Shown here: positions 1 through 64,000 of the stretch, one piece after another | How the letters are laid out: each line of letters begins with the position of its first letter | How positions within the stretch are numbered: position 1 is the stretch's first letter | From: an uncultured Gammaproteobacteria bacterium | GTDB lineage: Bacteria > Patescibacteriota > Patescibacteriia > Patescibacteriales > UBA12465 | Reading direction: 5' to 3' | DNA length: 64,000 bases | NCBI GenBank assembly: GCA_964431235.1 | Contig: CAYSJA010000030.1 | Coordinates: 1,774-65,773 of the forward strand | Program-made: the position numbers and the translations under genes | The notes under the pieces: model-generated | The model's database searches: none | Told to the model about the DNA's origin: nothing | What the model saw: only the letters and a program-made list of their open reading frames with translations

Positions 1-18
1 ATTATTAAATATTATTTT

Positions 19-1491
19 ATGGATATTGAAAATAAACTAAATAAGGTACGTTTAAGATTCGCGCCTTCGCCAACTGGATTTTTGCACATCGGTAATTTGC
101 GTACAGCTTTATTCGGCTATTTTTTAGCTAAAAGTCAAAACGGACTTTTTATCTTGCGCCTAGAAGACACAGATCAGGAAAGAGAAGTGGCCGGTGCACT
201 TGAAAGCTTGTTAAAAATATTTTCTTGGCTAGATATAAAATTCGACGAAGGCCCACATAAAAAGGGGGAATATGCCCCTTATATCCAAAGCAAAAGATTA
301 GATAAATACAAACTCCTAGCAAAAGAATTAGTAGAAAAGGGGGCTGCCTACCCTTGTTTTTGTACACCAGAACGCTTAGAAAAGATGCGTCAAAAACAAC
401 AAGCAAAAAAACTTCCTCCTCGTTATGATAGACATTGCCGCTCGCTAAGCAAAAAAGAAAGGGAAAGAAAAATAAAGAATGGGGAAAAATTTGTCATTAG
501 GCAAAAAATGCCCTTAAAAGGAGAGGTTGAAGTTTTTGATGAAATAAGAGGTAAAATAAAATTTTCTGCTTCTGATTTAGACGATCATGTCCTTATCAAA
601 TCAAACGGCATTCCTACTTATCAATTTGCTAATATAGTTGACGATCATTTAATGGCTATATCCCTTGTCAGTCGAGGAGACGAATGGTTACCATCTTTTC
701 CTAAAAATATTCTTCTTTATCAAGCTTTTGGCTGGCAACCGCCTAAATTTATCCATCTTCCCCTTATACTTAATAAAACAGGGGGCAAACTCAGCAAACG
801 GCAAGGCAACGTATCTGTAGAAGAATATAGACAAAAAGGTTATCTACCTGAAGCTTTGATAAATTTTTGCGCTCTTTTAGGCTGGCATCCTAAAAATAAT
901 AAAGAAATATTATCAAAAACGGAAATTGAAACAGAGTTTTCCTTAAAGGGTATAAGTGCCTCTCCGGCTATTTTTGACGAAGAAAAACTTAATTATTTAA
1001 ACGGGTATTATATAAGACAAAAATCCCTTCCGGAATTAGTTAAGCTCTGCCAACCATATTTAAAATTAAAAAAAAATAATATAAAAGATTTAAATCAAGA
1101 AAAAATAAAAAAAATAGTCACTATATCCCAAGAAAGAATGAAAAAATTAAGTGATATAAAAGAGTTAAGTTTATTTCTTTTTTCTTTGCCAAGTTATAAG
1201 AAGGAATTATTGCCCTGGAAAGAACTAACTCTTGAAAAAACTAAATTAAATTTAGAAGAAATTTATAATTTCTGGCAAAAAATAACTGAAAAAAATTGGA
1301 GTTTAAAATATTTGGAGAAAGAAACATTGTCTTGGATAAAGAAAAAATCAGGAAAAAATGGCGATTATCTCTGGCCTTTACGCGTGGCTTTATCCGGGCT
1401 CAAAAATAGCCCTAGCCCCTTTGAAATTGCTTGGACTTTAGAAAAAAAAGAAAGCTTAAAAAGAATTAAAAAAGGGATTACTAAATTATAA
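19..1491 (+). CDS. gltX: glutamyl-tRNA synthetase
   Basis: N-terminal RFAPSPTGFLHIGNLRTALF (class I HIGH motif, GluRS-type) and KLSKR (KMSKS-like); 490 aa. Confidence 0.9.
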   Translation: MDIENKLNKVRLRFAPSPTGFLHIGNLRTALFGYFLAKSQNGLFILRLEDTDQEREVAGALESLLKIFSWLDIKFDEGPHKKGEYAPYIQSKRLDKYKLLAKELVEKGAAYPCFCTPERLEKMRQKQQAKKLPPRYDRHCRSLSKKERERKIKNGEKFVIRQKMPLKGEVEVFDEIRGKIKFSASDLDDHVLIKSNGIPTYQFANIVDDHLMAISLVSRGDEWLPSFPKNILLYQAFGWQPPKFIHLPLILNKTGGKLSKRQGNVSVEEYRQKGYLPEALINFCALLGWHPKNNKEILSKTEIETEFSLKGISASPAIFDEEKLNYLNGYYIRQKSLPELVKLCQPYLKLKKNNIKDLNQEKIKKIVTISQERMKKLSDIKELSLFLFSLPSYKKELLPWKELTLEKTKLNLEEIYNFWQKITEKNWSLKYLEKETLSWIKKKSGKNGDYLWPLRVALSGLKNSPSPFEIAWTLEKKESLKRIKKGITKL

Positions 1492-1543
1492 TTCCCCCTA
1501 ATCAAATTTACTTCTGGATAGAAAAATGGTACAATAAAGGCAT

Positions 1544-2776
1544 ATGAAAGGAAAATATCTAAAAATTGGTTTTCTGCTTGTTATTGTTATTTTTATTTTA
1601 AGTAACCTTAAACCTCTTAAGGCAATTTCTAATTACGAAATAGACAAAGAAATTGAAGCTTTAAATTTAAAAATACAACTACAAGAGAAACAAATAAATA
1701 ATCTTAAAGAAAAACAAAAAGAATATCAAGAACAAATTAACGCTAAAAAAAACGAAAAAATAAGCTTAAATAACCAATTAGGAATTATTGATAACCGCTT
1801 AGCTAAAACCGAATTAGATATTGAAGAAACTATTTTAGAGATTGAAAAGATAAAATTAGAAATTAGAAAAACAGAAATAGACAGTAATAAATTAGATGAA
1901 GAAATAAATAAACAAAAAGAACAAATTTCCGGTTTATTACGCTTAATATACAAACAAGAACAAATTACTACCTTAGAAGCTCTTCTCTTAAATGATACTC
2001 TGTCTGATTTTTTAAATCAGATAAAATATTTAGAGAATACTAATGAGAAATTAGGCGAAAATGTAGAAAAACTAAAAAAACAAAAAAACCAATTAGAAAA
2101 AAATCGACAAATTTTGGAGAATAAAAGTCAGGAAGCATCTGCTTTGAAAATAAAACTAGAAGAAAAAAAAGATAGTTTATTATATGAGCAAACACAAAAA
2201 GAAAATATCTTAGAACAAACTAAAGAATCAGAACAAGCTTTCCAAGAACTTTTAGCTAAAGCTAAAGCTGAACAGAATCAAGCGCAAGTAGAAATCGCTA
2301 ATGCTGAAAGTTTGATTAGGCAGAAAATGTCGCAAAAAGAAAGAGAAAGGTTAGAAGATGGCGACAGCAGTATGACCTGGCCGGTTACTAAAAACTATAT
2401 TACTGCTACCTTTCATGATCCTGATTACCCCTACCGCAAAATAATCGGCGAACACTCTGGTGTAGATATAAGGGCAGCCCAAGGTTCCACTTTATACGCG
2501 GCAGCCGATGGATATGTTGCTAAAGTAAAATTTGATGGTTCTAAAAACTATGGCTATATAATGATAATTCATGGCAATAATTTAGCAACTGTCTATGGTC
2601 ATATTTCTACTACTTATGTAAATATAGATCAATATGTCACTAAGGGGCAAGTAATAGGGAAGACCGGGGGTACACCAGGTACGCCAGGATGTGGCAGTTT
2701 TTCTACCGGTCCTCATCTACATTTTGAAGTTAGAAAAAACGGATTACCGGTTAATCCTTTGAATTATTTACCCTAA
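1544..2776 (+). CDS. M23 family peptidoglycan metalloendopeptidase with long N-terminal coiled coil (EnvC-like)
   Basis: Signal/TM N-terminus, ~270 aa K/E/Q-rich coiled coil, C-terminal LytM/M23 motifs (HSGVDI...YGHIS...GPHLHFEVR). Confidence 0.8.
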   Translation: MKGKYLKIGFLLVIVIFILSNLKPLKAISNYEIDKEIEALNLKIQLQEKQINNLKEKQKEYQEQINAKKNEKISLNNQLGIIDNRLAKTELDIEETILEIEKIKLEIRKTEIDSNKLDEEINKQKEQISGLLRLIYKQEQITTLEALLLNDTLSDFLNQIKYLENTNEKLGENVEKLKKQKNQLEKNRQILENKSQEASALKIKLEEKKDSLLYEQTQKENILEQTKESEQAFQELLAKAKAEQNQAQVEIANAESLIRQKMSQKERERLEDGDSSMTWPVTKNYITATFHDPDYPYRKIIGEHSGVDIRAAQGSTLYAAADGYVAKVKFDGSKNYGYIMIIHGNNLATVYGHISTTYVNIDQYVTKGQVIGKTGGTPGTPGCGSFSTGPHLHFEVRKNGLPVNPLNYLP

Positions 2777-2800
2777 TATTAAATAAAATAGAGCAGGGAA

Positions 2801-3760
2801 CTAAAACCTATCCTTACCGTGTATTTTGCGATGTATATCCCTTAGTTGTTTATTGGTAACATGGGTATAAATTTGGGTAGTGGCAATATTACTATGCCCT
2901 AAAAACTCTTGGAGTGTACGCAGATCAACCCCTTGATTAAGAAGATCAGTAGCAAAAGAATGCCTAAGAGTATGAGGTGTAGCCATTATTGGCAACCCAC
3001 TGATTTTTACATATTTTTTAACAATATCTTCAATGCTTTTAACAGTCAGACGACGCGACTTATCACTCAATTTTTTTTCACTTCCTCTTTTATAATTAAT
3101 AAATAAAGCTTCAGCCAAATCCTGCCTTTTATTTAAATAAACGCGCAGGGAAGAGACCGCTCGTTTAGAAAAATAAACTGTTCTTATCTTCTCGCCTTTA
3201 CCGATAACAGCAATTTCTAAATCATTAGTATCATCCTTTATCTTTACTTGATCTCTGTTTAGAGCAGCTAATTCAGCAACACGCAAACCAGTGGAAAACA
3301 AAGATTCAAGCAAAGCTTTATCTCTTAAACCGATAATAGTATTAATATCGGGAGAATTTAATAATCTTGATAATTGCTCCAACTTTAAAAACTTTATCTC
3401 CTTATCTGCTTTATCCTTTGCTAATTTAACCTTTGAGGGCGGTAGGGAAGTAATTTCTTTTTCTACAAAAAATTCCAATAAAGACCGCAAAGCAATAAGA
3501 TAATAATTTTGAGTAATCTTTTTAAGCGGTCTTTTTTTTATAGGATTAATATGGCGAGAAAGATATACTTTATAGCGCCAAATATGTTTAACATCTAACT
3601 GAGCAGGTGTTATAGAGCTTAGTTTCTCTTGCTTAAGCCAGAAAAAAAATTTATGCAAAAAACGCCCGTAGTTTTCTTGGGTCTTGACAGATAATCCTTT
3701 TTCTATTTCACAGTAATCTAAAAAATCCGGCAAGTATTTAATAATTGGTTTAGAACTCAT
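2801..3760 (-). CDS. tyrosine site-specific recombinase (XerC/XerD family)
   Basis: C-terminal catalytic motifs HTLRHSFAT ... LGHSNIATTQIYTHV; N-terminal core-binding domain; 319 aa. Confidence 0.8.
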   Translation of the reverse strand: MSSKPIIKYLPDFLDYCEIEKGLSVKTQENYGRFLHKFFFWLKQEKLSSITPAQLDVKHIWRYKVYLSRHINPIKKRPLKKITQNYYLIALRSLLEFFVEKEITSLPPSKVKLAKDKADKEIKFLKLEQLSRLLNSPDINTIIGLRDKALLESLFSTGLRVAELAALNRDQVKIKDDTNDLEIAVIGKGEKIRTVYFSKRAVSSLRVYLNKRQDLAEALFINYKRGSEKKLSDKSRRLTVKSIEDIVKKYVKISGLPIMATPHTLRHSFATDLLNQGVDLRTLQEFLGHSNIATTQIYTHVTNKQLRDIHRKIHGKDRF

Positions 3761-3883
3761 AATATGATTATTATATTTATATTATAGCAAAAATATTTAT
3801 TAATAAAAACAGAAATAATAACAGGGAATAAGGTTTAAATCGAGAAAAAGCTATATTTTTGCTTTATTTTATTCTATAAGAAT

Positions 3884-3911
3884 ACTTCGCATAATGTACC
3901 TTAATAAACGT
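3884..3911. other. candidate dif-like Xer recombination site (28 nt)
   Basis: ACTTCGCATAATGTACCTTAATAAACGT: the left arm plus spacer TCGCATAATGTA matches the E. coli dif XerC arm GCGCATAATGTA at 11 of 12 positions, consensus quoted from memory. It begins ACTTC like B. subtilis dif. It lies 124 nt upstream of the xer gene. Confidence 0.35.
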
Positions 3912-3920
3912 ATAATATAA

Positions 3921-3950
3921 TGAAAGAAAAGGGTTGGTAATATATGCCAA
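3921..3950 (-). terminator. stem-loop (perfect 9-bp stem AAGGGTTGG/CCAACCCTT) followed by T-rich run on minus strand
   Basis: Hairpin read directly; on the minus strand it is followed by TTTCTTTCATT. It is downstream of the ftsQ-like gene and the small ORF. Confidence 0.45.
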
Positions 3951-4076
3951 CCCTTTAATTACAGGCCCCTAACTAAACCAGCAAACCAAACCATCGTAAA
4001 ATGCTATGAAAACAACTAAAACAAAGTATTATAATTAACAAGAAACTAAATATTTTATAAAGAACTATTAATTAAT

Positions 4077-4218
4077 CTAACTCATGATTAAGCCCATAAA
4101 TCTTACTTCGGGCTGAAATAATAAAATAATTTTTATGATTAATAGAAAAATTCCAGCAGAAACTAAAGCAAAGACAAAAATGCCTAATCCAAATAAAAAT
4201 TTAAATACATTTTCCATA
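4077..4218 (-). CDS. possible small hydrophobic membrane peptide (46 aa)
   Basis: ATG-initiated ORF MENVFKFLFGLGIFVFALVSAGIFLLIIKIILLFQPEVRFMGLIMS, 6 nt downstream of the ftsQ-like stop; shorter than the ORF-track cutoff; coordinates approximate. Confidence 0.25.
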
Positions 4219-4223
4219 AATTA

Positions 4224-5063
4224 TTAATTTATAAATATCATATCACCGTAACGTAAATCAATATAATTTATTATATTAAAATTATCCCCTATTTTTTCCT
4301 TTTTGACAAGGGCTAAGTCATTGGCTTGAAGTTTGGGGTCTTTCTTTGAATTAAAATACACCTTAGGACCATTAATAAAATCAACAATTAGAGAATTAAA
4401 CTCTTGATCAATAATAAAGCGCTCTGGCTTTAAATCTTGATAATAAGATAAACTATCTTTTAAACTAAAAACAAAATCAAGATATTTAACATCTATATCA
4501 ATTTTATTTCTGGAATTAACCGAAACCGACTTACTTCTATTCTCTAAAATAAAATATTTTTCTTTATCCTCCTCTTTTACCGTTTCTTCTCTAATGATAT
4601 AGCCCTCTTTCGAAGCATAGAATAGTTCGGTTCCCTGCTGAAAAATAAAAGCATAAGGTCGTTCACTGATTTCTAATTCCAAAGTATCGGGTAAAACTTT
4701 TCTTATTTTTAATTGAGAAAAATTATATTTTTCTATAATTTCTTCTTCTAATTTTTTTTGATCAAACAAAAAAAAATTAGTTTCAGAAAAAAATAAATAC
4801 AAACGATTATTTTTTCTATCTTCCACCACTTTTTTGATTTCTTCAACGCTTATTCGGCTAAGCCCCTTAATATTAATATTCTTTATATTGAAAAAAGGAG
4901 TCATCAATAAAAAATAAGTCAGGCCGGTTAAAATTATTAATCCGCCCAAAAAAAACCATCTCTTCCCTGCCCTGGCTGTATTTTTAGGACGATAAAAAAA
5001 GGGGTTTTTCAAATTTTTAACTTGGTAATCAGATTTTATTTGTTTATTTCTCTTTTTTTTCAT
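4224..5063 (-). CDS. ftsQ: cell division protein FtsQ/DivIB-like
   Basis: Basic N-terminus, one TM segment, POTRA-like region (IKGLSRISVEEIKKVV ... LPDTLELEISERPYAFI). Confidence 0.55.
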   Translation of the reverse strand: MKKKRNKQIKSDYQVKNLKNPFFYRPKNTARAGKRWFFLGGLIILTGLTYFLLMTPFFNIKNINIKGLSRISVEEIKKVVEDRKNNRLYLFFSETNFFLFDQKKLEEEIIEKYNFSQLKIRKVLPDTLELEISERPYAFIFQQGTELFYASKEGYIIREETVKEEDKEKYFILENRSKSVSVNSRNKIDIDVKYLDFVFSLKDSLSYYQDLKPERFIIDQEFNSLIVDFINGPKVYFNSKKDPKLQANDLALVKKEKIGDNFNIINYIDLRYGDMIFIN

Positions 5064-6240
5064 TTATTATTTTTTCTTTAACATTAGCTAAATTAACTAT
5101 AATTTTCCTAATATTGGCCTGTAATTTAACTAAAAATTCATAGGAGATGGTATCCATAAGAGCTGCTAGATTATCAACTGAATTAGGATCTGACAAATTA
5201 CTTGATATTACTTGAACCTCATCGCCGACTTGTATATTTTCTTGCCCTACTTCCAAACAAGTTAAATTCATACAAATTTTACCAGCTACAGAGGCAAAAA
5301 AGGATTCATGGCCATAAATTAAAAATTGGGCTAAACTTGATAAACGCCGATCCAATCCTTCATAATAGCCAAAAGGAATTACTGCTATCTGTCCAAAACT
5401 ATCTGTTTTATAATTTTCCCCATAGGAAACATTTTCATTAGGAGATACATTCTGAAGAGAAACAATCTGAGAGAATGCCTCTAAGGCCGGTTGTAGGGCC
5501 TCAACAGCTTCATCTTGCCTTTTTAGAGGATTATAGCCATAAAAGGCTAATCCAGGACGAAAAGCAGTTAAAAGGCGATTGTCGGACCAAAAAATTGCAG
5601 CTGAATTTCCTAAATGGACCCAACGCGGAAAATAGCCGGCTGAACGCAATTTATTCAAAGCTTCCAGAAAAACATCTTCTTGAAAAGAATTAAGTATAGA
5701 ACGATTATCAGCAGCAGCAAAATGCGAACAAAGTCCGCTTACTTCAACTTTATCAAGATAAATTTTATTATTAGTTATAAACTTATCAATATCTTTTATC
5801 CCTTCCCTATTCATGCCAGAATTAATAAATAAATGAATATGAGCTTTTTTACCGAAACGGGATAGATATCTTAAAGTATTTTCATTATAAACTACAAACT
5901 CCGTCTTTTTTAATTTAGCGTAATGATAGGCTCTAAGAGGCATTTCTCCTAAAATTAAAACTTTTCCTTTAAAATTGCGGTAAACAATCTGTGCCTCAGG
6001 ATAAGAATCAACGACTACTATTTTAGCTGATGTATAATTTAAAATAGAACAAATTTCTTTTAACCCGTGTCCATAAGCATTAGCTTTTAAAACTGGAAAA
6101 ATTTCCGCTTCCGATTGTAAATTTTTTAAATAATTAAAATTAGCCACTATTTTTTCAGCGTCAATTTCTATTCGATTTAAAGTATCATACCTAGGTTTTA
6201 TTAATTTTCTTATAATATTCATCATATTATTACAATTCAT
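5044..6240 (-). CDS. alr: alanine racemase
   Basis: PLP-binding motif FPVLKANAYGHGL near the N-terminus; ~400 aa two-domain layout. Confidence 0.85.
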   Translation of the reverse strand: MNCNNMMNIIRKLIKPRYDTLNRIEIDAEKIVANFNYLKNLQSEAEIFPVLKANAYGHGLKEICSILNYTSAKIVVVDSYPEAQIVYRNFKGKVLILGEMPLRAYHYAKLKKTEFVVYNENTLRYLSRFGKKAHIHLFINSGMNREGIKDIDKFITNNKIYLDKVEVSGLCSHFAAADNRSILNSFQEDVFLEALNKLRSAGYFPRWVHLGNSAAIFWSDNRLLTAFRPGLAFYGYNPLKRQDEAVEALQPALEAFSQIVSLQNVSPNENVSYGENYKTDSFGQIAVIPFGYYEGLDRRLSSLAQFLIYGHESFFASVAGKICMNLTCLEVGQENIQVGDEVQVISSNLSDPNSVDNLAALMDTISYEFLVKLQANIRKIIVNLANVKEKIINEKKEK

Positions 6241-7315
6241 CAGTACTTAATACCAAACCTTCATTTGTATTTATAGTATCATAATCCAAACTTGTATCAA
6301 TATTAGATAAAGTGCCTCCTACCGGCAAATTAGTAAAATAATCGACTGCTTGGAACTTTATATTGGTAAGCAATTCAGCATAAGAACCAACTTGATTTTC
6401 TTGAGGAATAAGTTCAATCTCAAATCCGGCTTGATAGTTATTATTATTATCTTTTTCCATCTTTTCCACTTGCCAAATAATTTGATGGGCATCAGAATTA
6501 TAACTAAGCTTACCCTCTAACAAAGATGAATTATCAGTAAATTCAACGTTATCAGCTAATCGAGCGCTCATAACAAAATTTCTAAAATCAGCTGGTACAT
6601 CTAAACGAAAAAAAACCCAAAAATTAGTAGGGAAAAAAACAATAGGAGGAAAAGGGCCAGCGCCTAATTGATCACCTTGCGGACTATTATAATAAGCGGC
6701 GGCTTGAGCTGATAATTCAGAAGCTACTTTTAAATCATCGAGTAAAAAACTTTCTTTTATTCCTTGATTTAAAACAATATATTCACTATCTAAACGCCAA
6801 CTAATGATTCGGCTATTTAGGTTTTTTCTTTGAAAATAAACCAACAGATTTACTTCTCTATCCGTTCCTGGAACTAATTCATCTAAATAAAGATTAAATC
6901 CTTTTATTTCAGTACCAAATAAACTAGTTTTTTGCAAAGAAGAAAACTCTAAACGAGAAAGCGGAAAATCTTCTGATTGAGAAACTAAACTAAGTTTTAT
7001 ATCTTTAATTGTGTATTTACCATTATTTTTTAAACGGACAGTTAAATTAACCCCTTCTTGCCAATAAATATTCTGGCTTACAACCGAGAGATTAAGATCT
7101 AAAGGCGGATTGTTAAGATCTATTTCTTGCTTTTGCGGTGGCTTAGACCAAGGAGTAATACTTATTTCTGGTTGATAAGCGTACAAACGAAGCAATAAGG
7201 CTGCTAAAATAAATACTACAGCAATAAGTACTATATCAATAATAAGGTAAATACGACTACGACGATAAAAACGATTAAAGCGCCTATTAAAGTATTTTTT
7301 GATTCTCCTTAACAT
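6230..7315 (-). CDS. hypothetical membrane-anchored protein
   Basis: Arg-rich N-terminus, single TM helix (LIIDIVLIAVVFILAALLL), extracytoplasmic domain with no recognised motif. Confidence 0.5.
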   Translation of the reverse strand: MLRRIKKYFNRRFNRFYRRSRIYLIIDIVLIAVVFILAALLLRLYAYQPEISITPWSKPPQKQEIDLNNPPLDLNLSVVSQNIYWQEGVNLTVRLKNNGKYTIKDIKLSLVSQSEDFPLSRLEFSSLQKTSLFGTEIKGFNLYLDELVPGTDREVNLLVYFQRKNLNSRIISWRLDSEYIVLNQGIKESFLLDDLKVASELSAQAAAYYNSPQGDQLGAGPFPPIVFFPTNFWVFFRLDVPADFRNFVMSARLADNVEFTDNSSLLEGKLSYNSDAHQIIWQVEKMEKDNNNNYQAGFEIELIPQENQVGSYAELLTNIKFQAVDYFTNLPVGGTLSNIDTSLDYDTINTNEGLVLSTDEL

Positions 7316-7330
7316 ATTATTATTTTAAAA

Positions 7331-9361
7331 TTAGAAAAAATTTTTTATCCCGACTAATATTTCTTGCCGTCCATCTTGATTTAAATCGCTAAGGGTTATT
7401 TTTAAACCATCTCTAAAAATTTTATCATAAGCAAAAAATTGTCCTAATATTTGACCATTTCCAGAAAAAATACGAACTTGCGGTCCGCCACCCGGACCAG
7501 GGGCAACCACTATTTCCATCTGGCCATTACCACTTAAATCACCAACTGCTACCTCAACTCCACCTTTAAAGTTTTCATCGTAAGCTAAAAAGCTATATTT
7601 TAACTCTCCAGACAAAGAAAATACTTTTACTAAGGGTTTGTCGTTGAATCCAGCGCCTGTGATTAAATCTAAAGATCCATCAGCATCAACATCGCCTAAA
7701 GCTACGCTCACTCCACCTCTCATATTTTTATCATAGGCAAAAAAACTAGATAATAAACGACCGTCAGCGGAAAAAACTCTAACTTGAGGTCCGCCACCTA
7801 CAGTTGGTCCAATAGCAACTATCTCAAAAAAACCGTTATTTATTTTGGTGTCTATGTTAAGTTTATTTCTAAATAAATTATTATACGGAAAAAAAGAAAC
7901 AATTTCGCTACCGTTTTTATCTAAACTCAATTTTCCTCTATCAGCTACTATATTAATTTCCTCTGTCTCTTGGTAGCCACCGTCAGCAATCACTACTGAA
8001 GATCCAGTAGGAAAAACAGAGGAAAAGGAGAAAAAGCCATTTCTAACTTGATTACCTTTATCATTAAAAACCCGATAAAAATACCCATTTATAAAAGTAC
8101 TGTTTAAAATACTATCCGAAGTTTTTAGAATTACTAAACCGTCTTGTGATGGCAAATTGACAAAATTTATTTTTTCACCACTATTTACCTCTTTATCCTG
8201 CAAACTAGTTATTTTTTCAAAATTTTCTTTGGAAAAAACATATAATTGATTTTTATCTGTAGAATTTAACAATACTGATCCAAATTTAAAATCCCGACGC
8301 CATAACCCTGGTTGTATATTATTATTTTCAGTTAATAAATTATAAGCTGAATTTTGCGCCGGACCTAAATTAACACCATATTCGTCATACCACCAAGTTT
8401 GACTATGGTTTGAAGTATCATAATCAAAACTATAAAAACCTTCGCCTAATAGGGCGCTAGCTAAACCAAAACGCATGCTTTTATAATCTATCTGATTTTT
8501 TTTATTAACATTTATAATACTTAGTTGAGGATATATATTGGCTACTGGTAACTTAAGGTAAGTCTCCATTGATCCCGACCAGTGGCCGCCGTTTTCCCAG
8601 TAAGAAGGAAAAGATTCTAACATCATGCCATTCAACAAGTCCTGATATCCCCAAAAGACTCGGCCATTGCCGACAATGATGAATTCATCTCCTAAAAGAT
8701 TTCTTGTTTTTTGCAGCATTTCCCTAAAACCCTGTGTCCACAAATTGTCAGCTGATATTGAATCATCGCGATGACCATCATTATCTACATCAATATCACC
8801 ACCATTTATCCAAGAGATATCGCCCCAGGTATTATCATAAAAAACACCATCAAAAAATCCACTGCTAGCTATATTATCAGCTACAAACTCCGGCAAAAAA
8901 TCTTTAAATTTTTGGTTATTTTCATTCTTTCCAGAAAAATTAGTTAAATTAAGCATATAAGTTCCAGGCCAATTGCAAATTTTTCGTCCAGAAGTATCTC
9001 TCAACCACCAATTATCAGAAATTGCTAATCTTAACTTACGCCGTAAAAAGGCACCAGTATTACCAGCTGCTTGGTTAATATTATCAATTATTTCTTGAGA
9101 AGTTATATAAGCTAAAATAATAATATCAGGATTAAGTTCGCGAATCAGACGTAAAGCGCCGGGACTATTCTCTTGAACCTCCATATCTAAAACCAAAAAA
9201 TCCCACTTAGCCAATTCCCTAGCTTCCTGCTCGCTAATTTCCCACTTCAAAAAATAATTAGCTAGACGAGGATAAGTGTTAATGAGGTCGGCAGCTTGAA
9301 GGAATTGGGGATATAGAAAAAAACCAAGCAATATTAAAATAACGACTAATTTCAATTTCAT
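7331..9361 (-). CDS. secreted protein: N-terminal glycoside-hydrolase-like (TIM-barrel-like) region plus C-terminal FG-GAP/VCBS-like repeats
   Basis: Signal peptide MKLKLVVILILLGFFLYPQFLQA; C-terminal repeats GGGPQVRVFSxxGxLL...FFAYDxxxxGGVxVAxGDxxxDG occur 4-5 times. Confidence 0.6.
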   Translation of the reverse strand: MKLKLVVILILLGFFLYPQFLQAADLINTYPRLANYFLKWEISEQEARELAKWDFLVLDMEVQENSPGALRLIRELNPDIIILAYITSQEIIDNINQAAGNTGAFLRRKLRLAISDNWWLRDTSGRKICNWPGTYMLNLTNFSGKNENNQKFKDFLPEFVADNIASSGFFDGVFYDNTWGDISWINGGDIDVDNDGHRDDSISADNLWTQGFREMLQKTRNLLGDEFIIVGNGRVFWGYQDLLNGMMLESFPSYWENGGHWSGSMETYLKLPVANIYPQLSIINVNKKNQIDYKSMRFGLASALLGEGFYSFDYDTSNHSQTWWYDEYGVNLGPAQNSAYNLLTENNNIQPGLWRRDFKFGSVLLNSTDKNQLYVFSKENFEKITSLQDKEVNSGEKINFVNLPSQDGLVILKTSDSILNSTFINGYFYRVFNDKGNQVRNGFFSFSSVFPTGSSVVIADGGYQETEEINIVADRGKLSLDKNGSEIVSFFPYNNLFRNKLNIDTKINNGFFEIVAIGPTVGGGPQVRVFSADGRLLSSFFAYDKNMRGGVSVALGDVDADGSLDLITGAGFNDKPLVKVFSLSGELKYSFLAYDENFKGGVEVAVGDLSGNGQMEIVVAPGPGGGPQVRIFSGNGQILGQFFAYDKIFRDGLKITLSDLNQDGRQEILVGIKNFF

Positions 9362-9368
9362 GTTAATT

Positions 9369-10616
9369 CTATTTTAAAAATTTCATTCTCTTGGGTAAAT
9401 ACTGACGCAAAATTTTAGGAATCAGAACTGAGCCGTCGGCCTGCTGATTTTGCTCTAAAATAGCCGGCAACAAACGACTGGTAGCTAAACCAGATCCGTT
9501 TAAAGTATGAACAAATTCATTTTTTCCGATCTTTTCATTTTTATATCTTATCTGACCGCGCCTGGCTTGATAATCAAGCGCATTGGATACGCTACTTACT
9601 TCTTTATAAACATTCATACTTGGTATAAATACTTCCAAATCATAAGTTTTAGCCATAGCAAAACCGCAATCACCGGCCGCCAATTTAGAAACTTGGAAAT
9701 GCAAATCTAAACCCTCTAATAACTTTTTAGCATTATTGACTAGTTCTGCAAACATTTGCCAACTTTCTTCTGGTCGAGAAAAGATAAACATCTCTATTTT
9801 ATTAAATTGATGCCCCCTTATCATTCCTCTTTCTTCCTGGCGGTAACTACCAGCCTCACGTCTAAAGCAAGGTGAATAGGCAAAATACTTTTTAGGCAAA
9901 TCATTTTCTAACAAAGTTTCGTTACGATGATAATTCCCTAACATCATTTCACTGGTAGCATTGAGACATAAAGAATCTTGATTCCAAAATAAATCATTTT
10001 TAAATTTAGGTAAATGTCCAGAAATATAAGCTGATTTTTCTGTAAGTAAAAAAGGAGGAATTAAAAATTCATATCCGTTATTAACGTGAAAATCAATAAA
10101 ATAAGAAAGCAGCGCCCATTCTAACATAGCGCCGAAACCAGTATAGCACCAAAAACCGGTTCCGGACATTTTTACCCCTCTTTCATAATCTATCAAATTC
10201 AAGGAAGAAGCCAATTCCATATGATCTTTAGGAGTAAAAGAAAAATCTGGTTTTTTGCCATAAGTATAAATAACTTCATTATTTTCCTTGCCGCCAGCCA
10301 CTACGTCAAGTGCTGGCAAATTAGGTAATTCTGACATCTTTTCAGCTAATTCTCTATCGATACGAGATAATTCTTCCTCAAACTTTTTTATTTTTATCCC
10401 TAAAGATTTCATATTAGCGATGATATCCGGCATCGGCTTAATCTTAGAATTTTTATTTTTTTCCGCTTTTAATTCCTCAATTTTGGAAATAAATTCGCGC
10501 CGTTTATCGTCCAAAGCGATAATTCTTTCTAAATTTAAATTAGCCAGATCCATCCTTTTAAGCAGCCCTGCTTTTACTTCCTCCTTTTTATCTCTTATTA
10601 AATTGATATCTAACAT
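9369..10616 (-). CDS. serS: seryl-tRNA synthetase
   Basis: MLDINLIRD N-terminal coiled-coil arm; class II core motifs (FRREAGS, GSGLATSR). Confidence 0.9.
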   Translation of the reverse strand: MLDINLIRDKKEEVKAGLLKRMDLANLNLERIIALDDKRREFISKIEELKAEKNKNSKIKPMPDIIANMKSLGIKIKKFEEELSRIDRELAEKMSELPNLPALDVVAGGKENNEVIYTYGKKPDFSFTPKDHMELASSLNLIDYERGVKMSGTGFWCYTGFGAMLEWALLSYFIDFHVNNGYEFLIPPFLLTEKSAYISGHLPKFKNDLFWNQDSLCLNATSEMMLGNYHRNETLLENDLPKKYFAYSPCFRREAGSYRQEERGMIRGHQFNKIEMFIFSRPEESWQMFAELVNNAKKLLEGLDLHFQVSKLAAGDCGFAMAKTYDLEVFIPSMNVYKEVSSVSNALDYQARRGQIRYKNEKIGKNEFVHTLNGSGLATSRLLPAILEQNQQADGSVLIPKILRQYLPKRMKFLK

Positions 10617-10625
10617 ATTTTTATT

Positions 10626-12272
10626 TTAATTTATTACTTCGCCACCAAAAGTCTTGAGCAAATTATTCATTAATGAGTCGTCCTTATTTCTCTGAGCTTT
10701 ACTATTATCTAAATTATTAAATTCATCGTTGGGCTGATTTTTTATTCCTCTCACGGCTAAATTTTCATCAAGCTCTGTTTTTAAATTAATACCAATACCA
10801 AACACTTCAATTAGAGTATTTTCTATCAAATTTTTAATATTTTCATCCTTTACTCTATCTTGATGAAATTTATATTTAAATATTAATCGTAAACAGCCAG
10901 AATTAATTTCCTGAGGTTCACAATTCTGCAATACGAAAGACAGAGAATGATTATATTTTTTAATTTTCATTAAAAATTCAGGCCATTTTTCCATTATTTG
11001 ATTATGATCTAAATTTATATCAATTCTTTTGTTATTTTCAATTTTCAAAGGGGATACAGAATCTTTTTTAGAATCTTTAGAATTAACCGCGGCTGAATTT
11101 AAATTATTGTTAGGTAAAACTGATTCAATTTCATTTTTAGAAATTAATTCTTCCTTCCTTGCTTTTAAAACAGTACCTACTTCTTGAGAACATATTTCTA
11201 TAACTGCTAATTCTAAAGGTAATTGTAAAATTAACTGATTTTTATCATCATAGGATATTAACAAACGTTTTATATAAAATAGCAATTGATTAAGAGATAA
11301 AGAAGCTGATAATTCATTTATTTTTATTTCCAAAGCATCGCCTAAATTAAGTCCTAAACTATCAGATAATTGAGGATTGATCTTAAAAATAATCATCTTC
11401 CTAACCATAAAAATAATTTCACTAATAAAATTCTTGATACTAGCTCCAGAATCAGCTAACGAATTTACTAATGCTAAAGCTTTTACTGTATCTTTGCGGG
11501 GGAAATAAGATAAAAGTTCAATAACTTCGCTATTATTATAATGAGGCATAACTAATTCAGCCTGCTCCAAGCTTATCCTTTTATCCCCCAAAGAAAAAAT
11601 TTGTCCTAACAGGCTTTCCGCATCCCGCAAATGACCGTTACTACGCCTAGCCACCGCCTCTAAAATTTCAGTGTCTATTTCTTTCTTTTCTTGTTTTGCT
11701 ATTAATTTTAATTTAGTAACTATATCAAAAATGCTTATTTTTTTAAAATCAAAACGTTCACAACGGGAAACAATGGTATAAGGGACTTTATGGACTTCGG
11801 TAGTACATAATATAAATATAACATAAGGTGGCGGCTCTTCTATTATTTTTAAAAGAGCATTAAAAGCTGAAGGCGAAAGCATGTGAACTTCGTCAATAAT
11901 AAATATTTTATATTTAGCCCGACTTGGAACTAATCGAGAAAAAGAAATAATATTCTCTCTCACATTATCTACCCCAGTATTGGAAGCAGCGTCTATTTCA
12001 ATAACATCTAAATGGTTGCCAGCCGTAATATCTTGACAATTATTACACTTTCCGCAGGGCTCATAATCATTTTCCTGACGATTAAGACAATTAACTGATT
12101 TAGCTAAAACTCGGGCCATCGTAGTTTTACCCACTGCTCGGGGACCGCAAAAAAGAAAAGCCTGGGCTAGCTTACCGGTGCTTATCTCGTTTTGCAAGGT
12201 AATTTTAATATGTTTTTGCCCTAAAATTTCAGAGAAATTCTGCGGGCGATAATTGCGATATAAAGTAGACAT
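10626..12272 (-). CDS. dnaX: DNA polymerase III subunit gamma/tau
   Basis: AAA+ Walker A GPRAVGKTT, zinc module CGKCNNCQDI, Walker B IIDEVHML. Confidence 0.9.
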   Translation of the reverse strand: MSTLYRNYRPQNFSEILGQKHIKITLQNEISTGKLAQAFLFCGPRAVGKTTMARVLAKSVNCLNRQENDYEPCGKCNNCQDITAGNHLDVIEIDAASNTGVDNVRENIISFSRLVPSRAKYKIFIIDEVHMLSPSAFNALLKIIEEPPPYVIFILCTTEVHKVPYTIVSRCERFDFKKISIFDIVTKLKLIAKQEKKEIDTEILEAVARRSNGHLRDAESLLGQIFSLGDKRISLEQAELVMPHYNNSEVIELLSYFPRKDTVKALALVNSLADSGASIKNFISEIIFMVRKMIIFKINPQLSDSLGLNLGDALEIKINELSASLSLNQLLFYIKRLLISYDDKNQLILQLPLELAVIEICSQEVGTVLKARKEELISKNEIESVLPNNNLNSAAVNSKDSKKDSVSPLKIENNKRIDINLDHNQIMEKWPEFLMKIKKYNHSLSFVLQNCEPQEINSGCLRLIFKYKFHQDRVKDENIKNLIENTLIEVFGIGINLKTELDENLAVRGIKNQPNDEFNNLDNSKAQRNKDDSLMNNLLKTFGGEVIN

Positions 12273-12275
12273 AAA

Positions 12276-14744
12276 TTATTTTGTTATTTGCGTCCGCCTA
12301 GTAATTTCAGCTTCCACTAGTCTGACACTTCGACCATATTTCAAACGAGAAAGAGAACGGATACGATCAGCTATCTCTTCCCTCTTTACTCCCATAAGAG
12401 GCCAAATGGTTCGTAAAGAGAAAGGGCGAGCAGCAGTATTATCTATTAAAAGTTTAATATAAGCAGTCCCTTTGTCAATGTTTATAAGATCATATTCATT
12501 AAAAACCGGACTAAATTCTTTTACTAGAAATTCAGCGTCTTCTGAACCGACTTTGAAATTTATAATTGTGCCAATATTACCAAAAACAGCGTCTTTTATT
12601 TCTGTATTATTATTTTTAACAAGCTGACCAATATACTGATGGGCAACAACCAGATTTAGAGCGTATTTTCTAGCTTCAGACAGTATCTGGCAAATGGAAT
12701 TGGTGGTGAAATTCTGAAATTCATCAATATAAAGATAAAAATCTTTCCTTTTTTTTGCCGGCAAATCAGTACGGGATAAAGCACCCATTAAAATTTTTCC
12801 TACTAAGATCATCCCTAAAAGATAAGCATTCATTTCCCCAACTGTTCCCTTGGGCAAATCAACCAATAAAATTTTCTGCTTATCCATAATTTCACGCAGA
12901 TTAAAAGCACTTTTTTGCTGCCCTATTATCGGCCGCATCATATCATTAGAAATAAAGGAAGTTAATTTAGAGGTAATATAAGGAACAATATTAGCTAAAG
13001 CCGCTTCACCACCAGCTTTTTCCGCTTCTTTAGTCCAAAAATCAACTACTGTTTTATTCTTACACCTTTCTAATTTTAAACGCCGAAAATTGACATCAGC
13101 TAAAACTTTAGGGATTTCCATTAAAGTAGAACCAGAAGCAGGATCCTCCATTACCAATAACATTGCGTTTCTCATATATTGTTCAAACATAGGCCCGCCG
13201 GTTGACTTTAAATCATAAAGTTTATCAAAAATTCCTATCATCTCATTAATAACAAAACTTTTTTGTTCTGGATAGCGCGAATCGTATTCTAATAAATTAA
13301 GCGCTAGCGGTCTTTCTAAATCAGCTGGTGAAAAAATAATTACATCTTCCGATCTTTCCGGCGGAATACGCTCTAAAATATCTTGGATTAAATCACCATG
13401 GGGATCCAAAACGCAAACCCCTTCACCATTTTGAATATCCTGAATTGCCATATTAGCTAAAAGTACAGATTTACCAACACCAGACTTACCAACTACATAG
13501 GTGTGGCGTCTTCTATCATCTCTTTTAATCTTAATTTCTTTTTTAAACCCGCGATAAAAATTATACCCTAAAATAATTCCCTCTTCCGGAGTTTCAGCTG
13601 GAGCCGGAGCTGATTTGGCTGTTAGCCATAAAATATTAGGAGTTTCCACACTTCGCAAAGGTAAATGGAAAATACTGGCTAATTCTTCGCTATTTAAAAG
13701 AAAACTATTCTTTTCCCGAAAATGGCGATAAATAAAATCTTTTATAATCTTATCTTGATTCTTTTTCTTAGCTCTGGAGAAAGAATTACCATAAGAAAAA
13801 TTATTATATTCAGAAAAAGCGCTGGCAATATTTTCTAAATGTCTATCGGCTTTTTCTTTGCTTTGAGAAAAACTAAGCACCCGTAAATTAACATCAAGAC
13901 CAGCTTTTAAATTTTTTTCTTCTATTTTTTTAAGCATCTCTTCTTCAATCGCGCTAAGGCGCCTTTCTGGCTTTGACTCTAAATTTTGACCTTTATTTTT
14001 TGTAGGTGGATTTATAAAAGAAAAGGCTTTATCTAAAATATTTGATTTCAAACCCTCAGAAACAGAATTCTTTTGCTGTATCTGAAACACTTTTTTTCTC
14101 ACTGCTCCATGCCAAGAACTCCTAGCACTGCGTACTAAATATTGTAAGGACAAACTCTCTCCTTTTTCCAATTTAGATAAAACATTGATTAAAGAATTCA
14201 TGGGATCGACTTCCATTTCTTGATAAGTTTTTAAAGGAAAAATAAAACTTTTACTAGTTTTTAAATAAGCGGCTGACACTTGACCCTGAACACCAAAAGA
14301 ATTATAGTCTTCTATTTCCTCAATTGAAGCGGCTGGATACTGAGCATGAATTTGTTGCTCTAAATAACGAAAACTTTCAGAAGCGCAAGCAAAATAAAAA
14401 ACAATTTTTTTAGAATCAGCCACTATTTCAAAAGAAACATGATCTTGACGTCCCAGCAACCAAGCTTTGAAACCGTGTTGAGCTTTTAATCCACCAATAG
14501 CCGCAAATATGGCTTCGCCTTTGGCTATTTCTTCTCTTAGCTCTTGGACAGAATTATTATTATTTTTATCTTCAGGTTTTTCTTTAGGAATACGGACAGA
14601 AAAGACATGGTGATTGAAATAACGGCGTCTAGAAAAAACTATCCTAAACAAACGTAAAATTATAAAAATAGCTATCACTACCGCTAAAACGGCAAACAAA
14701 TAAAGCCAAATAGTATTAAAATCTGTTATCTCAAAAGTCAACAT
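12276..14744 (-). CDS. membrane-anchored type IV coupling protein-like ATPase (VirD4/TraG/TraD family, or DUF87/HerA-like)
   Basis: N-terminal TM helix; Walker A VVGKSGVGKS; VLDPHGDL resembles the coupling-protein DPKGE motif; Walker B LYIDEFQNF; VVAHQ sensor motif. Confidence 0.6.
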   Translation of the reverse strand: MLTFEITDFNTIWLYLFAVLAVVIAIFIILRLFRIVFSRRRYFNHHVFSVRIPKEKPEDKNNNNSVQELREEIAKGEAIFAAIGGLKAQHGFKAWLLGRQDHVSFEIVADSKKIVFYFACASESFRYLEQQIHAQYPAASIEEIEDYNSFGVQGQVSAAYLKTSKSFIFPLKTYQEMEVDPMNSLINVLSKLEKGESLSLQYLVRSARSSWHGAVRKKVFQIQQKNSVSEGLKSNILDKAFSFINPPTKNKGQNLESKPERRLSAIEEEMLKKIEEKNLKAGLDVNLRVLSFSQSKEKADRHLENIASAFSEYNNFSYGNSFSRAKKKNQDKIIKDFIYRHFREKNSFLLNSEELASIFHLPLRSVETPNILWLTAKSAPAPAETPEEGIILGYNFYRGFKKEIKIKRDDRRRHTYVVGKSGVGKSVLLANMAIQDIQNGEGVCVLDPHGDLIQDILERIPPERSEDVIIFSPADLERPLALNLLEYDSRYPEQKSFVINEMIGIFDKLYDLKSTGGPMFEQYMRNAMLLVMEDPASGSTLMEIPKVLADVNFRRLKLERCKNKTVVDFWTKEAEKAGGEAALANIVPYITSKLTSFISNDMMRPIIGQQKSAFNLREIMDKQKILLVDLPKGTVGEMNAYLLGMILVGKILMGALSRTDLPAKKRKDFYLYIDEFQNFTTNSICQILSEARKYALNLVVAHQYIGQLVKNNNTEIKDAVFGNIGTIINFKVGSEDAEFLVKEFSPVFNEYDLINIDKGTAYIKLLIDNTAARPFSLRTIWPLMGVKREEIADRIRSLSRLKYGRSVRLVEAEITRRTQITK

Positions 14745-14749
14745 AAACT

Positions 14750-15265
14750 CTATACTTTATCTTTTAAATTTATTATTTTATCAGCTTTTATTTTAGCTTC
14801 CTGTTCTAAAAAAAATTGGTTGATACCAGGAATTATCTTCAGCCATTTTTTTATCAAATTTATTATTTTACCAATCTTTATCTTAGTTTTATCTAATAAT
14901 GAATTTATTTTTTCTACAGTTTCTTCACCAGCCAATTTGAATTCTTGCTGTTTTTTCGGATTAAGCTTTAAAAAAATTTCATGTAAACCTTCGGCTAAAA
15001 TCTTATCTATTTCTTGAGATCGGCGTTTATGAAAACTAAGAGCTTGTCCAGAAATAGTATTTATTTCTGCTTCTTCTCTAATTTTAACTTCTGTTTTATC
15101 AGCCTTTTTTCTAGTATCTAAACTTTCTTCCCTTTTTTCACTGCGCGCTTCTAAATTTTCCGGCGTAATAATATTTTCCTGATTCTCTTCGGATATTTTA
15201 AAATTCTCCGGATTTATTTTTAAATTCTCCGGATTGTTTTTTTTAGATTCACTGGCTATAGCCAT
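14750..15265 (-). CDS. hypothetical K/E-rich protein
   Basis: ORF immediately upstream of, and co-directional with, the coupling-protein-like gene; low complexity with a predicted coiled coil. Confidence 0.4.
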   Translation of the reverse strand: MAIASESKKNNPENLKINPENFKISEENQENIITPENLEARSEKREESLDTRKKADKTEVKIREEAEINTISGQALSFHKRRSQEIDKILAEGLHEIFLKLNPKKQQEFKLAGEETVEKINSLLDKTKIKIGKIINLIKKWLKIIPGINQFFLEQEAKIKADKIINLKDKV

Positions 15266-15285
15266 ATTATTATATTTATCTATTT

Positions 15286-15470
15286 TTACTCTAAACTAAT
15301 AGCTTGAACTGGACAATTTTGCTCAGCATTTTTAGCACAGTCAGTTATCTTTGGATTAATAACTTCTGATTTATTAACAGCGTTCATTTGAAAAGTCTCT
15401 GGGCATATGCTAGCACAAAGACCACAGCCAATACATTTGTTTTTATCTACTTTTACTATAAAATTGTATA
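15286..15470 (-). CDS. 4Fe-4S single-cluster ferredoxin (Pyrococcus/Thermotoga type) lacking a canonical start codon
   Basis: Manual minus-strand translation: IVKVDKNKCIGCGLCASICPETFQMNAVNKSEVINPKITDCAKNAEQNCPVQAISLE*. CxxCxxCxxxCP followed by C(x7)CP. There is no in-frame ATG/GTG/TTG between the upstream in-frame stop and the first Cys, only ATA/ATT codons. Coordinates approximate (+/-2). Confidence 0.6.
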
Positions 15471-15597
15471 ATTATTTTTTAATTATTTTATACTTTTATT
15501 ATAACACAATTTGAAAAAAATAAAACTGCTCTTAATAGCTTTTTATTGGCTAAAAAAAGAATAATTTTTTTATCTTCATACCTAAAATTATGGGTAT

Positions 15598-15627
15598 TTG
15601 ACAATTTGTTAAGCTTTTGTTATATTT
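15598..15627 (+). promoter_or_regulatory. sigma70-like promoter for rpmA
   Basis: TTGACA, 17 nt spacer, TATATT, about 70 nt upstream of the rpmA start. Confidence 0.4.
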
Positions 15628-15697
15628 ATTAAATAAAAGATAAAATAAATTTTAAAATACAAGCTAAAATAGCTAGTATTTTTTAGATAAAATCTAT

Positions 15698-15994
15698 ATG
15701 GCACATAAGAAAGCCGGTGGTTCTACTGCTCTTGGCCGCGATTCAAAAGGTAGACGTCTCGGCATAAAACTAACAGATGGAGAATGGGCTAAGGCCGGCT
15801 CCATTATTATCAGACAACGCGGAACCAAATATCATCCTGGATTAAATGTTAAAAAAGGGAAAGATGACACTTTGTTTGCAACAATTAGTGGATTTGTTAA
15901 ATTTAGTACCAAGAAACTGAAAAAATTTAATAATACCCTAAAAAGCAATAAAATCGTCAATATCATACCAAAAAAGATAACCATTAAAAAATAA
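15698..15994 (+). CDS. rpmA: 50S ribosomal protein L27
   Basis: [24 protein letters not shown]...[12 protein letters not shown]. Confidence 0.9.
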
Positions 15995-16012
15995 TCAAGT
16001 ATAAAAATTTTA

Positions 16013-16045
16013 ATAAAATAGCCTGATGAAGGCTATTTTATTTTT
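16013..16045. terminator. bidirectional rho-independent terminator between convergent rpmA and pyrG
   Basis: ATAGCCT-GATGA-AGGCTAT hairpin flanked by A/T runs on both sides. Confidence 0.55.
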
Positions 16046-16063
16046 AATGTTATTATTAGGTTA

Positions 16064-17755
16064 TTATTTTAAATTTTTCTTAGCAACTCTTATAAACTCC
16101 ACAAATAAAGGATGGGGGGATAAAGGACGAGAAATATACTCTGGATGAAATTGAACCCCGATAAAAAAAGGATGATTGGAAAGCTCAATCGCCTCAACTA
16201 TTTTTCCATCCGGTGATGTACCAGAAATTACAAGACCCAATTTCTTAAACTCATCTTTATAATTATTATTAAATTCATAACGATGGCGATGTCTTTCTAA
16301 AACTGTTTTATCAGAGTTAAATTTAGCATAAGATGCGGCTAATCTGGTACCGGGGTGTAAATAACAAGGCCAAGCTCCTAAACGAATAGTCCCGCCATAA
16401 CCCTTTTCTTTTATTAATTCATCCTGACCAGGCATAATGTGAATAACTGGGTTAGTGGCTTTGGAATTAATTTCAGCTGAATTAACATCTTTTAAACCAG
16501 CTACATGGCGGGCAAATTCTATTACTGCCATTTGCATACCATAACAAAGACCAAAATAAGGAATTTTATTTTCCCGACAATATTTAATTGCCTTTATCTT
16601 TCCTTCTGAACCCCGTTTTCCCCAGCCCTGAGGAATAATAATCCCATCTAAAGTTTTAAAAACTTTGTTTCCCTTTTTCTCAACGTCTTCTGCTCCCAGC
16701 CAATGTATTTTAGTCTGACAATGATTATAGGCAGAAGCATGCTTTACTGCCTCAATTACAGAAATGTAAGAATCTGCTAATTCAAAATCACCACTGGCGA
16801 AATATTTTCCTACTATGCCAATATTTATTTCCGGACTTTTTACCTTAATCGCTTGGGTCATTTTACGCCAACTATCATTATTTATCTTTTTATCCGGCAA
16901 ATTAAATTTTTCTAAAATACGACTACCTAAATTATTTTTTTCAAAACTTAAAGGAATATCGTAAATAGAATCAACATCAGGAGCGGAAATTACATTATTA
17001 GCGGGTACATTACAATTTATTGATAATTTTTCTATTCTAGTAGAATCAATCGGCTTTTCGCTTCTGGCTACTAAAAAATCTGGTTGAATTCCAGCGCCCT
17101 GTAAATTCCTAACCGCATGCTGAGTCGGTTTAGTTTTCATTTCTCCAATTTTCTTAGGAATAGGAAGATATGAAACCATAACAAATAAAACATTTTTAGG
17201 TTCATAAAGCTTCATGACACGAGCCGCTTCTAAAAACAATAGATTCTCATATTCTCCCACGGTACCGCCAATTTCAATAATCATTATCTCTGCCTTGGTT
17301 TTACTTACTGCTTTCTCTATTCTGTCTCTTACTTCCATTGGAATATGAGGCACTACTTGTACACATTTCCCCTTATATTCTAAATTACGCTCTCGGAGAA
17401 TAACTGACTGATAGATGCGCCCGGTAGTCATATAATTTTCCCGATAAATATTTTTGTTTAAAAAACGCTCATAATTACCAATATCTTGATCAGTTTCATC
17501 ACCATCCTCAGTAACAAAGACTTCACCGTGTTCAATCGGATTCATAGTACCGGCATCAACATTAATATATGGATCTATTTTAATAATACTGATATTATAG
17601 CCTCTAGCCTGTAAAATTTGACCAATAGAAGCGGTAGTCACTCCCTTACCTACTCCTGACATTACACCACCAACTACAAAAATATATTTAGTTTCATTGC
17701 TTATTTTCTTGACTTGTTGAGATTTTTTAGTTTTAACAATCATACTATTTGACAT
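16064..17755 (-). CDS. pyrG: CTP synthase
   Basis: N-terminal YIFVVGGVMSGVGKG, C-terminal glutamine amidotransferase domain (GLCYGMQ); 563 aa. Confidence 0.92.
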   Translation of the reverse strand: MSNSMIVKTKKSQQVKKISNETKYIFVVGGVMSGVGKGVTTASIGQILQARGYNISIIKIDPYINVDAGTMNPIEHGEVFVTEDGDETDQDIGNYERFLNKNIYRENYMTTGRIYQSVILRERNLEYKGKCVQVVPHIPMEVRDRIEKAVSKTKAEIMIIEIGGTVGEYENLLFLEAARVMKLYEPKNVLFVMVSYLPIPKKIGEMKTKPTQHAVRNLQGAGIQPDFLVARSEKPIDSTRIEKLSINCNVPANNVISAPDVDSIYDIPLSFEKNNLGSRILEKFNLPDKKINNDSWRKMTQAIKVKSPEINIGIVGKYFASGDFELADSYISVIEAVKHASAYNHCQTKIHWLGAEDVEKKGNKVFKTLDGIIIPQGWGKRGSEGKIKAIKYCRENKIPYFGLCYGMQMAVIEFARHVAGLKDVNSAEINSKATNPVIHIMPGQDELIKEKGYGGTIRLGAWPCYLHPGTRLAASYAKFNSDKTVLERHRHRYEFNNNYKDEFKKLGLVISGTSPDGKIVEAIELSNHPFFIGVQFHPEYISRPLSPHPLFVEFIRVAKKNLK

Positions 17756-17777
17756 TTTTATTATTTTAACACCTTTT

Positions 17778-19007
17778 TTATCTTTTTCTTTCCAAAATAA
17801 ACTCTACTGCCCCATCAAGTTGAGGATCACGATCATTATTAATGTCATCTTCGGTAAAATCAATCTCAATCTGCGGAGCGATACCTTTATCATGTATATA
17901 ATCTCCTTCCGGCGTCAACCATTTAGCAATAGTAATTTTTAAAGATGAACCATCACTCAAATCTTTAACAGCTTGTACTGATCCTTTACCAAAACTCTGT
18001 TTGCCTAAAATAGTAGCTTTCCCATAGTCTCGTAAAGCGCCGGCTAATATTTCCGAGGCCGAAGCACTACCTTCATTTATTAAAACAGCTGTTGGAAAAC
18101 TACTTAGTCTGGCGCTGCCATTAGATGGATGTTCAGCTCGGCGATTTTCACCGAATTGTTCTGCCACTATGGGACCAGCTTCTATCCATTCACTGGCTAT
18201 ATAAACTGCTGTTTCTAAATAACCACCAGGATTATTACGCAAATCCAAAATTATTCCCTCAGGCTGCTTAAGCAGAATTTCCACCACTGTTTGATTAAAT
18301 AAACTTTGAGTATCATCATTAAAATTACTGATTTTGATATAATAAATATTATCTGCTAGCATTTCTGATTTGACACTAGCGACAAAAATCATATCTCTAA
18401 CAATGGTGATATCAAGCGGCTTGTTCTCACCTCTTATAATCGTCAAAGTAACCTCTGTCCCTTTTTCTCCCCTTATCCTTTTTACCGCTTCATTAACGGT
18501 CAATCCTAAAGCTGATTCACCATCAATAGCATAAATTTTATCTCCCGCTCTCAAGCCAGCTTTTTGAGCCGGCATACCATCTAAAGGGGCAATTACGGTT
18601 ACTATTTCGTTTCTCATTCCAATTTCTGCTCCTATACCTTCAAAAGTACCGGATAAATCTTCATAAAATTCTTTAGTTAATTCTGGATTCATAAATATAG
18701 TATAAGGATCGTTAGTAGCGCCGGTTAAACCTTCTAAAGAGCCATAAAAAAGATCTCGATCTTTAATTTTATTCTTGTCGACATGATTATCTTTTATACT
18801 GTTCCAAACTTCAAAGTACAAATTAAAATCAAAATAATCTTTATTATTATTCAAAGCTGTATTTTTAGCTTCTTCAGAATAAGCTAGACTGAAAACATTA
18901 TTATTAATTCCACCTAAATAGAAACCAAATAAAAAAATTCCTCCTACTAATACAGTGAATAATAAAAAGAGAATAAATTTATTAATCTTTTTCTTACTAA
19001 TATACAT
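17778..19007 (-). CDS. ctpA: S41 family C-terminal processing peptidase (PDZ domain)
   Basis: N-terminal TM helix, PDZ region, S41 catalytic region (GSASASEILAGALRD ... GKGSVQ). Confidence 0.8.
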   Translation of the reverse strand: MYISKKKINKFILFLLFTVLVGGIFLFGFYLGGINNNVFSLAYSEEAKNTALNNNKDYFDFNLYFEVWNSIKDNHVDKNKIKDRDLFYGSLEGLTGATNDPYTIFMNPELTKEFYEDLSGTFEGIGAEIGMRNEIVTVIAPLDGMPAQKAGLRAGDKIYAIDGESALGLTVNEAVKRIRGEKGTEVTLTIIRGENKPLDITIVRDMIFVASVKSEMLADNIYYIKISNFNDDTQSLFNQTVVEILLKQPEGIILDLRNNPGGYLETAVYIASEWIEAGPIVAEQFGENRRAEHPSNGSARLSSFPTAVLINEGSASASEILAGALRDYGKATILGKQSFGKGSVQAVKDLSDGSSLKITIAKWLTPEGDYIHDKGIAPQIEIDFTEDDINNDRDPQLDGAVEFILERKR

Positions 19008-19018
19008 ATCTAAATTTG

Positions 19019-19612
19019 TTATCTAATTATTTTTACTTCTTTTTGACTCAAATCTAAAATACGTGAAGGCCTACGTCGATGACAAGAACCGTTATCAACT
19101 ACCAGGCTGGGCTTATCTTTTAAAAAAATTTGATTTAAATTCTTTAAGCTAATAAGAGGAACTCGTCCGCTAATATTCAAGCTGGTAGAAATAAGCGGCG
19201 CGTTTAATCTCTTTATTATTTTAATTAAAAAATTAGATTTAGGCAAACGCAAAGAAATAGTTCCTTGCGGACTAACAATATTGGGCAATAAACCAATTTT
19301 GGCCGGCATAATTACTGTAGTAGGCCGCCTTCCTTGCCAAATCGCTTTTATCTTCTCTTTTTTATCCTTATTAATAATGGCATAGCGGCAAGCCATGGAT
19401 AAGCTGCCTACTAAGATAATAAAGGGTTTATTTTTCCGCCTTTTTTTTAAAGAAAAAATCTTTTTCACTGCCTTTTTATTGCTTGCTAAACAACTTAATC
19501 CATAAATAGTATCTGTTGGCAAGATTGCTACCTTACCCTGTTTTAAACAGTCTAATATCTTTTTATAATCAGAAGCTGTTAAATCATTAATATTTTTTCG
19601 TAAATAAATCAT
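19019..19612 (-). CDS. tsaC: L-threonylcarbamoyladenylate synthase (YrdC/TsaC family)
   Basis: VAILPTDTIYGLSC motif; ~200 aa YrdC fold. Confidence 0.75.
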   Translation of the reverse strand: MIYLRKNINDLTASDYKKILDCLKQGKVAILPTDTIYGLSCLASNKKAVKKIFSLKKRRKNKPFIILVGSLSMACRYAIINKDKKEKIKAIWQGRRPTTVIMPAKIGLLPNIVSPQGTISLRLPKSNFLIKIIKRLNAPLISTSLNISGRVPLISLKNLNQIFLKDKPSLVVDNGSCHRRRPSRILDLSQKEVKIIR

Positions 19613-19615
19613 TTG

Positions 19616-20131
19616 TTAAATAATTGATTGCAGTGCCTTGAAAGCCTGAGGTAAAATCGGCAAAATCAGATTAACTATTAAATTGAGCCAAGGGATTATA
19701 ACAGAATTATTAATCATATCGCCAAAACTACCACTTATTCCAGTATAACGAGAAATAACGAAAAATATCATTCCTAAAAACAAAGATCCTTCCAAAAAAC
19801 CCAAAACTCCCCCTAAAATATTATTTATATATTTGCTACCAGGGATAAAAGCTAATAAATTAAAAGTTTTTTCAATTAAATAAAACAAAAAATGAGTTAA
19901 TTGAGTAGCAACAATAAAAAGTATAACAAAAGCTAAAATTTTCCCGATTGATTCATTAATCTCTAATAAATCGCCTCCCCATTGAAAAAAATTTAGATAA
20001 AAACGGCTGGCGATATAAGCGCCTATTATCAAACCAAAAATTCGACCTAAAGAGCGAATAAGACCTTTGCTTAATCCGCTAAAGAAAAAGAGAATTAAAA
20101 CAAGGGCTAAAATTAAATCTAAAGTTAACAT
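19616..20131 (-). CDS. CvpA family membrane protein
   Basis: Four predicted TM helices; 171 aa; N-terminus of CvpA type. Confidence 0.55.
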   Translation of the reverse strand: MLTLDLILALVLILFFFSGLSKGLIRSLGRIFGLIIGAYIASRFYLNFFQWGGDLLEINESIGKILAFVILFIVATQLTHFLFYLIEKTFNLLAFIPGSKYINNILGGVLGFLEGSLFLGMIFFVISRYTGISGSFGDMINNSVIIPWLNLIVNLILPILPQAFKALQSII

Positions 20132-20132
20132 A

Positions 20133-21620
20133 TTAGTTTATTTTTGGGAAGAGAATCTCCCCTTTTTTTATTTGTTTTTGAAAAAATTGTGTCTGGATCT
20201 TCACAGAAATAACCGGCAAAAACGGTTCTAATAAATAAGCTATATTTAAAACATCCTGCGCTAAGGGTTTTAAAACACTAGCGATATCTTCAGTTGCTGA
20301 CATTTTCCAAGGCGATTGCCAGCTTAAAGCTTCGTTAGTCGCCTGGATTTTTTCCCAAATAATCTGTAAAGCTTCATTTAAACGATAGCGAGACATTGCT
20401 TTTTGTAACAATCTGTAAGTTTCTAAAATCCCTTTTTCTTTTAAATTAACTTTAAGATCTGTCTTTATATTATTCTTTTCTAATAAATTAGCAATTCGAG
20501 CTACTAAATTTCCTAGACCATTAGCTAAATCCGCATTGTAACGAATTTTAAATTTATCTTCTGAATAATCACCATCTTCAAAGGTGGATATTTCCGCCAA
20601 TAGATAATAACGAAGAGCATCGCCACCGTATTTATCCGCTAATTTATAAGGGCTTATAGCATCCCCTAGACTCTTGCTTATCTTCCGACCGTTAATTGTT
20701 AAAAAGCCAAAAACTAAAATTTGGCGGGAAGGTGCTAATCCGGCCGACATTAACATTGCTTGCCACATAGCTGCCTGTGGTCTAAGATTATCTTTACCGC
20801 AAACCTGAACTGCCGGCCAAAATTTAGCAAAATTATCTTTATTTTTTGGCCAGCCTAAAGTAGAAATATAATTAACTAGAGCATCAAACCAAACATACAT
20901 TACTTGCTCCTTATCTCCAGGAACCGGTACGCCGTGTGGCATCTTATCCTTTTGGCGAGAAATACTAAAATCCTGTAAACCCGAAGAAACAAAAGCTTTT
21001 ATTTCTTTAAGACGGGAGCTGGGTAAAATAAAATCTTCCTGATCATATAATTTTAATAATTTATCTTGATATTTGGAAAAACGAAAAAAATAATTTTCCT
21101 CATCAATCAATTCCAGTTCTTGGTTAGGATGAAAAGGGCAACGACCGTTTTCTAATTCAGAATCAGTTTTTTGCATTTCACAGCCAACGCAATACTTAAC
21201 TTTATAATTCTTTTTGTAAATATCACCGTTTTTAAGACAAATCCGCCAAAATTCTTGCGCTGCTTCCTGGTGTTTTTTGTCAGTGGTTCTAATGAATTTA
21301 TTATAAGAGAGATTAAGCTTATCTTTCAAAGGTAAAAATTTAGTAGAATAAAGATCGCAATATTCTTTTATAGATACGTTTTTTTCTTGGGCTTTTTGAT
21401 AAATTTTCAAACCGTGCTCATCAGTACCGGTATTAAAAAAAACTTCTTTCCCCGCTTGGCGATGAAAACGGGCAATAACATCGGCCTTAATAATTTCCGC
21501 GGCAAAACCAATATGGGGCTCGGCATTTATGTAAGGCAGAGTCGTAGAAATATAAAAATTATTATTTTTTTCACGGTTATTCTTTTGTTCCATAGCTAGT
21601 GAACGGCTAATTATTTTCAA
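20133..21620 (-). CDS. metG: methionyl-tRNA synthetase (short form)
   Basis: HIGH-type EPHIGF, MetRS-specific TGTDEHGLKI, Zn knuckle CVGCEMQ...CPFH, KMSKS-type KISKSLG. Confidence 0.85.
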   Translation of the reverse strand: MKIISRSLAMEQKNNREKNNNFYISTTLPYINAEPHIGFAAEIIKADVIARFHRQAGKEVFFNTGTDEHGLKIYQKAQEKNVSIKEYCDLYSTKFLPLKDKLNLSYNKFIRTTDKKHQEAAQEFWRICLKNGDIYKKNYKVKYCVGCEMQKTDSELENGRCPFHPNQELELIDEENYFFRFSKYQDKLLKLYDQEDFILPSSRLKEIKAFVSSGLQDFSISRQKDKMPHGVPVPGDKEQVMYVWFDALVNYISTLGWPKNKDNFAKFWPAVQVCGKDNLRPQAAMWQAMLMSAGLAPSRQILVFGFLTINGRKISKSLGDAISPYKLADKYGGDALRYYLLAEISTFEDGDYSEDKFKIRYNADLANGLGNLVARIANLLEKNNIKTDLKVNLKEKGILETYRLLQKAMSRYRLNEALQIIWEKIQATNEALSWQSPWKMSATEDIASVLKPLAQDVLNIAYLLEPFLPVISVKIQTQFFQKQIKKGEILFPKIN

Positions 21621-21628
21621 GTTAAAAA

Positions 21629-22330
21629 TTAAAATTTACCTTTATCTCTAACCAAAACAACGAATTCTCCTTTTAAATTATTAGAATCAGAATTTAAAAT
21701 AGCTAAAATCTCTTCTGCGGAACCTTGGTAGCAACTTTCATGTAACTTGGTTATTTCTCTAAAAACAATCAACTTTTTAGACTTATTTGTTTCTTTGGAT
21801 TTATCTACTATTTCTTTGAGCAGTTTAGTAATTCGGTGCTTTGATTCATAAAAGATAAAAGGTGAATTACTGATAACAATTTTCTTGATAAGCGATTGAC
21901 GACCTTTCTTGTGTGGTAAAAATCCTAAAAAACAAAAACGATCAAAACCAACCCCAGCTAAAGATATTGCCGCTAATAAAGCAGAGGGACCGGGAATACT
22001 AACGATCTTTACATCCTCCTCCAGTTCTTTTCTAATAACTGATATTAGCTGGCTACCAGGATCAGACACGCCCGGTGTACCGGCATCGCTAATTAAGGCT
22101 AATTCTTTTCCTTCTTTTAATTTATTTATTATTTTTTCAATTTTCAAAAAACCTGAATGTTGGTGATAAGATAAAAGCGGAGTGCTTATTCTATAATGGG
22201 ATAGTAATTTCTTAGCGACTCTAGTATCTTCGCACAAAATCAAGTCAACCTGTTTTAAAATTCGCAAAGCGCGCAAACTAATATCTTCAAGATTGCCAAT
22301 CGGGGTTGCTACTATATTTAATATTCCCAT
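21629..22330 (-). CDS. rsmI: 16S rRNA (cytidine1402-2'-O)-methyltransferase RsmI
   Basis: LNIVATPIGNLEDISLRALRILKQVDLILCEDTR. Start chosen at the internal Met, which removes the overlap with the upstream gene; the ORF track extends to 22393. Confidence 0.8.
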   Translation of the reverse strand: MGILNIVATPIGNLEDISLRALRILKQVDLILCEDTRVAKKLLSHYRISTPLLSYHQHSGFLKIEKIINKLKEGKELALISDAGTPGVSDPGSQLISVIRKELEEDVKIVSIPGPSALLAAISLAGVGFDRFCFLGFLPHKKGRQSLIKKIVISNSPFIFYESKHRITKLLKEIVDKSKETNKSKKLIVFREITKLHESCYQGSAEEILAILNSDSNNLKGEFVVLVRDKGKF

Positions 22331-22334
22331 AAAA

Positions 22335-24059
22335 TTATTCCATATTATCACGCCTTTCTCGAACATATTTAGTCCAATCTTCTGCCACATCAACTAAAAT
22401 TTTAAAAGGCGCTTCAATTATAAAATCAAAAACGAAAATAAAAACATTTACCCGGGACATATTATTAGATAGCCACCGTCCTACCAAAATTATTGGCATA
22501 TAGAATAAATCAACTAGAAAAGTCAACAAGTTCTCCCGACGCTCAATTATCATAAGCTCCTTGACACCGCGCGAAACAATAATGCTGAAAAAACTGACAA
22601 AAGCTAAGAAAAATAAAAAAACAATCACACTAACCCAGGTAAAATTAATAAAAGCCAGGGCTTTAATGATAATATATACTGATACCATAAAGGCGGCCGT
22701 ATAAATAAGATTAAAAATAAAATTAGTAATCACTCCTCGCTTTCTTTTCTTACGAATATAAAGCGGCTGCTTATTACTCTTACCTGAAGTAGCCACCTGC
22801 TTTATACCAGCTATTATTTTTTCTGTATTATTTTCACCTGGTTTAGGGGTAAAAAAGACAATGAAAAATAACAAAACTGCCGGGAAGGCTATATTAATCG
22901 CCAAAGAAACCGGATTTAAAGGTTCACCGAACCACTTTATCGCCGGAACTTCTATTAAAAAAACAAAAATTGATTTGGTTAAAAAAATGTAAATAATGCT
23001 CCTTAAAGCTGCCCGCCACAAACGAGATTTAGCTTTTTTGTATTTTTGATGACAGGTTCTAACCAGAAGCTTATAAAAAGTTTTTTTTCCTTGCTGAGCC
23101 GCTTTATATGTCTTCAATGGATCTTTAGAAATAGTATCGGCTAAAATTGTAAAATAAAGGGCATAGCGCCTGACTATTTTATCTAAATCCCTAATTAAAG
23201 GGTGTTTTAGCTGTTCTTCTATCTTATTTATAATCAAATCAATCTTAGCAACAATTTTATTAATCTCTTTCTCTCTATCAAGGTCTTCTTTTCCTTCATT
23301 TAAATCAAGCCAAGAATCATTATAATACTTAAACAAAACAAAGCTCAACATGTCTTTATCCAGTTTTAAAAATTTTCGGCTGATGCTTAAATAAATCTGA
23401 ATTTCTAAATCTTTTTTATAAGGAGAATCATCGAGTAGAGCAATATCGCGACGCAAAACGTCAAATAGACTATTTACTATCATCTGCTTAACTTTATCTG
23501 ATGACAAACTATCTTCAATTTCACAAGCGGCCAAGCTTAAAAGCCAACGAATGACATTGTTCTTTTTTTGTAGAAGCTGCTTAGTACCAGAAACGTTGGC
23601 TTTTAAATTAAGGGCTGAATTTATCTTTAAAATAATCTGGTTTTTAAGCTGTATATATTTTTCTAATAAATCAGCCACTTCCTGAATTTTTCTTTCCGGA
23701 ATCTGGTTATTCGGCAAGTACCCTCCCCTTATAAGCTCGGTTAAAAGATGTTGGGATAAACTTGAACTATCAACTTCTTTTATTACGCCTTCAATAATCA
23801 CTTGGCGTCGTAAAATTCTGGCAATGGCATTTTTGCGCAAGAGATGATCCTCATCATAATCAACCGCATTCCTTATCTTTTCATAAAAAAAAGACAAGCG
23901 AGAAATCAATTCGGAAACTTTTATTTTGGGCTCACTGTCACTCATTTCCTCTTCTTGGCTTTTCTCGCTGTAAATAATCTGAAACAACTTCTTTGTATTG
24001 TCATTAAGCTCAAACGGTTCTTCAAAACTCTGTTTTTTTATTAAATTAGGACTCACCAT
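22335..24059 (-). CDS. hypothetical polytopic membrane protein with ~330-aa cytoplasmic N-terminal domain
   Basis: Soluble N-terminal half followed by at least 6 hydrophobic helices; no family recognised. Confidence 0.45.
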   Translation of the reverse strand: MVSPNLIKKQSFEEPFELNDNTKKLFQIIYSEKSQEEEMSDSEPKIKVSELISRLSFFYEKIRNAVDYDEDHLLRKNAIARILRRQVIIEGVIKEVDSSSLSQHLLTELIRGGYLPNNQIPERKIQEVADLLEKYIQLKNQIILKINSALNLKANVSGTKQLLQKKNNVIRWLLSLAACEIEDSLSSDKVKQMIVNSLFDVLRRDIALLDDSPYKKDLEIQIYLSISRKFLKLDKDMLSFVLFKYYNDSWLDLNEGKEDLDREKEINKIVAKIDLIINKIEEQLKHPLIRDLDKIVRRYALYFTILADTISKDPLKTYKAAQQGKKTFYKLLVRTCHQKYKKAKSRLWRAALRSIIYIFLTKSIFVFLIEVPAIKWFGEPLNPVSLAINIAFPAVLLFFIVFFTPKPGENNTEKIIAGIKQVATSGKSNKQPLYIRKKRKRGVITNFIFNLIYTAAFMVSVYIIIKALAFINFTWVSVIVFLFFLAFVSFFSIIVSRGVKELMIIERRENLLTFLVDLFYMPIILVGRWLSNNMSRVNVFIFVFDFIIEAPFKILVDVAEDWTKYVRERRDNME

Positions 24060-24287
24060 ATCAAAATAATACCATTATAAAAAATAAAAACTAAATTATT
24101 TAATTTATTTTATTTTATCCTGTTTAAGCGGAAAAAGCAATAAAAAAGGCTCTGCAGAAAATAATGTAATAAAAAAAACAAAAATAATAGTAAAATTAGC
24201 TTAGAAAATGAGTTTCCCAACTCAAAGCTAAAAATAAACGTTATTTTGAAAAAATTTATATATTTACCTATAAAAACTTCTCGCTAT

Positions 24288-24316
24288 TGACATAGCCACT
24301 CTTATTCTGTATTATT
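24288..24316 (+). promoter_or_regulatory. sigma70-like promoter upstream of secE-nusG-rplK-rplA
   Basis: TTGACA, 17 nt spacer, TATTAT; followed by the palindrome GTGGCCAC. Confidence 0.45.
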
Positions 24317-24373
24317 TAATTAGATATATAAAGTGGCCACGAGGCTATTTTTAATTACTTATTTTAGCTTTAT

Positions 24374-24553
24374 ATGAATAAACTGATAAAATATATTAAG
24401 GAGTCTAGTATTGAAATGAAAAAAGTGACTTGGCCTAGTAAAAAAGAAACTTACCGCTATACGGTTTTAGTAATTATTATTAGTTTGTCTGTAGCTGCTT
24501 TTCTAGGAGCTTTGGATTATATCTTCAATTTCGGTTTCAAATTAGTAATCTAA
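24374..24553 (+). CDS. secE: preprotein translocase subunit SecE
   Basis: Manual translation MNKLIKYIKESSIEMKKVTWPSKKETYRYTVLVIIISLSVAAFLGALDYIFNFGFKLVI*, SecE-like (VxWPxxxET + TM), directly upstream of nusG. A possible alternative start lies at the internal Met preceded by AAGGAG. Confidence 0.65.
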   Translation: MNKLIKYIKESSIEMKKVTWPSKKETYRYTVLVIIISLSVAAFLGALDYIFNFGFKLVI

Positions 24554-24585
24554 AAAATTTAAATATATAGCTCTATATAAATTTT

Positions 24586-25131
24586 ATGGCCAAACAACTT
24601 TTAAACCAAGGCCGCCGCTGGTATGTTATACATACTTATTCCGGATACGAAGAAAATGTCGCTCAAAATTTAAAACAGAGAGTGGAGTCTTTGGATATGG
24701 AAAATAAAATATTCAATGTTTTAATTCCTACTGAGAAGAAAATAAAAATTAAAAACGGCAAACGAAAAGTTATTGAAGAAAAAATCTTTCCTGGTTATAT
24801 TTTAGTGGAAATGATGGTTACTGACGAATCTTGGTATATAGTTAGAAATACACCTAATGTTACCGGCTTTATTGGTAGTGGCACTATTCCTACGCCGATA
24901 AGCGAAACTGAAATTAAAGCTCTACAGAAAAGAATGGGCGTAGAAGATCCTAAATTTCAAATAGATGTTGAAATTGGTTCACCGGTAAAAATAAATGAAG
25001 GTCCTTTCAAAAATATGGAGGGTAAAGTTACTGCTATTGATGAAGCTAAAGGTAAAGTCAAAGTATCTGTATCCTTATTCGGGCGAGAAACTCCGGTAGA
25101 ACTTGATTTCTTGCAAATAAAGAAAACCTAA
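24586..25131 (+). CDS. nusG: transcription termination/antitermination factor NusG
   Basis: WYVIHTYSGYEENV NGN domain and C-terminal KOW domain. Confidence 0.9.
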   Translation: MAKQLLNQGRRWYVIHTYSGYEENVAQNLKQRVESLDMENKIFNVLIPTEKKIKIKNGKRKVIEEKIFPGYILVEMMVTDESWYIVRNTPNVTGFIGSGTIPTPISETEIKALQKRMGVEDPKFQIDVEIGSPVKINEGPFKNMEGKVTAIDEAKGKVKVSVSLFGRETPVELDFLQIKKT

Positions 25132-25186
25132 AAATTACTTGTAATAATTAAAGGTGAGCGGTGCTTCTACGCTCAAAATGAAAAAT

Positions 25187-25609
25187 ATGGCAAAAAAAAT
25201 AAAGACTAAAATAAAACTGCAAATATCTGGCGGACAAGCTAGCCCAGCTCCCCCTATTGGTCCAGCTTTAGGTCAACACGGCTTGAATATTGCTGAATTC
25301 TGTAAAGAATTTAATGATAAAACTAAAGATAAGACAGGAGATATTATTCCTGTAGAAATAACTGTCTTTGAAGACAGAAGTTATAATTTTATCCTCAAAA
25401 CCCCGCCAGCGGCCGAGCTCATTAAAAAGATGGCCGGAATTAAAAAAGGTTCTGGTAAACCCTTAGCTGAAAAGATAGGATCTATAACTGAAAAACAACT
25501 AGCAGAAATCGCGGAAATAAAAATGCCTGATTTAAATGCTAAAAATTTAGAAGCAGCTAAAAAAATAATAGCCGGAACTGCGCGACAAATGGGGGTAGAG
25601 ATTAAATAA
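25187..25609 (+). CDS. rplK: 50S ribosomal protein L11
   Basis: [29 protein letters not shown]. Start taken at MAKKIK; the ORF-track GTG at 25154 overlaps the ribosome-binding site. Confidence 0.85.
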
Positions 25610-25625
25610 TACTAATTAATAATAA

Positions 25626-26375
25626 TTGTGGAAGTTTAAAGAAATTAAACGCCTTTACCACGAAAATATGATTAAGAAAAAAGATAAAAAACAAAAACAA
25701 GTCAAAATAAAAAAAGATTTTTCTTCTTTTTATAATAAAAATAAAAATTATCCTATAAAAGAAGCAGTGGAAATTATAAAAAAAATAAGCACGACGAAAT
25801 TTGACGCTTCAGTAGAAATCCATCTTTGCTTAGGAATTAACACTAAAAAAAGCGACCAACAAATAAGAGGCGCTGTCAATTTGCCTCATGGAACTGGTAA
25901 AACCGTTAGAGTGGCTGCTTTTGTTTCTCCTGAAAACGAAAAAGTGGTTAAAGAAGCTGGGGCTGATCTTGTTGGTGGCGAAGAATTAATTGCAAAAATC
26001 AAAAAAAGCGAAAAAACCGATTTCCAAGTAGCGGTAGCTGAACCGATAATGATGAAAAAATTAGCTATTATTGCAAAAATTTTAGGAACTAGAGGCCTAA
26101 TGCCCTCCCCTAAAAACGACACTGTTACCCCTAATCCAGTCAAGGCCATAAAAGAATTAAAAAAAGGTAAAGTTAGCTTTAAAAATGACGACACTGGTAA
26201 TTTACATATTGTTATTGGTAAAGTCAGTTTTAGTAATAGTAAACTAATAGAAAATTATCAAGCTTTTCTGGATTCAGTCAAAAAACTAAAACCTAATTCA
26301 GCTAAGGGAATATTTATTCAAAGTGCTACTTTAGCCTCATCTATGAGCCCAGGTATAAAAATATCAATTTCTTAA
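25626..26375 (+). CDS. rplA: 50S ribosomal protein L1
   Basis: IKEAVEIIKK...GLMPSPKNDTVT; the true start may be the internal Met about 42 nt downstream. Confidence 0.85.
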   Translation: MWKFKEIKRLYHENMIKKKDKKQKQVKIKKDFSSFYNKNKNYPIKEAVEIIKKISTTKFDASVEIHLCLGINTKKSDQQIRGAVNLPHGTGKTVRVAAFVSPENEKVVKEAGADLVGGEELIAKIKKSEKTDFQVAVAEPIMMKKLAIIAKILGTRGLMPSPKNDTVTPNPVKAIKELKKGKVSFKNDDTGNLHIVIGKVSFSNSKLIENYQAFLDSVKKLKPNSAKGIFIQSATLASSMSPGIKISIS

Positions 26376-26409
26376 ACCTGATTAAACCGATTAAACCCTT
26401 GCTATTGAC

Positions 26410-26438
26410 TTAATATTATAAATAAGATATACTTATTT
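26410..26438 (+). promoter_or_regulatory. sigma70-like promoter for the RRM protein gene
   Basis: TTGACT, 17 nt spacer, TATACT. Confidence 0.4.
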
Positions 26439-26540
26439 TGTAGGTAAGCAATTTTTTAGAAAGGGCGGATCCTTATCCGCTCTTTCTTTGCTAATAAAAG
26501 GTCGTCTTACATTTGTTAAAAATAAAAATAAGTAAACCAA

Positions 26541-26798
26541 ATGAAAAAATTATTCGTCGGCGGTTTGTCTTTCAAGACAACTGAGCAAAGTTTAGCTGAT
26601 GCTTTCGCAAAAGCTGGAAAAGTTTTATCCGCCGTCATTATCACTGATCGCATGACACAAAGATCCAAAGGTTTTGGTTTTGTAGAAATGGAAAATGAAG
26701 CGGATGCTGATAAAGCGATAGAGATGTACAACAATCAAGAACTAGACGGACGCCGCATTGTAGTCAATGAGGCTCGTCCCATGGAAAAAAGATTCTAA
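26541..26798 (+). CDS. RNA-binding protein with a single RRM domain
   Basis: RNP-2 KLFVGGL and RNP-1 KGFGFVEM; 85 aa. Confidence 0.85.
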   Translation: MKKLFVGGLSFKTTEQSLADAFAKAGKVLSAVIITDRMTQRSKGFGFVEMENEADADKAIEMYNNQELDGRRIVVNEARPMEKRF

Positions 26799-26820
26799 GA
26801 TATCCTAAGATATAGAAAAT

Positions 26821-26853
26821 GTGATTAAAAACGCCCTCTTTTATAAGATGGGC
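26821..26853 (+). terminator. rho-independent terminator
   Basis: AAAACGCCC-TCTTTTATAAGAT-GGGCGTTTTTT. Confidence 0.75.
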
Positions 26854-26900
26854 GTTTTTTAATTAAAATATTATATCACTTCAATAAGCATATGTTTATT

Positions 26901-27302
26901 TTAGTCTTGATCTGATTTCTTTGTTTTTTTAACTCTGGTCTCATAATCCAAAATTGCTTTTTTTAAACCTTGAATCGCCATTACCGAACAGTGGATCTTT
27001 TGCTGGGGTAATCCTCCTAAATCATCGGTAATTTTCTGCCAAGGGTACTTTTTCGCTTGATCAAGAGTCATACCTTTTACTTTTTCTGTCATTACTGAGG
27101 CAGTAGCAATATTTGAAGCGCAACCAAAGGATAAGAATTTGACATCTTTTATTCTACCTTTTTCTACTTTTAAAAAAAAATCTAATTGATCACCACAAAC
27201 CATATTACCTATCCGGGCATAACCATCTGGTTTTTTAATCTTACCAATATTTCTTGGCTTTAGAAAATGATCTAAAGTTTTTTTAGTATAATTTAAAGAC
27301 AT
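26901..27302 (-). CDS. Fe-S cluster assembly scaffold (NifU/IscU family)
   Basis: GDQLDFFLKV...FLSFGCASNIATAS...HCSVMA, all three scaffold cysteines present. Confidence 0.8.
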   Translation of the reverse strand: MSLNYTKKTLDHFLKPRNIGKIKKPDGYARIGNMVCGDQLDFFLKVEKGRIKDVKFLSFGCASNIATASVMTEKVKGMTLDQAKKYPWQKITDDLGGLPQQKIHCSVMAIQGLKKAILDYETRVKKTKKSDQD

Positions 27303-27448
27303 ATATTAAAATTTATTTTTCGTTTTATTTAATAATTCTACTACAAAGAATAAATAAAATCTAGCAAATCTAGTACCTACATACATATTGACATAATTGT
27401 AAAAATATATTAAAATAAACAAAAATAGAACTTTAAAAATTATGTACC

Positions 27449-27844
27449 ATGAAAAAAAGATATAAAGATCTTTTAAAACAGCTTATAGCAATCTCTTTTC
27501 TCTCTTTTCTTTTAAGTTATGTTATTAGTTTAATAGGTGTTATTTTAACAGCTTTCAGTCTAGGATACGACTATGATGAGTTAATTAAACCTTTAAAAAG
27601 AAAAAGGAATTGGCTCACTGTTAAAATATTCTTAGCAATGGAAACTGGTTTTTTAGGAAGCTCACTACTTCATGCCGGACTTTTTCCTGGCATAAGTACT
27701 CTTATTACTGTTATAATCGGTATAACAGTTGGTTTTGTTTTTTTTGTTTTTGGATGCTTATTAGAAAAATATAAAAAAAAGAAAAGAAAAGCTACCAATA
27801 CAAAAAAATTTAACTGGTACTACTTAAAAATGCTAATGACTTAA
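27449..27844 (+). CDS. hypothetical small membrane protein
   Basis: 3-4 predicted TM helices, Lys-rich C-terminus; on the opposite strand between nifU-like and nifS-like genes. Confidence 0.4.
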   Translation: MKKRYKDLLKQLIAISFLSFLLSYVISLIGVILTAFSLGYDYDELIKPLKRKRNWLTVKIFLAMETGFLGSSLLHAGLFPGISTLITVIIGITVGFVFFVFGCLLEKYKKKKRKATNTKKFNWYYLKMLMT

Positions 27845-27901
27845 AAATCAATTTAAAAAAATTGGTTTTTTTTCGTTTAATAAGAATTTTTGCTGATAAA
27901 C

Positions 27902-29056
27902 TTATTCTATAGGAGAAAAATGGCGCAATCTTTTCACTGTTTGTTTTAAAGCCTTAACAGTATAATCTATTTCTTTTTTAGTATTGAAGCGCCCTAAAGA
28001 AAAACGAATATTGCTATTTAAATAATTTTTTTCTAATCCCATGGCTTTCAAAACATGAGAAGCACGCAAATTAGAGGCTGAACAAGCAGATCCGGTAGAA
28101 ACACATATTCCTTTTTGCGATAAATCAATTAGAATCGCTTCACCTTCTACATTGCTAAACATAATATTTAAATTGGCCGGAATGCGGTTTTTGAAACTGC
28201 CGTTTAATTTAATTTTTGGAATTTCTTTCTTTAACTGCTGCCATAAATAATCTTTTAATTCTTTTATCTTTTTCAAATATTCGTTTCTTTCTTGATAAGC
28301 TAAAAATAGAGCTTCGCTAAATCCAATTATTCCCGGCATATTGCAAGTGCCAGAACGCAAATAATTTTCTTGGCCTCCACCAACAATAATAGGGTTAATC
28401 TTTATATTTGGATTTATATAAGCTAAACCTACACCTTTAGGGCCATAAAGTTTATGAGCGGACAAACTAATAAAGTCAAGGTTCATTTTTTTGATATCAA
28501 GTTTAAGATAAGGAACGGCTTGGACAGCGTCGCTATAAAAATAAGCACCGTTTTTATGAGCTATCTCGGCTAAAGATTCTATATCTTGAATTATACCGAT
28601 TTCATTATTAACAGCCATAACTGAAACTAAAATCGTATCCTTCCCTATTATTTCTCTTAAACTATTCGGAGTAACCAAACCATTTTTATCAACCGGTAAA
28701 TAATCAATTTTAAATCCCTCTTGAGATAATTTTTTAACAGTTTCCCTAACACAGGAATGCTCTATTTCTGATATTATTATCCTATTTTTTTTCTCAGTCT
28801 TATTAGCTAAAGCCACACCTCTAATTATCATATTACTGGCCTCGGTGGCACTTGAAGTAAAAACAACCCCTTTTTTATCTGCTCCTAAAATTTTAGCTAT
28901 CCTTTCTCTAGCTAGTTCTAAATCAGAAAAAGCCTCCTGCCCTAAAGTATGAATGGAAGCTGGGTTACCGTATTTTTCACTAAAATAAGGTTGCATTTTT
29001 TTTAATACACGAGGATCGAGTTTTGTTGTAGCGGCATTATCTAAATATACTATCAT
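27902..29056 (-). CDS. cysteine desulfurase (NifS/IscS family)
   Basis: MIVYLDNAATTKLDP, PLP-lysine region SLSAHKLYGPKG, catalytic GSACSA. Confidence 0.85.
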   Translation of the reverse strand: MIVYLDNAATTKLDPRVLKKMQPYFSEKYGNPASIHTLGQEAFSDLELARERIAKILGADKKGVVFTSSATEASNMIIRGVALANKTEKKNRIIISEIEHSCVRETVKKLSQEGFKIDYLPVDKNGLVTPNSLREIIGKDTILVSVMAVNNEIGIIQDIESLAEIAHKNGAYFYSDAVQAVPYLKLDIKKMNLDFISLSAHKLYGPKGVGLAYINPNIKINPIIVGGGQENYLRSGTCNMPGIIGFSEALFLAYQERNEYLKKIKELKDYLWQQLKKEIPKIKLNGSFKNRIPANLNIMFSNVEGEAILIDLSQKGICVSTGSACSASNLRASHVLKAMGLEKNYLNSNIRFSLGRFNTKKEIDYTVKALKQTVKRLRHFSPIE

Positions 29057-29062
29057 ACATTT

Positions 29063-29659
29063 TTATTTTACTAATTCAATTGAATTAATAACTACCGGCT
29101 CTAAAGGAATATCCCTAACTCCTGTTTCAATGCTCTCTATCTGTCTAACAATTTCCATACCTTTTACTACCTGACCAAAATTAGTATGAAGACCATCTAA
29201 CCAGGGAGTTTCTGACTTAGTGACAATAAAAAATTGTGAACCATTAGTGTTAGGGCCGGAGTTAGCCATTGCCAAACTTCCGGCTACTAATTTATGGTTA
29301 TTTATCTCGTCGGCGAATTTATAACCTGGATCGCCAATACCATAACTGTTTATATTATCACCTTTACTATTAGGATCACCGCCTTGAATCATAAAATCAT
29401 CTATAACCCGATGAAATTTAGTTCCATCATAAAACCCTTCTTGAGCCAAATTTAAAAAATTATTAACGGTAATAGGTGAATCTTCACTATAAAATTCAAC
29501 CGTAATAGCTCCTAAACTAGTATTTATAATAGCTTTAGAGTACTGTTTTGCTAAATCTTTTTGACCGTCTAAAATTCTCATATTATTTACATTAGAACAA
29601 GCGCTAATTATTAAAATAAAAATAAAAAAGAAAAGAAATAAAAATATTTTTTTTAGCAT
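29063..29659 (-). CDS. cyclophilin-type peptidyl-prolyl cis-trans isomerase, probable lipoprotein
   Basis: Lipobox LIISAC; FHRVIDDFMIQGGDP. Confidence 0.8.
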   Translation of the reverse strand: MLKKIFLFLFFFIFILIISACSNVNNMRILDGQKDLAKQYSKAIINTSLGAITVEFYSEDSPITVNNFLNLAQEGFYDGTKFHRVIDDFMIQGGDPNSKGDNINSYGIGDPGYKFADEINNHKLVAGSLAMANSGPNTNGSQFFIVTKSETPWLDGLHTNFGQVVKGMEIVRQIESIETGVRDIPLEPVVINSIELVK

Positions 29660-29717
29660 AGTTTTAATTTACTTTATTCTAATTTATTATTAAATATTTA
29701 ACAAGTTTAGATTTAAT

Positions 29718-31172
29718 TTAAACTCTAAATTGCTTTTTTATATTCTTATCCTCTTCCTGCCTCTTTTCCTCTATTACTTCCTTGGCTTTTTTACGCAACG
29801 TCTTTAAATTAAGATTATTAAGATTTTCTGCTCTTGCCAATAAAATTTTTCTATCGTTTTTTTTGGGTTCCTCTATTACCTCGCTAAGTAAAACATCCAA
29901 AATAGCGCCGATTTTAGGACCAGGTTTTATTTCGAGCTTTGACATTAAATCATCTCCGTTTACCTTCAACATTTTAACCGACACCGGATCATGTTGAACT
30001 TTCTCCATCATATATTGTAGATGCCTTAATTTATAAGGCATAGCCTTAGTAATACCCGAACCTAAACGGTCTGCTACCCTTAAATCAATCAAATCAGATA
30101 AATTCTCCCGTCCAACTTTAGCGATTAAGCGCCTAACCGAGGCAGCGGTAACTTCTCCGACATTATAATAAAACATATGATTTTTTACCAAATTAACCAC
30201 CTTCTCTCTATCTTCATTGGTAAATTTTAATCTCAACATTATTCTGTCAACCATTTTAGCTCCTAAATACTCATGATTATAAAAAGTTGAAATATTATTG
30301 ATTATCTTTTTGGTTTTAGGCTTGGCAACATCATGAAGAAGAGCGGCTAGGCGCACCTGCCAATCAGAATTAGGACAATATTTCAAAGCTAGAACATTAT
30401 GTTTAAAAACTGGATAAATATGATGCCTATCTTGCTTAACTGCAACTCCTTGTTCTAACTCAGGAATAATATATTGTAATAGTTTGTTATTATGAAGTAA
30501 CAAAATCCCGGCTGCCGGGTGCTTTGAAGCTAATATTTTAATCAGTTCGTCTCGTATCCTTTCTTTGGAAATAAATTTAATGCTGCCGGCTAATCTTACA
30601 ATAGCGCGCTGGGTTTTTGGTTCTAAAGAAAAATTTAATTGAGAACTGAAGCGAATCGCTCTTAACATACGCAGAGCATCTTCTTTAAATCTGTCTGCCG
30701 GTTCACCAATAGCTCTAATAATTTTTCTCTTTATATCTTTCTTACCGCCATAAATATCAATTATTTCTTGGGGTTTATCCGGATCAATTGCTAAAGAATT
30801 AACTGTAAAATCACGACGAGATAAATCTTTTTCCAAAGAATCTTCAAAATTAATTTTATCAGGATGGCGGCGATCAGAATAATTACTTTCGCTGCGATAA
30901 GTAGTTATTTCCAAAACTGCCCTTACTTTTCCCTTCTTTTCTATGCCTATTTCTTTTCTAATCGGCAAAATTACAGTTCCAAAAGAGTTATTATATTTAG
31001 CATTAGGAAAAATTTTAATTAGTTCATCAGGTTTGGCATTGGTAGTTATATCCCAATCTTGGGGATCTTTTTCCATTAAAAAATCACGTACGCAACCACC
31101 TACGATATAGGTTTCAAATCCCTGTTTTTTAATAGCCTTGGTTGTATTAAGGACAAATTTTGGTATTTTCAT
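29718..31172 (-). CDS. cca: CCA tRNA nucleotidyltransferase with HD domain
   Basis: GGCVRDFLM...DWDITT pol-beta nucleotidyltransferase motif; HD motif LLHDVAK. Confidence 0.8.
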   Translation of the reverse strand: MKIPKFVLNTTKAIKKQGFETYIVGGCVRDFLMEKDPQDWDITTNAKPDELIKIFPNAKYNNSFGTVILPIRKEIGIEKKGKVRAVLEITTYRSESNYSDRRHPDKINFEDSLEKDLSRRDFTVNSLAIDPDKPQEIIDIYGGKKDIKRKIIRAIGEPADRFKEDALRMLRAIRFSSQLNFSLEPKTQRAIVRLAGSIKFISKERIRDELIKILASKHPAAGILLLHNNKLLQYIIPELEQGVAVKQDRHHIYPVFKHNVLALKYCPNSDWQVRLAALLHDVAKPKTKKIINNISTFYNHEYLGAKMVDRIMLRLKFTNEDREKVVNLVKNHMFYYNVGEVTAASVRRLIAKVGRENLSDLIDLRVADRLGSGITKAMPYKLRHLQYMMEKVQHDPVSVKMLKVNGDDLMSKLEIKPGPKIGAILDVLLSEVIEEPKKNDRKILLARAENLNNLNLKTLRKKAKEVIEEKRQEEDKNIKKQFRV

Positions 31173-31187
31173 GAAATAATTATAATC

Positions 31188-32891
31188 TTATTTTTTTCTT
31201 TTAGCAAAAAATTTAGTATGAATAAGCTTAGTTGTCATTTTTTTGTCTTTTACCCATTTATAGTAATTTAACATTACCTGATTTTCATGGGCTCGACGCA
31301 TCTTCTTATCAAGATCTATCTTATACAAACCTTGGCTACGTCTCTTCTTAATCTCAAAAGTAGTAGGAAAAGGTTGTCCACCACCGCCTAGGCAACCGCC
31401 AGGACAAGCCATAACTTCAATATAATGATAATTTTTTAATTTAGTAATAATCTTGGGAAAATTACCAATACCGCTTACAACTGCTACTTTTAGTTTTTTT
31501 CTACCTAAATTAACTGTTGCCTCTTTTATTCCTTTTAACCCTCTTACTTCTTTAAATTCTAATTTAGGCAAAATAGTTCTCTCTTTTTTATTTTTATTAT
31601 ATAAAACAACTGCTGAGCGTAGAGCTGATTCCATTACTCCGCCGGAAGTGCCATAAATGGCAGCCGCCCCAGAACCATCGTTAAATAAAGAATTTGTTTC
31701 GCTATCTTTAAGTGTCGCTAGATCAATCCCCTGCTTTTTCAGCATAAAAGCAAATTCTCTTACCGTCAAGACATAATCTACTAAGCGCCTATTTTTATAA
31801 AATAGTTCTTTTCGTCCAGCCTCGTGTTTTTTGGCAGTACAAGGAACAATTGAAAGTATTTTTATCTTTTTGTCGCTTAATTTATTTTTCTTAGCAAAAT
31901 AGCTTTTTATAGCTCCGGCACTATGAATATGAGGTGAACGAGAGGTAGTAAGACAAGGAATGAGTTCAGGGTGATAAAATTCAACATAAGCAACCCAAGA
32001 TGGACAACAAGAAGTCATCATTGGTAAAATCGCTTTCTTGCTATCCAACCTTTCTAAAAGTTCTTCAGCCTCTACCATAGTGGTAATGTCAGCACCAAAA
32101 TTTATATCAAAAACATAAGAAAAACCGATTTTTTTTAAAGCTGTGTTTATTTTTTTAGCACAGTTTGTGCCATAGGGTAAACCAAATTCTTCGCCTAAAG
32201 AAACTCTAACAGCCGGTGCAAACTGAGCTACCATAATATTATCCTTATTTTCAAGGGCTTTTTCTACTTCTAGCCATTGAGTTTGCTCTTGAGCAGCTGC
32301 TACCGGACAAACATTAGTACATTGGCCACAATAAATACAAGCTTTATTCTTATCAGCTACTGGTTTAACCTCCTGTTTGTAGCCATTACCGTCAAAATGC
32401 AAAAATTCAATTCCTTGCAAAGCACAAGCTTCTATGCAATTACCACAATCAATACATTGGCTACCATCTATTTCTACGGCATTGGAAAATTTATAAGTTT
32501 TACGATTATATTTTCTATCAGTAAATTCAGTTATTTTAATATTATAATCACGCGCCAAGTTCAATAAACCACAATTAAAACGCAAAGTGCAATCTGCACA
32601 TTTTTCAATATGAGAAGCAAATAGGAGCTCAATATTCAAACGCCTCATTTTTCTAACTTTCTCTGATTCTGTTAATATTTCCATCCCCTCCCTTACTAAT
32701 GTAGAATCAGCCGCTTGCAATTTCCTTTCCCCTTTTATTTCTATTAAAGATATTCTATCTCCGCCTTTATTTTTTAAATCCGGATGGTAGGAAAGAAAAG
32801 GAATTTTGATATTATTTTTAAGCGCTACTTCTAATATAGTTTCACCTGGCTTAACTATTAATTTATTATTATTAATTTTAATGTGAATCAT
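31188..32891 (-). CDS. hydA: [FeFe]-hydrogenase catalytic subunit HydA
   Basis: H-cluster motifs L1 MMTSCCPSW, L2 VPCTAKKHE, L3 EVMACPGGCLGGGGQP; two 4Fe-4S motifs CIDCGNCIEAC and CIYCGQCTNVCP; His-ligated cluster region HIEKCADC...NCG; no Cys in the first ~95 residues. Confidence 0.85.
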   Translation of the reverse strand: MIHIKINNNKLIVKPGETILEVALKNNIKIPFLSYHPDLKNKGGDRISLIEIKGERKLQAADSTLVREGMEILTESEKVRKMRRLNIELLFASHIEKCADCTLRFNCGLLNLARDYNIKITEFTDRKYNRKTYKFSNAVEIDGSQCIDCGNCIEACALQGIEFLHFDGNGYKQEVKPVADKNKACIYCGQCTNVCPVAAAQEQTQWLEVEKALENKDNIMVAQFAPAVRVSLGEEFGLPYGTNCAKKINTALKKIGFSYVFDINFGADITTMVEAEELLERLDSKKAILPMMTSCCPSWVAYVEFYHPELIPCLTTSRSPHIHSAGAIKSYFAKKNKLSDKKIKILSIVPCTAKKHEAGRKELFYKNRRLVDYVLTVREFAFMLKKQGIDLATLKDSETNSLFNDGSGAAAIYGTSGGVMESALRSAVVLYNKNKKERTILPKLEFKEVRGLKGIKEATVNLGRKKLKVAVVSGIGNFPKIITKLKNYHYIEVMACPGGCLGGGGQPFPTTFEIKKRRSQGLYKIDLDKKMRRAHENQVMLNYYKWVKDKKMTTKLIHTKFFAKRKK

Positions 32892-32910
32892 TAAATATAA
32901 TTTCTATTTT

Positions 32911-33975
32911 TTATTTTTGTTTATAAATATTTTCTAAATAACTTTTTACAGTCTGGGACAGAGATGATCCTAAAGAACAAAAACTAGCCTGCTCTAAATT
33001 ATCAAGTAAATCAATGAATTTTTTCTTATTAATTTCTCCCTTTTTCAGCATCTCCCTAAGACGATAGCTTCCTTCCCGACAAGGTGTACATAAACCACAG
33101 CTTTCTGTTTCATAATATTTAAGCCAATAATTAAGCAACTTATCCTTATCAGTCTTCTCTTTATTAAAAACCATAATAAAACCAGAGCCTTCAATTGGCG
33201 CTAAAAGCTGATTTTTGTCCAATACTTCGCCGCAAACCTCTCCGCCAAGTATAGCAAAAAAATCAAAATCGGGATAATTATCAGTCGCTCGTAAAATATC
33301 TTCAGCACTAGCATCAGCTGGTAAAGAATAGACGCCCTTATATTTAACCGCGCCCGAAATTGTATATAAACGCTTGCCTTGATATTTATTCTTTGAAATC
33401 AGGCTAACACTATACAAAGTTTCTACATTATTAACTAAAGTTGGTAAATTATTAATTCCCTTTTCGGCCGGAAAAGGCGGTCTTTTTTTAGGCTCCGCCC
33501 TATTTCCTTCTATTATATTCAAAACCGCGCTCTCTTCGCCACCAATATAGCTTGGACTTAACGGTTTGATAAAAAATTTAATTTTTTTAGCTAAAAATAA
33601 ATATTTTTTTTCTGATTTTAAAACGGCAAACAGAGATTTACTGTATAAATTATAGTATTTTCTATTGATATAAAAATAAACTGTCTTTATTTTATTCTTC
33701 CCCAAAAAATTATAAGCCAAATTTATACCATCTATCACTGTTGGTGCTTCATTTTTAAGCAAAAAAGCGTCCTTCTTTACCCCGGGCTCTCCTTCGGCAG
33801 CATTAACCACTATATAACCTCCGGAAACCCTTCTTAAAGCACTTTTAACTATTAGCCATTTTTTAGCAGTTGGAAAATTAGCTCCACCTCGCCCGACTAA
33901 ACCAGCATTTTCAATCTTTTCAATTATACTTTGACTTTTCATGCCTTTAACGCGCCGTCCAGCCGCCATCAACAT
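32911..33975 (-). CDS. NuoF-like NAD(P)H-binding flavoprotein (hydrogenase HydB-like, truncated)
   Basis: GRGGANFPTAKKW, FMN-site NAAEGEPGVKKD, 4Fe-4S N3 motif ESCGLCTPCREG. It is 354 aa, with no N-terminal thioredoxin-like or C-terminal ferredoxin extensions. Confidence 0.75.
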   Translation of the reverse strand: MLMAAGRRVKGMKSQSIIEKIENAGLVGRGGANFPTAKKWLIVKSALRRVSGGYIVVNAAEGEPGVKKDAFLLKNEAPTVIDGINLAYNFLGKNKIKTVYFYINRKYYNLYSKSLFAVLKSEKKYLFLAKKIKFFIKPLSPSYIGGEESAVLNIIEGNRAEPKKRPPFPAEKGINNLPTLVNNVETLYSVSLISKNKYQGKRLYTISGAVKYKGVYSLPADASAEDILRATDNYPDFDFFAILGGEVCGEVLDKNQLLAPIEGSGFIMVFNKEKTDKDKLLNYWLKYYETESCGLCTPCREGSYRLREMLKKGEINKKKFIDLLDNLEQASFCSLGSSLSQTVKSYLENIYKQK

Positions 33976-34684
33976 GCAAAACAGTGCCGGTTATATATTT
34001 AGACTCATCGCTAGCTAAATAAAGAACAGCCTGAGCAATATCATTAGGTTCGCCAATGTGACCTAAAGGAGTATTATTTGTCACCATCTCGTTAAACTTA
34101 TCATCGCTAAGAACACCTTCAGTCATCTTAGTTTTAATGAAACCTGGAGCAACCGCATTTATTCTAATGTTATAAGGGGCTAAATCTAAAGCAGCGGCAT
34201 GAGTAAGTTGAACAACTCCACCCTTGGAAGAAGAATAAGCAATTGTTTGCGCCATGCCCACAGTCCCTAAAATAGAGCTAATATTAATAATTGAACCTTC
34301 TATGCCTTTTTCCTTCATTGATTTAGCTGCTAGCTGACTACCATAGAAAACACCATAAAGATTTATCTTTATTGTCTTATCCCAATCTTCATGAGTTGCT
34401 TCCAAAATTCCACCTAAACCGCCAATACCGGCATTATTTACCATTACATCCAAACGACCAAATTTATCCAAAGTTTTTTTTATTAAAGCTTCTATATTTT
34501 CTTTCTTGGAAACATCGCAACGAAAATAAAAAGCTGAGCCTTCTTTTAATTCTAACCCTTCAGAGCTTTCATAAATATCAGAATAAACAACTTTAGCTCC
34601 TTGAGAAACAAACAAATTGGCTGTAGCTTTGCCAATACCAGAAGCGGCTCCGGTTACTATTGCTACTTTATCTTTTAATCTCAT
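33947..34684 (-). CDS. SDR family oxidoreductase (FabG-like)
   Basis: VAIVTGAASGIGKA Rossmann motif; catalytic Yxx(x)K YSSSK; NNAG motif. Confidence 0.8.
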   Translation of the reverse strand: MRLKDKVAIVTGAASGIGKATANLFVSQGAKVVYSDIYESSEGLELKEGSAFYFRCDVSKKENIEALIKKTLDKFGRLDVMVNNAGIGGLGGILEATHEDWDKTIKINLYGVFYGSQLAAKSMKEKGIEGSIINISSILGTVGMAQTIAYSSSKGGVVQLTHAAALDLAPYNIRINAVAPGFIKTKMTEGVLSDDKFNEMVTNNTPLGHIGEPNDIAQAVLYLASDESKYITGTVLHVDGGWTAR

Positions 34685-34733
34685 ATGTTTTATTGTTTAA
34701 TTATTAATTATATTATTGAATTTATAAATTTGA

Positions 34734-35747
34734 TTATTTTATAAATTTAGATATATAAACAGCCAGCTCAACTAAACGATTGGAATATCCCCATTCATTA
34801 TCGTACCAGGATACTACTTTTAATAAATCGCCACCTATAAGTTTGGTGGAAGGTAAATCAATAATGGTACTATGAGAATTACCAACTATATCAGAAGAAA
34901 CTATCTCTTCATTACAGGCCTCTAAAATTCCTTTTAATTTTCCGCTAGCCGCTTGAGAAAAAACTTTATTAACTGCTTCCTTAGTGGTTTTTTTCTTAAG
35001 CAGATAAACAGCATCGCATAAAGAACCAACCAGGGTAGGAACGCGCATCGCTAAACCGTCAAAGTTATTTTTTAAACTAGGAATAACTTCTGAGGTGGCT
35101 ATAGCCGCACCGGTAGTGGTAGGTACGATATTCAAAGCCGCTGCCCGACCACGACGCTTATCTTTATTAGGACCATCAACTAAATTCTGGCCAGCGGTAT
35201 AAGAATGAATAGTGGTCATTAATGCTTTTTTAATACCAAAACGCTTTTTAATAAGTTCTGTTGCTGGCGCCAAACAATTAGTAGTACAAGAAGCGCAAGA
35301 AACTAAATGATCTGATTTTCTAATCTTTTTTTCGTTAACTCCTAAAACTATTGTTTTTATTTCTTTCCCTTTAGCCGGTGCTGATAGCACCACTTTTTTA
35401 GCCCCGGCTAATAAATGGGCACTAAGAGCTTCTTTATCACGAAATATACCAGTACACTCTAGAACTAAATCAACCTTTAATTTTTTCCAGGGTAAATCTT
35501 TTGGATTTTTATTAGAAAATACCGGGATTCTCTTCTTACCCACAATAATAGAATTTTTGGTGTGGCTTACTTTTTTATCATAAATACCATAGGCGGAATC
35601 AAATTTTAAGAGATGTGCTAAAATTTCAGTATCAGCCAAATCATTAATCGCTACTATGTTGATATTAAAAAAACTATCGTTTATGATTTTAAAAGCGCTT
35701 CGGCCAATGCGGCCAAAACCATTGATAGCTAAATTTATTTTTTTCAT
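34734..35747 (-). CDS. gap: type I glyceraldehyde-3-phosphate dehydrogenase
   Basis: INGFGRIGR and active-site ASCTTNCLAP. Confidence 0.9.
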   Translation of the reverse strand: MKKINLAINGFGRIGRSAFKIINDSFFNINIVAINDLADTEILAHLLKFDSAYGIYDKKVSHTKNSIIVGKKRIPVFSNKNPKDLPWKKLKVDLVLECTGIFRDKEALSAHLLAGAKKVVLSAPAKGKEIKTIVLGVNEKKIRKSDHLVSCASCTTNCLAPATELIKKRFGIKKALMTTIHSYTAGQNLVDGPNKDKRRGRAAALNIVPTTTGAAIATSEVIPSLKNNFDGLAMRVPTLVGSLCDAVYLLKKKTTKEAVNKVFSQAASGKLKGILEACNEEIVSSDIVGNSHSTIIDLPSTKLIGGDLLKVVSWYDNEWGYSNRLVELAVYISKFIK

Positions 35748-35890
35748 AAATTGAAATTTTTAAACTATTAAAAATAATTAATCTATAAATTAATTTATAT
35801 TAATATTATAACATAATTTAAGTTATGTGAGAAAATTTAAAAAATCACCCTTGATTATTGGATGATTTTTTATATCCTTATCTATATTCT

Positions 35891-36697
35891 TTATTTTTCA
35901 TATTTTCGGCGAAAAGGATCGACTTCAATAATAGTTTCCTTATCATCCGAGCTATTAGGCGGTATTTTGACATTGATAGTTTGCTTTAAAATATTATGAC
36001 TACAAACGATTCCTTTCTCTCCATTTATTTTCACTTTTGTGCCTATTGGCGGTAATTTATCAAGAAGTTCTTTATAACCGTCGTATTCAAAAGACAAGCA
36101 ACACTTTAAGCGTCCGCACATGCCAGAAATTCTTTCTGAACCGCGATGGACTACCTGTTGAATTTCTGCCATTTCCGAAGTAATGGAAGAAAACTCGCTT
36201 AAAAACTTTCGGCAACAAAGAGGCCGACCGCAAGGACCATAATCACCCATTACTTTAGCTTCGTCCCTGGTTCCTATTTGAGTTAATCTAATATTAGCTC
36301 CTAAGTAAGCGGATAATTCTTTTACCAAATCCCGGAAATCAACGCGACCGTCGGCAATAAAGGCAAAATTTATTTTATTTTTTTCCCAGGAAAAATAAAC
36401 ATCTACTAACTTCATAGGCAAATTAAGTCTATCTATTGCTTGCTTACAGAAAATCATCGCTTCTTCTTTTCTTTTTGGATCAACCGAACGGTTGATATCT
36501 TCAAAATTAGCCTTTCTGACAACTGGTTTTAATTCTTGGTTATCTTTTTCATTTTCTCCGCAAACTATTACCTTTCCCAATTCTTGCCCCATTTCTGTTT
36601 TTACTATTACGTAATCACCGCACTTTAAATCTATTCCCGGATTAAAAAAAGTATAAATTTTATCCCAAGGAGCAAACTGTACTTGGATAATACTCAT
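35891..36697 (-). CDS. PSP1 domain protein (RicT/YaaT-like)
   Basis: PSP1 C-terminal-domain-like conservation with a Cys cluster GPCGRPLCC...MCGRLKCC. Confidence 0.6.
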   Translation of the reverse strand: MSIIQVQFAPWDKIYTFFNPGIDLKCGDYVIVKTEMGQELGKVIVCGENEKDNQELKPVVRKANFEDINRSVDPKRKEEAMIFCKQAIDRLNLPMKLVDVYFSWEKNKINFAFIADGRVDFRDLVKELSAYLGANIRLTQIGTRDEAKVMGDYGPCGRPLCCRKFLSEFSSITSEMAEIQQVVHRGSERISGMCGRLKCCLSFEYDGYKELLDKLPPIGTKVKINGEKGIVCSHNILKQTINVKIPPNSSDDKETIIEVDPFRRKYEK

Positions 36698-36717
36698 AAA
36701 AAATTATTATTCTATAA

Positions 36718-37512
36718 TTATAAAGAATAACGAACAAATCCTAAAATATTAATTCCATCTAAGATATCTTTAACTTTCTTTTTGTCTTCTTTAATGTATT
36801 CCTGTTCCAATAAACAAATCTCGGAATAATATTTTTCCATTTTACCTTTAATAATTTTATCCAGTATAATTTCCGGTTTACCTTCTTTTATAAGTTGCTC
36901 TTTATAAATAGATCTTTCTTTTTCTGCCTCTTCAAAGGGGATTTCTTCCGGCCTAAGATATTTAGGGTTAGCGGCTGCCACTTGCATTGCTATTTCAGTA
37001 GCTAAATCAGCTTTGTTTGGCTTGTCAAGAGCCACTAAAACTCCAATTTTACCGCCTGAATGGGAATAAGCGGCTACAGTACTGCCAGTTAAAGCGGCAA
37101 AACGATTTATCTCCATTTTTTCACCAATGGTACCGCTAAGATTTTTCAAAACATCTAAAATAGACGACTCGGCGAATGGCAAAGATAAAAGCTCTTCTAA
37201 ATTTACCGGCTTTTTATCTCTTACAAGCTCTAAAACTTCATCAGCAAATTTTTGAAATTTTTCATTACGAGCAACAAAATCTGTTTCACTGTTAAGCTCT
37301 ATGATATAACCTTCATTACCGGCTTTATTAACAACAACTTTAATCACACCTTCATTTGTTTCACGATCAGTCCTTTTAGTAGCTTTAGCAATACCATTTT
37401 TACGTAATATTTCTATTGCCTTATCTAAATCATTATTAGCTTCTTTTAAAGCTTTCTGGCAATCAACCATACCGGCACCGGTCAAAGATCTGATTTTTTT
37501 AATAAGTTCCAT
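36718..37512 (-). CDS. tsf: translation elongation factor Ts
   Basis: N-terminal UBA-like LTGAGMVDCQKAL; downstream of rpsB. Confidence 0.85.
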   Translation of the reverse strand: MELIKKIRSLTGAGMVDCQKALKEANNDLDKAIEILRKNGIAKATKRTDRETNEGVIKVVVNKAGNEGYIIELNSETDFVARNEKFQKFADEVLELVRDKKPVNLEELLSLPFAESSILDVLKNLSGTIGEKMEINRFAALTGSTVAAYSHSGGKIGVLVALDKPNKADLATEIAMQVAAANPKYLRPEEIPFEEAEKERSIYKEQLIKEGKPEIILDKIIKGKMEKYYSEICLLEQEYIKEDKKKVKDILDGINILGFVRYSL

Positions 37513-37563
37513 ATATTTTTACAGATTTAAAAAACGGGTTTTACATTTTTAGAAACCTGCTAA

Positions 37564-38259
37564 TTATTTATTTAAATTTTCTTTGGCTTCAAATAATTTT
37601 TCTTTAATTAGCCCTAAAATCAAAGCAATAGTTTTAGTGGAGTCATCATTAGCCGGAATTGGATAATTGACCAACTCCGGATTAACATTGGTATCACAAA
37701 TAGCCACAATCGGAATATTTTTCTGTTTAGCTTCTCTAACAGCAGTTTCTTCTTTTTTTATATCCCAAATAAATAGAGCGTCCGGTAATTTATTAAGGCT
37801 GGTTAGACCACCGACTCTTTCCTTTAATTTAGCAATTTCTCGATCAAATTCTAATCTTTCCTTCTTGGTATATTTTTCTAAACGACCAGAATCTTTCTTC
37901 TCCACCAAATCAAGGAATTTCTTTACCGACTTCTTCACCACTGAAAAATTAGTTAAATATCCGCCTAGCCATTTACCGACTATATAAGGTTGATTAATTT
38001 CTTCTGCCATTTTTTTTAAAGGAGAGGATACTTGATTCTTAGTGCCAACAAACAGGATATTTTTATTCTCGGACACTAGTTTGATCATAAATTCCAAAGC
38101 TTCCTCTAATTTCTTTTGGCTTTTTTCCAAATCAATAATATAGATGCCATTTTTAACAGTAAAAATGAATTCTTTCATTTTTGGATGCCAACGGTTGGTC
38201 CGATGGCCAAAGTGCATGCCAGCTTTCAGCATGTCTTCAAGAGTAGGAATGTTCTCCAT
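37564..38259 (-). CDS. rpsB: 30S ribosomal protein S2
   Basis: LKAGMHFGHRTNRWHPKM. Confidence 0.9.
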   Translation of the reverse strand: MENIPTLEDMLKAGMHFGHRTNRWHPKMKEFIFTVKNGIYIIDLEKSQKKLEEALEFMIKLVSENKNILFVGTKNQVSSPLKKMAEEINQPYIVGKWLGGYLTNFSVVKKSVKKFLDLVEKKDSGRLEKYTKKERLEFDREIAKLKERVGGLTSLNKLPDALFIWDIKKEETAVREAKQKNIPIVAICDTNVNPELVNYPIPANDDSTKTIALILGLIKEKLFEAKENLNK

Positions 38260-38619
38260 AATTTTTCTTTTTTACGTCTGCTCCTCTACCTTGAGTTAAG
38301 GAAGAAAATAAAGGCCAACGCCCTAGAAGCATGATGTTTAATTAAAAATATCTGCTAACAGCAGAATTTACTTATATTATTTCTATCTTTAGAATATTAT
38401 ACATTATTGTTAATTTTTGTCAATTTAAAAAATATTATTGTTTTTTCCTTTTTAGATAAACTATTGTACTTTTTAGCGATTTGCCTTTGTTCTGGAATCG
38501 TTATTCCCTAAAAAATACCTCTTTGTCCATATTGGTCAGCTTTTGTCTTAAAAAAACGGTTTGAAATTTTTGCTCTTTCTTTATTTTTTAATCTACAAAC
38601 TAAAATTATGTTAAATATT

Positions 38620-39933
38620 CTATTTCTGATAAAAATCAGCTAAAAGACGATTAAAACTATCTACTTTCTGATTGTAATTAATTATTTGGTAATAAGAAGC
38701 ATTAGCTTGTGGGCGATTATTGGTAATGTCATAGTAAAGGATTCTCAATTCTTCTGCCTTTTCTCTTACTTCCTTGGCTCCCTGATAAACTTGGCCTGAT
38801 ATTTTATTATAAATCTCAATTTTTCCTAAAGTATCTTCCGAAAACAAAGCCTCAAAATCATAATTTGAAATTTCGGCCTGACCATCGCTAATATTTTTTG
38901 GAATAACACCAACTGGAAAATAATTAGTCGTCTCTACATAACAATAATCTGATCCGGCTAAAGAATATTCTTGCTCGCAAGCCAAGCCCAAAACACTATG
39001 GTTAATATCAGGAAAATCAATAATTGCCACCCCATAACCAAGACGCTTTAAAATAACATAAGCTAAAAAAGTCTTGTCAGAACAAACTCCTTTGTTAAGG
39101 TAGATAGTTTCATAAGGATAATAAGGATAAATTTTTTCTAATTCTGACTTTTCTTGATCATAAGGAATATACTGGACAAGAGCTAAAACTAATTCAGCTA
39201 TTTTATCTCCCGACCAATTGTTAATAATCGCTATTTTTTCTAAATGAGAAATAATCTCATCAATACTGGTATCTCCTGACTTTGTTTCTAAAAATAAATT
39301 ATAAAATGATTCTTTTAAATTAGGGGGAGGTGAAGCGACCGGATAACTTAAAACCTTGGAAGAATTCTTATAGTTTTCATATAAAGACGGAGATAAATTC
39401 AAATTTAAATTCTGCTGATTATTTTCATATCTAAAAGTTAAGCTCTGCGAGATTAAATTATCAAAAATATTATCAACAGCCGATTTTTCCGTCTCTGAAC
39501 TAGAGGCAATAACGATTTTGGCTAAATTAGTATTGCTTATCCCTAATCCTAAACTACAAATTACATTAAAAGCGTCATTAGGACGACCAAGATAATAAAG
39601 CTGAAGATCAAGAGGATTTACATAATAAGCCTGCCCTTTATCTTCAATTTGTAATAAAATGCGGCCGGCAAGACGGACAGGCGCTGATGAAGATAAAAAA
39701 ACACTAATATCTTTATTACTAGCCCCTAAACCAAAATCTTTCATAATCCTATAAGCATCATCGGGACGGCCAAGATAATAGCGCTGATTATTATTAGGAT
39801 TTACATACCAGGCCTGTCCTTTATCCTCCACTTGTAATAAAATGCGGCCGGTAAGAGAAACTGCCTGAGCTTCAAATAAAAATAACCAAGAAATAATAAA
39901 AAATAAGAAAACTATTATTTTATTTACTTTCAT
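38620..39933 (-). CDS. secreted hypothetical protein with a tandemly duplicated ~55-aa N-terminal module and a Cys/His-containing C-terminal domain
   Basis: Signal peptide. Residues ~28-80 and ~88-140 are paralogous (GRILLQVEDKGQAWYVNP...YYLGRPDDA versus GRILLQIEDKGQAYYVNP...YYLGRPNDA). The DNA shows ~180-nt tandem copies within about 39514-39852. Confidence 0.55.
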   Translation of the reverse strand: MKVNKIIVFLFFIISWLFLFEAQAVSLTGRILLQVEDKGQAWYVNPNNNQRYYLGRPDDAYRIMKDFGLGASNKDISVFLSSSAPVRLAGRILLQIEDKGQAYYVNPLDLQLYYLGRPNDAFNVICSLGLGISNTNLAKIVIASSSETEKSAVDNIFDNLISQSLTFRYENNQQNLNLNLSPSLYENYKNSSKVLSYPVASPPPNLKESFYNLFLETKSGDTSIDEIISHLEKIAIINNWSGDKIAELVLALVQYIPYDQEKSELEKIYPYYPYETIYLNKGVCSDKTFLAYVILKRLGYGVAIIDFPDINHSVLGLACEQEYSLAGSDYCYVETTNYFPVGVIPKNISDGQAEISNYDFEALFSEDTLGKIEIYNKISGQVYQGAKEVREKAEELRILYYDITNNRPQANASYYQIINYNQKVDSFNRLLADFYQK

Positions 39934-40615
39934 AATCTGATAGTGTAATAAATATATCTTTCTGAGGTGAAATTGGTAGATGACTAGTACTGTTTATATA
40001 AACTATTTTCATATAGCCTTCTTTATCAATAACTATTTTACTAACTGAAGATTGAAATATCTCTAAAGATAGAAAACCAATAATATCAGCGTTCAAAATT
40101 CCAGTTAAAAGAGATTTAATGAAATTACCGTGGCCAAAAATAGCAATTTTCTTACCTTTGTTTCCTTTAAAAATAACCGCTAAACTGCGTCGGGCTTTTG
40201 TTTGCATTTTATCTAAATCTCTATCTAAAATCTTATATTTTTTTAAACGCTTTTCCCTTTCTTTTTCCGTCATACTAAAATATTTCATCTTATACCAATG
40301 TGCCCAATGAAATTCGTTTAAACGAGAATTAATAATAATTTCCTTCTTATTTCTCTTAGCAAAAACTTGGGCGGTTTGTTTAGCTCTCTTCAATTCGCTG
40401 GAATATATAACATCTATTTTCGTTTTAAGCAGGCGCTTTGTTAAATATCGTCTCTGTTTTACACCATTTTTAGAAAGAGGCATATCATCCTCACCTAATT
40501 TTTTCTTTACACTATAATCAGGATGACAGTGACGAATAAGCAAAACCTCTGTATAAGGCTTCTTGATTTTAGGCTGAATTTCTGAATATGGAGTTTGGTA
40601 TTTCTTTTTAGTCAT
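39920..40615 (-). CDS. histidine phosphatase family protein (phosphoglycerate mutase-like)
   Basis: LLIRHCH catalytic RHG-type motif; GHGNF. Confidence 0.65.
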   Translation of the reverse strand: MTKKKYQTPYSEIQPKIKKPYTEVLLIRHCHPDYSVKKKLGEDDMPLSKNGVKQRRYLTKRLLKTKIDVIYSSELKRAKQTAQVFAKRNKKEIIINSRLNEFHWAHWYKMKYFSMTEKEREKRLKKYKILDRDLDKMQTKARRSLAVIFKGNKGKKIAIFGHGNFIKSLLTGILNADIIGFLSLEIFQSSVSKIVIDKEGYMKIVYINSTSHLPISPQKDIFITLSDYESK

Positions 40616-40651
40616 AATTTAATTATAACAAATAAAAACAGCTGTAGCTAT

Positions 40652-41239
40652 TTAGGTTAAATTTCTTGAATTGAACTTAAAATTGTTTCTTAATTCTTTA
40701 CGCCAGTATTTATAATTAGGCGAAACTTTGCTCACTAATCGCCAAAACGCAGTAGAGTGGTTAAATTCTTGCAAATGACAAAGCTCATGGGCAACTATAT
40801 AATCAAAGGCTTCTTTTTCTAAAAAAATTAAACGGTAATTAAAACTCAAATTTCTTTTATAAGAGCAGCTTCCCCAGCGGGTCCTCTGATTCCTCACACT
40901 AATACGATTATATTTGAAAGCGTAAATTTTATTTATGGCTTCAACTCTGTTTTTAATTTCTTTTTTTGCTTGCTTATGATAACGCCGATAGTGTTCTTCT
41001 TCCTTTTTATCTTTTTCTAACCGTAAAGGCAACTCTACTCCAAAATCAAACAAACGTGATTTGATCCAATCAGATTTAATTTCTAAAAATTTATCGGCTG
41101 TTCGTACAGAAATTATGAATGGTTTGGTCATAACTATCCTACCAGAGCTATAAACCAATATTTTCATATTTTTAGCAAGACGGTTCGATTTCAAAATTAC
41201 TGGAACATTAAAATTGTTTATTTTTATCATTCTTATCAT
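40652..41239 (-). CDS. M48-like zinc metallohydrolase (YgjP/DUF45 family)
   Basis: HELCHLQEFNHSTAFW, which is HExxH plus the downstream NHS of DUF45. Confidence 0.65.
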   Translation of the reverse strand: MIRMIKINNFNVPVILKSNRLAKNMKILVYSSGRIVMTKPFIISVRTADKFLEIKSDWIKSRLFDFGVELPLRLEKDKKEEEHYRRYHKQAKKEIKNRVEAINKIYAFKYNRISVRNQRTRWGSCSYKRNLSFNYRLIFLEKEAFDYIVAHELCHLQEFNHSTAFWRLVSKVSPNYKYWRKELRNNFKFNSRNLT

Positions 41240-41255
41240 TCTTTTACTAATCTAC

Positions 41256-42356
41256 TTATAAAGGTAAAAGCTTTATTTTGACTATCTCCCCTTGCCCGAT
41301 TGTCCGCATCGGCGGACCCCAGGTTCCCAAGCCGCTATTTATTATCAAAGAAAAATCACTTTCATTAAATAGCCCATAATTATGACCTCTATAAACCAAA
41401 CGGGTAATTAAATTAAAGGGAAAAATCTGGCCACGGTGAGTATGCCCGGATAATTGTAAATCAATGCCAGCCCGAACTGCTAATGATATATTTTTCGGCT
41501 CATGGTATAGCAATATACTAGGTTTCCTTTTATCATAACCGACTTGATTTAAAATAGCTTTATAAAGATCAAAATCTTTATTAAAGGAATAATTAATACC
41601 AATGAGTTGCAATCCTTCCACCACCATCATTTTATTATCTAAAATAATTACCGGAGAATCCGCTAAAAGCTGTTTGACACGATTAAATCCTAAATAAAGA
41701 TCATGATTGCCAAAAGAATAATATATTCCTTTTTTAATTTTAAAATTAGTAAAAGGATGATTAAGCCAAGAAAAATCACTTTCCATACCATCAAATAAAT
41801 CACCAGTAATAAATACTGCTTCTGGTTCTAATTTGTTAACTTCTTTAATAATTTTAGAAAAAAATTTCTTTCGATAAATTGGCCCAATATGAATATCGGA
41901 TATATGAACAATCTCCTTATTATGCCAATACGAAGACAAATCTTTTATCTTTACTTCATATTCTTTTATTTTTAACGCAAAAGCATTATGAAAACCATAA
42001 GTACTCAAAATACTGGTTAAAACTATTACTGAAATTGGTAACAATAGATTTCCTAAAAACCAGGCCGGAAACAACAATTTAAATATAAAAACTAAAACAA
42101 AGGATAATAAAAAATTAATCAATATTCCAGTCCAAGCTCCTGCTAACAAGTAATATAGACGAGTAACCAAGCTATCATGCTTATGAATAAAATAAGAAGC
42201 TAAAAGAATGGAAACGAAGAAGATTGTCAAAACTAAAGCACTTATCAGCGAAGATAAAAAATTAGCGAAAAACCAATTAGATAAAATAAACCAAGCTAGA
42301 ACGTGCCCAAAAAATAATATAATTACGGAAATGGCAAAAGATATTAGCTGTATCAT
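41256..42356 (-). CDS. membrane-anchored calcineurin-like metallophosphoesterase
   Basis: About 5 N-terminal TM helices; motifs HISDIH, GDLFDG, GNHD, GHTHRGQ. Confidence 0.75.
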   Translation of the reverse strand: MIQLISFAISVIILFFGHVLAWFILSNWFFANFLSSLISALVLTIFFVSILLASYFIHKHDSLVTRLYYLLAGAWTGILINFLLSFVLVFIFKLLFPAWFLGNLLLPISVIVLTSILSTYGFHNAFALKIKEYEVKIKDLSSYWHNKEIVHISDIHIGPIYRKKFFSKIIKEVNKLEPEAVFITGDLFDGMESDFSWLNHPFTNFKIKKGIYYSFGNHDLYLGFNRVKQLLADSPVIILDNKMMVVEGLQLIGINYSFNKDFDLYKAILNQVGYDKRKPSILLYHEPKNISLAVRAGIDLQLSGHTHRGQIFPFNLITRLVYRGHNYGLFNESDFSLIINSGLGTWGPPMRTIGQGEIVKIKLLPL

Positions 42357-42360
42357 AAAT

Positions 42361-43389
42361 TTAAAAATTTATATAAACTTTCTGAACATAATGCTCCGTA
42401 CGGCTTATCACTCTCCTTAATATTTTTACCGCTTCTAAACTGTAATTTCCTACCGATGTCTCATCAGATAACATAATGGCATCAGCGCCATCTAAAACCG
42501 CGTTGGCAATATCACTTACTTCTGCCCTAGTCGGAACTGGATTCTTAATCATTGAAGTCATAACTTGGGTAGCAATTATTGCTGGAATATTATACCAATG
42601 AGCATGCCGAATAAGGTTTTTTTGAACCAAAGGCAAATCCTCTATCGGCGTCTCTACGCCTAAATCCCCCCGGGCTATCATAATAAAATCTGAAACGCGG
42701 ATGATATGATCAATATTCTTCAAAGCTACTCCCCGTTCTATCTTGGCTATTATCTTGACATTGGATTTTTTTCCTATTTGCTTTCTTAATTTTAAAATAT
42801 CAGATGCCGTCTGTACAAAAGATAAACCTACATATTCAACACCTGCTTTTAAACCAAAATTTAGATCTTTAACATCTTTAGTTGTTAATCCTCCCTTCCT
42901 CATATTAGTATCAGGTACGTTCACGGCTTTATTGGAAGTCAAAAGCCCGCCATGAACAACCTGACCAGTAATTATCTTACCAGATATTTTTGTAACTTTT
43001 AATTCTATTTCTCCATTACAAAGAAAAAGCGGCTGTCCTTTTTTCATATCTTGAGATAAATCTTCATTATCTATCGGGATAATACCTTCGGGCTGATAAG
43101 ATTTTTTGGAATAAAGAAAATTATAAATTTCATTATCCTTTAAAATAATACCGTTTGGTGGCATTTTGCCAATTCTAATTCGCGGCCCTTGCAAATCTAA
43201 AAGCATAGCTATCTTTTTGTTTGAATTTTTATTGAAATCAGATACAATTTTTCTCACTCTCTTATACTGCTCCTGGCTGGCATGGGAAAAATTAACCCTG
43301 ACAATATCAACACCGGCTGTAAGTAAAGGTAAAAGAATTTTTTTATCTTCGCTTTTAGAACCGATAGTAATAATTATTTTTGTACGCAT
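42361..43389 (-). CDS. pyk: pyruvate kinase (short form, lacking the C-terminal regulatory domain)
   Basis: MRTKIIITIGSKS...VDIVRVNFSHA; MIARGDLGVE; 342 aa. Confidence 0.8.
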   Translation of the reverse strand: MRTKIIITIGSKSEDKKILLPLLTAGVDIVRVNFSHASQEQYKRVRKIVSDFNKNSNKKIAMLLDLQGPRIRIGKMPPNGIILKDNEIYNFLYSKKSYQPEGIIPIDNEDLSQDMKKGQPLFLCNGEIELKVTKISGKIITGQVVHGGLLTSNKAVNVPDTNMRKGGLTTKDVKDLNFGLKAGVEYVGLSFVQTASDILKLRKQIGKKSNVKIIAKIERGVALKNIDHIIRVSDFIMIARGDLGVETPIEDLPLVQKNLIRHAHWYNIPAIIATQVMTSMIKNPVPTRAEVSDIANAVLDGADAIMLSDETSVGNYSLEAVKILRRVISRTEHYVQKVYINF

Positions 43390-43404
43390 AATTTTAATTA
43401 ATAT

Positions 43405-44511
43405 TTAAAAATTTCTAACAATATTCTCTAACCAAATTTGATAAAATTCAAGATTATTCAAACTGGCTAATCTTTGACCTAAAGGATCTTTTAGCTTGAA
43501 TAAATGATGTAAATAGGCCAAAGAGTTATTTTGCAAATCAATAAATGAACTGTCGTTATTTATTGCTTTAAAATCATGAAAAAATTTAGAATTATTTATA
43601 TTTATTGTTTCATATTCATCTGTTTTATCTGCCTTTAAAAGAAATAGCTTTCCATGGCGACCTTCACGTGTCGGAATAACACAATCAAATATATCCCAAC
43701 CCAAACGAACACAATGAAAAATATCCTCTGGCGTACCTATCCCTAAAGCGAAACGCAAAGCGTCAGGAGGAATAAATTCAGCGCTCTGGCGTAAAACATC
43801 CTTTAAAAAATTACCACTTTTATCTACCGGGCGAGCACCAAAGCCATAACCATCAAAACCAATCTGTCTTAATTTATAGGCGCAAAGGCGCCGTAAATCA
43901 ATTTCTGCTCCGCCTTGTATAACAGCAAATAAAAGTGGCCTGTCAGCATCTGTTAAATGACGCTTTTTTATCTGTTTATTATACTCTATTTTACATTTTT
44001 TAGCCCAAAAAATTGTTCTTGAAACCGCTGCTTCTAATTTTTGACGGGAAAAATCGTTAGGCGGACAATCATCAAGGCAAACCATTATATCAGCTCCTAA
44101 ATCAAATTGGATCTGGATTGATTTTTCTGGACTAAGATCGTGCCAAGAACCATCAAGCGGAGACTTGAAAACAACTTTATCAGCGCTTACCTTCCCCATC
44201 TTTTTATCTTTATATATTAAAGAAAAAACTTGAAATCCGCCAGAATCTGACAACAAAGGCCTATTCCAACCAATAAAATTATGGATTCCTCCGGCCGCTT
44301 TGATAATTTTAAGACCCGGTTGTAAATAAAGATGAAAAGTATTTATTACTAAAGCTTTAGTTTTACTATTCTCTAATTCTGAAGCGCTAATTAATTTTAC
44401 AAAACCTCTGGTGGCATCAGGTATAAAAAGCGGGGTTTTGAGTTCTCCGTGCTTAGTTCTTATTATTCCCTGTCGCCGGCCACTCTTCCTAATTTTTATA
44501 GATTGAAACAT
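43405..44511 (-). CDS. tgt: queuine tRNA-ribosyltransferase
   Basis: TPLFIPDAT; LSDSGGFQVFSL; C-terminal zinc region. Confidence 0.85.
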   Translation of the reverse strand: MFQSIKIRKSGRRQGIIRTKHGELKTPLFIPDATRGFVKLISASELENSKTKALVINTFHLYLQPGLKIIKAAGGIHNFIGWNRPLLSDSGGFQVFSLIYKDKKMGKVSADKVVFKSPLDGSWHDLSPEKSIQIQFDLGADIMVCLDDCPPNDFSRQKLEAAVSRTIFWAKKCKIEYNKQIKKRHLTDADRPLLFAVIQGGAEIDLRRLCAYKLRQIGFDGYGFGARPVDKSGNFLKDVLRQSAEFIPPDALRFALGIGTPEDIFHCVRLGWDIFDCVIPTREGRHGKLFLLKADKTDEYETININNSKFFHDFKAINNDSSFIDLQNNSLAYLHHLFKLKDPLGQRLASLNNLEFYQIWLENIVRNF

Positions 44512-44519
44512 AGATTAAT

Positions 44520-46496
44520 TTATTCCACTCGTCCGGAATTATTTAAAGCGGCAATATCATCATCTTCCAATTTAGTAGTCTTGGGCCCTGATTTAGCGCT
44601 TATTTCCTGTTTAGTTTCGGTATCAATAGCACTGGAAGAAGCTCCAGGTGATAAGACTAAAATTTTATCCCGATCAGATTCTTGTGGCGTCAAAGAAATA
44701 GAAAAAGAAGCTTCTGTCTGATATACTGAAGCTGGTAAACGCCCTATGCTCCAAATAACTTCCCTTTTATCTTGATCAAAATATAAATCACCAACACTAA
44801 CCGAATCATAATTTAACCAAGAGATATTTTTAGGTAAAGCCAGCTTTACTTCAGTTTGCTTAAGCTCATGTAAATTATTTTTTAAACGCCAATATACTCT
44901 AAAAGAGGTAGCTTCGTTAACGCGAGGAGGCAAGGGACCCGAGCCAACGGGTAAATTATTCTCATCAAAATATTTAATTTCTTCTATAATAGATAAATTA
45001 CTATTTAAAGGGCTAGTTATTACATTACTTTTATTTTCGCTATCCGCTCCTTCACTATCACCACCATATTGAGAATAAACGGAAATTTCCATATCTTTCA
45101 AGGAATAATCATTATTATAATCTTTTAGCTTTACGGAAAAATTTATCTCTCCTTCTTCTCCTGGTTTTATCTCGGCCAAAGCAGGAATATCTTGTTTATT
45201 CCAAATTATTTGCCCGGATCTAATTTCACCGGGAACACTAGTTTCAATGCTAGCTAAATCAAACATAAAACCATCTAAAACTGCAGTAATAACAGCATCT
45301 TTAAACGAACTTTCACCTTTATTGCTATAATTCAAGGTATAATTTAAAATTTCGCCAAAATTAACGGCCTGATTATTCTTAGAACCGTTTAAAAATAAGG
45401 CTATATTTAAATCACTCTTCACCGCTTCTATTGATAAAATTTTTTCTAAAAAAGTATAGGATTGGCCATCAGGTAAACGCTGTTTAAGACTAAGAGATAA
45501 ATCAGAAGATAAGGGCTCTTTTTTAGCTAAATAATTAAAAACTAAACTTCGATCAGTTAAATCAGATAAGCTGACCAACCAGCTATTCGGCCCCTCCTTA
45601 ATTGGGGACTCATCATTATCTTTTGCATTATCATCAACAGCTAAATTTATCTCCACTTCTTGGGGGGGGTCAAATTCAATAATAAAATCTGATAAATAAT
45701 TGTCTGAAAAAAAAGAAGAAAAAGAAAGATTTATTTCACTATTTTGACCAACGAAAACAAGATTTGAATAGTCAACATCCATTTCAAGGCCTAATCCATT
45801 TATCACCGTAGCAGCTGAGCTTTCCTTTTTAAACTGGCTGGAAAAATTTAAAGGAGTATAATGCAAGTTACCGGAAATAATATTAACTGACTCCAAAGGG
45901 GCAATAATTTCTCCAGTAACCAAAACATGGGCTTCAGAACCCGCCGGTATATTAGGCAAATTAAAACCGTTGTTTAAAAAATCAGCTTGAGGCTCGGAAA
46001 AAGAAAAGATAAAATTCTCTGGATAGTTGAGTTCTAATCTAACTTTGCTAATAGTGAATTTAGTAGGATTTTTAATAATTATTTTATAAGAGAATTCTTC
46101 ACCAACTAGAACCTCTTCTAAAGCTTCAATCTTAAATTCAACCGCTCCCATGTCACTATCGCCAGTAAAATAATAAATATAAGCAAAAGAAGCGGCTAAA
46201 AATAGAATAACAAAAATAAGCATCCTCTTAAAAATTCTTACTATTAATTTATTTCTTTTTTTTATATTCATTTTTTTTACATCAACAAGACCTCCCTTTT
46301 TATCACGATAAATTTCATTTAAATTAGAATCTATTTCCTGGTGCTTGATTTCTTTATCCAGCACTTCTTCAAAATCAGTTACTTCATTGTCGGACGGGAC
46401 TGGCCGCTTCACAAAAGCTGACAAGCCTGACAATTTATGATTTTTAATTTCCAAATTTTTTTTTGTTTTCTTATTTTGTTTTTTATCTTGTTTCAT
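44520..46496 (-). CDS. hypothetical surface protein, type II membrane topology, extracellular beta-rich repeats (DUF11-like)
   Basis: Lys-rich cytoplasmic N-terminus, one TM helix, ~550 aa Asn/Ser-rich ectodomain; contains a C8 homopolymer in the coding strand. Confidence 0.5.
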   Translation of the reverse strand: MKQDKKQNKKTKKNLEIKNHKLSGLSAFVKRPVPSDNEVTDFEEVLDKEIKHQEIDSNLNEIYRDKKGGLVDVKKMNIKKRNKLIVRIFKRMLIFVILFLAASFAYIYYFTGDSDMGAVEFKIEALEEVLVGEEFSYKIIIKNPTKFTISKVRLELNYPENFIFSFSEPQADFLNNGFNLPNIPAGSEAHVLVTGEIIAPLESVNIISGNLHYTPLNFSSQFKKESSAATVINGLGLEMDVDYSNLVFVGQNSEINLSFSSFFSDNYLSDFIIEFDPPQEVEINLAVDDNAKDNDESPIKEGPNSWLVSLSDLTDRSLVFNYLAKKEPLSSDLSLSLKQRLPDGQSYTFLEKILSIEAVKSDLNIALFLNGSKNNQAVNFGEILNYTLNYSNKGESSFKDAVITAVLDGFMFDLASIETSVPGEIRSGQIIWNKQDIPALAEIKPGEEGEINFSVKLKDYNNDYSLKDMEISVYSQYGGDSEGADSENKSNVITSPLNSNLSIIEEIKYFDENNLPVGSGPLPPRVNEATSFRVYWRLKNNLHELKQTEVKLALPKNISWLNYDSVSVGDLYFDQDKREVIWSIGRLPASVYQTEASFSISLTPQESDRDKILVLSPGASSSAIDTETKQEISAKSGPKTTKLEDDDIAALNNSGRVE

Positions 46497-49005
46497 ATTT
46501 GTTTTTTAAAAGAATAGAAAAATATTTATCCATATCCACGCTGCTTTCAATCAGCCACCCGTTCTGCCAAAAAAGATTATCAGGATGTTTCCAAATAATT
46601 TCCAAATTATCAGGTAAAATTAAACGGCTGATAAAAGAACTCGGTGCTGCCCCTGGCTGCTTTTGCAATAATAAAGAATAAGGAATAAAATTTTCAAAAT
46701 CAGGATTAATAAGTTTATTTAAGCGTTGCCAAAAATTGTTATTTCCCTTCTCTTGATCACTAAAAAAATTAAAAGGTAATTCATAGCTGATACTAATATC
46801 TGCTATCTCTCCCGGGTCAATCATCACCCAACCGGCAAAAACCGTCTTACCGTGCTCTTGGTATATTTTAATCCCACTGATTGGATCTTCTTTTGCTAAC
46901 CTTTCTTCTTGTAAAAATTTACTTTCCAGCCAATCATCCTCTGGCTCCTCAAAATAAGAAGAATCGGGAGCGCTGAAACCGGAAGCAGAAATAAGACGGC
47001 TCCCTAAAGGTACATATACTCTAAGCCAGTTAACATTACGTACTCCGGTTAAAGCTTCATTTTTTATACCCAAATGAGTACGCTCTATTTTTATATTATT
47101 TATTATTTTTCCTGTATTATCAATTTGGGATAAATGTTCTATGTTTTCTGTTATTTTACGATCTGTCTTTTGACCGGCAATATTAGTATTCACCACTAAT
47201 AGGTAATCATGTGTTGAAGGTTTTACCTCTCCAGCCAGATTTTTTTTAACCATCTCTTGTTGTAGCTTAGAATCAGAAAAATAAAACATAATTTGCTTTT
47301 GTGCTAAACTACTTTCAAATAATTTGATAATTTTTACTAAGTTATCTTTATCCAATCTCTGTGGTAAAATTTCTAAAATTCTAACCATTAAATCGCCTAC
47401 TATTTTTTTAGGTTTATTTTCCGGATTATTTTCTAAATCTTGATATAAAGGAACATCAGATTCTATAATTCCTTTCATCTCTTTAAAATCAATTGTTTCC
47501 TCGGGATGAGTCATAATTAAATTATCATGCTCTACAATTTTTTGAACTGTTTCCCAAAAATTATTACTATCTATCACTAGGCCGTATTCCTGGTCCATAT
47601 CTATCGGCCCAGTTATCTCCAATAAATTTTCTACTACTGTCGGTGTAAAAGTAATAACACCATCAACCGTAGATCCACCACTTTTTTCATAAAACCACAT
47701 TAAATTTTCGGCGGTTTTAGGCCAATCAGGCCACCAATTAGCATCCCAAAAGTGCCATAGAGGATTAACTAGCCATAAGGGTTCGGGCGCCTTTACTTTA
47801 ACTGTCATGCTGCCTTCGGTGTCATAAGAGCCCCCAGCCGGAACTTCTACATTCCTGATTCTGCCTTCTCTGATATCTATTAAAGCATAACTGCCTAAAA
47901 AGCCTCCAGAAGCTCTTAGCTCAGCATTATTTTGAAAAACTAATAAATAGCGCTTATCTTGGCTTTGTCCTAATATTTCATAAATTTTATCAGACAAAGA
48001 GATAAAACTGTCTAAATTAATATTTAAAAATTTTGTTTTATCCTTTAAATCTGAAAATTTATCTTGATACTCCAACGGCAAATTATTTTTATCTATTTTA
48101 GAAATAGCTTCCTGTAAATCTAAAGCATCTTGCCGGGCTAAATAGCCATAATAAAAAAAATTCTGTAGAGACGACAAAAAATCGCTTTCGGCTTGATAGT
48201 TAAACAAACTATTTGTTGCTAAAACTAAATTTTTTCCTAGAGACGAACTTAGTGTTCCAGCGGCTAGAATATTTTTACTTTCCGAAGCTAATTTTAATTT
48301 AGGATTATTTGATAGAGAAGCTAAAAAAAACAAAGAATCATTAATTGCCGCTAAATCTTCTTCTGCCCGCAAAAATTCTTGGCTCGCCAAAGAAAAATTT
48401 CTATCAGCACTCTGAAAATCAAATTGAGAAACAGAATCAACCGCTAACGCTAGTTGAGAAATAGCGGCCTGGGAACGAAACATAATCTTAGATTCTAAAT
48501 TATCTAAATTTAAAAACTGAAAATATGATAATATTTTCAAAGGTACTACTAAAAATAGGAGTACAAGGGCAAAGAAAAAAACAGATCGATACCAAGTTAA
48601 TTTGTGCTCTACCCTTTTTAAACGGCGCTTGGTTGAAAAAAAACGACTATTTAAAATTCTTCTTTTATCCTTAATCACTTGTTGCCATAAATTATTGCCT
48701 TTTTTCTTCGTTCTATAAAATTTTAAATCTTTAAGCCAAAAATTTATTTTTGTTTTGAAAAAATCAAACGGCAAACTATGAGATAATAAATTAAAATTAA
48801 AGGATTTTTTCTTTCTTTTATTAATTTTATTAAAAAAAGGTGAACGTAATTTACTAATTTTTTTTAAACCAAAAAAACTGTCTGATTTTTTTCTCTTTTC
48901 TACTTCTTCTTTAAGTGGTTTTTGTTGCCGCAAATCAACCACAAAACTAGAGCTTCTAGCTCGTGCTAACTCTTGAGGGCTTATTTTTTTCTGTCTATTA
49001 ATCAT
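46483..49005 (-). CDS. hypothetical large membrane-anchored protein (possibly DUF4012-like)
   Basis: Basic N-terminus, single TM helix around residue 150, ~680 aa Trp-rich ectodomain; no catalytic motif recognised. Confidence 0.45.
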   Translation of the reverse strand: MINRQKKISPQELARARSSSFVVDLRQQKPLKEEVEKRKKSDSFFGLKKISKLRSPFFNKINKRKKKSFNFNLLSHSLPFDFFKTKINFWLKDLKFYRTKKKGNNLWQQVIKDKRRILNSRFFSTKRRLKRVEHKLTWYRSVFFFALVLLFLVVPLKILSYFQFLNLDNLESKIMFRSQAAISQLALAVDSVSQFDFQSADRNFSLASQEFLRAEEDLAAINDSLFFLASLSNNPKLKLASESKNILAAGTLSSSLGKNLVLATNSLFNYQAESDFLSSLQNFFYYGYLARQDALDLQEAISKIDKNNLPLEYQDKFSDLKDKTKFLNINLDSFISLSDKIYEILGQSQDKRYLLVFQNNAELRASGGFLGSYALIDIREGRIRNVEVPAGGSYDTEGSMTVKVKAPEPLWLVNPLWHFWDANWWPDWPKTAENLMWFYEKSGGSTVDGVITFTPTVVENLLEITGPIDMDQEYGLVIDSNNFWETVQKIVEHDNLIMTHPEETIDFKEMKGIIESDVPLYQDLENNPENKPKKIVGDLMVRILEILPQRLDKDNLVKIIKLFESSLAQKQIMFYFSDSKLQQEMVKKNLAGEVKPSTHDYLLVVNTNIAGQKTDRKITENIEHLSQIDNTGKIINNIKIERTHLGIKNEALTGVRNVNWLRVYVPLGSRLISASGFSAPDSSYFEEPEDDWLESKFLQEERLAKEDPISGIKIYQEHGKTVFAGWVMIDPGEIADISISYELPFNFFSDQEKGNNNFWQRLNKLINPDFENFIPYSLLLQKQPGAAPSSFISRLILPDNLEIIWKHPDNLFWQNGWLIESSVDMDKYFSILLKNKYETR

Positions 49006-50192
49006 TATTTTGCTTTAAACAATATTTCTTTATAAACATTAAAAGTATTGTTGGCACATTCCCACCAATTATATAAACGGCTCCTTTTATAACCTCTTTC
49101 CTTCATTTTTTGACGTAAATCACTATCATTAAGAACTAATTTTATCTTAGATAAAAAGTCATTCTTATCTTCAGGATTAAAATAAACAGCTGCCATGCCT
49201 AAAATTTCCGGCAAACTAGCTCTATCCGAGCTTATCACCGGACAACCTTTAGCCATAGCCTCTAAAGGGGGCAAACCAAAACCTTCATATAAAGAGGGAA
49301 AAACATAGGCTTTGGCTTCCTGATAAAGAATTTCTAATTGAGCATCGGGCACATAGCCAGGAAAAACCGCTGAACTATTTATATTCTCTTTCTGCCATAA
49401 ATTTAAAGACTGGGCATATTGCTGGATGCGTTGATAAAAATAATCGGGCTTACCTACTAAAACCAGTTTTAATTCCGGCTTATCTTCACGTAAATCAGCA
49501 AAAACATCAAGTAGAGTTTCTAAATTCTTATGAGGATAGGCGTTTCCCACATAAAGCAAAAAATTGTTACCTAAGTGATATCTCTGACGCGTTTCTTTAG
49601 GATCAATTTTAGAAATGAATAAAGAGTCGCGGCCGCGGGATAAATTTGAAACACCCTCATAAGTTACCACTATTTTTTCCGGATTTAGCTTGAATTTGCT
49701 GATAATATCCTTTTTAGTAAATTCAGAAACAGCAATTATTTTTTTAGCCCGCCAAACAGCAATTTTTAACACTAAACGATAAGCAAAATTTTTAAACTTA
49801 TAGACGGTTGTATTTTTTGTAGTTGCCCTAATGGTAGAAAAATGGGTTAAAATTAAATCATGCAAGGTTACGACGAACTTAACCGGTGTCATTATAGGAA
49901 CATTAAAATGGGGGAAATGTATTAAATCCAAATTTTCTCTAGCAATACAAAAAGGTAGAAAAATTTGTTCTTGCCAAGAATACCAGGGAATACTTATCTT
50001 GACTTTCCTAACCCGCGGACTATTACTATAAAATTCATCATAATTATTAGGACTTAAAAAAATAACAAAATCGCAGGCTTCTTCTTCCTGAAAATTATTT
50101 ATTTTTATTATATTATCCACCACTTCCTGGGTATAACGACCCAAACCTTTGCCAATTGGGCCGTAAAAGCGGGCATCTATGCCTATTTTCAT
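49005..50192 (-). CDS. glycosyltransferase family 4 (GT-B)
   Basis: C-terminal EGFGLPPLEAMAKGCPVISS motif typical of GT4. Confidence 0.8.
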   Translation of the reverse strand: MKIGIDARFYGPIGKGLGRYTQEVVDNIIKINNFQEEEACDFVIFLSPNNYDEFYSNSPRVRKVKISIPWYSWQEQIFLPFCIARENLDLIHFPHFNVPIMTPVKFVVTLHDLILTHFSTIRATTKNTTVYKFKNFAYRLVLKIAVWRAKKIIAVSEFTKKDIISKFKLNPEKIVVTYEGVSNLSRGRDSLFISKIDPKETRQRYHLGNNFLLYVGNAYPHKNLETLLDVFADLREDKPELKLVLVGKPDYFYQRIQQYAQSLNLWQKENINSSAVFPGYVPDAQLEILYQEAKAYVFPSLYEGFGLPPLEAMAKGCPVISSDRASLPEILGMAAVYFNPEDKNDFLSKIKLVLNDSDLRQKMKERGYKRSRLYNWWECANNTFNVYKEILFKAK

Positions 50193-50221
50193 GCTACTTA
50201 TCTAAATATCTTTGATAAAAA

Positions 50222-51667
50222 TTAAGTAAAAGGGAGGTTTTCTGGAGGCGAAGCCTTTTTTTGAGGGACATCGTCTGTTATCTTAGAATCGTTTTTTTCC
50301 ACAAAAAAATTCTCGTTATTTTTATTATCATTTTTAAAAAAACTATCGGGAATTGGCGTCAATTCTGAATCTAGAGGTAAAGAAAAAGGGGCATCCGCCT
50401 TTTTACCCTGAGTTTTTTGTATTAAAGACGCCTTAACACTGCCCTCTAAAGGAAAATGCCATAAAGTTGCCAATTCTTCTATATTAAATATGCGAGGCGA
50501 TAAACCTTGACTGTTAGATCTTTTGACATAAGCTTGAAAAATTCTGTTTTTCTTTCTCTGTAAACGTGGTTCCCGCCAAAAATAAGCTGTCCTGGTCATA
50601 GTTTTTTTAACATCGGGTTTTAGATTATTTAAATCTAAAGCGGCAAACTGCTTCATAAAGCCAACAATACCATTAGCGACCTTGGCCTTATTCATAATTT
50701 CTTTTTGGGACACATACACCATTCTTATTTTAGCGGTAAAAGCTAATTTACTGGCTTTAAGACTAATACCTTCTAATTTCTTTTGTTCTGAAGGAGTTAA
50801 ATCTAGCATAGTTTTTATCTTCTCTTCTTTTTCCTTATTTTCAATATCGCCCCAAATGCTATAAATAACTTCACTTAATTCGCCCAACCACTCCATTAGT
50901 TGCATAAAAAACCCTTTTTTAGCTTTTGATTTTCTCTCCAGAATCTTATCAACTTCTTTTTCTACATCTTTAACCCAATCAAAACCAATCGGGGTAACAA
51001 TAAATTGTAGCCATAGCTGCTCGCCTTGACGTAAAGAACCACATAAATCCATTAAACTAGCCATCGGATCCTTAAATTGTGTTTCTTCAGGTCCAATTTG
51101 ATGTTCAAAATCACGATAACACTTAATTGGATACATCCAAGGAGATGCTTGGGTAAACTCTACGCCCCAAATATCATATTCTTCATCCGGATATTTTTGC
51201 GCTACCGTTTCTGTATAGTCGTCAACTTCGGAAATTTCTGCATCAGGGTACTGGGAATAGACAGAAGATTCAATTAAATTCCTATATTCAGCCGGGGTTC
51301 TAATTAAAAATTGGGTATAACCCTCCAAGCTGACAACCTCATAGCTAAAAGATTTCTGAAATTTGCCCTCAAACCATGTTTCAAAAAAATTTTCTGTACC
51401 ATGGGCGCCGGCTAGATAAGTAAACATGTTTTCCACTGCCTTAGGTGTCTGTTCATTACCCTTGGGGATATCAATCGCTAAAAGTATATTTTTATGGGTA
51501 GCCGCCCATTTATTCCTTAACCAATAAAGATAGACTTGGAGCACTCCCCAAATAAAAAAGATCCCGATTATCAACCAACCAAAATTACCAATAAAGGACC
51601 AAAACATCTCATCAGGTGGCAAACTAAAAAATTTTTCTATACCGGCAGTATTTATAACTATATCCAT
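50222..51667 (-). CDS. hypothetical membrane protein
   Basis: Two N-terminal TM helices then a ~400 aa domain with no recognised motifs. Confidence 0.4.
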   Translation of the reverse strand: MDIVINTAGIEKFFSLPPDEMFWSFIGNFGWLIIGIFFIWGVLQVYLYWLRNKWAATHKNILLAIDIPKGNEQTPKAVENMFTYLAGAHGTENFFETWFEGKFQKSFSYEVVSLEGYTQFLIRTPAEYRNLIESSVYSQYPDAEISEVDDYTETVAQKYPDEEYDIWGVEFTQASPWMYPIKCYRDFEHQIGPEETQFKDPMASLMDLCGSLRQGEQLWLQFIVTPIGFDWVKDVEKEVDKILERKSKAKKGFFMQLMEWLGELSEVIYSIWGDIENKEKEEKIKTMLDLTPSEQKKLEGISLKASKLAFTAKIRMVYVSQKEIMNKAKVANGIVGFMKQFAALDLNNLKPDVKKTMTRTAYFWREPRLQRKKNRIFQAYVKRSNSQGLSPRIFNIEELATLWHFPLEGSVKASLIQKTQGKKADAPFSLPLDSELTPIPDSFFKNDNKNNENFFVEKNDSKITDDVPQKKASPPENLPFT

Positions 51668-51773
51668 AATTTAAAGGCTATCTTTAATAAAATTTTATCA
51701 TATATTAATAAAAAAAGAAATCCGCCCAACTAAATGGGTGGATCACTTAAATAGTCTTATTTTTAAAATATTA

Positions 51774-52811
51774 TTATTGATTTTGCCACTCCTTTAAACC
51801 ATAAGTTCCGCGGCTAACTAATACATAACGACTATCAAGAATAAGTTCATTGTGAACAGTGGCAGCATTAGCCCTCTTTTTATCAAAATTGACTTCATTT
51901 ATTTTATCAGCAATAGTGGTAAAATGCAGAGGTCTACCTTCGTGCTTTAACACTAAGAATATCTTATCATTAACTGTTTTAGGTTTTATTTCCTGCCAAT
52001 TTGCTATTCCCCATTCGCCGTATTTATTACGCTCTAAATTTTTTACCGCTTGCATTAAAGAATATAAAATTTTATTTTGATTTATAGTTTCCGCTTTATC
52101 TGGGAAAACTTGGCTTTTAAAAATAGCTTCAATATCAAAACTATCTGATTGAAATTTCTCTTGATAACGAGAATAAGATTCCAATTCTTTTAACACCTCT
52201 ATTAACTCTTCAGTCTTCAAGGTTTTCTTTAAACCATCTACTCGGCTAACAAGACTATCAGCTAATTCTTCAAGATTAGATATTTCTTTATCTTTTAATT
52301 TAAAAGAAGGGGTAAATTTATCACTTTTTTTTATAAACTCCAAATCATCAGCCATTAGTTTAGAAAGTAAGAAATTAAAATGATTTTTATAAGTTTGACG
52401 CAATTTTTCATCGATTAAATCTATATTTTTATCAGACTTCATTTCTAAAGCAATAACGGTTAGAATATCCAATAAATAATCACGTCTAATCAAACCTCCG
52501 TGTTCTTCCATTAATTTATAAACTGCCTGTTTAAAATTGCTTATATAATTTTCTAAATTCTCTAATTTTTTAATCTTCCTGATACTAGCTGCCTCAATTT
52601 GTCTAACTCGTTCTCTGGTTAATTTATGCAAACTACCTATTTTTTCCAAAGTTTCACTTTTATCTCCCTTTAAGCCGAAACGTCTGGTTAAAATATCGCG
52701 CTCCCTATCCATTAATTGGGAAAAAAGATTACTAACAATACTAATAGCATCTAAACGACCCACTTCCTCATTCTTCTGTTCTTTAATAATTTTTTCTAAA
52801 ATATTTTCCAT
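51774..52811 (-). CDS. DNA-binding protein with N-terminal sigma-70 region 4 HTH and C-terminal HARE-HTH-like domain
   Basis: Residues ~35-85, ERDILTRRFGL...TLEKIGSLHKLTRERVRQIEAASIRKI, look like sigma region 4. The C-terminus, FTTIADKINE...ATVHNELILDSRYVLVSRGTYGLKEW, resembles the HARE-HTH of RpoE-delta/ASXL-type domains ending in WGL..W. Confidence 0.5.
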   Translation of the reverse strand: MENILEKIIKEQKNEEVGRLDAISIVSNLFSQLMDRERDILTRRFGLKGDKSETLEKIGSLHKLTRERVRQIEAASIRKIKKLENLENYISNFKQAVYKLMEEHGGLIRRDYLLDILTVIALEMKSDKNIDLIDEKLRQTYKNHFNFLLSKLMADDLEFIKKSDKFTPSFKLKDKEISNLEELADSLVSRVDGLKKTLKTEELIEVLKELESYSRYQEKFQSDSFDIEAIFKSQVFPDKAETINQNKILYSLMQAVKNLERNKYGEWGIANWQEIKPKTVNDKIFLVLKHEGRPLHFTTIADKINEVNFDKKRANAATVHNELILDSRYVLVSRGTYGLKEWQNQ

Positions 52812-52914
52812 ATATAAAAATAAAGTAATAGCAACTTTAATTCTTAATTAATTATTGTTTATTGTCTATCAAAACTTTATTTATTTTATCACATTATTTT
52901 ATATTAGTCAATAG

Positions 52915-53862
52915 TTATTTGTTAAACATTTTTTTATATTGCTTTAAATTATATTGCTCTAATATTAAAGAAAAAATAAAAAGAATAAAAATTCTAATAA
53001 TTATTATCATTCGACTATAAAAAGTTTCTTTAGAAAAATGCTTTATAAATAAAAGATGTTGACTATAAAAAGACCAACTCTTTATCTCTTTGCTTTTCTT
53101 TTTTCTATTCAGCCAAAAGGCTAAAAAACCACGGCTATAAGAAGCTGCACTTCTGTCATGATATATAATAGCTTGATGAACTAGGGCTGATTTCAAACCG
53201 GCTAATTTCAAGCGATAGGCTAAATCACAATCCTCTTTATACATAAAAAAATCCGGATCAAAATAAAATCCTTTTTCCCTAATTTTATCTAAAGCAGATA
53301 ATCGGAACAATCCGGCCGCCCCTGAAGGTGCAATTATTGTTTTATCGTCATACTGGCCTTCATCTTTCTCTCCTTGCCCTAAATCAATAAATTTCAAACC
53401 TGGCCTTAACAATAATCCACAGGAATCTATTTGTCTGGTTTTTTTAAAATTCGCAAAATCCCAACGCAAAATTTTAGGAGCAACAGCCGCCAATTCGGAT
53501 TTTTCTTCCAAAACCTTTAATAAAAAAAAGAGCGAATTTTTTTCTGGTAAAGTATCAGGATTAATTAATAAAAAATATTCAGCTTCTAATTCTTTAGCCC
53601 GGGCAATTAAGAAATTATAAGCAGAACCGAAACCGATATTCTTACTTTTACTATGATATTCAATTTTGAATTGATGTTTATAATCAAAAAACTCTAAAGC
53701 CAGGCGATTAGTATTCTCATCCTCATTACTATTATCAAATACCATTACTTTATAACTATTTTCTGGCAAAAAATGTAAAGCTTCCTTTAAAGCTGGCAAA
53801 AAATAAGCTAAATATTTAGCGCTTACCTGATTATAAGTTATAAAACCGAGCGCCAGCTTCAT
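52915..53862 (-). CDS. glycosyltransferase family 2
   Basis: N-terminal GT-A fold (ITYNQ...VFDNSNED...GFGSAYN) and a C-terminal TM helix. Confidence 0.7.
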   Translation of the reverse strand: MKLALGFITYNQVSAKYLAYFLPALKEALHFLPENSYKVMVFDNSNEDENTNRLALEFFDYKHQFKIEYHSKSKNIGFGSAYNFLIARAKELEAEYFLLINPDTLPEKNSLFFLLKVLEEKSELAAVAPKILRWDFANFKKTRQIDSCGLLLRPGLKFIDLGQGEKDEGQYDDKTIIAPSGAAGLFRLSALDKIREKGFYFDPDFFMYKEDCDLAYRLKLAGLKSALVHQAIIYHDRSAASYSRGFLAFWLNRKKKSKEIKSWSFYSQHLLFIKHFSKETFYSRMIIIIRIFILFIFSLILEQYNLKQYKKMFNK

Positions 53863-53923
53863 ATTAGCAAAAATCTATATTTAAAAATATTAAAAAATTA
53901 CAAGACTAAGCTCTATAGCTTTA

Positions 53924-54649
53924 TTATATTAGCATTTTTCTAGCCAACTTCTCTTTAGCAAAGGTTTGTGCTTTAAGCAAGCTATCAAAAGTTCCAGCAT
54001 CCAGCCATTCTCCTTTAACTATGGCTACGTTGAGCTCGTTTCGTTTCAAATACCAATTATTAAGATCAGTTATCTCCAGTTCACCGCGTTCGCTCGGCTT
54101 TATTTGTTTAGCTGCTTTTATTACTTTATTATCATAAATATATAAACCAGTAACAGCATAATCGCTTAAAAATTCCGATGGTTTTTCCACTATAACTTCA
54201 GCTTTCATGTCTTGATTAAATTTCACTACTCCGAATCTTTCTGGATCTGGTACGCGTTTAGCAAAAATTTTAGCACCGCCAGAAAAATTCTTCATATCAG
54301 CAAAAAAATCATCTTCAAAAATATTATCTCCTAAAATCATCGCTACATCTTCTTCGTCAATAAAATTCTCACCAATAATAAAGGCCTGGGCTAAGCCTTC
54401 TGGCTTATCTTGGATTTCATAAGTGAATTTAACGCCAAATTCTTTGCCGGAACCTAATAAATTTAAATAATCACCTGCTCTCTCTGGCGCCACTATAATA
54501 AGGATTTCTTTGATACCGGCCTTTATTAAAGTATTTAAAGGATAATAAATCATTGGGCGATGATAAACCGGTAAAAGCTGCTTGCTAGTTATTTTAGTAA
54601 GCGGTCTCAATCTAGTACCGCTACCGCCGGAAAGTATTATACCTCTCAT
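53924..54649 (-). CDS. sugar-phosphate nucleotidyltransferase (RfbA-like glucose-1-phosphate thymidylyltransferase, short)
   Basis: MRGIILSGGSGTRLRPLT; 241 aa. Confidence 0.75.
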   Translation of the reverse strand: MRGIILSGGSGTRLRPLTKITSKQLLPVYHRPMIYYPLNTLIKAGIKEILIIVAPERAGDYLNLLGSGKEFGVKFTYEIQDKPEGLAQAFIIGENFIDEEDVAMILGDNIFEDDFFADMKNFSGGAKIFAKRVPDPERFGVVKFNQDMKAEVIVEKPSEFLSDYAVTGLYIYDNKVIKAAKQIKPSERGELEITDLNNWYLKRNELNVAIVKGEWLDAGTFDSLLKAQTFAKEKLARKMLI

Positions 54650-55509
54650 AAAATTTTTTTTAAATAATCTTTTAAAGCGTCTTGATAAGGACGCATTTTC
54701 TTTCTTTTATTGTTTTTTAAAACTGAAAATTTAGGACGCCGTGCCGGACGAGCTAAATCCTCGCTTCTTATTGGTCTAATAAAAATTTCTTTTTTAGCCA
54801 AACGAAAAAACTCACGTGCTCCTTCATACCAAGTAGCTGGATTTTCGTTAACTAAATGATAAATGCCATAAGCAGGGCGAGCTACAAATAAACGAGCACT
54901 GGAAGCTGCTAAATCAGGGGTATAAGTAAAACAGCTCAACTCTTCATTCACGGCTAAAATCTCAGATTTATTTTCAGCTAGTTTAAATATAATATCAAAA
55001 AAACCGGGCTTAGCCAAGGAGCTCTCGCTTTTAGGCCCGAATAATTTCGATGTTCTTATTAAATAATATTTTAAACCTTTGCCCTCTAGGCGCTTTATTT
55101 CTAATTCTCCTAAAAATTTACTTTCCCCGTATTTATTTATCGGATTAGGTGTATCCTCTTCAGAAAAATCAGGTTTACCGCTAAAACCATTGAAAACATA
55201 ATCTGTAGAATAATGTACTAAAATAAAATCTATTTTCAAGGCCAAACTAGCTAAATGGGCGGGTAAATCACGATTAAGAGCTAAGGCTTGGAAATATTTT
55301 TTTTCATCTTCACAATTATCAACTTGGTTATAAGCTACCGTATTTATTACTAAATCAGGCTTGATATCCAGCAACACCTTTAATAGAACCTCCTTATCAA
55401 GAACATCAAAATCTTGCTTATCAAAAGAATGGAGTTCATGATCAGAATTTAAAGCAATCTTTAATTGCGATCCTAGATTACCTTGTCCGCCCAATAATAC
55501 TATTTTCAT
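54646..55509 (-). CDS. rfbD: dTDP-4-dehydrorhamnose reductase
   Basis: MKIVLLGGQGNLGSQL; HYSTDYVFNG. Confidence 0.8.
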   Translation of the reverse strand: MKIVLLGGQGNLGSQLKIALNSDHELHSFDKQDFDVLDKEVLLKVLLDIKPDLVINTVAYNQVDNCEDEKKYFQALALNRDLPAHLASLALKIDFILVHYSTDYVFNGFSGKPDFSEEDTPNPINKYGESKFLGELEIKRLEGKGLKYYLIRTSKLFGPKSESSLAKPGFFDIIFKLAENKSEILAVNEELSCFTYTPDLAASSARLFVARPAYGIYHLVNENPATWYEGAREFFRLAKKEIFIRPIRSEDLARPARRPKFSVLKNNKRKKMRPYQDALKDYLKKIL

Positions 55510-55534
55510 AATATTTGGATTAAAAATTAATTAG

Positions 55535-56827
55535 TTAATTCTTTAACCAAATTTCTTCTTGGCGCACTAATAATTCTTTAGCCTTCTCCGGCTCAGCCAT
55601 CAACTCTTTAACAATTTTTTCCATCCTAGCTCCCTGTGATCCCTTTATTAACAAAACATCACCTTCTTTCAAACGATGCTGCAAAAAACGACCGGCAGCT
55701 TCCGGATAATCAAAATAAAAAATATTTTTATCTTCCATGCCTTTTTCTTTAGCGCCTCTAATAAAATCCCTGGCTCTTTCTCCTACCGCTATCAGAAAAT
55801 CTATTCCAGCTTCATGGATTTTTCTTCCTACTGAACGATGGCCTTCAACTGTATAAGCGCCAATTTCCAACATATCACCCATGACAACATATTTGCAAGC
55901 ATCTTTGTCTATATTAATTTTTCCTAAAATATCAACGGCTGAAATCGCGGCCTCTGGTGAAGAATTATAGGTATCATCAATAATAAAAGAATGCTTTATC
56001 CCCGGTAATATATTCATTCTGCCCGGAGGCAAAGAAAAATCGCTTAAAGAAGCGGCTATTTCCACTAAATTTATATTCAATTCAATAGCAACAGCAGCCG
56101 CTGTCAAAGCAGCATAAATAGCTGGCTCTGACATCGTATTTTTCATAAATACTGGTACTACTGCTCCTTGATAGTTAAGCTTAAAATTAATTCCAGTTAA
56201 CTCATATCTTTCTCGGGTAAAATTATAAATAATATTCTGGGCTTTCAAGACAGCTGTTGTTTCCTTTATTCCATAGCTTATTATTTTAGCTCTACTAAAA
56301 GATGACATATCCTTAATAGGAGTATTATCATAATTTAATACTGCTAAGCCGGACCCGGGCAAGCTTTCCACTAAGCGTTGTTTTTCCTTTTTAATATTAC
56401 CTAGACTGCCGAAGTATTCTAGATGGGAATAGCTAATTGCAGTTACGACGCCTATGTCAGGACGAACAATTGAAATTAGATAATTCATATCTTTAGGCCT
56501 ATCAACACCCATTTCTAAAATTAATATTTGTGGGTAATTTTTATCTTTAAAAACAAGAAGTTTCAAAGCAATAAAAAATACTTTCAACCAGCCTAAATAA
56601 AATCGTCCAGGTGACTGACAACCAATAATGGTAAGAGGTAAACCAATTTCATTATTATAATTCTTGAAGCTGGTCCTTGTGCTAAATTTTCTCCTTAAAA
56701 TATGGGAGATCGCCTCCTTAGAACTAGTTTTTCCAATTGAGCCAGTAATGCCTATTACCTTGGGTTTATATTTTTTCAAAATCAATCTGGCTAAAATTTT
56801 CAATTTTAATCGCAATAATTTGCGCAT
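55535..56827 (-). CDS. murF: Mur ligase (MurF-like UDP-MurNAc-tripeptide--D-Ala-D-Ala ligase; MurE not excluded)
   Basis: ATP-binding VIGITGSIGKTSSKE; immediately downstream of ftsI in dcw order. Confidence 0.6.
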   Translation of the reverse strand: MRKLLRLKLKILARLILKKYKPKVIGITGSIGKTSSKEAISHILRRKFSTRTSFKNYNNEIGLPLTIIGCQSPGRFYLGWLKVFFIALKLLVFKDKNYPQILILEMGVDRPKDMNYLISIVRPDIGVVTAISYSHLEYFGSLGNIKKEKQRLVESLPGSGLAVLNYDNTPIKDMSSFSRAKIISYGIKETTAVLKAQNIIYNFTRERYELTGINFKLNYQGAVVPVFMKNTMSEPAIYAALTAAAVAIELNINLVEIAASLSDFSLPPGRMNILPGIKHSFIIDDTYNSSPEAAISAVDILGKINIDKDACKYVVMGDMLEIGAYTVEGHRSVGRKIHEAGIDFLIAVGERARDFIRGAKEKGMEDKNIFYFDYPEAAGRFLQHRLKEGDVLLIKGSQGARMEKIVKELMAEPEKAKELLVRQEEIWLKN

Positions 56828-56847
56828 ATTTTTTAAACTGTTAAAAC

Positions 56848-58806
56848 CTACCTATCCTTTGGAACGGCATAATAATTTAAAATAAATTCCGCTATATCCC
56901 GCCATAAAGGAACTACTGAACCTTCAGCATACTGTACGCCTTTTGGCTTGTCAATTTTAACCAGCATTACAAAAACTGGATTTTCAATCGGAGCAATTCC
57001 AATAAAAGTATGAGAGTATTCGCTTTGGCTATAACCACCGGCAGTTGCTATTTGAGCAGTTCCGGTTTTACCTCCAATATAATATCCAGATATAGCCGCT
57101 TTTTGTGAATGTCCCTTTTCTACAACATTAACCAGCATAGCAGAAACTGTAGCCGCTGTTTTTTCAGATATTATCTGATTTATGGCCTTAGGAGAAATAT
57201 CTTCTCGCCTACCGTCAGAATAAACAATACTTTTTACCACATAAGGTTTCATTAAAAGACCTTTATTAGCAATTGCCTGGTACGGCATCAACATCTGTAA
57301 GGGTGTAACTGCTATTCCCTGGCCGAAAGAAGCAGTGGCAGCATCTATTTCCTTAACTTTATTACTTAACAAATTATTTATATTCCCTGGACTCTCAGCG
57401 CCAAGTTCAATGCCGGTTCTTTCCCCAAAACCAAAATTTTTAACATATTCAGCAAAAATTTTAGGTCCGACTTGATTCATGGCAAAAATAGCACCAGTGT
57501 TTAAAGAATTATCAAGAACTGCGCTCATATCAACCACACCATGGGGTCCATGACTAAAAAAGTCAGAATTCCTTATTGGTTTAGGCCAACCGCTTATCAT
57601 AATCTGCCCCTTATCTTCATAAGTCGTAGCCGGGGAAATTTTTTCCTGATCAATCGCTATTGCCATGGTAACAGTTTTAAAGACTGAGCCCGGCTCATAT
57701 TGATAAAAAATCGCCGGATTGTTATAAAAAGACATATTTTCTACATCTTTATAATTATTAGGATTAAAATCAGGAAAAGAACACATGGCAATAATCGCTC
57801 CGGTTTTCGGATTCATAACTATAATTGACCCGCCTTCAGCTTTATAGTAATCCGCTACTTGTTTAAGCTTATCGCAAACAATAAATTCAATATTTCTATC
57901 TACTGTTAAAATCAAGTCATTTCCTGGCTGGGGCTGAACATATTCCCTGTCGTTTATAATCATTAAATTTGATTTATTAGCTTTATCTGACTTCAAAAAT
58001 CCATATTGTCCGAAAAGTTCAGTATTGAAAAATCCTTCTAAACCATATTGGCCCTGGATTTCACCGTCAATTTGGCTGCTAAAACCAACTAAATGGGCGG
58101 CTATTTCCTGCTCGGGATAAAAACGATAATTCTGCAAATTAAATCCTAAACCATCTACTATAAACTCTGTATCTGGGTCATCTCTATAAATTATCTTACC
58201 GAATTTTATATTAAGTTCTTCGGGATTAGCTAAAGGAGCGGAGGATGTTGAATTATAATCAGAACTGGATAAAAAAGAGTAAAATCTGATTAAATCATCA
58301 AGTGGCATCTTTTGAATTAAGGGTTCATAAGGATCCCCTGGTTTGTCCAACTTTTTTAAATAACTGGAAATTATTTCCTCTTTAGTAGAAGTGGCGATGA
58401 CAAAATCTGTATCTGTCGCTGTTTCTTCTTTAAACTCTTTTTCTAATTTCGGCTTATCAAAAAAAATAAACATTTTTTCTGCCATTACTTCCGGATTAAT
58501 AATATCTTTGGGCACAACAAAAACTTCAGCAAATTCCTTATTAGTAGCTAAAGGATATAATTTTTCTTCCCCATCAACTTCTTCGCTGAAATAAATCTTG
58601 CCCCTTTCTGGGATCAACTGGTTATAAAATTGATGCTGGGAAGAAGCTATAGCTGTATAGAAATCGCATTGACTTATCTGGATATTATATAATTTATAAA
58701 CTAAAGATCCGATTAATAAAAAAATAATCGCCACAACAAGACGCCAGCGATTATTGTTCACCTTTCCTTCTTTAGATCTTTTTTTAATCTGAGGTTCTCG
58801 CCACAT
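56848..58806 (-). CDS. ftsI: penicillin-binding protein 2 / FtsI transpeptidase
   Basis: N-terminal TM helix; SxxK as SVFK; KTG as GGKTGTAQ. Confidence 0.85.
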   Translation of the reverse strand: MWREPQIKKRSKEGKVNNNRWRLVVAIIFLLIGSLVYKLYNIQISQCDFYTAIASSQHQFYNQLIPERGKIYFSEEVDGEEKLYPLATNKEFAEVFVVPKDIINPEVMAEKMFIFFDKPKLEKEFKEETATDTDFVIATSTKEEIISSYLKKLDKPGDPYEPLIQKMPLDDLIRFYSFLSSSDYNSTSSAPLANPEELNIKFGKIIYRDDPDTEFIVDGLGFNLQNYRFYPEQEIAAHLVGFSSQIDGEIQGQYGLEGFFNTELFGQYGFLKSDKANKSNLMIINDREYVQPQPGNDLILTVDRNIEFIVCDKLKQVADYYKAEGGSIIVMNPKTGAIIAMCSFPDFNPNNYKDVENMSFYNNPAIFYQYEPGSVFKTVTMAIAIDQEKISPATTYEDKGQIMISGWPKPIRNSDFFSHGPHGVVDMSAVLDNSLNTGAIFAMNQVGPKIFAEYVKNFGFGERTGIELGAESPGNINNLLSNKVKEIDAATASFGQGIAVTPLQMLMPYQAIANKGLLMKPYVVKSIVYSDGRREDISPKAINQIISEKTAATVSAMLVNVVEKGHSQKAAISGYYIGGKTGTAQIATAGGYSQSEYSHTFIGIAPIENPVFVMLVKIDKPKGVQYAEGSVVPLWRDIAEFILNYYAVPKDR

Positions 58807-58827
58807 AAAATAAATAAGAAAAGGTTT

Positions 58828-59169
58828 TTATTTTTTAGCAACGAATTGACTGCTAGCTTTGATATACTCAATATCTTCAATTGCAACCATATTCAGAGTT
58901 TTAGCTCTTTCGCTTAAGATATAAAAAGACTGCAAAGAATTTACTTGTTGTTCATAAAATTCCTGTCTCTCTCCTAGGCTGTCAGCCTCTGCTCTTAATT
59001 CTTGTAAAATAAAACTCTTGGCCGTCAAATCACTGATGCTAATAAGATAAAAGAAGGTAAAAACAGTAATCGTTAAAAATAATCCAAGGTTTAAAATTTT
59101 TATATTGAGGGCGTACCGAGAATTTTCTTTAGCAGCGCGTCCACAATAATAACTGGACATTTTAATCAT
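58828..59169 (-). CDS. FtsL-like cell division protein
   Basis: One TM helix and a coiled coil; sits between rsmH and ftsI. Confidence 0.5.
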   Translation of the reverse strand: MIKMSSYYCGRAAKENSRYALNIKILNLGLFLTITVFTFFYLISISDLTAKSFILQELRAEADSLGERQEFYEQQVNSLQSFYILSERAKTLNMVAIEDIEYIKASSQFVAKK

Positions 59170-59220
59170 AAGCGAAATGTTTTTATATTAATTTAAAAAT
59201 TATCTAACATTTAGGGGCCT

Positions 59221-60114
59221 TCAAATCTTTATCTTTATCGCCGCTCGTAGTTTGGCACTCCTTGATCTAGGATTTAATTCTTGTTCTTTCTGCCCGGGAA
59301 TAAGTGGCTTTTTAATAATGGGTATTAAATCTTCTTCTCCTTTAAAAAATCTTTTTACTATCCGATCCTCGCCACTATGGAAAGATACTACTACTAAACG
59401 TCCTTTATAGCGAAGTAGATCTTTGGCATCAGGTAAAGCTATCTTTAAATTTTCAAATTCCTGATTAGTTTCTATCCTTAAAGCTTGAAATACTTTGGTA
59501 GCCGGATGAATCTTATAATAAAAACGGGGGGGATATTGGCTCTTAATGATATCTGCTAATTCTTTAGCATTATCTATTTTTTTTTGCTTCCGAAAAGAAA
59601 CAATCGCCTTGGCGATTCTGTAGGCATGCTTTTCTTCTCCGAATTCCCTGAATATCACAGCTAATTCCTCAATTTTATAATTGTTAACAATAGAAATGGT
59701 TGATCTTTCCGCTTGTTGACCAAAAGCCATATCAAGAGGGCCTCCATGTTGGAAAGAAAACCCTCGTCCAGTATCTTTCAATTGAAAAGATGACAACCCT
59801 AAATCAAATACTATACCGTCAAATAATTCTTGATCCCCGATATATTCTCTGGCAACCTTTTTTATATTTTTAAAATTTTCTTGAACTAATGTTATATTAC
59901 TCAGTCCGGCTTTAACGATTTTCTTAGTCGCGTTCTTTATTGCCGTTTCATCCATATCCATAGCCAGCACTCTTCCCTTATTTCCCGCTTTTTTTGCTAT
60001 TTCTAAAGTATAGCCAGCACCTCCTAATGTACAATCAATATATTTTCCTCCCGGCTTTACAGTTAAGTATTTTATTACCTCCGGTAGCATTACCGGAATA
60101 TGATCACCTGCCAT
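59221..60114 (-). CDS. rsmH: 16S rRNA (cytosine1402-N4)-methyltransferase RsmH/MraW
   Basis: HIPVMLPEV; SAM-binding DCTLGGAGY. Confidence 0.9.
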   Translation of the reverse strand: MAGDHIPVMLPEVIKYLTVKPGGKYIDCTLGGAGYTLEIAKKAGNKGRVLAMDMDETAIKNATKKIVKAGLSNITLVQENFKNIKKVAREYIGDQELFDGIVFDLGLSSFQLKDTGRGFSFQHGGPLDMAFGQQAERSTISIVNNYKIEELAVIFREFGEEKHAYRIAKAIVSFRKQKKIDNAKELADIIKSQYPPRFYYKIHPATKVFQALRIETNQEFENLKIALPDAKDLLRYKGRLVVVSFHSGEDRIVKRFFKGEEDLIPIIKKPLIPGQKEQELNPRSRSAKLRAAIKIKI

Positions 60115-60117
60115 ATA

Positions 60118-60594
60118 CTAAATACCCAAGTCTCCCAAAGCTTCGGCGATTGAATTGCTGTTCTTTTCAGAATCAGCCTTATATTTCCTCCAAGATATTT
60201 GATCCCAAATCTCCAAATGATTATATAAGCCGGCTACTACTACTTTTTTTTTCAATCCGGAAAAAGAACGCAAATATTCCGGTAAAGTTATCCGTCCCTG
60301 ATTATCAAATTCGACATCCATAGCTCCAGCCAACATATGACGCGCAAAAGCCCTGGCCTTAGCCTGACTAAGTGGCAAAGCAGCAAATTTTTTTGCCATC
60401 TCTTTAAATTGTTCTTTAGAATATAAAAAAAGACAGTTATCCAAACCTTTGGTTACAACCGCCCCTTTCTTTAAAATGACACGGAACTTAGCTGGTATAG
60501 CCAAGCGCCCTTTATTATCTAAACTATGATTGTATTCGCCGATAAACATAGATTTAGCAAATAAATTTTTATTCCATCGTCCACTATTCCCCAC
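60118..60594 (-). CDS. mraZ: transcriptional regulator MraZ
   Basis: MFIGEYNHSLDNKGRLAIPAKFR; duplicated SpoVT/AbrB-like halves. Confidence 0.9.
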   Translation of the reverse strand: MGNSGRWNKNLFAKSMFIGEYNHSLDNKGRLAIPAKFRVILKKGAVVTKGLDNCLFLYSKEQFKEMAKKFAALPLSQAKARAFARHMLAGAMDVEFDNQGRITLPEYLRSFSGLKKKVVVAGLYNHLEIWDQISWRKYKADSEKNSNSIAEALGDLGI

Positions 60595-60680
60595 AATTCA
60601 CCTTTCAAGTTTAATTATACACCACTTGCCCCCAAGGGTCAACACTTTTATTTTATCTAATATAAAGGAAAAATTATTAA

Positions 60681-60710
60681 AAAGACCACTTATCAACAAG
60701 TGGCCTGTTT
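60681..60710 (-). terminator. rho-independent terminator after the tsaB-like gene, upstream of mraZ
   Basis: Minus strand reads CAGGCCACTTGTTGATAAGTGGTCTTTTT. Confidence 0.5.
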
Positions 60711-60814
60711 AAATTTAATTATTTTTTAAAAAAATAACCTTTAGTTTTCAACAGTTAATACACAAGACTAAAATAAATATTTTTTCAATAACTACCTATT
60801 AAATAAATAAAAAT

Positions 60815-61195
60815 TCAGTCTAAAATCTTCTTTTTACTCTGCCCGATATTGGGTAACTGGCTATATATTGGCTTAACAATCTGAAAATTTTTAAATAAAA
60901 ACGCGTTCCGGCCACTTTCACTTATTACTGGAACCTTCAAAGCATAAGCTAAGGCGTTAGCACTTAATATTCCGACTCTTAAAGAAGTAAAACTTCCTCC
61001 TTTATCAGCAACTATTATCTTTTTTATATGTCGTAAAGAAATTTTGTTCTCCAATAATAGATTGTTTATCAAAACTAAAAGTTTTTCTGCCTGGTTGCAC
61101 TTTACTTGGCTGATTTTCACTATTTCTTTTTTATTTTTTAAAATCAAGACAATCTTAATTTTATTGTCAATAATTGTATTTATATATAATGTCAT
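60815..61195 (-). CDS. TsaB-like protein (N-terminal half only, 126 aa)
   Basis: KGGSFTSLRVGILSANALAYALKVPV resembles the TsaB/YeaZ GPGSFTGLRIG motif. Confidence 0.55.
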   Translation of the reverse strand: MTLYINTIIDNKIKIVLILKNKKEIVKISQVKCNQAEKLLVLINNLLLENKISLRHIKKIIVADKGGSFTSLRVGILSANALAYALKVPVISESGRNAFLFKNFQIVKPIYSQLPNIGQSKKKILD

Positions 61196-62199
61196 AATCC
61201 TTTTTGGTATTCATTTATAATTTTTTCTATATCGTTTACAGACTCTATCTTCACCAATTTTTCCCGCCAGTACTTAGCTCTAGAAAATCCTTGTACATAC
61301 CAAACTAAATGCTTCCTTAACTCAATTAGGGCGGCTTCACTTTTTTTTTCTACAAAAAGCTTAGCATGCTTTAACATCAAGGCTAATATTTCTGAACCGG
61401 ATAATTCTTTATTTTTATCATCTTTAATCTCTGAAAAAAGCCAAGGCCGACCTAAAACTCCACGCGCCAAGCCCAAACCGTCAGCCAAACTTTCTTGCCA
61501 GGCCAACCTGGCGCTATCAAGATTATTTATACCACCATTGGTTAAAATAACACCTTTAAAATAATCTCTCGCTTTCTTCGCTAGCCCATGATCAACCTTG
61601 CCGGTAAAGCCCTGATTTAAACTCCGTCCGTGAATCATTAAAGCTGAGAGGGGCAAATCAGAAATATTGCTTAAAAATTCCAAAGCCCCTATTTCACCTG
61701 AAGACGATCTTATTTTTATAGATACCGGCAAATCAGTATTATCCAGAACCGCCTGAATAACTTTCCTTGATCGTTTCAAATCTTTCATTAAGTTTGCTCC
61801 TGCTCCCTGCTTGATAATTTTATTTACCGGACAACCGAAATTTATATCTAAACCATGTGGCCTTATTTTTTCATTTATCATTTTAGCAGCAACAGCAAAA
61901 TGTTCGGGTAAGGAACCAAAAATTTGGACAACGTAATACTTCTCTTTCTTTGGATCAAATTGTAATAAATCTCTCGTTGTTTCAACACTATTTTCACCCT
62001 GCCGACTCTTGTCCTTATCAATATAATATAAAGCGGTGGCGGAAACCATTTCACTGTATAGAACATCAGCTCCCTGTTGCCGGCACAATTGGCGAAAAGC
62101 TGGATCAGTAAAACCCGCCATTGGAGCTAAAGCTAAAATCGGTCGGCAATTTTTTTTCAATTCATTCCAAAAATTATTTTTTATCATGATGCTCGGCAA
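61192..62199 (-). CDS. dus: tRNA-dihydrouridine synthase
   Basis: LAPMAGFTDPAFRQLCR; TIM-barrel FMN enzyme. Confidence 0.85.
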   Translation of the reverse strand: MPSIMIKNNFWNELKKNCRPILALAPMAGFTDPAFRQLCRQQGADVLYSEMVSATALYYIDKDKSRQGENSVETTRDLLQFDPKKEKYYVVQIFGSLPEHFAVAAKMINEKIRPHGLDINFGCPVNKIIKQGAGANLMKDLKRSRKVIQAVLDNTDLPVSIKIRSSSGEIGALEFLSNISDLPLSALMIHGRSLNQGFTGKVDHGLAKKARDYFKGVILTNGGINNLDSARLAWQESLADGLGLARGVLGRPWLFSEIKDDKNKELSGSEILALMLKHAKLFVEKKSEAALIELRKHLVWYVQGFSRAKYWREKLVKIESVNDIEKIINEYQKGL

Positions 62200-63619
62200 T
62201 TAATCTCTGCCCTTGGGGAATATCTTCAAGAATAAAACCCAACTTTTTTATTTCAACGCGTAAACGATCAGACTCTTGCCAATTTTCTGCCAAACGAGCT
62301 ACCTCTCTTTTTAAAAGCAGCTTTAAAATCTTATCGGGCACATTAAAAGAAATTTCTTTAATATTTTTACCCCAAGGTTTTATTGCCTCTAAAATAAAAG
62401 TTTTTTTATTTAAATCAAGTCCTAAAACTTTATCAAAATCTAAAGCTGTTGCCAGCTTGTCCTTATTTACAAGGTTTGATTTCATCATCTTGGCTAAAAC
62501 TGCTAAAGCTTGGGGAATATTTAAATCATTGTTTATCGCTTTTATAAACTGCTCTTGAAAATTGGGATTAGAATCACCCTTCTCTTCTCCTAAAGATACT
62601 ATTTGTGACCTAAAACTTAACAATGATTTTTCTGCTTGACGCAAACCCTCCTCACTGTATTCCATTGGCTTACGATAATGGACTTGACAAACAGCTAAAC
62701 GGTAAGCTAAAGGATCTATATCTTTCTTTAGCAAAGCATTTTCCAAAGTCAAAAAATTATCGCCACTTTTAGCCATTTTTTTGCCACCGGAAATATTTAA
62801 AAAAGCACTATGAAGCCAATAATTAAAAAAATTCTTATCGGTAGCAGCTTCTGATTGGGCAATTTCGTTAGTATGATGAATATTTATATGATCAACGCCA
62901 CCACAATGTATATCTAAGTTACCTTGCAAATATTTCAAACTCATAGCCGAGCACTCTATATGCCAGCCAGGGAATCCCTTGCCCCAAGGAGAATTCCACT
63001 CCATTTGGCGTTTACGATCTGTCGGAGAAAACTTCCACAAAGCAAAATCAGTTGGACTCTTTTTATCAGGATTCTTTTCCACCCTAGCTCCTTCTCTTAG
63101 ACTTTCTAAAGGCAAATGGCTTAATTTATTATAATTTTTAACTTTTGCGGTATCAAAATACAAACCATCTTTAGTTTTATAGGTATAGCCCTTTTTCTCT
63201 AGAATCTTTATTAGTTCAATCTGCTCGGCAATATTATCAGTGGCTTTACACCAAATATCAGGATAAATTATGTTCAATCTGCCTAAATCTTTCTTAAAAG
63301 CTTGAGTATAAAAATCAGCTATTTGCCAAGCACTTTTCCCTTCGCGCTGAGCACTTCTTTCCATTTTATCTTCACCCATATTCATGTCACCCAACAAATG
63401 ACCAACATCGGTTATATTCATAACATGCTTTACTTTATAACCGTTATAGATGAAAATTCTCTTCAAAAAATCCTCAAACAAATAAGCGCGAAAGTTACCA
63501 ATATGAGCATAATTATAAACAGTTGGACCACAGGTATAAATACCAACTAAATCTTTTTTTAGCGGAGAAAAAACTTCTTTCTTCCTAGTTAAAGTGTTAT
63601 ATAGATAAATTTTTTCCAT
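62174..63619 (-). CDS. cysS: cysteinyl-tRNA synthetase
   Basis: CGPTVYNYAHIGNFR (HIGH), KMAKSGDN (KMSKS), Zn-ligand Cys/His pattern. Confidence 0.9.
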   Translation of the reverse strand: MEKIYLYNTLTRKKEVFSPLKKDLVGIYTCGPTVYNYAHIGNFRAYLFEDFLKRIFIYNGYKVKHVMNITDVGHLLGDMNMGEDKMERSAQREGKSAWQIADFYTQAFKKDLGRLNIIYPDIWCKATDNIAEQIELIKILEKKGYTYKTKDGLYFDTAKVKNYNKLSHLPLESLREGARVEKNPDKKSPTDFALWKFSPTDRKRQMEWNSPWGKGFPGWHIECSAMSLKYLQGNLDIHCGGVDHINIHHTNEIAQSEAATDKNFFNYWLHSAFLNISGGKKMAKSGDNFLTLENALLKKDIDPLAYRLAVCQVHYRKPMEYSEEGLRQAEKSLLSFRSQIVSLGEEKGDSNPNFQEQFIKAINNDLNIPQALAVLAKMMKSNLVNKDKLATALDFDKVLGLDLNKKTFILEAIKPWGKNIKEISFNVPDKILKLLLKREVARLAENWQESDRLRVEIKKLGFILEDIPQGQRLIAEHHDKK

Positions 63620-63629
63620 AAGTCTCTTA

Positions 63630-64000
63630 TTACTTAAATTTTATCGGAATACTTATTTGCGCACTGTTTTCCAATAAACCAGAAGGGTTGCTTTTCATAA
63701 TGACTAAATAACCATTTTCCGCTTCAGTATTAAAATCCAAAATCGTACTAAAAGCTACAAAATCTTCAGTCATCCAATCAGTTTCAGCTTGAGCATAATA
63801 ATCAACAACTATATCGCCCGCTGCTGTCAAAAGTTTTAGAGGTAAAACTGCCTCAAAAAACCAATAACCTCTGGCTGTACCTTTTATTTCTAAAGGAGAT
63901 GACACTTTTTCTCCTGGTAAAGGCGAAGTAACCACTACTTCTATTGGCGGTTTAAACCTATTTTCATATTTATCGCTTATTTCTACGGGGCAATCCTCTT
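63630..64000 (-). CDS. hypothetical protein, possibly a Gmad2/Ig-like domain; 5' end may lie beyond the window
   Basis: ORF reaches the window edge; predicted beta-rich; weak resemblance to GerM/Gmad2 domains. Confidence 0.3.
   Translation of the reverse strand, partial: EDCPVEISDKYENRFKPPIEVVVTSPLPGEKVSSPLEIKGTARGYWFFEAVLPLKLLTAAGDIVVDYYAQAETDWMTEDFVAFSTILDFNTEAENGYLVIMKSNPSGLLENSAQISIPIKFK

Follow-up and report, generated by a model that had tools for sequence, protein, structure and literature searches.

The window analysed here, a stretch of 64,000 nt from an ultra-small bacterium of the Patescibacteria, carries on its minus strand a tight row of four genes (Table 1), in which a small ORF, a gene for an 822-aa ATPase, dnaX and serS follow one another with intergenic gaps of 5, 3 and 9 nt, the first gap separating the stop codon of the small ORF from the start of the ATPase gene. 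A scan for promoters and terminators returned 49 sites against 36 expected, which is uninformative in such AT-rich DNA. The 822-aa ORF is a real gene, and seven contigs carry a protein identical to its product. AlphaFold2 (AF2) modelled this protein with a pLDDT of 89.2 and a pTM of 0.82, and its one N-terminal transmembrane (TM) helix, claimed in the first-pass annotation, is found in the model as a helix spanning residues 9-42, whose hydrophobic core covers residues 13-32. Because a basic cluster (R31, R34 and RRR39-41) lies behind this helix, the positive-inside rule predicts that most of the protein is cytoplasmic. The motifs quoted in the same annotation are all present: VVGKSGVGKS at residues 417-426, VLDPHGD at 445-451, YIDEF at 672-676 and AHQ at 701-703. 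All 51 diverse homologues compared retain G419, G422, K425, D447, P448, G450, D674, E675 and Q703, and the P-loop motor is, by its residues, catalytically intact.

Table 1. Features of the ATPase locus and of the related locus in the same window
Feature	Position	Strand	Description
serS	9369..10616	-	9 nt downstream of dnaX
dnaX	10626..12272	-	3 nt downstream of the 822-aa gene
Whole 822-aa ORF	12276..14744	-	ATG start; lineage-A DUF8128 and T4CP-like ATPase
C-terminal helical hairpin, residues 789-818	12291..12380	-	Conserved; motif SRLKYGR...VE.EI..R
T4CP-like P-loop ATPase domain, residues 390-780	12405..13577	-	PF10412, PF02534, PF12696, PF01935; TrwB/DotL profiles; predicted TrwB fold
Walker B FYLYIDE, residues 669-675	12720..12740	-	D674, E675 invariant in 51 homologues
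Helical insertion in ATPase, residues 494-621	12882..13265	-	AF2 secondary structure; site of T4CP all-alpha domain
DPHGD box, residues 447-451	13392..13406	-	Aligned to TrwB DPNGD; D447, P448, G450 invariant in 51 homologues
Walker A GKSGVGKS, residues 419-426	13467..13490	-	G419, G422, K425 invariant in 51 homologues
DUF8128 domain, residues 46-358	13671..14609	-	Alpha/beta; precomputed PF26449; predicted fold like the VirB4 N-terminal domain
N-terminal TM helix, residues 13-35	14640..14708	-	Predicted N-out/C-in; AF2 helix 9-42, positive-inside rule
171-aa partner protein	14750..15265	-	Variable K/E-rich N-terminus, conserved C-terminal helical region
481-aa lineage-B paralog	50222..51667	-	TM helix and DUF8128 only, without ATPase
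sigma70_r4 and HARE-HTH protein	51774..52811	-	Pfam; conserved upstream neighbour of lineage-B genes

To which family does this ATPase belong? In profile searches and in predicted fold, the ATPase half is closest to the type IV coupling proteins (T4CPs) TrwB, VirD4 and DotL, and for this C-terminal half the earlier proposal of a coupling ATPase holds. The Pfam families TrwB_AAD_bind, T4SS-DNA_transf and TraG-D_C each exceed their curated cut-offs on the 822-aa protein, by small margins (PF02534, 28.2 bits vs 20.1; PF10412, 30.5 vs 20.5; PF12696, 23.2 vs 22), and PF02534, PF10412 and PF12696 were found in 27, 47 and 40, respectively, of the 51 family members. A profile search of the PDB gave TrwB (4e-8) and DotL (6.9e-7) as the best solved relatives, with HerA at 1.5e-3 and no VirB4 match at E<=1. 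Foldseek aligned the predicted structure to TrwBdeltaN70 over its whole length (TMt 0.63-0.69; 420-450 columns, TrwBdeltaN70 comprising 411-427 residues), and to Cag-beta at a TMt of 0.53-0.56. In the model, a helical insert lies within the nucleotide-binding domain (NBD) at the site where T4CPs have their all-alpha domain, and the PF02534 and NF045973 alignments pass unbroken through it. HerA and FtsK both score below the T4CPs, so that the HerA/FtsK placement named as an alternative in the first-pass annotation does not apply; DUF87 (PF01935) just passes its cut-off (23.4 bits vs 23.2), and its match is confined to the Walker A region. The NCBIfam T4CP equivalogs are far from their cut-offs (the best, SXT_TraD, 50.2 bits vs 366; the CD1115 VirD4-like family, 36.2 vs 250), and neither PF03135 (CagE_TrbE_VirB) nor a qualifying match to TIGR00929 (VirB4_CagE; 21.5 bits vs 643) was found. 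PADLOC matched the protein to mad8 (5.5e-15); this means no more than that T4CP-like ATPases are found in a defence system too, and we rejected a defence role, to which the genomic context lends no support.

Like the T4CPs (VirD4/TrwB/TraD/DotL; PF02534, PF10412, PF12696), the protein has a membrane anchor and a P-loop NBD that carries Walker A and B motifs, a DPxGD box and an AHQ-type sensor; helices are inserted at the all-alpha position, and its best sequence-profile and per-domain fold matches are to T4CPs. The gene immediately before it encodes a small helical protein, as is the case for CagZ and Cag-beta. In contrast to the 822-aa protein, T4CPs have two TM helices rather than one, and their NBD directly follows the membrane domain. 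Moreover, the 822-aa gene lacks relaxase/Dtr or Mpf neighbours and is a core chromosomal gene in a housekeeping operon.

The plain VirD4/TraG layout assumed in the first-pass annotation overlooked a domain of about 310 aa between the TM helix and the ATPase. Precomputed Pfam matches assign this domain to PF26449 (DUF8128), both in the identical protein and in every listed homologue; a literature search under the name DUF8128 found nothing. When modelled separately (pLDDT 84.7), the domain matched only VirB4/TrwK chains of the PDB at the top of the Foldseek results (12 matches, E 5.9e-6 to 1.5e-4), with the next-best fold at E 5.5e-3. Its sequence profile found no VirB4 match among PDB sequences, and the link of this domain to VirB4 is structural only. 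The model also resembles VirB4 as a whole: in its predicted fold the protein combines a VirB4-type N-terminal domain (NTD) with a C-terminal RecA-like ATPase, it is of the same size (822 vs 823 aa), and full-length VirB4 (TrwK) aligns with it end to end (about 900 columns, E 2e-13). Its N-terminal TM helix further recalls VirB3-VirB4 fusions. Unlike VirB4, the protein carries no VirB4 signal at the sequence level, its ATPase domain is nearer to that of the T4CPs, and its gene does not adjoin virB3, virB6 or virB8. Because of the predicted VirB4-NTD-like fold, we regard the layout as a VirB4/VirD4 hybrid.

The K/E-rich ORF upstream, previously listed as a neighbour, is a conserved partner. In 27 of 80 species the ATPase gene is immediately preceded, in the same orientation, by a homologue of this ORF, and the two frequently overlap by 4 nt; the C-terminal region follows the consensus WLK.IPG.N.FFLEQEAKIK.DKI. 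In a further 19 of these species a second small family takes this upstream position, and some small ORF occupies it in most of the 80. The two families have no detectable homology (hhalign probability 0.3%), and Pfam scans found no domain in either of them or in the ‘EGVFDG’ downstream family. The 822-aa gene is co-transcribed with its small helical partner, and the two are probably translationally coupled.

Across the phylum, the family is found in housekeeping contexts. It comprises 5,527 representative clusters at E<=1e-30 and occurs in at least 600 GTDB species, and the recurrent neighbours at 80 loci are dnaX, cysS, ndk, map, secY, adk and ribosomal protein genes. The claim that the gene is embedded in a housekeeping operon with dnaX and serS stands for the tight row described here; over the family it does not, as dnaX lies downstream on the same strand, 0-5.6 kb away, in about 26 of 80 species, a linkage kept by a single class-level group, and serS is adjacent in the closest relatives alone. 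Outside the dnaX-linked group, ndk or other housekeeping genes follow. As had been noted earlier from the sequence, VirB-type channel, relaxase and pilin genes are missing from the neighbourhood: none was found in the window or within 10 kb past either end (about 84 kb), a region that likewise contains no conjugative element, and T4SS or relaxase genes do not recur within 8 kb on either side across the 80 species. Among Patescibacteria, the 822-aa ORF is a core gene, inherited vertically and not mobile.

The DUF8128 family is divided into two old paralog lineages, A and B. The 822-aa gene belongs to lineage A, which has the small partner ORF directly upstream. The same window also contains a lineage-B copy, a 481-aa ORF of a PF26449-only family that matches residues 12-386 of the 822-aa protein (BLASTP, 3e-17). 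This remnant lies in a conserved envelope-glycan cluster, rmlD-rmlA-GT2-sigma-like-DUF8128-GT4-DUF4012-DUF11. In layout it can be likened to TrsD-type proteins, which are homologous to the N-terminal part of VirB4 and abundant in Patescibacteria (PMC12102498), since it too has a VirB4-NTD-like domain without an ATPase; TrsD homologues, however, mostly adjoin virB4 (PMC12102498), whereas the 481-aa ORF stands behind a sigma-like gene.

Orphan T4CP homologues in Patescibacteria were already published in 2025, in a survey that found T4CP homologues in 2,918 of 3,035 genomes (PMC12102498), and the lineage-A layout is a variant on these. In Tn-seq of Southlakia epibionticum, SEML1_0142, which has the same layout, and the 139-aa ORF upstream of it, SEML1_0141, were called essential, as was the T4SS cluster, in which Wang et al. 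note that no coupling protein can be recognised. The paralog SEML1_0293 is dispensable, and it is this paralog alone that the 2025 survey names (PMC12102498). Because SEML1_0293, like lineage B, stands behind a sigma-like gene, SEML1_0141/0142 is left as the lineage-A counterpart. The partner and the 822-aa gene therefore probably correspond to this essential pair, an orthology drawn from synteny only; a homologue search with P0215 returned Berkelbacteria-like proteins and no Southlakia or Saccharimonadia sequences.

What might this ATPase do? We tentatively propose, at somewhat less than even confidence, that it fills the vacant place of a coupling-type ATPase in the relaxase-less, chromosomally encoded T4SS of Patescibacteria. 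By analogy with its relatives, it would form a membrane-associated hexameric ring and serve a T4SS putatively encoded elsewhere in the genome. Its VirB4-like N-domain might dock the ATPase on an inner-membrane platform of the VirB3/VirB6/VirB8 type, as modelled on R388, in which the VirB4 NTD binds the tails of VirB3 and VirB8. ATP hydrolysis would then feed a substrate into the channel, a protein being likelier than relaxase-led DNA, and the small partner could act as an adaptor or gatekeeper, comparable to CagZ on Cag-beta or IcmS/W on DotL. Since the T4SS and SEML1_0142 are both essential in one organism, a single machine is the simpler explanation. Against this role, the family gene is never near T4SS genes in the 80 loci.

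This separation would be expected if the protein, exapted from T4SS ancestry, were a T4SS-independent membrane ATPase that powers another essential envelope process, alone or with unknown membrane partners, such as the extraction or export of surface proteins or pilins, or the assembly of envelope polymers. The dislocation of pilins from the membrane is attributed to VirB4-type ATPases, which would suit such a function, as would the position of the lineage-B remnant among envelope-glycan genes. In the published survey, only 148 of 5,713 T4CP homologues are near virB4, and exaptation is raised there as well (PMC12102498). The homologues are also more widespread than VirB4 (96% vs 80% of genomes; PMC12102498), which may indicate independence from the T4SS, but the same gap is also expected from a genome incompleteness of about 20% in metagenome assemblies combined with about two copies per genome. 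We nevertheless consider this explanation rather unlikely: no channel or substrate candidate gene is conserved beside lineage A, T4CPs that serve as substrate receptors typically carry such an all-alpha-like insert and TraG-D_C region, and the shared essentiality in S. epibionticum is more simply attributed to one machine. A motor for DNA import or export, pulling DNA through ComEC or a T4SS channel for nucleotide scavenging or recombination, has its model in the chromosomal, relaxase-free, membrane-anchored CedD/CedB proteins of crenarchaeal DNA import. CedD, which is essential for import, has the same layout of a TM segment, a VirB4-NTD-like domain and a HerA/VirB4-like ATPase of the FtsK/HerA superfamily, and the Ced proteins likewise occur as paralog pairs (PMC11868833). 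Both T4CPs and FtsK translocate DNA, the linkage to dnaX persists within one class-level group, and T4SS loci of the class ABY1 co-localise with comF, recG and radA. The likeness to Ced is one of architecture alone, with negligible sequence similarity: the Ced ATPase domains belong to the HerA/VirB4 clade and not to the T4CP side, no single Ced NTD spans the whole VirB4 NTD (PMC11868833), DNA damage induces the Ced genes while the 822-aa gene lies in a constitutive housekeeping operon, and the match to the NCBIfam CedD model (NF053655) is weak, at 21.8 bits against a cut-off of 600. Furthermore, the dnaX linkage is missing outside its one group, and, if the orthology holds, an ATPase corresponding to essential SEML1_0142 would be at odds with comEC, which is dispensable in S. 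epibionticum. A DNA motor of this kind is distinctly unlikely.

As a P-loop translocase that is anchored in the membrane and belongs to the FtsK-HerA superfamily, adjacent to dnaX here and expressed constitutively with core genes, the protein might instead replace or assist FtsK in chromosome segregation and division. S. epibionticum, however, already depends for its viability on a canonical FtsK that has the alpha, beta and gamma domains, FtsK_SpoIIIE matches only 1 of the 51 family members, and the gamma (KOPS-binding) domain is absent from the 822-aa protein; we rejected an FtsK substitute as very improbable. That the gene is the ordinary coupling protein of an integrated or degraded conjugative element, as its T4CP Pfam matches and a tyrosine recombinase gene at 2801..3760 might suggest, is effectively refuted. 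More than 120 clusters share 70-81% identity with its product, housekeeping synteny is kept in many classes, the GC content of the gene equals that of its surroundings, and no relaxase or Mpf gene accompanies it within about 84 kb; the recombinase lies 9 kb off among cell-wall genes and has the look of an XerC/D-type housekeeping enzyme. The earlier suggestion that the gene is not mobile-element cargo is borne out by this evidence.

A large part of bacterial diversity belongs to the host-dependent Patescibacteria, and the T4SS is essential in their sole tractable species, where it has neither an assigned coupling ATPase nor a known substrate. For the missing part, a near-universal core ATPase that comes with its own partner readily suggests itself, and the published model of the Southlakia T4SS does not include lineage A and its partner. 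The description in the literature of a non-essential T4CP homologue covers only one of the two paralog lineages, and SEML1_0141/0142, set against SEML1_0293, are concrete genes for study. A bolder reading, which we regard as unlikely, is that lineage A and its partner form an overlooked, phylum-wide essential machine of episymbiosis, with an ATPase of a third VirB4/VirD4 branch that has both the docking domain of VirB4 and the all-alpha domain of coupling proteins. If this were true, the ATPase would be either an ancient fusion or an intermediate left over from the split between VirB4 and VirD4, and it could sit at VirB4-type sites of the T4SS inner-membrane complex or drive a translocon of its own. 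The family also has a bearing on how the VirB4 and VirD4 ATPases diverged.

The window gene is intact, as the first-pass annotation had read it, and lies with a K/E-rich ORF (its partner), dnaX and serS on the minus strand (see table). Because the four genes share a strand and are separated by gaps of only 5, 3 and 9 nt, their co-transcription is very likely. The nucleotide-binding and sensor motifs quoted in that annotation were all found, namely VVGKSGVGKS (residues 417–426), VLDPHGD (445–451), YIDEF (672–676) and AHQ (701–703), and their key residues are invariant across 51 homologues sharing only 31–49% identity. An identical 822-aa protein occurs on seven metagenomic contigs with unchanged neighbours, more than 120 clusters lie at ≥70% identity, and GC content is even throughout the region. 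This is a real, strongly constrained gene.

Coordinates of features in the window and in homologue loci (L-handles)
Feature	Sequence	Coordinates	Strand	Remarks
Window gene	window	12276..14744	-	822 aa, ATG start
K/E-rich partner ORF	window	14750..15265	-	171 aa, precedes window gene
dnaX	window	10626..12272	-	downstream of window gene
serS	window	9369..10616	-	downstream of dnaX
Ferredoxin-like frame	window	15286..15450	-	just upstream of partner gene
[FeFe]-hydrogenase-like and NuoF-like genes	window	31188..33975	-	adjacent; 567 aa and 354 aa
DUF8128-only ORF	window	50222..51667	-	481 aa, TM + DUF8128
sigma70_r4/HARE-HTH gene	window	51774..52811	-	upstream of DUF8128-only ORF
GT4 gene	window	49005..50192		
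DUF4012 gene	window	46483..49005		
DUF11-like surface protein gene	window	44520..46496		
Second small upstream family	L016	972-1400		also in L057 and 17 further loci
Second small upstream family	L057	7562-7990		
EGVFDG protein	L009	10469-11170		also in L027, L086 and 20 further loci
EGVFDG protein	L027	4394-5053		
EGVFDG protein	L086	5230-5742		
A and B copies	L074	1128-6163		directly tandem, stop/start overlapping
Split lineage-A gene	L035	324-2921		397-aa and 457-aa ORFs

Several other features of the window were observed. The frame just upstream of the partner gene (...KCIGCGLCASICPETFQMNAVNKSEVINPKITDCAKNAEQNCPVQAISLE) resembles a 4Fe-4S ferredoxin, lacks a canonical start before its first Cys cluster and is called only as a 33-aa ORF. 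Perhaps it is a remnant, or else it starts at a non-canonical codon; an extended -10-like sequence (TGTGTTATAAT) lies about 60 nt upstream. The hydrogenase-like gene, with a C-terminal MACPGGCLGGGGQP motif, and its NuoF-like neighbour were identified only from translations read by eye. ARAGORN found no tRNA or tmRNA genes in the 64 kb. Nearly all genes from 1 to 64000 are on the minus strand and GC skew is negative throughout, consistent with a single replichore.

To which family does the motor belong? The Pfam models TrwB_AAD_bind, T4SS-DNA_transf, TraG-D_C and DUF87 each match the ATPase barely above their curated cut-offs, and the best NCBIfam matches are to type IV coupling protein (T4CP) models (SXT_TraD, TOL TraD and CD1115 VirD4-like), far under theirs. 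Across the 51 diverse members used for the family profile, T4CP families dominate the Pfam matches and FtsK_SpoIIIE matches one. Among solved structures, that profile retrieved TrwB (4e-8) and DotL (6.9e-7), then HerA (1.5e-3), and did not retrieve VirB4. The AF2 model (pLDDT 89.2, pTM 0.82) has a helical insertion, residues 494–621, between Walker A and Walker B, and Foldseek aligned its C-terminal half with the whole of TrwBdeltaN70 (TMt 0.63–0.69), with Cag-beta and HerA at about 0.53–0.56. Because the T4CP matches lead in profile and fold, and because of this insertion, the motor is coupling-protein-like, as first proposed, and not a HerA/FtsK-type translocase lacking the all-alpha domain. 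On sequence grounds, the protein is a membrane-anchored, catalytically intact T4CP-type ATPase. Residues 410–764 also match mad8 of the MADS defence system in PADLOC (5.5e-15, above every single Pfam match), which suggests that T4CP-like ATPases have been recruited into defence systems too.

The first-pass annotation, sound on the T4CP-like motor, its orphan state and its core operon, overlooked the N-terminal domain, residues 46–358, which precomputed matches assign to Pfam DUF8128. In Foldseek searches with the whole model, the best E-values were to full-length VirB4/TrwK, the signature ATPase of type IV secretion systems (T4SSs), over about 900 columns, with a low TM score because the domain orientations differ. 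Residues 1–396, modelled separately (pLDDT 84.7), gave 12 VirB4/TrwK chains as the sole significant PDB matches (E 5.9e-6 to 1.5e-4; about 410 columns; TMq 0.37–0.41), the next fold following at 5.5e-3; a profile search against PDB sequences found no VirB4 signal. The structural models indicate a VirB4-NTD-like domain. In architecture the closest precedent is CedD of archaea, a protein essential for DNA import in which a partial VirB4-like NTD stands between a TM segment and an ATPase (PMC11868833).

At E≤1e-3 the DUF8128 plus T4CP-like ATPase family numbers 21,568 representative clusters (5,527 at E≤1e-30), and it matches at least 600 GTDB species. All 80 kept loci belong to CPR lineages (Falkow-, Uhr-, Magasanik-, Komeili-, Moran-, Pacei-, Doudna-, Curtiss-, Woese-, Levy- and Berkelbacteria). 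Clustering of all ORFs within ±8 kb of these loci revealed no recurrent T4SS, relaxase or pilin family; the recurrent neighbours were dnaX (24 loci), the K/E-rich partner family (22–27), a protein of about 200 aa (EGVFDG...NYASKSKLVEGD; 22), a second family of small upstream proteins, about 140 aa long (15–19), cysS (14), ndk (13), a beta-CASP RNase (12), and map, secY, adk and ribosomal protein genes. In about 26 of the 80, dnaX lies downstream on the same strand, 0–5.6 kb away, a linkage of one class-level group and not of the whole phylum. The parent contig holds only housekeeping genes for 10 kb past each window end, with no conjugative element. The window gene is a core gene rather than mobile cargo, as had been suggested from its operon, and carriage by a mobile element is scarcely credible.

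The partner directly precedes the ATPase gene on the same strand, frequently with a 4-nt overlap; an operon of the two is very likely. In other classes, the second small family (C-terminal motif ...LD.FHD.L...) fills this slot; hhalign detected no relationship between the two families (0.3%). The EGVFDG protein (about 170–250 aa; EGVFDG..MIG.DGK.Y.VP.NYASKSKLVEGD.LKLTI), in which no Pfam domain was found, lies directly 3′ of lineage-A genes in 23–25 species, before dnaX or a sigma-like gene. It is absent from the window, where dnaX adjoins the ATPase gene.

HMM scoring and identity matrices resolved two lineages. The window gene belongs to lineage A, its ATPase being 48–51% identical to the A copies of loci L074, L079, L086 and L087. 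Lineage-B proteins (950–1,180 aa) share 55–77% identity among themselves and 42–45% with the window gene, and have a disordered C-terminal tail; these low-complexity tails (100–330 aa) are reminiscent of the disordered tails with which TraD-type coupling proteins recognise their substrates. Certain family proteins (P0145, P0154, P0165, P0166, P0172, P0174 and P0176) reach 1,400–2,006 aa through very long C-terminal extensions. Berkelbacteria-like genomes carry a single cluster in the order A, EGVFDG protein, sigma-like gene, B. The split of the lineage-A gene in L035 is due to a frameshift or to faulty assembly. The 481-aa ORF of the window is homologous to residues 12–386 of the 822-aa protein (3e-17) and belongs to a conserved DUF8128-only family with a fixed context (rmlD, rmlA, GT2, sigma70_r4/HARE-HTH, DUF8128, GT4, DUF4012, DUF11-like) that recurs in distant genomes. 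Since P0266, a full-length ATPase of 956 aa, bears an N-domain of the 481-aa type (240 vs 109 bits), this ORF is best taken for a lineage-B gene whose ATPase has been lost.

What might the protein do? We tentatively favour a coupling-type ATPase, a reading to which we give somewhat less than an even chance. The ATPase would assemble into a hexameric ring, its N-domain would dock on a VirB3/VirB6/VirB8-type platform by analogy with the VirB4 NTD in R388, and the docked ATPase would hand substrate to the chromosomal T4SS. The small partner would serve as its adaptor or regulator, much as CagZ does for Cag-beta. An envelope translocase independent of any T4SS is unlikely, if a serious contender. 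A Ced-like DNA motor, which the CedD architecture brings to mind, seems rather improbable, and an FtsK-like role very improbable; in Southlakia epibionticum, a tractable species of the phylum, FtsK is canonical and essential and ComEC is dispensable.

Orphan T4CP homologues in CPR bacteria are already known, since Quinonero-Coronel et al. 2025 (PMC12102498), surveying 3,035 Patescibacteria genomes, reported 5,713 VirD4-type homologues spread over 2,918 of them. Only 148 of these homologues lie near virB4, and VirB4 itself is present in 2,417 genomes. The authors considered exaptation possible and noted that the S. epibionticum t4cp homologue is non-essential. The latter statement applies to SEML1_0293 alone. 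Two genes of the same layout appear in the Tn-seq data tabulated by Wang et al. 2023: SEML1_0293 (TrwB_AAD_bind 402–719), non-essential and following SEML1_0294, a 349-aa RpoS-like sigma factor; and SEML1_0142 (3,060 bp, P-loop domain 381–800), scored essential at every time point. SEML1_0141, a 139-aa hypothetical protein gene 12 bp upstream of SEML1_0142 on the same strand, received zero insertions. Wang et al. 2023 described an essential T4SS without a recognisable coupling protein in this species and did not discuss SEML1_0142; this gene and its small upstream ORF, scored essential in their Table S1, are discussed in neither paper. By synteny, SEML1_0293 would fit lineage B and SEML1_0141/0142 lineage A. 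In our literature search, neither the VirB4-like N-domain nor the pair of lineages was found described in any paper. The hybrid VirB4-like/T4CP-like architecture is apparently unpublished, as is the division into A and B, each with conserved partners of its own. The same appears to hold for the probable link between lineage A and an essential gene pair.

Follow-up and report, generated by a model that had tools for sequence, protein, structure and literature searches.

A highly conserved single-cluster ferredoxin gene of Patescibacteria with ATA at the position of the start codon

The ferredoxin reading frame

The window (the whole stretch of DNA that was analysed, 64,000 nt) carries on its minus strand, at 15459-15286, a ferredoxin ORF of 57 codons, the translation of which is IVKVDKNKCIGCGLCASICPETFQMNAVNKSEVINPKITDCAKNAEQNCPVQAISLE* and agrees with that given in a first-pass annotation made from the sequence. 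From position 15459 onward the minus strand reads ATA GTA AAA GTA GAT AAA AAC AAA TGT ... TAA. The features of the frame, with the evidence by which each was assigned, are as follows.

15286-15459, minus strand: ferredoxin coding sequence, 57 codons plus TAA (15288-15286); translation, Fer4_13, and structure and ortholog alignments
15457-15459, minus strand: ATA, candidate near-cognate start or start-loss lesion, at the position of the orthologs' ATG; DNA alignments
15472-15474, minus strand: TAA, nearest in-frame 5' stop; frame reading
15385-15387, minus strand: first canonical in-frame start, Met25, with a 33-aa product without C9, C12, C15 and C19
15435-15433, 15426-15424, 15417-15415 and 15315-15313, minus strand: cluster ligands C9, C12, C15 and C49, respectively; alignment
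15405-15403 and 15339-15337, minus strand: additional Cys pair, C19 and C41, respectively; alignment

The in-frame upstream TAA had been placed at 15489-15491 in the first-pass annotation, and this needs correction: the codon at 15489-15487 is AAA and not a stop, and the nearest in-frame stop is the TAA at 15474-15472, so that four codons, TTA TAC AAT TTT (LYNF), stand before IVKVD. The statement that no ATG, GTG or TTG precedes the first Cys holds true throughout the open frame. The further statement that only ATA and ATT codons are found there is right for ATA and wrong for ATT, the ATT codons being located 5' of the stop. Because ATT, like the three canonical start codons, is absent from the open frame between the 5' stop and the first Cys, the proposed initiation at AUU drops out, and the sole near-cognate codon ahead of the first Cys is the ATA at 15459-15457. 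The warning that the first in-frame ATG would cost three cluster ligands was also correct: a start at Met25, which is the choice of gene callers, yields a 33-aa fragment that misses C9, C12 and C15, and C19 in addition.

Two other positions of the start were considered and rejected. A start further 5' in frame is ruled out by the stop at 15474-15472, the TTG and GTG of the promoter region being out of frame, and a start shifted downstream to a GTG at codon 4, as in the ACG lineage described below, is not available in the window gene, whose codon 4 is GTA.

Family assignment

The Pfam match of the protein is Fer4_13 (E = 6e-14, residues 4-55 of 57). Full-length matches were obtained with the Thermotoga maritima ferredoxin, 1rof/1vjw (E = 1.3e-13; 1rof covers residues 2-57), and with the Pyrococcus furiosus ferredoxin, 2z8q (E = 7e-13) and 1siz (1.9e-11). 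The database search found 57-aa Patescibacteria proteins registered as ferredoxin, with identity up to 85%, nearly all of which start with MVKVD or MIKVD. In an alignment of 26 sequences, C9, C12, C15 and C49-P50 are invariant and form a single CxxCxxC ... CP motif set, and C19 (in the CP motif) and C41 (in CAK) both align with Cys of 1rof and 2z8q, whose equivalents presumably form a disulfide in the T. maritima and P. furiosus structures. The Fer4_13 and full-length structure matches bear out the monocluster ferredoxin of T. maritima/P. furiosus type that had been recognized at first sight, and on this basis the assignment of the predicted protein as a single-cluster [4Fe-4S] ferredoxin (Fer4_13) can be regarded as secure.

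The likeness to the ferredoxins of these two thermophiles includes a size of ~57-66 residues, one [4Fe-4S] cluster and the CxxCxxC...CP ligands, and the additional Cys pair of the Thermotoga ferredoxin is found at aligned positions in the window protein too. The window protein has CxxCxxC like Thermotoga and unlike Pyrococcus, whose wild-type ferredoxin has CxxDxxC. The window protein differs from both in a loop joining the two halves that is a few residues shorter, and its gene belongs to a mesophilic-looking Patescibacteria genome with a 31% GC content and has ATA as its start codon.

The ATA codon and its orthologous positions

DNA alignments place the window ATA in register with the ATG (MVKVD...) of L004/L013, L173, L174/175 and L176/177, and codons 2-5 (GTA AAA GTA GAT) are identical between the window gene and its close orthologs. 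The comparison with orthologs that the first-pass annotation had suggested, whether ATA aligns to ATG, therefore gave a positive answer, with an exact alignment in syntenic Patescibacteria loci; this alignment fits both AUA initiation and a very recent pseudogene. All the Patescibacteria loci of MVKVD type among 80 GTDB species-representative loci have ATG at the start position. No diverged lineage sharing ATA was found: the codon is confined to haplotypes with 99.9% identity, and the more distant relatives, of which L173-L177 are the closest that were found, all carry ATG. When we searched for a closer sister, using the fast-evolving neighbouring gene as query, none with ATA was obtained, and the nearest relatives that turned up were only 64-67% identical and all had ATG; a metagenome scan gave no match above 77% identity. 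All members of this Patescibacteria (Falkowbacteria-like) population that were sampled have ATA.

The first-pass annotation had also proposed a sequencing error, and an erroneous base in the assembly would mean that G is the true base and that the gene has a normal ATG start. We consider such an error very improbable, because nothing specific speaks for it beyond the general prior that applies to metagenome assemblies, and several observations speak against it. L001 and L002, which are contigs of two further JGI samples, are identical to the window over ~420 nt covering the ferredoxin locus and the intergenic sequence, ATA included, and show three differences each from the window elsewhere (6.1 and 3.3 kb); because the positions of these differences are unshared, the two contigs are independent haplotypes, and at least three haplotypes carry ATA. 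Eleven JGI contigs have the 33-aa truncated call (P0053), with 3300077564 and 3300077319 among the source samples, the ATA site is outside any homopolymer (TTT ATA GTA), and no full-length ATG allele was found among 5.8 billion protein clusters, in which the best full-length match is 85% identical. The independent contigs of the two other samples effectively exclude the error that had been proposed.

The best explanation appears to be a genuine G-to-A transition by which the conserved ATG start became ATA, and it forms part of a reading of the locus, given below, whose chance as a whole we put at about one half. A start codon can be lost through two transitions, of which ATG-to-ATA is one, and the direction of this change matches the AT-biased drift of the genome. 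The amino acid changes specific to the window ferredoxin are M1I, G17S (GGC to AGC), M18I (ATG to ATA), V38I (GTA to ATA) and D28V. Four of the five (M1I, G17S, M18I and V38I) are G-to-A on the coding strand, which fits a strong mutation pressure towards AT in this genome of 31% GC. G17S and D28V hit positions that are unanimous in the nine closest relatives, and other lineages show similar counts; by such lineage-specific counts the window gene is no outlier, on a number of sites that is too small for discrimination.

Decoding of ATA in this genome

If ATA were read as Met, as in many mitochondria, the differences at codons 1 and 18 would be silent, and ATA indeed stands at M1 and at M18 (in CAGMCP), i.e., at two of three positions where the ferredoxin consensus has Met. 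Such a change of the genetic code is nevertheless the least probable of all explanations weighed here, and we give it almost no credence. The ATA codons of the window GAPDH, when aligned with the T. maritima enzyme, correspond to Ile five times, Val three times and Lys once, and, when aligned with the Thermus thermophilus enzyme, to Ile four times, Val four times and Leu and Lys once each, with no Met in either comparison; by a rough estimate, this Ile/Val pattern favours Ile over Met several-thousand-fold. In codon usage of the window, ATA accounts for 3.3% and ATG for 1.6%, and the reassignment would raise Met to 4.9% and leave only 5.6% Ile, an implausible composition at 31% GC. Among the start codons of the window (n = 57) there are 50 ATG, 4 TTG and 3 GTG, and no gene starts with ATA; Ile is found at position 18 also in the orthologs P0005 and P0006. 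In this genome ATA has kept its meaning as isoleucine.

A genome-wide use of odd start codons was also considered and rejected, no other conserved-looking start-less ORF being present in the intergenic gaps of the window. As a separate observation on the GAPDH gene (34734-35747, minus strand), its residue 216 is Ile (ATA, 35100-35102) in the TTGAA-K-A motif, at a normally conserved position where both PDB homologs have Lys; the difference is one base, AAA to ATA.

Promoter, leader and operon

The following features surround the coding sequence.

15498-15506, minus strand: extended -10 element, TGtTATAAT, conserved in orthologous loci at a constant distance of ~37-38 nt from the start codon
15460-15497, minus strand: AT-rich 5' leader of ~38 nt without Shine-Dalgarno; ortholog alignments and fold
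14750-15265, minus strand: next gene, 171 aa, no Pfam family, 20 nt past the ferredoxin stop

The extended -10 element is omitted by the consensus promoter scan because it has no good -35 hexamer; the start of transcription is predicted to be near 15491. The leader is predicted to be unstructured (MFE -3.5 kcal/mol, z = 0.18). An AT-rich leader of ~37-38 nt without Shine-Dalgarno is found also in ATG-bearing orthologs, and a Shine-Dalgarno is missing from most window genes as well; when the window leader was compared with those of the orthologs, neither a Shine-Dalgarno nor another initiation signal that might compensate for ATA was found in it.

Leader and promoter are conserved far above synonymous sites, and the TGnTATAAT box is recognizable across many Patescibacteria loci. 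For example, ~70 nt directly 5' of the start are identical between L009:2922-2991 and L018:1431-1500, with a pS of 0.68 and a pN of 0.09 in the coding sequence. This level of conservation suggests that the leader may have a sequence-specific role, e.g., as a translation enhancer or for binding of a regulator. The conservation of promoter and leader does not count in favour of the ferredoxin itself, since both are required for the downstream operon too. A known RNA element in the leader was rejected on the basis of zero Rfam matches, of which there are none anywhere in the window, and of the lack of significant structure. A leaderless mRNA transcribed from TACAAT at 15468-15463 is also disfavoured, since this box is only 3 nt from ATA and arises from a window-specific insertion of 1-2 nt.

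No terminator is predicted between the ferredoxin and the 171-aa gene, and from this and the 20-nt gap we regard the ferredoxin as the first cistron of an operon. A 100%-identical copy (P0072) of the neighbouring gene is present in NCBI. The gene order is conserved as an array of divergent rpmA (L27) on the 5' side, the ferredoxin, a ~170-aa protein, a DUF8128/TrwB-like ATPase and dnaX.

Selective constraint and the state of the gene

Compared with L004, the ferredoxin has 82.5% amino acid identity, a dN of 0.098, a pS of 0.62 and a dN/dS of ~0.075, and its dN is the lowest in the neighbourhood (L27, 0.176; ATPase, 0.163; S41 peptidase, 0.199; next gene, 0.318). The low dN/dS indicates strong constraint for essentially the whole branch, and it is an average over a long branch. 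The ATA haplotypes are too similar for selection after the mutation to be measurable, and with ATA found only in a near-clonal population there is no evidence that selection has kept the gene since the mutation. The ORF has no second lesion: neither a stop nor a frameshift is present, in a ~30% GC genome, and all six Cys are kept.

These data may be explained by a very recent pseudogene, in which ATG-to-ATA ended productive translation and neutral drift has since had no time to add a second lesion; any AUA product would then be too scarce to matter, and the ferredoxin would be dispensable or replaced by another. We take this to be a serious possibility, to which we assign somewhat less than an even chance. 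It agrees with the loss of the canonical start, the confinement of ATA to a near-clonal population whose diverged relatives all have ATG, and the lack of a Shine-Dalgarno or of a compensating change relative to the orthologs; in addition, AT-biased drift is expected to produce mutations of just this class, and the promoter would be kept anyway for the downstream genes. Redundancy is possible too, since some related MAGs have two copies: L019 (JBAZKO010000023.1) and L020 (JBAZKO010000015.1), which belong to one Patescibacteria MAG, carry two nearly identical ferredoxin copies with the same leader, so that paralog redundancy exists in the group and bears on the neutral loss of one copy. The pseudogene explanation fits less well with the finding that this is the most constrained gene of its neighbourhood, which argues for its importance, and with the intactness of the rest of the ORF in all 11 contigs and at least three haplotypes, all with ATA and with no ATG allele. 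No decayed copy was present in ~170 related loci, although the search method disfavours finding such copies, and AUA initiation as measured in bacteria is low yet above zero.

The reading that we place first, with a probability of about one in two, is a leaky, low-expression (hypomorphic) allele initiated at AUA, and not a designed regulatory start. The operon mRNA would still be made from the conserved extended -10 promoter with its unstructured AT-rich leader, and the ferredoxin mRNA with it, the gene being placed first in the operon. AUA would be the only translation start that still gives a cluster-binding protein: the initiator fMet-tRNA would pair there with a third-position mismatch and give the normal MVKVD... 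protein, in a yield that may be a fraction of the AUG level (few percent to few tens of percent where measured in bacteria). Near-cognate initiation never falls to zero and the mRNA has to be there, so that production of some full-length ferredoxin from AUA is very likely; on the reading placed first, the AUA would in fact be used and its product would be important to the cell. The sequence alone fits both AUA initiation and a fresh pseudogene, each of which is a known kind of phenomenon.

Known AUA and AUU start codons

In Escherichia coli, AUA has 1-2% of the activity of AUG, with a range of 0.02-3% (bioRxiv 10.1101/063800), and the natural AUA starts of Staphylococcus aureus infC, ccpN and citZ have ~10-30% (PMC13009471). 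An AUG-to-AUA mutant of phage T4 rIIB retains ~15%, i.e., its translation is down ~85%, and an older hydrolase case of AUA had ~7.5% of AUG (PMC5499595). A near-cognate start of Ile type should be read by the initiator tRNA, with a lower yield and with IF3 sensitivity (PMC13009471; PMC5499595).

S. aureus infC, ccpN and citZ (AUA) and cvfC1 (AUU), and E. coli infC (AUU), have an Ile-type codon at the position of the relatives' AUG, as the window gene does. The nearest analogy is citZ of the S. aureus NCTC 8325 lineage, a metabolic gene with a lineage-specific AUG-to-AUA change and ~10% expression. The natural AUA/AUU starts differ from the window gene, however, in being backed by a strong or extended Shine-Dalgarno (PMC13009471), which the window ferredoxin does not have, and, except for citZ, in being conserved across species, whereas the window ATA is limited to one population. 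They are also supported by ribosome profiling or reporters, and the window start is known from sequence. The T4 rIIB mutant resembles the window gene in having a single G-to-A change of the start codon in an otherwise intact gene; it is a laboratory mutant, whereas the window ATA is the only allele seen in a natural population, in a highly constrained gene.

Other ferredoxin loci with unusual starts

In a sister lineage within the Patescibacteria, represented by L009:2992-3165 and also by L010, L011 and L012, from four metagenomes, ACG is found at the ferredoxin start position. These loci read ACG GTT AAA GTG GAT, and the GTG three codons on is taken as the start by gene callers (P0036, 54 aa); in the sister locus of the L009 lineage, L018:1501-1674, the two codons are ATG and GTA. 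The ACG thus resembles another loss of the start codon, independent of that in the window, which was possibly rescued by the new GTG.

A separate clade of five loci with ATT at the start position was also found.

L109:1495-1677, ATT-start clade
L110:520-702, ATT-start clade
L111:1495-1677, ATT-start clade
L114:1495-1677, ATT-start clade
L115:943-1125, ATT-start clade

All five members have an invariant ATT at the start, ~7 nt past a GGGGTGA/GGGGTGG Shine-Dalgarno-like element, at 75-90% amino acid identity and 67-80% identity at third positions. Indels of 1 nt shift upstream ATG/GTG codons in and out of frame, so that these are in frame in some members only, and the gene calls have inconsistent N-termini (MGGNIP..., VIRKSEKWGGSIP..., VKVD...). 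The clade probably uses a conserved AUU start, for which the comparative evidence is good. An upstream cgaaagaTTTATAAT element in this clade is a putative counterpart of the archaeal BRE/TATA box, which it resembles.

One further locus, L168, is a Clostridia-like homolog on a 1.2-kb metagenome contig, with TTT at the position of its relatives' ATG after a strong Shine-Dalgarno (aaggggaggtaatt TTA TTT AAG GCT...) and with no canonical start ahead of the first Cys; since the contig is short and of low coverage, this TTT may be erroneous.

Homologous ferredoxins thus appear, from these comparisons, to tolerate near-cognate starts. The ACG lineage, with its nearby GTG, and the ATT clade, with its strong Shine-Dalgarno, each have a compensating feature, and the window gene has neither. 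That AUA is a true selected start, as one case of a recurrent near-cognate habit of monocluster ferredoxins (ATA, ACG and Shine-Dalgarno-backed ATT), is conceivable and in our judgement unlikely. If AUA were selected, it would keep ferredoxin synthesis low and make it respond to IF3 or growth state, and with the ultra-conserved leader without Shine-Dalgarno, bacterial non-AUG initiation would be found in a context that has not been described before.

The hydrogenase and other genes of the window

The window also carries a hydrogenase and an associated subunit.

31188-32891, minus strand: HydA-like [FeFe] hydrogenase, 567 aa (Fe_hyd_lg_C 2.9e-83, N-terminal 2Fe-2S (Fer2_4) and two 4Fe-4S domains, Fe_hyd_SSU)
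32911-33975, minus strand: short NuoF-like FMN/NADH subunit, 354 aa (Complex1_51K 1e-30)

In the first-pass annotation the ferredoxin was regarded as the only candidate low-potential electron carrier for the nearby hydrogenase. A scan of the window ORFs for the CxxCxxCxxxCP motif found the ferredoxin and the hydrogenase only, and the ferredoxin is the sole small standalone ORF with the motif, which upholds one part of the claim. The remainder is weakened, because the scope is 64 kb, ~16 kb separate the ferredoxin from the hydrogenase, which belongs to another gene cluster and is flanked there by a CCA-adding enzyme and an SDR, and the hydrogenase has a NuoF-like, NADH-binding protein next to it. 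We infer only that a partnership of the ferredoxin and the hydrogenase is plausible. The NuoF-like protein is unusually short, with only the FMN/NADH domain and the 4Fe-4S region, and no NuoE/HydC-like gene adjoins the hydrogenase, whose neighbours are the SDR and the CCA-adding enzyme; the hydrogenase and the NuoF-like protein may form a minimal NADH-linked hydrogenase.

The annotated genes of the window are otherwise housekeeping (aminoacyl-tRNA synthetases, EF-Ts, S2, GAPDH, pyruvate kinase and TGT), and no tRNA gene is present in the window. Three gaps of 300-460 nt (3761-4223, 24060-24367 and 38260-38619), in a genome that is tightly packed elsewhere, have no convincing ORF, tRNA or Rfam match. 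A small SecE-like ORF (24368-24550, plus strand) and an ORF for an RRM-type RNA-binding protein (26532-26795, plus strand) were noticed in gaps other than these three.

Significance

The consequence for wider biology is modest. If the AUA is used, metabolic reconstructions of the organism silently lose its main soluble carrier of low-potential electrons through automatic annotation, as in the JGI data, where the 33-aa fragment is registered. The locus would then also offer a natural case of initiation at a non-AUG codon without Shine-Dalgarno, in a phylum in which the initiation of translation has been practically unexplored. If the gene has only just become a pseudogene, gene loss would have been caught at its first step in a streamlined Patescibacteria genome, in the gene that is otherwise the most constrained locally. 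In either case, small ORFs that are start-less and perfectly conserved should be compared with their orthologs before they are discarded.

Follow-up and report, generated by a model that had tools for sequence, protein, structure and literature searches.

The window, a 64-kb stretch of DNA from a Patescibacteria (CPR) bacterium with a tiny genome, carries hydA, encoding an [FeFe] hydrogenase catalytic subunit, next to a gene for a hydB-like flavoprotein, here called NuoF-lite, and upstream of these lie genes for a classical SDR oxidoreductase and for GAPDH, the NADH-producing step of glycolysis (Table 1). The SDR scored 250.9 bits against the cutoff of 215 for the NCBIfam NF005559 'glucose 1-dehydrogenase' subfamily. 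Upstream of GAPDH, a gap of 143 nt contains a promoter-like site, and the genes downstream of this site are separated by 4-49 nt; the layout suggests that GAPDH, SDR, NuoF-lite, and hydA form an operon-like run and are co-transcribed. The open reading frames were found where the initial annotation had placed them, apart from the start of NuoF-lite, which had been set at 33975. The open frame does extend to that position, but the ATG at 33942, 4 nt past the SDR stop, is most likely the true start, because a start at 33975 would overlap the SDR gene and because the resulting 343-aa protein agrees with the 120 best NuoF-lite homologues (all 268-376 aa, median 342).

Table 1. Features of the hydrogenase locus, with positions in the window
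Feature	Positions	Strand	Basis
hydA, [FeFe] hydrogenase catalytic subunit, 567 aa	31188..32891	-	Pfam and NCBIfam
C-terminal tail resembling hydrogenase small subunit, Fe_hyd_SSU, residues 513-563	31203..31355	-	Pfam, E = 2.7e-07
H-cluster domain, Fe_hyd_lg_C, residues 219-504	31380..32237	-	Pfam
FS4B/FS4A ferredoxin-type [4Fe-4S] pair: C146, C149, C152, C156; C185, C188, C191, C195	32307..32456	-	Pfam and CpI alignment
FS4C site, His/Cys3 [4Fe-4S]: H94, C98, C101, C107	32571..32612	-	CpI alignment
Vestigial ferredoxin-like Fer2_4 domain, residues 1-80	32652..32891	-	Pfam Fer2_4, residues 1-76, E = 5.4e-12
NuoF-lite (hydB-like) flavoprotein, 343 aa	32911..33942	-	Pfam, Aquifex NuoF alignment, family length
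N3-type [4Fe-4S] ligands C282, C285, C288, C322 (343-aa numbering)	32977..33099	-	Alignment
Classical SDR oxidoreductase, 245 aa	33947..34684	-	Pfam adh_short_C2, 2.1e-75
GAPDH, first gene of conserved block	34734..35747	-	Pfam Gp_dh_N and Gp_dh_C
Promoter-like site: TTCTCA, 17 nt, TATAAT, extended TG	35805..35833	-	Consensus scan only; weak evidence

The Pfam domains of HydA comprise Fe_hyd_lg_C (2.9e-83), Fer2_4, 4Fe-4S dicluster domains, NADH-G_4Fe-4S_3, and Fe_hyd_SSU, and the protein passes the group A [FeFe] hydrogenase model TIGR02512 (431.5 bits vs a cutoff of 405.95). Its best NCBIfam model was 'NADH-dependent [FeFe] hydrogenase, group A6' (NF040763; 592.6 bits, below the cutoff of 765), and the model for clostridial ferredoxin hydrogenases scored lower (481 bits). 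Among solved relatives, the best scores likewise went to HydA1 subunits from HydABC enzymes, namely those of T. kivui (8a6t_A, 421 bits) and A. woodii (7q4v_A, 408 bits), with CpI, the monomeric M3 ferredoxin hydrogenase of Clostridium pasteurianum, behind them (357 bits). With CpI, which has no flavoprotein partner, HydA shares the M3 domain order, its length, and the ligands of FS4C, FS4B, FS4A, and the H-cluster. In the alignment of the two, all 12 ligands of FS4C and FS4A/B were conserved, those of FS4C being invariant in 120/120 best homologues and at all loci, and the H-cluster ligands C296, C351, C496, and C500 were present together with the proton-relay C295, within the motifs TSCCP (C295/C296), PCTAKKHE (C351, K354), and MACPGGCLGGGGQP (C496, C500). 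Proton-path and CN/CO-contact residues are also kept, with T at CpI S319 and V at CpI M353, the latter being the commonest residue in the family (85/120). The AF2 monomer model had a mean pLDDT of 83 and a pTM of 0.84. The three H-cluster signatures, two ferredoxin-type motifs, and FS4C region initially annotated are therefore all present with their ligands, and HydA, with its proton path conserved, looks catalytically competent by sequence.

HydA differs from CpI at the N-terminal [2Fe-2S] cluster (FS2), as the initial annotation had proposed: the CpI ligands C34, C46, C49, and C62 are replaced by S34, D45, S48, and D62, and the first cysteine of the protein is residue 98. What M3-type enzymes carry as a four-Cys [2Fe-2S] N-terminal domain is thus retained as a domain without its ligands. 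Its AF2 pLDDT was 90-94 over residues 1-30, 69-73 over residues 31-50, and 88-93 over residues 51-80, and a dN/dS of about 0.12-0.26 within the cysteine-less clade indicates that this vestigial domain stays under purifying selection. The cysteines are lost in 7/120 of the best HydA clusters, all in one subclade. Since most Patescibacteria relatives still keep the four FS2 cysteines, this distribution marks the loss of the cluster as derived, that is, as a separate, later, and clade-specific event.

The partner is a stripped-down NuoF, again as first annotated. NuoF-lite contains only the Pfam domains Complex1_51K and NADH_4Fe-4S, and Pfam found no NuoE-like domain, N-terminal [2Fe-2S] domain, or C-terminal ferredoxin domains in it. 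Its best sequence match is the 418-aa Aquifex NuoF chain (153 bits), of which its alignment covers residues 48-408; about 47 residues at the N-terminus and four NuoF loops are missing from it. The GRGG, EGEPG, and YIGGEE motifs of the FMN/NADH sites and the C-x2-C-x2-C...C motif of the N3 cluster are retained; the N3 cysteines, which form the only conserved Cys motif of the protein, occupy invariant columns in a 59-sequence alignment, and all four are kept at every locus of the FS2-less clade. The score against the NuoF equivalog TIGR01959 (190.9 bits) was far under the cutoff of 558.65, and its properties may therefore differ from those of NuoF. The AF2 monomer (pLDDT 91, pTM 0.89) matched HydB, NfnB, and NuoF chains in Foldseek with query-normalized TM-scores of 0.81-0.86.

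Non-bifurcating beta subunits have been defined by the lack of extra Fe-S domains, K/S/A at position '234', Y at position '367', and no GGPSG, and bifurcation-type HydB subunits by A/E-x-M at the NADH site, F at the FMN site, and GGPSG (Losey et al., PMC7311640). With these positions placed through motif homology to E. coli NuoF, rather than by aligning directly to T. maritima HydB, NuoF-lite had K at '234' (EPGVKKD vs EPGTYKD in E. coli), Y in YIGGEE, V-K-K at the NADH site, and GGEVCG with no GGPSG. Position '232' is V instead of T/S, which fits neither of Losey's classes. By these criteria NuoF-lite is predicted to be a non-bifurcating-type beta subunit, with a partial deviation at '232'.

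Neither NuoE/HydC-like nor HydE/F/G genes appeared in the Pfam tables of the window (about 626-63862), which also held no ferredoxin or PFOR gene and no respiratory or carbon-fixation genes needing extra reductant. A motif scan across 759 kb of related loci recovered no NuoE-like gene, and tblastn with E. coli NuoE gave no match at E <= 1 in these loci or the window, in agreement with the initial annotation, while E. coli NuoF gave 36 hits in the same related loci. The search for hydE, hydF, and hydG in the 759 kb, flanks included, was also negative. Most archaea bearing [FeFe] hydrogenases are without hydEFG, and their enzymes are nonetheless active once the cofactor is supplied (PMC11216029).

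The gene order is conserved well beyond the window. GAPDH-(SDR)-NuoF-lite-HydA synteny was found in about 30 Patescibacteria loci, and GAPDH lies directly upstream of nuoF-lite or the SDR in essentially every related locus with enough upstream sequence. In about 30 loci, over an identity range of 42-100%, NuoF-lite directly precedes HydA, at a spacing of 4-39 nt or with a membrane ORF alone between the two; the one exception, locus L038, has HydA without an adjacent NuoF-lite. The SDR gene occurs solely in the window's own subgroup of loci. The adjacency of SDR and GAPDH initially noted is thus, for GAPDH, a matter of conserved synteny, and it fits NADH recycling. Many relatives carry a gene for a membrane protein of ~250 aa between hydB and hydA, which is missing from the window, and more distant relatives have a TM1266-like gene 3' of hydA. 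The description of a minimal two-gene module consequently stands as to the two genes and the lack of NuoE, but with many relatives having a third gene, the window module is a reduced, two-gene derivative that has lost the membrane ORF. The NuoE-less arrangement itself is the norm of the family across Patescibacteria and is not specific to the window, and NuoF-lite and HydA together constitute a widespread, uncharacterized CPR enzyme family. Within the FS2-less clade, the identity of NuoF-lite to the window copy declines in parallel with that of neighboring genes; therefore, NuoF-lite does not appear to be decaying there.

Among known systems, the pair resembles HydAB of Syntrophus aciditrophicus in having two structural genes, in a beta subunit of NuoF type that lacks the ferredoxin-like clusters on which bifurcation depends, and in NADH/H2 interconversion without ferredoxin, predicted or shown (Losey et al. 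2020, PMC7311640), and the beta subunits share the same non-bifurcating K and Y residues. It differs in that the S. aciditrophicus HydB is a 66-kDa protein with a HydC/NuoE-like [2Fe-2S] domain fused to the NuoF core, a domain that the 343-aa NuoF-lite is without (PMC7311640), in that the window HydA has no [2Fe-2S] cluster, and in that no NuoE-like gene lies nearby. Characterized non-bifurcating NADH-dependent [FeFe] hydrogenases possess a NuoE/HydC-like module (PMC7311640), and the window pair lacks this feature of the group to which S. wolfei Hyd1ABC and S. aciditrophicus HydAB belong. HydABC trimers had initially been given as the norm; this holds in that a NuoE-like module is usual, but not strictly for subunit number, as the fused two-subunit enzyme of S. 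aciditrophicus illustrates (PMC7311640).

The HydABC/BfuABC enzymes of T. maritima (7p5h), T. kivui (8a6t), and A. woodii (7q4v) have the HydA subunits closest to that of the window; their HydB core and NuoF-lite superpose at a query-normalized TM-score of about 0.85, and the same core chain, leading from FMN through an N3-type cluster to HydA, is expected in both. The window pair differs from them in lacking HydC, the N-terminal [2Fe-2S] and the two C-terminal [4Fe-4S] clusters of HydB, and the A1 [2Fe-2S] cluster, and NuoF-lite is without the GGPSG, A/E-x-M, and F signatures. In the Bfu family (group A3), IPR017896 is required in BfuB/HydB, and BfuC/HydC is recognized as NuoE-like (IPR002023), of which neither the window nor the 759 kb of related loci had an example. 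With these subunit, cluster, and signature features absent, the pair is therefore not a Bfu-type bifurcating enzyme as defined (PMC9304861). A further parallel is found at group A [FeFe] hydrogenase loci of DPANN archaea, genome-reduced and likely symbiotic anaerobes that mostly lack hydEFG, where 'hyd6TM', an uncharacterized membrane protein of 4-6 helices, accompanies the hydrogenase genes (Greening et al. 2024, PMC11216029). The membrane ORF of the CPR relatives resembles hyd6TM by description, whereas the window lacks the ORF, and the archaeal A3 loci differ in encoding HydABC trimers with HydC (PMC11216029).

On balance, the gene pair likely specifies an [FeFe] hydrogenase that is minimal, non-bifurcating, NAD(H)-linked, and typical of Patescibacteria. 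This reading is favored for the following reasons: (i) the proton path is intact, and FS2 is the only cluster whose ligands are lost; (ii) HydA is closest to NuoF-partnered HydA subunits; (iii) NuoF-lite keeps its FMN/NADH motifs and invariant N3 cysteines and is of the non-bifurcating type by the criteria above; (iv) the two genes are adjacent, with GAPDH upstream, in about 30 loci; and (v) the vestigial domain is under purifying selection and NuoF-lite is not decaying. To our knowledge, NuoF is partnered by a NuoE-like module in every solved or characterized relative, and this counts against a two-subunit reading. Also counted against the NADH-linked reading were the V at '232', the low NuoF score, L038, and the lack of hydEFG in the window and flanks.

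Complex formation, electron path, NADH use, and reaction direction are what we infer from these features. In comparison with the NADH-input module of complex I (NuoE, NuoF, and the NuoG N-terminus), the counterpart of the NuoF core is NuoF-lite, and that of the NuoG N-terminus is the N-terminal half of HydA; the window pair differs in being without NuoE/N1a and in a chain that would end at the H-cluster rather than at a quinone site. NuoF-lite would dock on the N-terminal ferredoxin-like domain of HydA, like NuoF on NuoG and HydB on HydA, and NADH would be oxidized at its FMN, with single electrons passed to the N3-type [4Fe-4S] cluster. In most relatives the electron would then move from N3 to FS2, the equivalent of N1b and of T. 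maritima A1, which we take to be the N-terminal [2Fe-2S] cluster missing from the window HydA. In the window lineage FS2 is gone, and the domain would survive only as a docking scaffold; therefore, the electron would have to hop directly from N3 to FS4B, the presumed counterpart of complex I cluster N4, and continue through FS4A to the H-cluster, where protons would be reduced to H2. In T. maritima HydABC, a four-cluster chain of B2, A1, A2, and A3 connects FMN to the H-cluster (PMC9499530), and in non-bifurcating homologues without clusters B2-B5, the N3-type cluster (B1) reaches the A subunit (Schut et al., PMC9304861). Such a hop has an experimental precedent in E. coli complex I, where N1b can be bypassed: N3 and N4 are 14.9 Å apart edge-to-edge, intramolecular transfer is ~tenfold slower, and the N1b-less enzyme is active (PMC10175503). 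The 'different wiring' initially suggested for the two-subunit module is thus plausible.

The role of the enzyme is probably that of a sink in which glycolytic NADH is reoxidized and the electrons are dumped as H2, because its gene appears to be co-transcribed with GAPDH (and the SDR). NADH-driven H2 production is thermodynamically feasible only at low H2, kept so by consumers. Reaction direction cannot be read from sequence. The same two-subunit enzyme might instead run as an NAD+-reducing uptake hydrogenase that supplies NADH, for example for the SDR, from the H2 of neighbors. Reduction of NAD+ by H2 is the thermodynamically favorable direction, and the adjoining SDR could use up the NADH. 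S. aciditrophicus HydAB works in both directions (PMC7311640). However, the NADH producer GAPDH is conserved as a neighbor, as would suit a fermenter in need of an NADH sink, and the window has none of the respiratory or carbon-fixation genes that would require reductant, which makes uptake unlikely.

Loss of FS2 could also be understood as uncoupling, with HydA acting as a ferredoxin-dependent monomer of the CpI kind fed at FS4C and NuoF-lite being merely co-located or an undocked NADH:ferredoxin-type shuttle. The cluster through which a NuoF-type partner canonically feeds electrons is indeed absent, the proposed ferredoxin entry site in CpI, FS4C (PMC9499530), is intact, and L038 retains HydA without an adjoining NuoF-lite. 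Several observations nevertheless make this reading distinctly unlikely: NuoF-lite and HydA stay adjacent across the 42-100% identity range, the N3 cysteines are still invariant in the FS2-less clade, the window has no ferredoxin or PFOR gene, HydA is nearer to NuoF-partnered HydAs than to CpI, and E. coli complex I stays coupled when N1b is lost (PMC10175503).

It is very improbable that the pair is a non-functional or decaying relic, left unmatured without hydEFG and with its FS2 and membrane-gene losses reflecting gene decay as the genome shrinks. No other copy is as reduced as that of the window, which has no FS2, membrane ORF, or TM1266-like gene, and no maturase genes were found in the window or the 759 kb of related loci. 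In a deep FS2-less relative (L036), moreover, HydA and NuoF-lite evolve fast (44% and 42% identity vs 50-80% for neighbors), and its HydA has lost the proton-relay cysteine and scores under the TIGR02512 cutoff. In the window lineage, however, neither frame is broken, the proton path and 17/17 of the cluster ligands that remain are kept, and HydA has not diverged faster than the housekeeping genes adjoining it; a dN/dS of about 0.1-0.26 also speaks against decay, as does the activity, once cofactor is supplied, of enzymes from archaea that mostly lack hydEFG (PMC11216029). A conventional hydABC truncated or broken by assembly, the latter allowed for in the initial annotation, is refuted by the conserved architecture and by four independent JGI metagenome assemblies, with contigs of up to 92 kb, in which the region from GAPDH to CCA is identical base-for-base save one SDR codon; the GAPDH-(SDR)-NuoF-lite-HydA architecture also occurs on the closed 977-kb chromosome CP066698.1.

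An equivalent of N1a/NuoE is absent near these modules throughout the family, and an equivalent of N1b/FS2 is additionally absent in the window clade. We tentatively raise the possibility that the smallest known NADH:H+ oxidoreductase evolved in Patescibacteria, a two-protein hydrogenase of ~910 aa whose input module would work with neither of the [2Fe-2S] clusters seen in the other NuoEFG-type modules compared and which may be matured without canonical HydEFG. If true, this would be a natural experiment on the purpose of N1a and N1b, in which strict anaerobes would do without N1a and a hop of ~15 Å would skip N1b, and the enzyme would offer a compact scaffold for NADH-driven H2 production.

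The window carries a minus-strand gene run with very short intergenic gaps between 29.7 and 38.3 kb, and the order on this strand is S2, EF-Ts, PSP1, GAPDH, SDR, a NuoF-like gene, hydA, CCA-adding enzyme, PPIase, NifS, and NifU. The [FeFe] hydrogenase encoded by hydA (HydA) matches the Pfam families Fe_hyd_lg_C (2.9e-83) and, over residues 1-76, Fer2_4 (5.4e-12), together with 4Fe-4S dicluster domains, a NuoG-type His/Cys cluster region, and a small-subunit-like tail. It also scores above the cutoff of TIGR02512, the NCBIfam model for group A (431.5 versus 405.95 bits). When aligned with the Clostridium pasteurianum reference (CpI) and 120 homologues, HydA keeps all ligands of the [4Fe-4S] clusters FS4C, FS4B, and FS4A and of the H-cluster. 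The proton-transfer and cofactor-contact residues E274, E277, R281, C295, K354, and M494 are likewise kept, with T315 replacing CpI S319 and V replacing CpI M353, V being the commonest residue in that column (85/120 homologues). At the ligand columns of the N-terminal [2Fe-2S] cluster (FS2), the same alignment places S34, D45, S48, and D62; HydA has no cysteine before C98. The domain matches and the CpI alignment thus bear out the initial annotation, which had described a HydA with intact H-cluster and Fe-S ligands that has lost its N-terminal cysteines.

Coordinates of the hyd module and associated features in the window and in related loci
Feature	Location	Strand	Remark
GAPDH	window, 34734-35747	-	
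SDR	window, 33947-34684	-	
hydA	window, 31188-32891	-	567 aa
NifU + NifS	window, 26901-29056		
Small membrane ORF	window, 27449-27844	+	between NifU/NifS
DUF8128 proteins	window, 12276-14744; 50222-51667	-	
Membrane ORF	L005:9234-9989; L037:9210-9974; L011:9201-10004; 14 other loci		between nuoF-lite and hydA
TM1266-like ORF	L038:8958-9221; L027:11691-11939; L034:8359-8607; L031:5598-5846; 10 other loci		downstream of hydA
Divergent FS2-less locus	L036:8213-11566 (CAYQEI010000001.1)		
YSCS hydA locus	L047:4236-7752		

The hydB-like flavoprotein, here termed NuoF-lite, contains the Pfam domains Complex1_51K and NADH_4Fe-4S and nothing else. Its match to the Aquifex NuoF chain (418 aa; 153 bits) spans residues 48-408 of that chain, and it keeps the motifs GRGG, EGEPG, YIGGEE, PPFP...NNVET, and SCGxCxxC...C. 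Its earlier description as a stripped-down NuoF therefore holds for domain and motif content, with a correction to the gene coordinate: translation probably begins at ATG 33942, 4 nt past the SDR stop, which gives a protein of 343 aa. The best 120 NuoF-like homologues are all 268-376 aa long (median 342) and have the same two Pfam domains, two of them with an additional SLBB domain. The AF2 monomer is confident (pLDDT 91, pTM 0.89) and superposes on the HydB, NfnB, HoxF, and NuoF cores with query-normalised TM-scores of 0.81-0.86. At residue 134 of the 343-aa protein (~33541-33543), Gly stands at the Cys of the NuoF FMN-site motif YICGEE. Among related loci, this column holds Gly in L005, L012, and L030, Ala in L036, Cys in the FS2-intact sister clade (L007, L009, L011, and L037), and Ser, Ala, or Gly in more distant loci that also have FS2 intact (L016, L018, L031, and L034).

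The possibility raised initially, that the module is a conventional HydABC broken by assembly, was rejected. The region from GAPDH to CCA recurs with the same bases, a single SDR codon aside, in four JGI metagenomes that were assembled independently (record names starting with ML8 or MLSed, probably Mono Lake; contigs up to 92 kb), and relatives share the same order. A scan of GTDB species genomes for hydA found 31 true relatives, one of them on a closed Falkowbacteria chromosome of 977 kb (CP066698.1) with FS2 intact, and in these loci the order S2, EF-Ts, PSP1, GAPDH, (SDR), NuoF-lite, HydA, CCA, PPIase, NifS, NifU is strongly conserved. NuoF-lite lies immediately upstream of HydA in every locus with upstream sequence except L038, and GAPDH is found upstream of the pair in every sufficiently long locus but one. 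Identity across the best 120 HydA homologues is 57-100%; where a source is named, the label is Patescibacteria, Falkowbacteria, or Saccharimonadales. Many GTDB MAG records with a Patescibacteria-type locus (L009, L014, L015, L018, L021, and others) are titled "uncultured Gammaproteobacteria bacterium," which, given the synteny and identity, suggests a placeholder title or a mislabelled deposit. The NifU and NifS genes form a minimal Fe-S assembly pair two to three genes downstream of hydA, with conserved synteny, and the small membrane ORF between them encodes 131, 125, or 68 aa among near-identical population assemblies. Of two DUF8128 proteins in the window, one has faint TrwB/T4SS coupling-protein-like matches.

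As initially noted, no gene for NuoE/HydC, the third subunit of the usual HydABC, is present in the window. Pfam tables over almost the whole window contained housekeeping genes only, with no maturase gene among them, and a tblastn search with E. coli NuoE gave no match at E <= 1 in the window and 759 kb of Patescibacteria loci, where E. coli NuoF, the positive control, gave 36 matches across the same loci. Among 1,529 ORFs of related loci, a scan for the motifs of NuoE (Cx4Cx30-40Cx3C) and of the maturases hydF (CxHx40-60HCxxC) and hydE/hydG (radical-SAM CxxxCxxC) returned RlmN as its single candidate.

On the alignment and tree evidence, the loss of the FS2 cluster is a derived, clade-specific state. 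The four FS2 columns read CCCC in 113 of the best 120 HydA clusters and SDSD, ADSD, SDSE, or SDAE in the other 7. Among the loci, the Cys-less state occurs in the window lineage, L005/L006, L012, and L030, as well as in the very divergent L036 (ADAE). MAG contigs with an FS2-less hydA include JAQWDY010000004, JARRBY010000003, and CAYQEI010000001. In a neighbour-joining tree built with the N-terminal domain left out, the window, L005, L012, and L030 form one clade whose sister group consists of FS2-intact loci, and an SDR-containing subgroup encloses the two; owing to its long branch, L036 is placed with uncertainty. A search of 1.84 billion representative proteins gave 109 sequences with the N-terminal domain among the best 150, of which 106 were CCCC, the exceptions being the L036 type and two YSCS proteins. 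The window's clade was itself subsumed in a cluster with a CCCC representative, so FS2 loss with the domain kept is, by these counts, rare rather than unique. A word-indexed protein search for more Cys-less domains with the 119 N-terminal HydA residues gave one irrelevant match.

The vestigial N-terminal domain is, judging from its divergence, still constrained. At matched overall divergence, its identity is 0.56-0.66 within the FS2-less clade versus 0.62-0.68 for FS2-intact pairs. Its dN/dS is ~0.12 (L012/L030) and 0.26 (L001/L005), where the remainder of HydA gives 0.09 and 0.13, values that are rough because dS is saturated. In the AF2 monomer of HydA, the N-terminal fold is confident except for the former cluster loop. 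The N3 cysteines of NuoF-lite are invariant across the FS2-less clade, and no compensating new cysteines were found in its HydA or NuoF-lite. HydA columns 432 and 440 (~31572-31598, minus strand) hold Cys in 72-79% of FS2-intact Patescibacteria loci and another residue in every FS2-less clade member; these cysteines, possibly a surface metal site or a disulfide, were therefore lost along with the FS2 ligands.

L036 is a deeply divergent case, in which HydA and NuoF-lite are 44% and 42% identical to those of the window versus 50-80% for neighbouring genes. Its HydA (521 aa) falls under the TIGR02512 cutoff, lacks most of the C-terminal tail, and carries Ala in place of the proton-relay Cys (CpI C299). 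This hydrogenase may be decaying or changing function and, as the L036 lineage shows, FS2-less versions can go on to degenerate. FS2 ligands were lost independently in the proteins P0280/P0398 and P0307, where the four columns read YSCS, in a 583-aa HydA found on >170 contigs. At L047, the neighbour of the YSCS hydA is not NuoF; the gene adjoins those of a FAD flavoprotein resembling fumarate reductase (FAD_binding_2 + Succ_DH_flav_C) and of a small Fer4 protein.

Relatives carry extra genes in the module. In 17 of the 35 loci with both genes, nuoF-lite and hydA are separated by the gene for a conserved multi-pass membrane protein of 244-267 aa, where the window has a 19-nt gap (32892-32910). 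The protein has no Cys motif and no Pfam family (sub-threshold UPF0259 match only), and a tblastn search found no homologue in the 64-kb window (best E = 0.18); its distribution on the tree indicates loss in the window lineage. It resembles the "hyd6TM" beside archaeal group A hydrogenases (PMC11216029), to which it may correspond, and could serve as a membrane anchor for the enzyme. A more distant Patescibacteria subclade, but not the window's clade, has an 80-87-aa ORF immediately after hydA with weak matches to the TM1266 "iron-only hydrogenase system regulator" (TIGR03959, 37.6 versus cutoff 60.8 bits) and to CPF_0552. With both ORFs absent, the window copy is, by gene content, the most reduced form of the module.

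A partner or domain of the NuoE type is present in all other known NuoF-type NADH modules (complex I, HoxEFU, FdsBG, HydABC, NfnABC, and Hnd). Of the characterised systems, HydAB of S. aciditrophicus comes closest, but identity with it was rejected, since its HydB has a fused HydC-like domain and NuoF-lite has none. Public records of the module carry generic annotation only, and no prior description of a CPR module of HydA and NuoF only was found in the literature covered, which excluded most subscription-journal papers. The module is predicted to be an NADH-linked group A [FeFe] hydrogenase without an N1a equivalent and, in this clade, also without an N1b equivalent. HydA scored 421 and 408 bits with the NuoF-partnered HydAs of T. 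kivui and A. woodii versus 357 with CpI, and its best NCBIfam model, below cutoff, was "NADH-dependent [FeFe] hydrogenase, group A6." Features of bifurcation are absent: there is no HydC, no extra Fe-S domain, and no GGPSG, and K and Y replace M and F.

In T. maritima HydABC, the four-cluster chain B2, A1, A2, A3 joins FMN to the H-cluster (PMC9499530), and we take A1 to be the HydA [2Fe-2S], i.e., the cluster missing here. E. coli complex I stays active with N1b destroyed or unassembled, electrons then passing directly from N3 to N4 over 14.9 A, ~10x slower (PMC10175503). Because N1b can be bypassed in this way, we propose that electrons would pass from NADH through FMN to N3 and hop directly to FS4B, then to FS4A and the H-cluster, with the Cys-less N-terminal domain retained as a docking surface.

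The operon linkage with GAPDH points to a putative role in NADH reoxidation during fermentation. The substrate is probably NADH, not NADPH, given (i) the retained GEE motif (E. coli NuoF E183, a residue with a role in specificity), (ii) the SDR Asp after the second beta-strand, and (iii) the GAPDH "IND" motif. With E0' values of about -320 mV for NADH and -414 mV for H2, H2 production from NADH needs low H2. S. aciditrophicus HydAB is reported to have formed H2 from NADH until partial pressures reached 2.2-40.2 Pa (PMC7311640).

An automated classifier that assigns every HydA with an adjacent NuoF-like gene to "group A3, bifurcating" would misassign these enzymes, because every bifurcation-defining feature is absent. 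The family would provide a natural NuoF-type NADH module that lacks NuoE and, in this clade, also lacks the N1b-equivalent cluster, a point of relevance to the long debate over what N1a and N1b do. Applications would benefit from a hydrogenase of ~910 aa that uses NADH independently of ferredoxin, if it is active. CPR/Patescibacteria are thought to be obligate fermenters whose NADH balancing is only partly understood. A hydrogenase linked to GAPDH across the CPR would serve as a valve that turns NADH directly into H2, and would underpin an H2-based dependence on partner organisms.

Follow-up and report, generated by a model that had tools for sequence, protein, structure and literature searches.

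Gene content of the interval

The DNA analyzed here, referred to as the window, is a stretch of 64,000 nucleotides. Eight consecutive minus-strand genes occupy its interval 44520-55509 (Table 1), all of which were recovered at exactly the coordinates given in a preliminary description of this DNA. The family calls of that description stand and were completed with two assignments, DUF4012 for the 840-aa protein and DUF8128 for the 481-aa protein, and its proposal that cell-envelope glycan genes lie in the interval is borne out. More than 100 near-full-length homologues sharing 45-79% identity were found for each of the 840-aa, 658-aa and sigma4/HARE-HTH proteins, and the 481-aa protein was matched in 57 related loci with a median identity of 63%. 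Homologues being this numerous, the eight genes are real and are not chance open reading frames (ORFs). The homologues carry the names Patescibacteria or Falkowbacteria, and the window belongs to a small, streamlined Falkowbacteria-like (Patescibacteria/CPR) chromosome.

Table 1. Genes of the interval and a candidate distant partner gene.
Gene	Position	Strand	Product and family matches
rmlD-like gene	54646..55509	-	287 aa; PF04321 RmlD_sub_bind E=1.2e-62
rmlA-like sugar nucleotidyltransferase gene	53924..54649	-	241 aa; PF00483 NTP_transferase E=1.4e-62
GT2 glycosyltransferase gene	52915..53862	-	PF00535 E=3.4e-8
sigma4/HARE-HTH gene	51774..52811	-	345 aa; PF04545 E=7e-11, PF05066 E=4e-7
stand-alone DUF8128 gene	50222..51667	-	481 aa; PF26449
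GT4 glycosyltransferase gene	49005..50192	-	395 aa; PF00534 E=1e-37, PF13439 E=1e-12
DUF4012 gene	46483..49005	-	840 aa; PF13196 E=7.8e-30
Ig-like stalk protein gene	44520..46496	-	658 aa; PF01345 DUF11/CLIPPER 33.5 bits
DUF8128-ATPase fusion gene (distant partner candidate)	12276..14744	-	822 aa; PF10412, PF02534, PF01935, PF12696

The stop codon of the rmlD-like gene overlaps the start of rmlA by 4 nt. Both products belong to their families and score under the equivalog level (RmlD-like, 217.1 bits against TIGR01214 for a cut-off of 224.05; RmlA-like, 306.6 bits against TIGR01207 for a cut-off of 360.65). The rmlA-like gene, coding for a short glucose-1-phosphate thymidylyltransferase-like protein, is the most conserved of the interval (median identity 83%). 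The GT2 carries a C-terminal transmembrane (TM) anchor (residues 279-306), and a PDB search gave no sequence relative for it. Coupled RmlA-like and RmlD-like genes followed by a GT2 with weak similarity to rhamnosyltransferases (TIGR01556, E=2.5e-7, far below cut-off) recall the dTDP-L-rhamnose pathway and its WbbL-type GT2. They differ from these models by that low-scoring GT2 assignment, by the short form of RmlA, by the scores of RmlA and RmlD under the NCBIfam cut-offs and by the lack of RmlB and RmlC. In line with what the preliminary description had pointed out for the window, neither a dTDP-glucose 4,6-dehydratase (RfbB) or 3,5-epimerase (RfbC) domain nor a Wzx, Wzy or ABC-transporter domain occurs in the 54 scanned ORFs of the window that reach 100 aa, four out-of-frame overlaps and the short ORFs 26901-27302 and 27449-27844 being left out, or in the approximately 14 kb of contig beyond. 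The RmlABCD pathway is represented by its RmlA-like and RmlD-like members only in about 78 kb of contig. The same 54 ORFs hold no priming transferase, flippase, polymerase or ABC exporter and, lacking the priming transferase and the flippase, a complete glycan pathway cannot be drawn for the window. The rmlD-rmlA pair and the membrane-anchored GT2 would form a block, incomplete over these 78 kb, that supplies a dTDP-sugar and transfers the sugar at the cytoplasmic face.

The following gene codes for a protein combining a Sigma70_r4 domain (residues 30-82) with a HARE-HTH domain (residues 279-342) and named 'sigma factor-like HTH DNA-binding protein' by NCBI. Its N-terminal part matches region 4.2 of RpoD/RpoS, and solved sigma factors match only its region 4 (residues 24-90). 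Since regions 2 and 3 gave no match in Pfam, NCBIfam or PDB searches, the protein cannot be a sigma factor. The C-terminal HARE-HTH domain is similar to the RNA polymerase delta subunit RpoE (TIGR04567, E=2.4e-7), from which the protein differs by the lack of an acidic tail and by an uncharacterized domain combination. The gene is bordered by gaps of 103 and 106 nt, and a promoter-like site was found at 52911-52883. Promoter-like sites numbered 82 for 71 expected; the promoter and terminator scans were uninformative and mark no units. The sigma4/HARE-HTH protein had been regarded as the regulator of the locus. Its median identity to relatives reaches 70%, above that of tgt and Mur ligase and among the highest of the interval; such conservation suggests instead a general factor, and the protein is probably a general transcription factor.

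Conservation of the locus and its persistent core

The GT4 gene starts 29 nt past the DUF8128 gene, its stop codon shares 1 nt with the start of DUF4012, and the DUF4012 and Ig-like genes overlap by 14 nt. The GT4 is soluble and weakly similar to the adhesin O-glycosyltransferases SdgA/SdgB, among many other GT4 subfamilies. The type II topology proposed for the 658-aa protein is borne out by hydropathy and charge and also applies to the 840-aa protein, both being single-pass proteins with the N-terminus inside and long, very basic cytoplasmic tails bearing motifs.

In the DUF4012 protein (AF2 model pLDDT 73.5), a basic cytoplasmic tail of 134 aa and a single TM segment are followed by a long helical stalk, the alpha/beta core (about residues 349-600) and a C-terminal beta-sandwich. 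The Pfam match scores 104.7 bits for a cut-off of 28 and joins residues 349-488 to model positions 2-140 of 144; PF13196 is also matched by all 52 aligned homologues, among which more than 100 residues are invariant, including DxRY..FQNN.E.R..GGF and WHFWDANWWP. DUF4012 comprises 9314 clusters at 50% identity and was described as a CPR/Gram-positive envelope family (Meheust et al. 2019, PMC6744442). Distant members from Eubacterium/Lachnospira, Rhodococcus and Streptomyces share the TM segment, the helical stalk, the core motifs and the C-terminal beta domain, and their alignment keeps the motifs R.Y..FQN.E.R..GG, VDGV..TP...L...GP and NN..G.K.DY. Neither Foldseek against the PDB (best TM-scores 0.13-0.38) nor profile searches gave a convincing structural relative for DUF4012.

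The Ig-like protein is composed of four or five tandem Ig-like beta-sandwiches (AF2 model pLDDT 81.4) and ends in an invariant acidic tail. One of these domains is a DUF11/CLIPPER domain (residues 373-457) that exceeds the gathering threshold of PF01345 (24.6 bits) and reaches 24.5 bits for a cut-off of 24 against TIGR01451. Foldseek retrieved generic Ig-like stalks only, e.g. PrgB and integrin legs. By eye, the first-strand Lys of the isopeptide triad seems to be replaced in the CLIPPER domain (DLNIALF).

Gene order was compared in 51 species-level relatives, where all eight genes are kept in 48-49 loci (rmlD in 49). None of the proteins matched a characterized family of unrelated function. 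The preliminary description would have abandoned its single-system reading if synteny were lacking in relatives; the gene order is conserved, but this does not prove a single system, because the flanking housekeeping genes are just as syntenic. PBP and Mur ligase genes upstream and tgt, pyruvate kinase and Metallophos genes downstream are collinear in the same set. The eight-gene order is a clade-wide collinearity.

The comparison was extended to 80 more distant metagenome loci, of which 37 had enough flank for flank counts. The rmlD, rmlA, GT2 and sigma4/HARE-HTH genes are confined to the arrangement found in the window and lost in every rearranged one. Only 12 of the 37 loci have rmlA in their flanks; DUF8128 and sigma4 were found in 15, all of the window type. 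These last two genes are strongly conserved, and their families have no tie to glycans. The GT4 gene lies directly upstream of DUF4012 in 51/51 genome loci and 46/60 metagenome loci, and the Ig-like gene directly downstream in 51/51 and 43/53, respectively. The GT4-DUF4012 adjacency spans many independent rearrangements over an identity range of 32-64%. It is found in the order ParA-ParB-GT4-DUF4012-Ig-tgt (L059) or after GT2, CDP-OH transferase and GT-C-like protein genes, followed by Ig and tgt (L075). The translationally coupled GT4-DUF4012-Ig-like genes are the real conserved unit.

Glycan context and proposed role of the core

The interval is best described, with a confidence slightly above even, as a chromosome stretch bordered by the dcw cell-wall cluster and by tgt that is made of three blocks (rmlD-rmlA with GT2; the sigma4/HARE-HTH and DUF8128 genes; the GT4-DUF4012-Ig-like core) and does not form a single dedicated operon-system. 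Within it, GT4-DUF4012-Ig-like is a cell-envelope module that is uncharacterized but widespread and is surrounded by housekeeping genes.

DUF4012 genes occur in glycan clusters of other bacteria. A Rhodococcus plasmid cluster contains a priming transferase, DUF4012, a GT, rmlC, rfbA, rfbB and an ABC transporter, and a Streptomyces plasmid cluster a BY-kinase, a phosphatase, DUF4012, GTs and an O-antigen-ligase family gene. The exopolysaccharide locus of Bifidobacterium longum 105-A includes the DUF4012 gene BL105A_0406 (PMC5412050). In CPR loci, DUF4012 stands beside Wzy_C (L098), a MurJ/MOP flippase (L155, L165) or a PMT_2/GT-C-like protein (L075 and five others). The actinomycetotal EPS/CPS clusters share with the locus the Pfam family, the protein architecture and the motifs R.Y..FQN.E.R..GG and VDGV..TP; GT4 or other GTs adjoin DUF4012 as they do here, and the Rhodococcus cluster also has Rml genes nearby. 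Several differences should be noted. The actinobacterial clusters have a priming sugar transferase, Wzz/BY-kinase, phosphatase, ABC transporter or O-antigen-ligase-type gene and the window has none of them; the CPR protein is longer (840 versus about 610 aa) with a much larger basic tail; and neither the Ig-like partner nor DUF8128 is annotated in the three non-CPR DUF4012 contexts examined.

The presence of DUF4012 in polysaccharide clusters of actinobacterial plasmids and B. longum makes a glycan role for the GT4-DUF4012-Ig-like core plausible. From the gene identities, topology, conservation and neighborhood statistics established here, we infer the functional steps as follows, that of DUF4012 included. 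On the inner side of the membrane, the soluble GT4 would make or lengthen a glycan that is either lipid-linked or membrane-anchored. DUF4012 would assemble, transfer or attach this glycan outside the single membrane by means of its large and highly conserved ectodomain, in which charged and aromatic residues abound. The Ig-like stalk protein, held by its TM anchor, may serve DUF4012 as an extracellular partner or scaffold. DUF8128, a recurrent cytoplasmic neighbor, may link the core module to a VirD4/TraG-type ATPase.

DUF8128 and alternative readings of the locus

The 481-aa protein is assigned to DUF8128 in a precomputed table, the local Pfam scan giving no match, and ends with a conserved 'PPxNLPF' tail. 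It had been described as a two-TM protein; hydropathy reveals a single hydrophobic stretch of 30 residues (residues 21-50) instead of two clear TM segments. Since this stretch is followed by positive charge, the body of this N-terminally anchored protein is probably cytoplasmic. Its place among surface or glycan proteins is not retained: it is a DUF8128 domain, probably located in the cytoplasm, and is homologous to the domain that forms the N-terminus of a VirD4/TraG-like ATPase. This 822-aa ATPase, whose gene lies 32 kb apart, directly upstream of dnaX, is matched in its N-terminal half by residues 22-431 of the 481-aa protein (BLASTP E=3e-19); the alignment is confined to the 390 N-terminal, non-ATPase residues of this paralogue. 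The C-terminal half of the ATPase matches TrwB_AAD_bind, T4SS-DNA_transf, DUF87 and TraG-D_C.

The recurrence of DUF8128 in three distinct arrangements near DUF4012 opens the possibility of a trans-envelope machine, in which GT4, DUF4012, the Ig-like stalk and a membrane-anchored VirD4/TraG/FtsK-HerA-type ATPase with DUF8128 as its N-terminal module would constitute an ATP-driven apparatus for assembly or secretion that is specific to CPR. A stand-alone copy directly precedes GT4 in window-type loci. The ATPase fusion directly follows DUF4012 in L096, L099, L102 and probably L095, and split DUF8128 and ATPase genes lie three genes before GT4 in L100. The literature searched makes no mention of this link between DUF8128 and DUF4012. 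The fused ATPase that follows DUF4012 in L102 holds the same pre-dnaX position as that of the window, and DUF4012 lies one gene before dnaX in L100 and L134. The ATPase gene of the window lineage would then have moved 32 kb off, leaving the stand-alone DUF8128 copy with the module. The apparatus would serve a surface structure or transfer macromolecules where the cell is in contact with its host. The basic tails of both large proteins could dock on a cytoplasmic partner, and for the stalk protein Foldseek ranked first the Ig-like region of PrgB, an adhesin of a Gram-positive type IV secretion system (T4SS), although this match is generic. The 822-aa paralogue shares its ATPase-half matches and an N-terminal membrane anchor with T4SS coupling proteins (VirD4/TraG/TrwB) and FtsK-HerA. 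Unlike these proteins, the 481-aa protein of the locus has no ATPase domain, and the DUF8128 module has no characterized counterpart. Neither VirB-type components nor a relaxase are found near the locus (VirB4, VirB6 and relaxase were sought in the scanned window ORFs). Moreover, DUF8128 is missing near 22 of the 37 distant loci with enough flank, its profile searches of the PDB gave no match, and the linkage could be explained by an ancestral gene order around dnaX. Such a machine is considered unlikely.

A second alternative keeps the glycan role and takes DUF4012 to be functionally analogous or very distantly related to the LytR-CpsA-Psr (LCP) ligases; it would move the finished lipid-linked glycopolymer to peptidoglycan or another acceptor on the outer side of the membrane. 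In streptococcal cps loci, cpsA codes for an LCP protein and lies beside phosphatase, BY-kinase and priming transferase genes. Actinobacterial DUF4012 occupies this same place (PMC5412050). A search for LCP genes in the window and in 87 related or comparison loci gave none, the DUF4012 family is limited to monoderm-type lineages (PMC6744442), and the locus adjoins PBP and Mur ligase genes. At rank 20, Foldseek matched DUF4012 to 3pe5_A (probability 1.00, E=4.4e-3, TM-score 0.38 on target), identified as an LCP protein by consensus search. However, of about 18 distinct LCP structures this is the only one to enter the top 50 matches, with an rmsd of 10 Å. The comparison of the DUF4012 core with LCP alignments by hhalign gave a probability of 0.2% in both attempts, hmmscan of the 52 members returned no PF03816 match even at E<=10, and the LCP Arg/Asp motifs could not be aligned with statistical support. 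The LCP reading is considered quite improbable.

The locus could also be read as a frozen gene order, without any functional unit beyond rmlD-rmlA, the genes being neighbors in a co-directional reduced genome in the same way as tgt and pyruvate kinase. In compact genomes, adjacency can last without a functional link, which also bears on the core itself: the unrelated tRNA enzyme gene tgt is next to the Ig-like gene in 51/51 genome and 26/37 metagenome loci. The equal synteny of the housekeeping flanks and the absence of promoter or terminator signals delimiting units go in the same direction. Against this reading, the GT4-DUF4012 adjacency outlasts the rearrangements described above, stop and start codons overlap inside the triad, and DUF4012 belongs to glycan clusters of two other phyla. 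A mere frozen order is considered very improbable.

The preliminary description finally viewed the eight genes as a single system: the 658-aa and/or 840-aa proteins would be glycoproteins of an S-layer or of the cell surface, glycosylated by GT4, GT2 and Rml enzymes under the control of the sigma4/HARE-HTH protein. Its glycan genes and its conserved gene order are retained; a single eight-gene system is disfavored because just three genes stay linked in rearranged relatives, where rml, GT2 and sigma4 are lost. Both large proteins are extracytoplasmic, the GT4 has its weak similarity to SdgA/SdgB, and CLIPPER/DUF11 domains are known from surface stalk proteins and from some archaeal S-layer-associated porins (PMC12617251). 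Nevertheless, Pfam and NCBIfam scans detected no SLH or other anchoring domain in either protein, and both begin with a long basic tail and then a TM helix in place of a signal peptide. Their C-termini (KLEDDDIAALNNSGRVE; ILLKNKYETR) have neither an LPXTG/PEP-CTERM motif nor a hydrophobic tail, leaving no sortase or exosortase signal. Both proteins show 48-52% identity clade-wide, comparable to GT2 and RmlD, whereas S-layer proteins or adhesins would be expected to be hypervariable. The invariant residues of DUF4012 are more akin to an enzyme or machine part than to a lattice protein, and the 481-aa member is a probably cytoplasmic, ATPase-associated domain. No SLH domain, sortase signal, rmlB or rmlC turned up in the DNA scanned; S-layer glycosylation is not supported, and the eight-gene system as a whole is highly unlikely. 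The Ig-like protein compares with the CLIPPER stalks of fibrillar adhesins by its tandem beta-sandwiches, one of them above the DUF11 gathering threshold (PMC12617251). In contrast with these stalks, it is anchored by an N-terminal TM helix and not by a signal peptide with a sortase or C-terminal sorting signal, has no adhesive head and only four or five domains, and evolves at a housekeeping-like rate.

Composition and genomic setting of the interval

All eight minus-strand genes of the preliminary description were found at exactly the coordinates claimed, and its family calls were upheld by Pfam and NCBIfam. The family of the 840-aa protein, which it had left unnamed, is DUF4012.

Coordinates of the features discussed; positions refer to the window unless a locus (L-number) is named
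Feature	Position	Strand	Basis or remark
GHL15 + FG-GAP protein	7331-9361	-	
361-aa ORF	6230-7315	-	No Pfam match
dnaX	10626-12272	-	
DUF8128-ATPase fusion, 822 aa	12276-14744	-	
Intergenic gaps	15266-16063; 24060-24585		
[FeFe]-hydrogenase large subunit, NuoF-like flavoprotein	31188-33975	-	
Ig-like protein, 658 aa	44520-46496	-	One domain above DUF11/CLIPPER threshold
TTKLEDDD..G tail of Ig-like protein	44520-44580		
DUF4012 protein, 840 aa	46483-49005	-	PF13196, E=7.8e-30
GT4, 395 aa	49005-50192	-	Pfam/NCBIfam
DUF8128 protein, 481 aa	50222-51667	-	Precomputed table
APPxNLPF end of DUF8128 protein	50222-50260		
Sigma-70 region 4 + HARE-HTH, 345 aa	51774-52811	-	Pfam/NCBIfam
GT2, 315 aa	52915-53862	-	Pfam/NCBIfam
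RmlA-like, 241 aa	53924-54649	-	Pfam; score below NCBIfam equivalog cut-off
RmlD-like, 287 aa	54646-55509	-	Pfam; score below NCBIfam equivalog cut-off
Promoter-like site near mraZ	60614-60706	-	TTGACC-17-TATAAT, 11/12 matches
rmlD to GT2 without rmlA	L038 4347-6096		Falkowbacteria relative
Contig left of window	L185 1-4284		MLSed_10000320
MurJ/MOP-family flippase loci	L155 12959-14830; L165 1864-3459		
PMT_2/GT-C-like protein	L075 5804-7696		

Three gene pairs overlap, namely rmlD and rmlA by 4 nt, GT4 and DUF4012 by 1 nt, and DUF4012 and the Ig-like gene by 14 nt, while gaps of 103 and 106 nt lie on either side of the sigma4/HARE-HTH gene. According to hydropathy and charge, the 658-aa and 840-aa proteins have an N-in, single-pass membrane topology with very basic cytoplasmic tails (21 K/R in 81 residues and 40 in 134, respectively) and the GT2 has a C-terminal anchor. 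In the 481-aa protein, a single 30-residue hydrophobic stretch is followed by positive charge, so that the bulk of the protein is probably cytoplasmic. The basic tails of both large proteins contain a conserved S.FV motif (SxFVVDLR and SAFVxRPVP), the conserved C-terminus of the Ig-like protein is an invariant acidic TTKLEDDD..G tail, and stand-alone DUF8128 proteins end in APPxNLPF. These three motifs may be docking peptides.

The window (~32% G+C, nearly every gene on the same strand) is dense in housekeeping genes. The interval is directly preceded by mraZ-mraW-ftsL-PBP-Mur ligase and directly followed by tgt, pyruvate kinase and others; aminoacyl-tRNA synthetases, ribosomal proteins and an [FeFe]-hydrogenase are encoded elsewhere. 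The hydrogenase large subunit, with ferredoxin-like domains, adjoins a NuoF-like flavoprotein, an electron-bifurcating-type pair within a reduced genome. The homologues of the large proteins carry the names Patescibacteria or Candidatus Falkowbacteria. Rfam (gathering score) and tRNA (ARAGORN) scans of the whole 64 kb gave no match; the window has several intergenic gaps of 400-800 nt, yet these are without tRNA or Rfam match. A promoter and terminator scan aimed at transcription units returned counts no higher than shuffled expectation. The region's top promoter-like site is found shortly before mraZ, and the strongest hairpin of terminator type comes ahead of it. Because no comparable signal was detected from mraZ to tgt, a very long mraZ-tgt transcription unit is possible.

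In line with what the preliminary description had stated for RfbB, RfbC, wzx/wzy and ABC transporters, scans of 54 window ORFs (100 aa or longer) and of ~14 kb of contig outside the window detected no domain of RfbB, RfbC, Wzx, Wzy or an ABC exporter. Some relatives have extra DNA between the Mur ligase gene and rmlD, and the two extra ORFs checked there in locus L021 contain no Rml domains. In one Falkowbacteria relative, rmlA is gone from between rmlD and GT2 and the remaining order is intact. Just left of the window, the source contig encodes a DUF1972-like GT4, a 378-aa ORF, CorA and a WecG/TagA-family glycosyltransferase. The latter gene suggests that the organism makes an undecaprenyl-linked glycopolymer of the linkage-unit type.

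Gene order in close and distant relatives

Close relatives were collected in a scan with one genome per species, which gave 80 loci with DUF4012 relatives at 42-64% identity, and their gene order was read by tblastn with the window proteins. The full eight-gene order was kept in 48-49 of the 51 loci with enough flank, but these collinear loci also hold PBP and Mur ligase genes upstream and tgt, pyruvate kinase and metallophosphoesterase genes downstream. Since the flanking housekeeping genes are equally kept, the eight-gene order reflects clade-wide collinearity and cannot delimit a functional unit. Rearranged lineages are more informative in this respect: GT4-DUF4012-Ig-tgt is immediately preceded by ParA-ParB in locus L059, and by GT2, a CDP-alcohol phosphatidyltransferase and a PMT_2/GT-C-like protein in L075. 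Another 80, more distant loci (32-49% identity) came from a search of metagenomes in which diverse representatives served as seeds. There, a GT4 gene is found immediately upstream of DUF4012 in 46 of 60 loci and an Ig-like gene immediately downstream in 43 of 53. The flanks contain rmlA in 12/37 loci, and sigma4/HARE-HTH and DUF8128 in 15/37 each, all of these 15 having the window-type arrangement. The core is thus the translationally coupled triad GT4-DUF4012-Ig-like, which stays together in rearranged and, mostly, in distant loci. In these genomes little can be concluded from adjacency by itself, as tgt too comes after the Ig-like gene in most loci. The preliminary description had proposed one eight-gene cell-envelope glycan system; its envelope glycan component is retained but not the eight-gene S-layer glycosylation system, only the triad surviving rearrangement. 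For annotation, conserved order alone cannot define a 'locus' in collinear, co-directional genomes, where core and passenger genes are told apart only by comparing rearranged lineages.

Median identity across 43 relatives is 83% for RmlA, 70% for sigma4/HARE-HTH, 67% for GT4 and tgt, 65% for the Mur ligase, 63% for DUF8128, 58% for RmlD, 53% for GT2, 52.5% for DUF4012 and 48% for the Ig-like protein. The sigma4/HARE-HTH gene, the second most conserved of the interval, encodes sigma region 4 only, plus a delta-subunit-like HARE-HTH, and its product is named 'sigma factor-like HTH DNA-binding protein' by NCBI. It would more probably act in transcription generally than as a regulator of this locus. 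The titles and abstracts of the top-ranked matches to a literature search for 'HARE-HTH' and 'sigma' held nothing relevant.

The two ectoproteins and their glycan context

The DUF4012 and Ig-like ectoproteins are the fastest-evolving of the compared set, yet far from hypervariable. In the model of the 658-aa protein (pLDDT 81), four or five Ig-like sandwiches in tandem come after a TM helix, and the structural matches are generic (PrgB Ig-like region, integrin legs). The S-layer or sortase reading of this protein is not supported, as it has neither a signal peptide nor an SLH domain, and no sortase signal. A 361-aa ORF elsewhere in the window is a paralogue of its C-terminal ~290 residues (25% identity, E about 1e-9) and adjoins a GHL15 and FG-GAP protein; in the CPR locus L098, two GT4 genes next to DUF4012 have a GHL15 gene between them.

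The AF2 model of the DUF4012 protein (pLDDT 73.5) comprises a TM helix, a long helical stalk (167-344), an alpha/beta core (~349-600) and a C-terminal beta-sandwich. More than 100 invariant residues are common to 52 homologues, including DxRY..FQNN.E.R..GGF, WHFWDANWWP, VDGV and NKPKK, and the same architecture and motifs are found in distant members from Lachnospira, Rhodococcus and Streptomyces, in a family of 9314 clusters at 50% identity. Such constraint fits an enzyme or part of a machine better than an adhesin or a lattice protein. Profile searches with DUF4012 and DUF8128 against PDB sequences gave noise only. Foldseek against the PDB returned only weak matches for DUF4012, to OST ribophorin-like and M1-peptidase N-domains (TM-scores 0.11-0.24), which were assumed to correspond to the beta-sandwich, the aligned range not being given in the output. 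One LytR-CpsA-Psr (LCP) ligase, 3pe5_A, was also among them and prompted a test of DUF4012 as an LCP homologue. With ten LCP sequences from PDB alignments and plasmid records, and three distant DUF4012 proteins added to the CPR alignment, the hhalign probability was 0.2% in both attempts and hmmscan at E<=10 gave no match; an LCP relationship is retained solely as a low-probability rival.

The best-supported role of DUF4012 would be in envelope glycan or lipoglycan assembly, by analogy with its neighbourhoods elsewhere, since it lies among polysaccharide genes and is listed among envelope families shared by CPR and Gram-positive bacteria and enriched in those lineages (Meheust et al. 2019; PMC6744442). 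On a Rhodococcus plasmid, it lies between a priming sugar transferase and more glycosyltransferases, with rmlC, rfbA, rfbB and an ABC transporter nearby. On a Streptomyces plasmid, it adjoins a BY-kinase/phosphatase pair, and GT4s and a gene of the O-antigen-ligase family are close by. In B. longum 105-A, it is found between a priming transferase and wzz (PMC5412050). Among CPR loci, DUF4012 neighbours Wzy_C and GHL15 in L098 and is followed by a MurJ/MOP-family flippase in L155 and L165. In six others (L075, L096, L100, L103, L108, L141), a conserved polytopic PMT_2/GT-C-like protein (8-11 TM segments) is encoded ahead of DUF4012; five of them, all but L100, additionally have a divergently oriented gene there for a protein of 10-15 TM segments. 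No homologue of the GT-C-like protein, the flippase or the 10-15-TM protein was found in the window. The association of DUF4012 with envelope polysaccharides in general is already in the literature, and the window module is a CPR version of the polysaccharide clusters around DUF4012, which are poorly understood. Two of its features are lineage-specific, the Ig-like stalk partner and the link to a DUF8128/VirD4-type ATPase.

DUF8128 and a VirD4-type ATPase

The DUF8128/ATPase link is the most interesting lead of the analysis. The 822-aa protein has an N-terminal half that aligns with residues 22-431 of the 481-aa protein (E=3e-19) and a C-terminal half that is a VirD4/TraG/HerA-type ATPase. Such a fusion comes immediately after DUF4012 in loci L096, L099, L102 and probably L095, and L100 has a split DUF8128 and ATPase pair three genes ahead of GT4. 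The link is not universal, DUF8128 not being nearby in 22 of the 37 distant loci. A literature search for 'DUF8128' returned no paper, and the DUF4012-DUF8128 link is absent from the literature searched.

Patescibacteria (CPR) represent a large share of bacterial diversity and live attached to host cells; to our knowledge, their envelope is almost uncharacterised. What is new here is that DUF4012 travels as a GT4-DUF4012-Ig-like triad repeatedly linked to DUF8128/VirD4-like ATPase genes, which defines a candidate module for assembling CPR surface glycans and perhaps for host attachment, a function that we infer. A far-reaching and rather improbable extension is that GT4, DUF4012, the TM-anchored Ig-like stalk and the DUF8128/VirD4-type ATPase form an undescribed envelope machine widespread in Patescibacteria. 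Its FtsK/HerA/VirD4-class ATPase would be coupled to assembling or exporting a surface structure that bears glycans and is possibly used where the cell contacts its host, and DUF4012 would provide catalysis or transfer on the extracytoplasmic side.

The order in L102 is DUF4012, ATPase, one ORF and dnaX, and in the window the 822-aa ATPase gene is immediately upstream of dnaX. This hints at an ancestral DUF4012-ATPase-dnaX order. As the ATPase precedes dnaX in both cases, the window lineage appears to have separated DUF4012 from the ATPase and kept a stand-alone DUF8128 with the triad; no second, degraded DUF4012 copy was detected by tblastn beside the 822-aa ATPase. Between DUF4012 and dnaX, loci L102, L100 and L134 contain either this ATPase or a conserved ~300-aa ORF.
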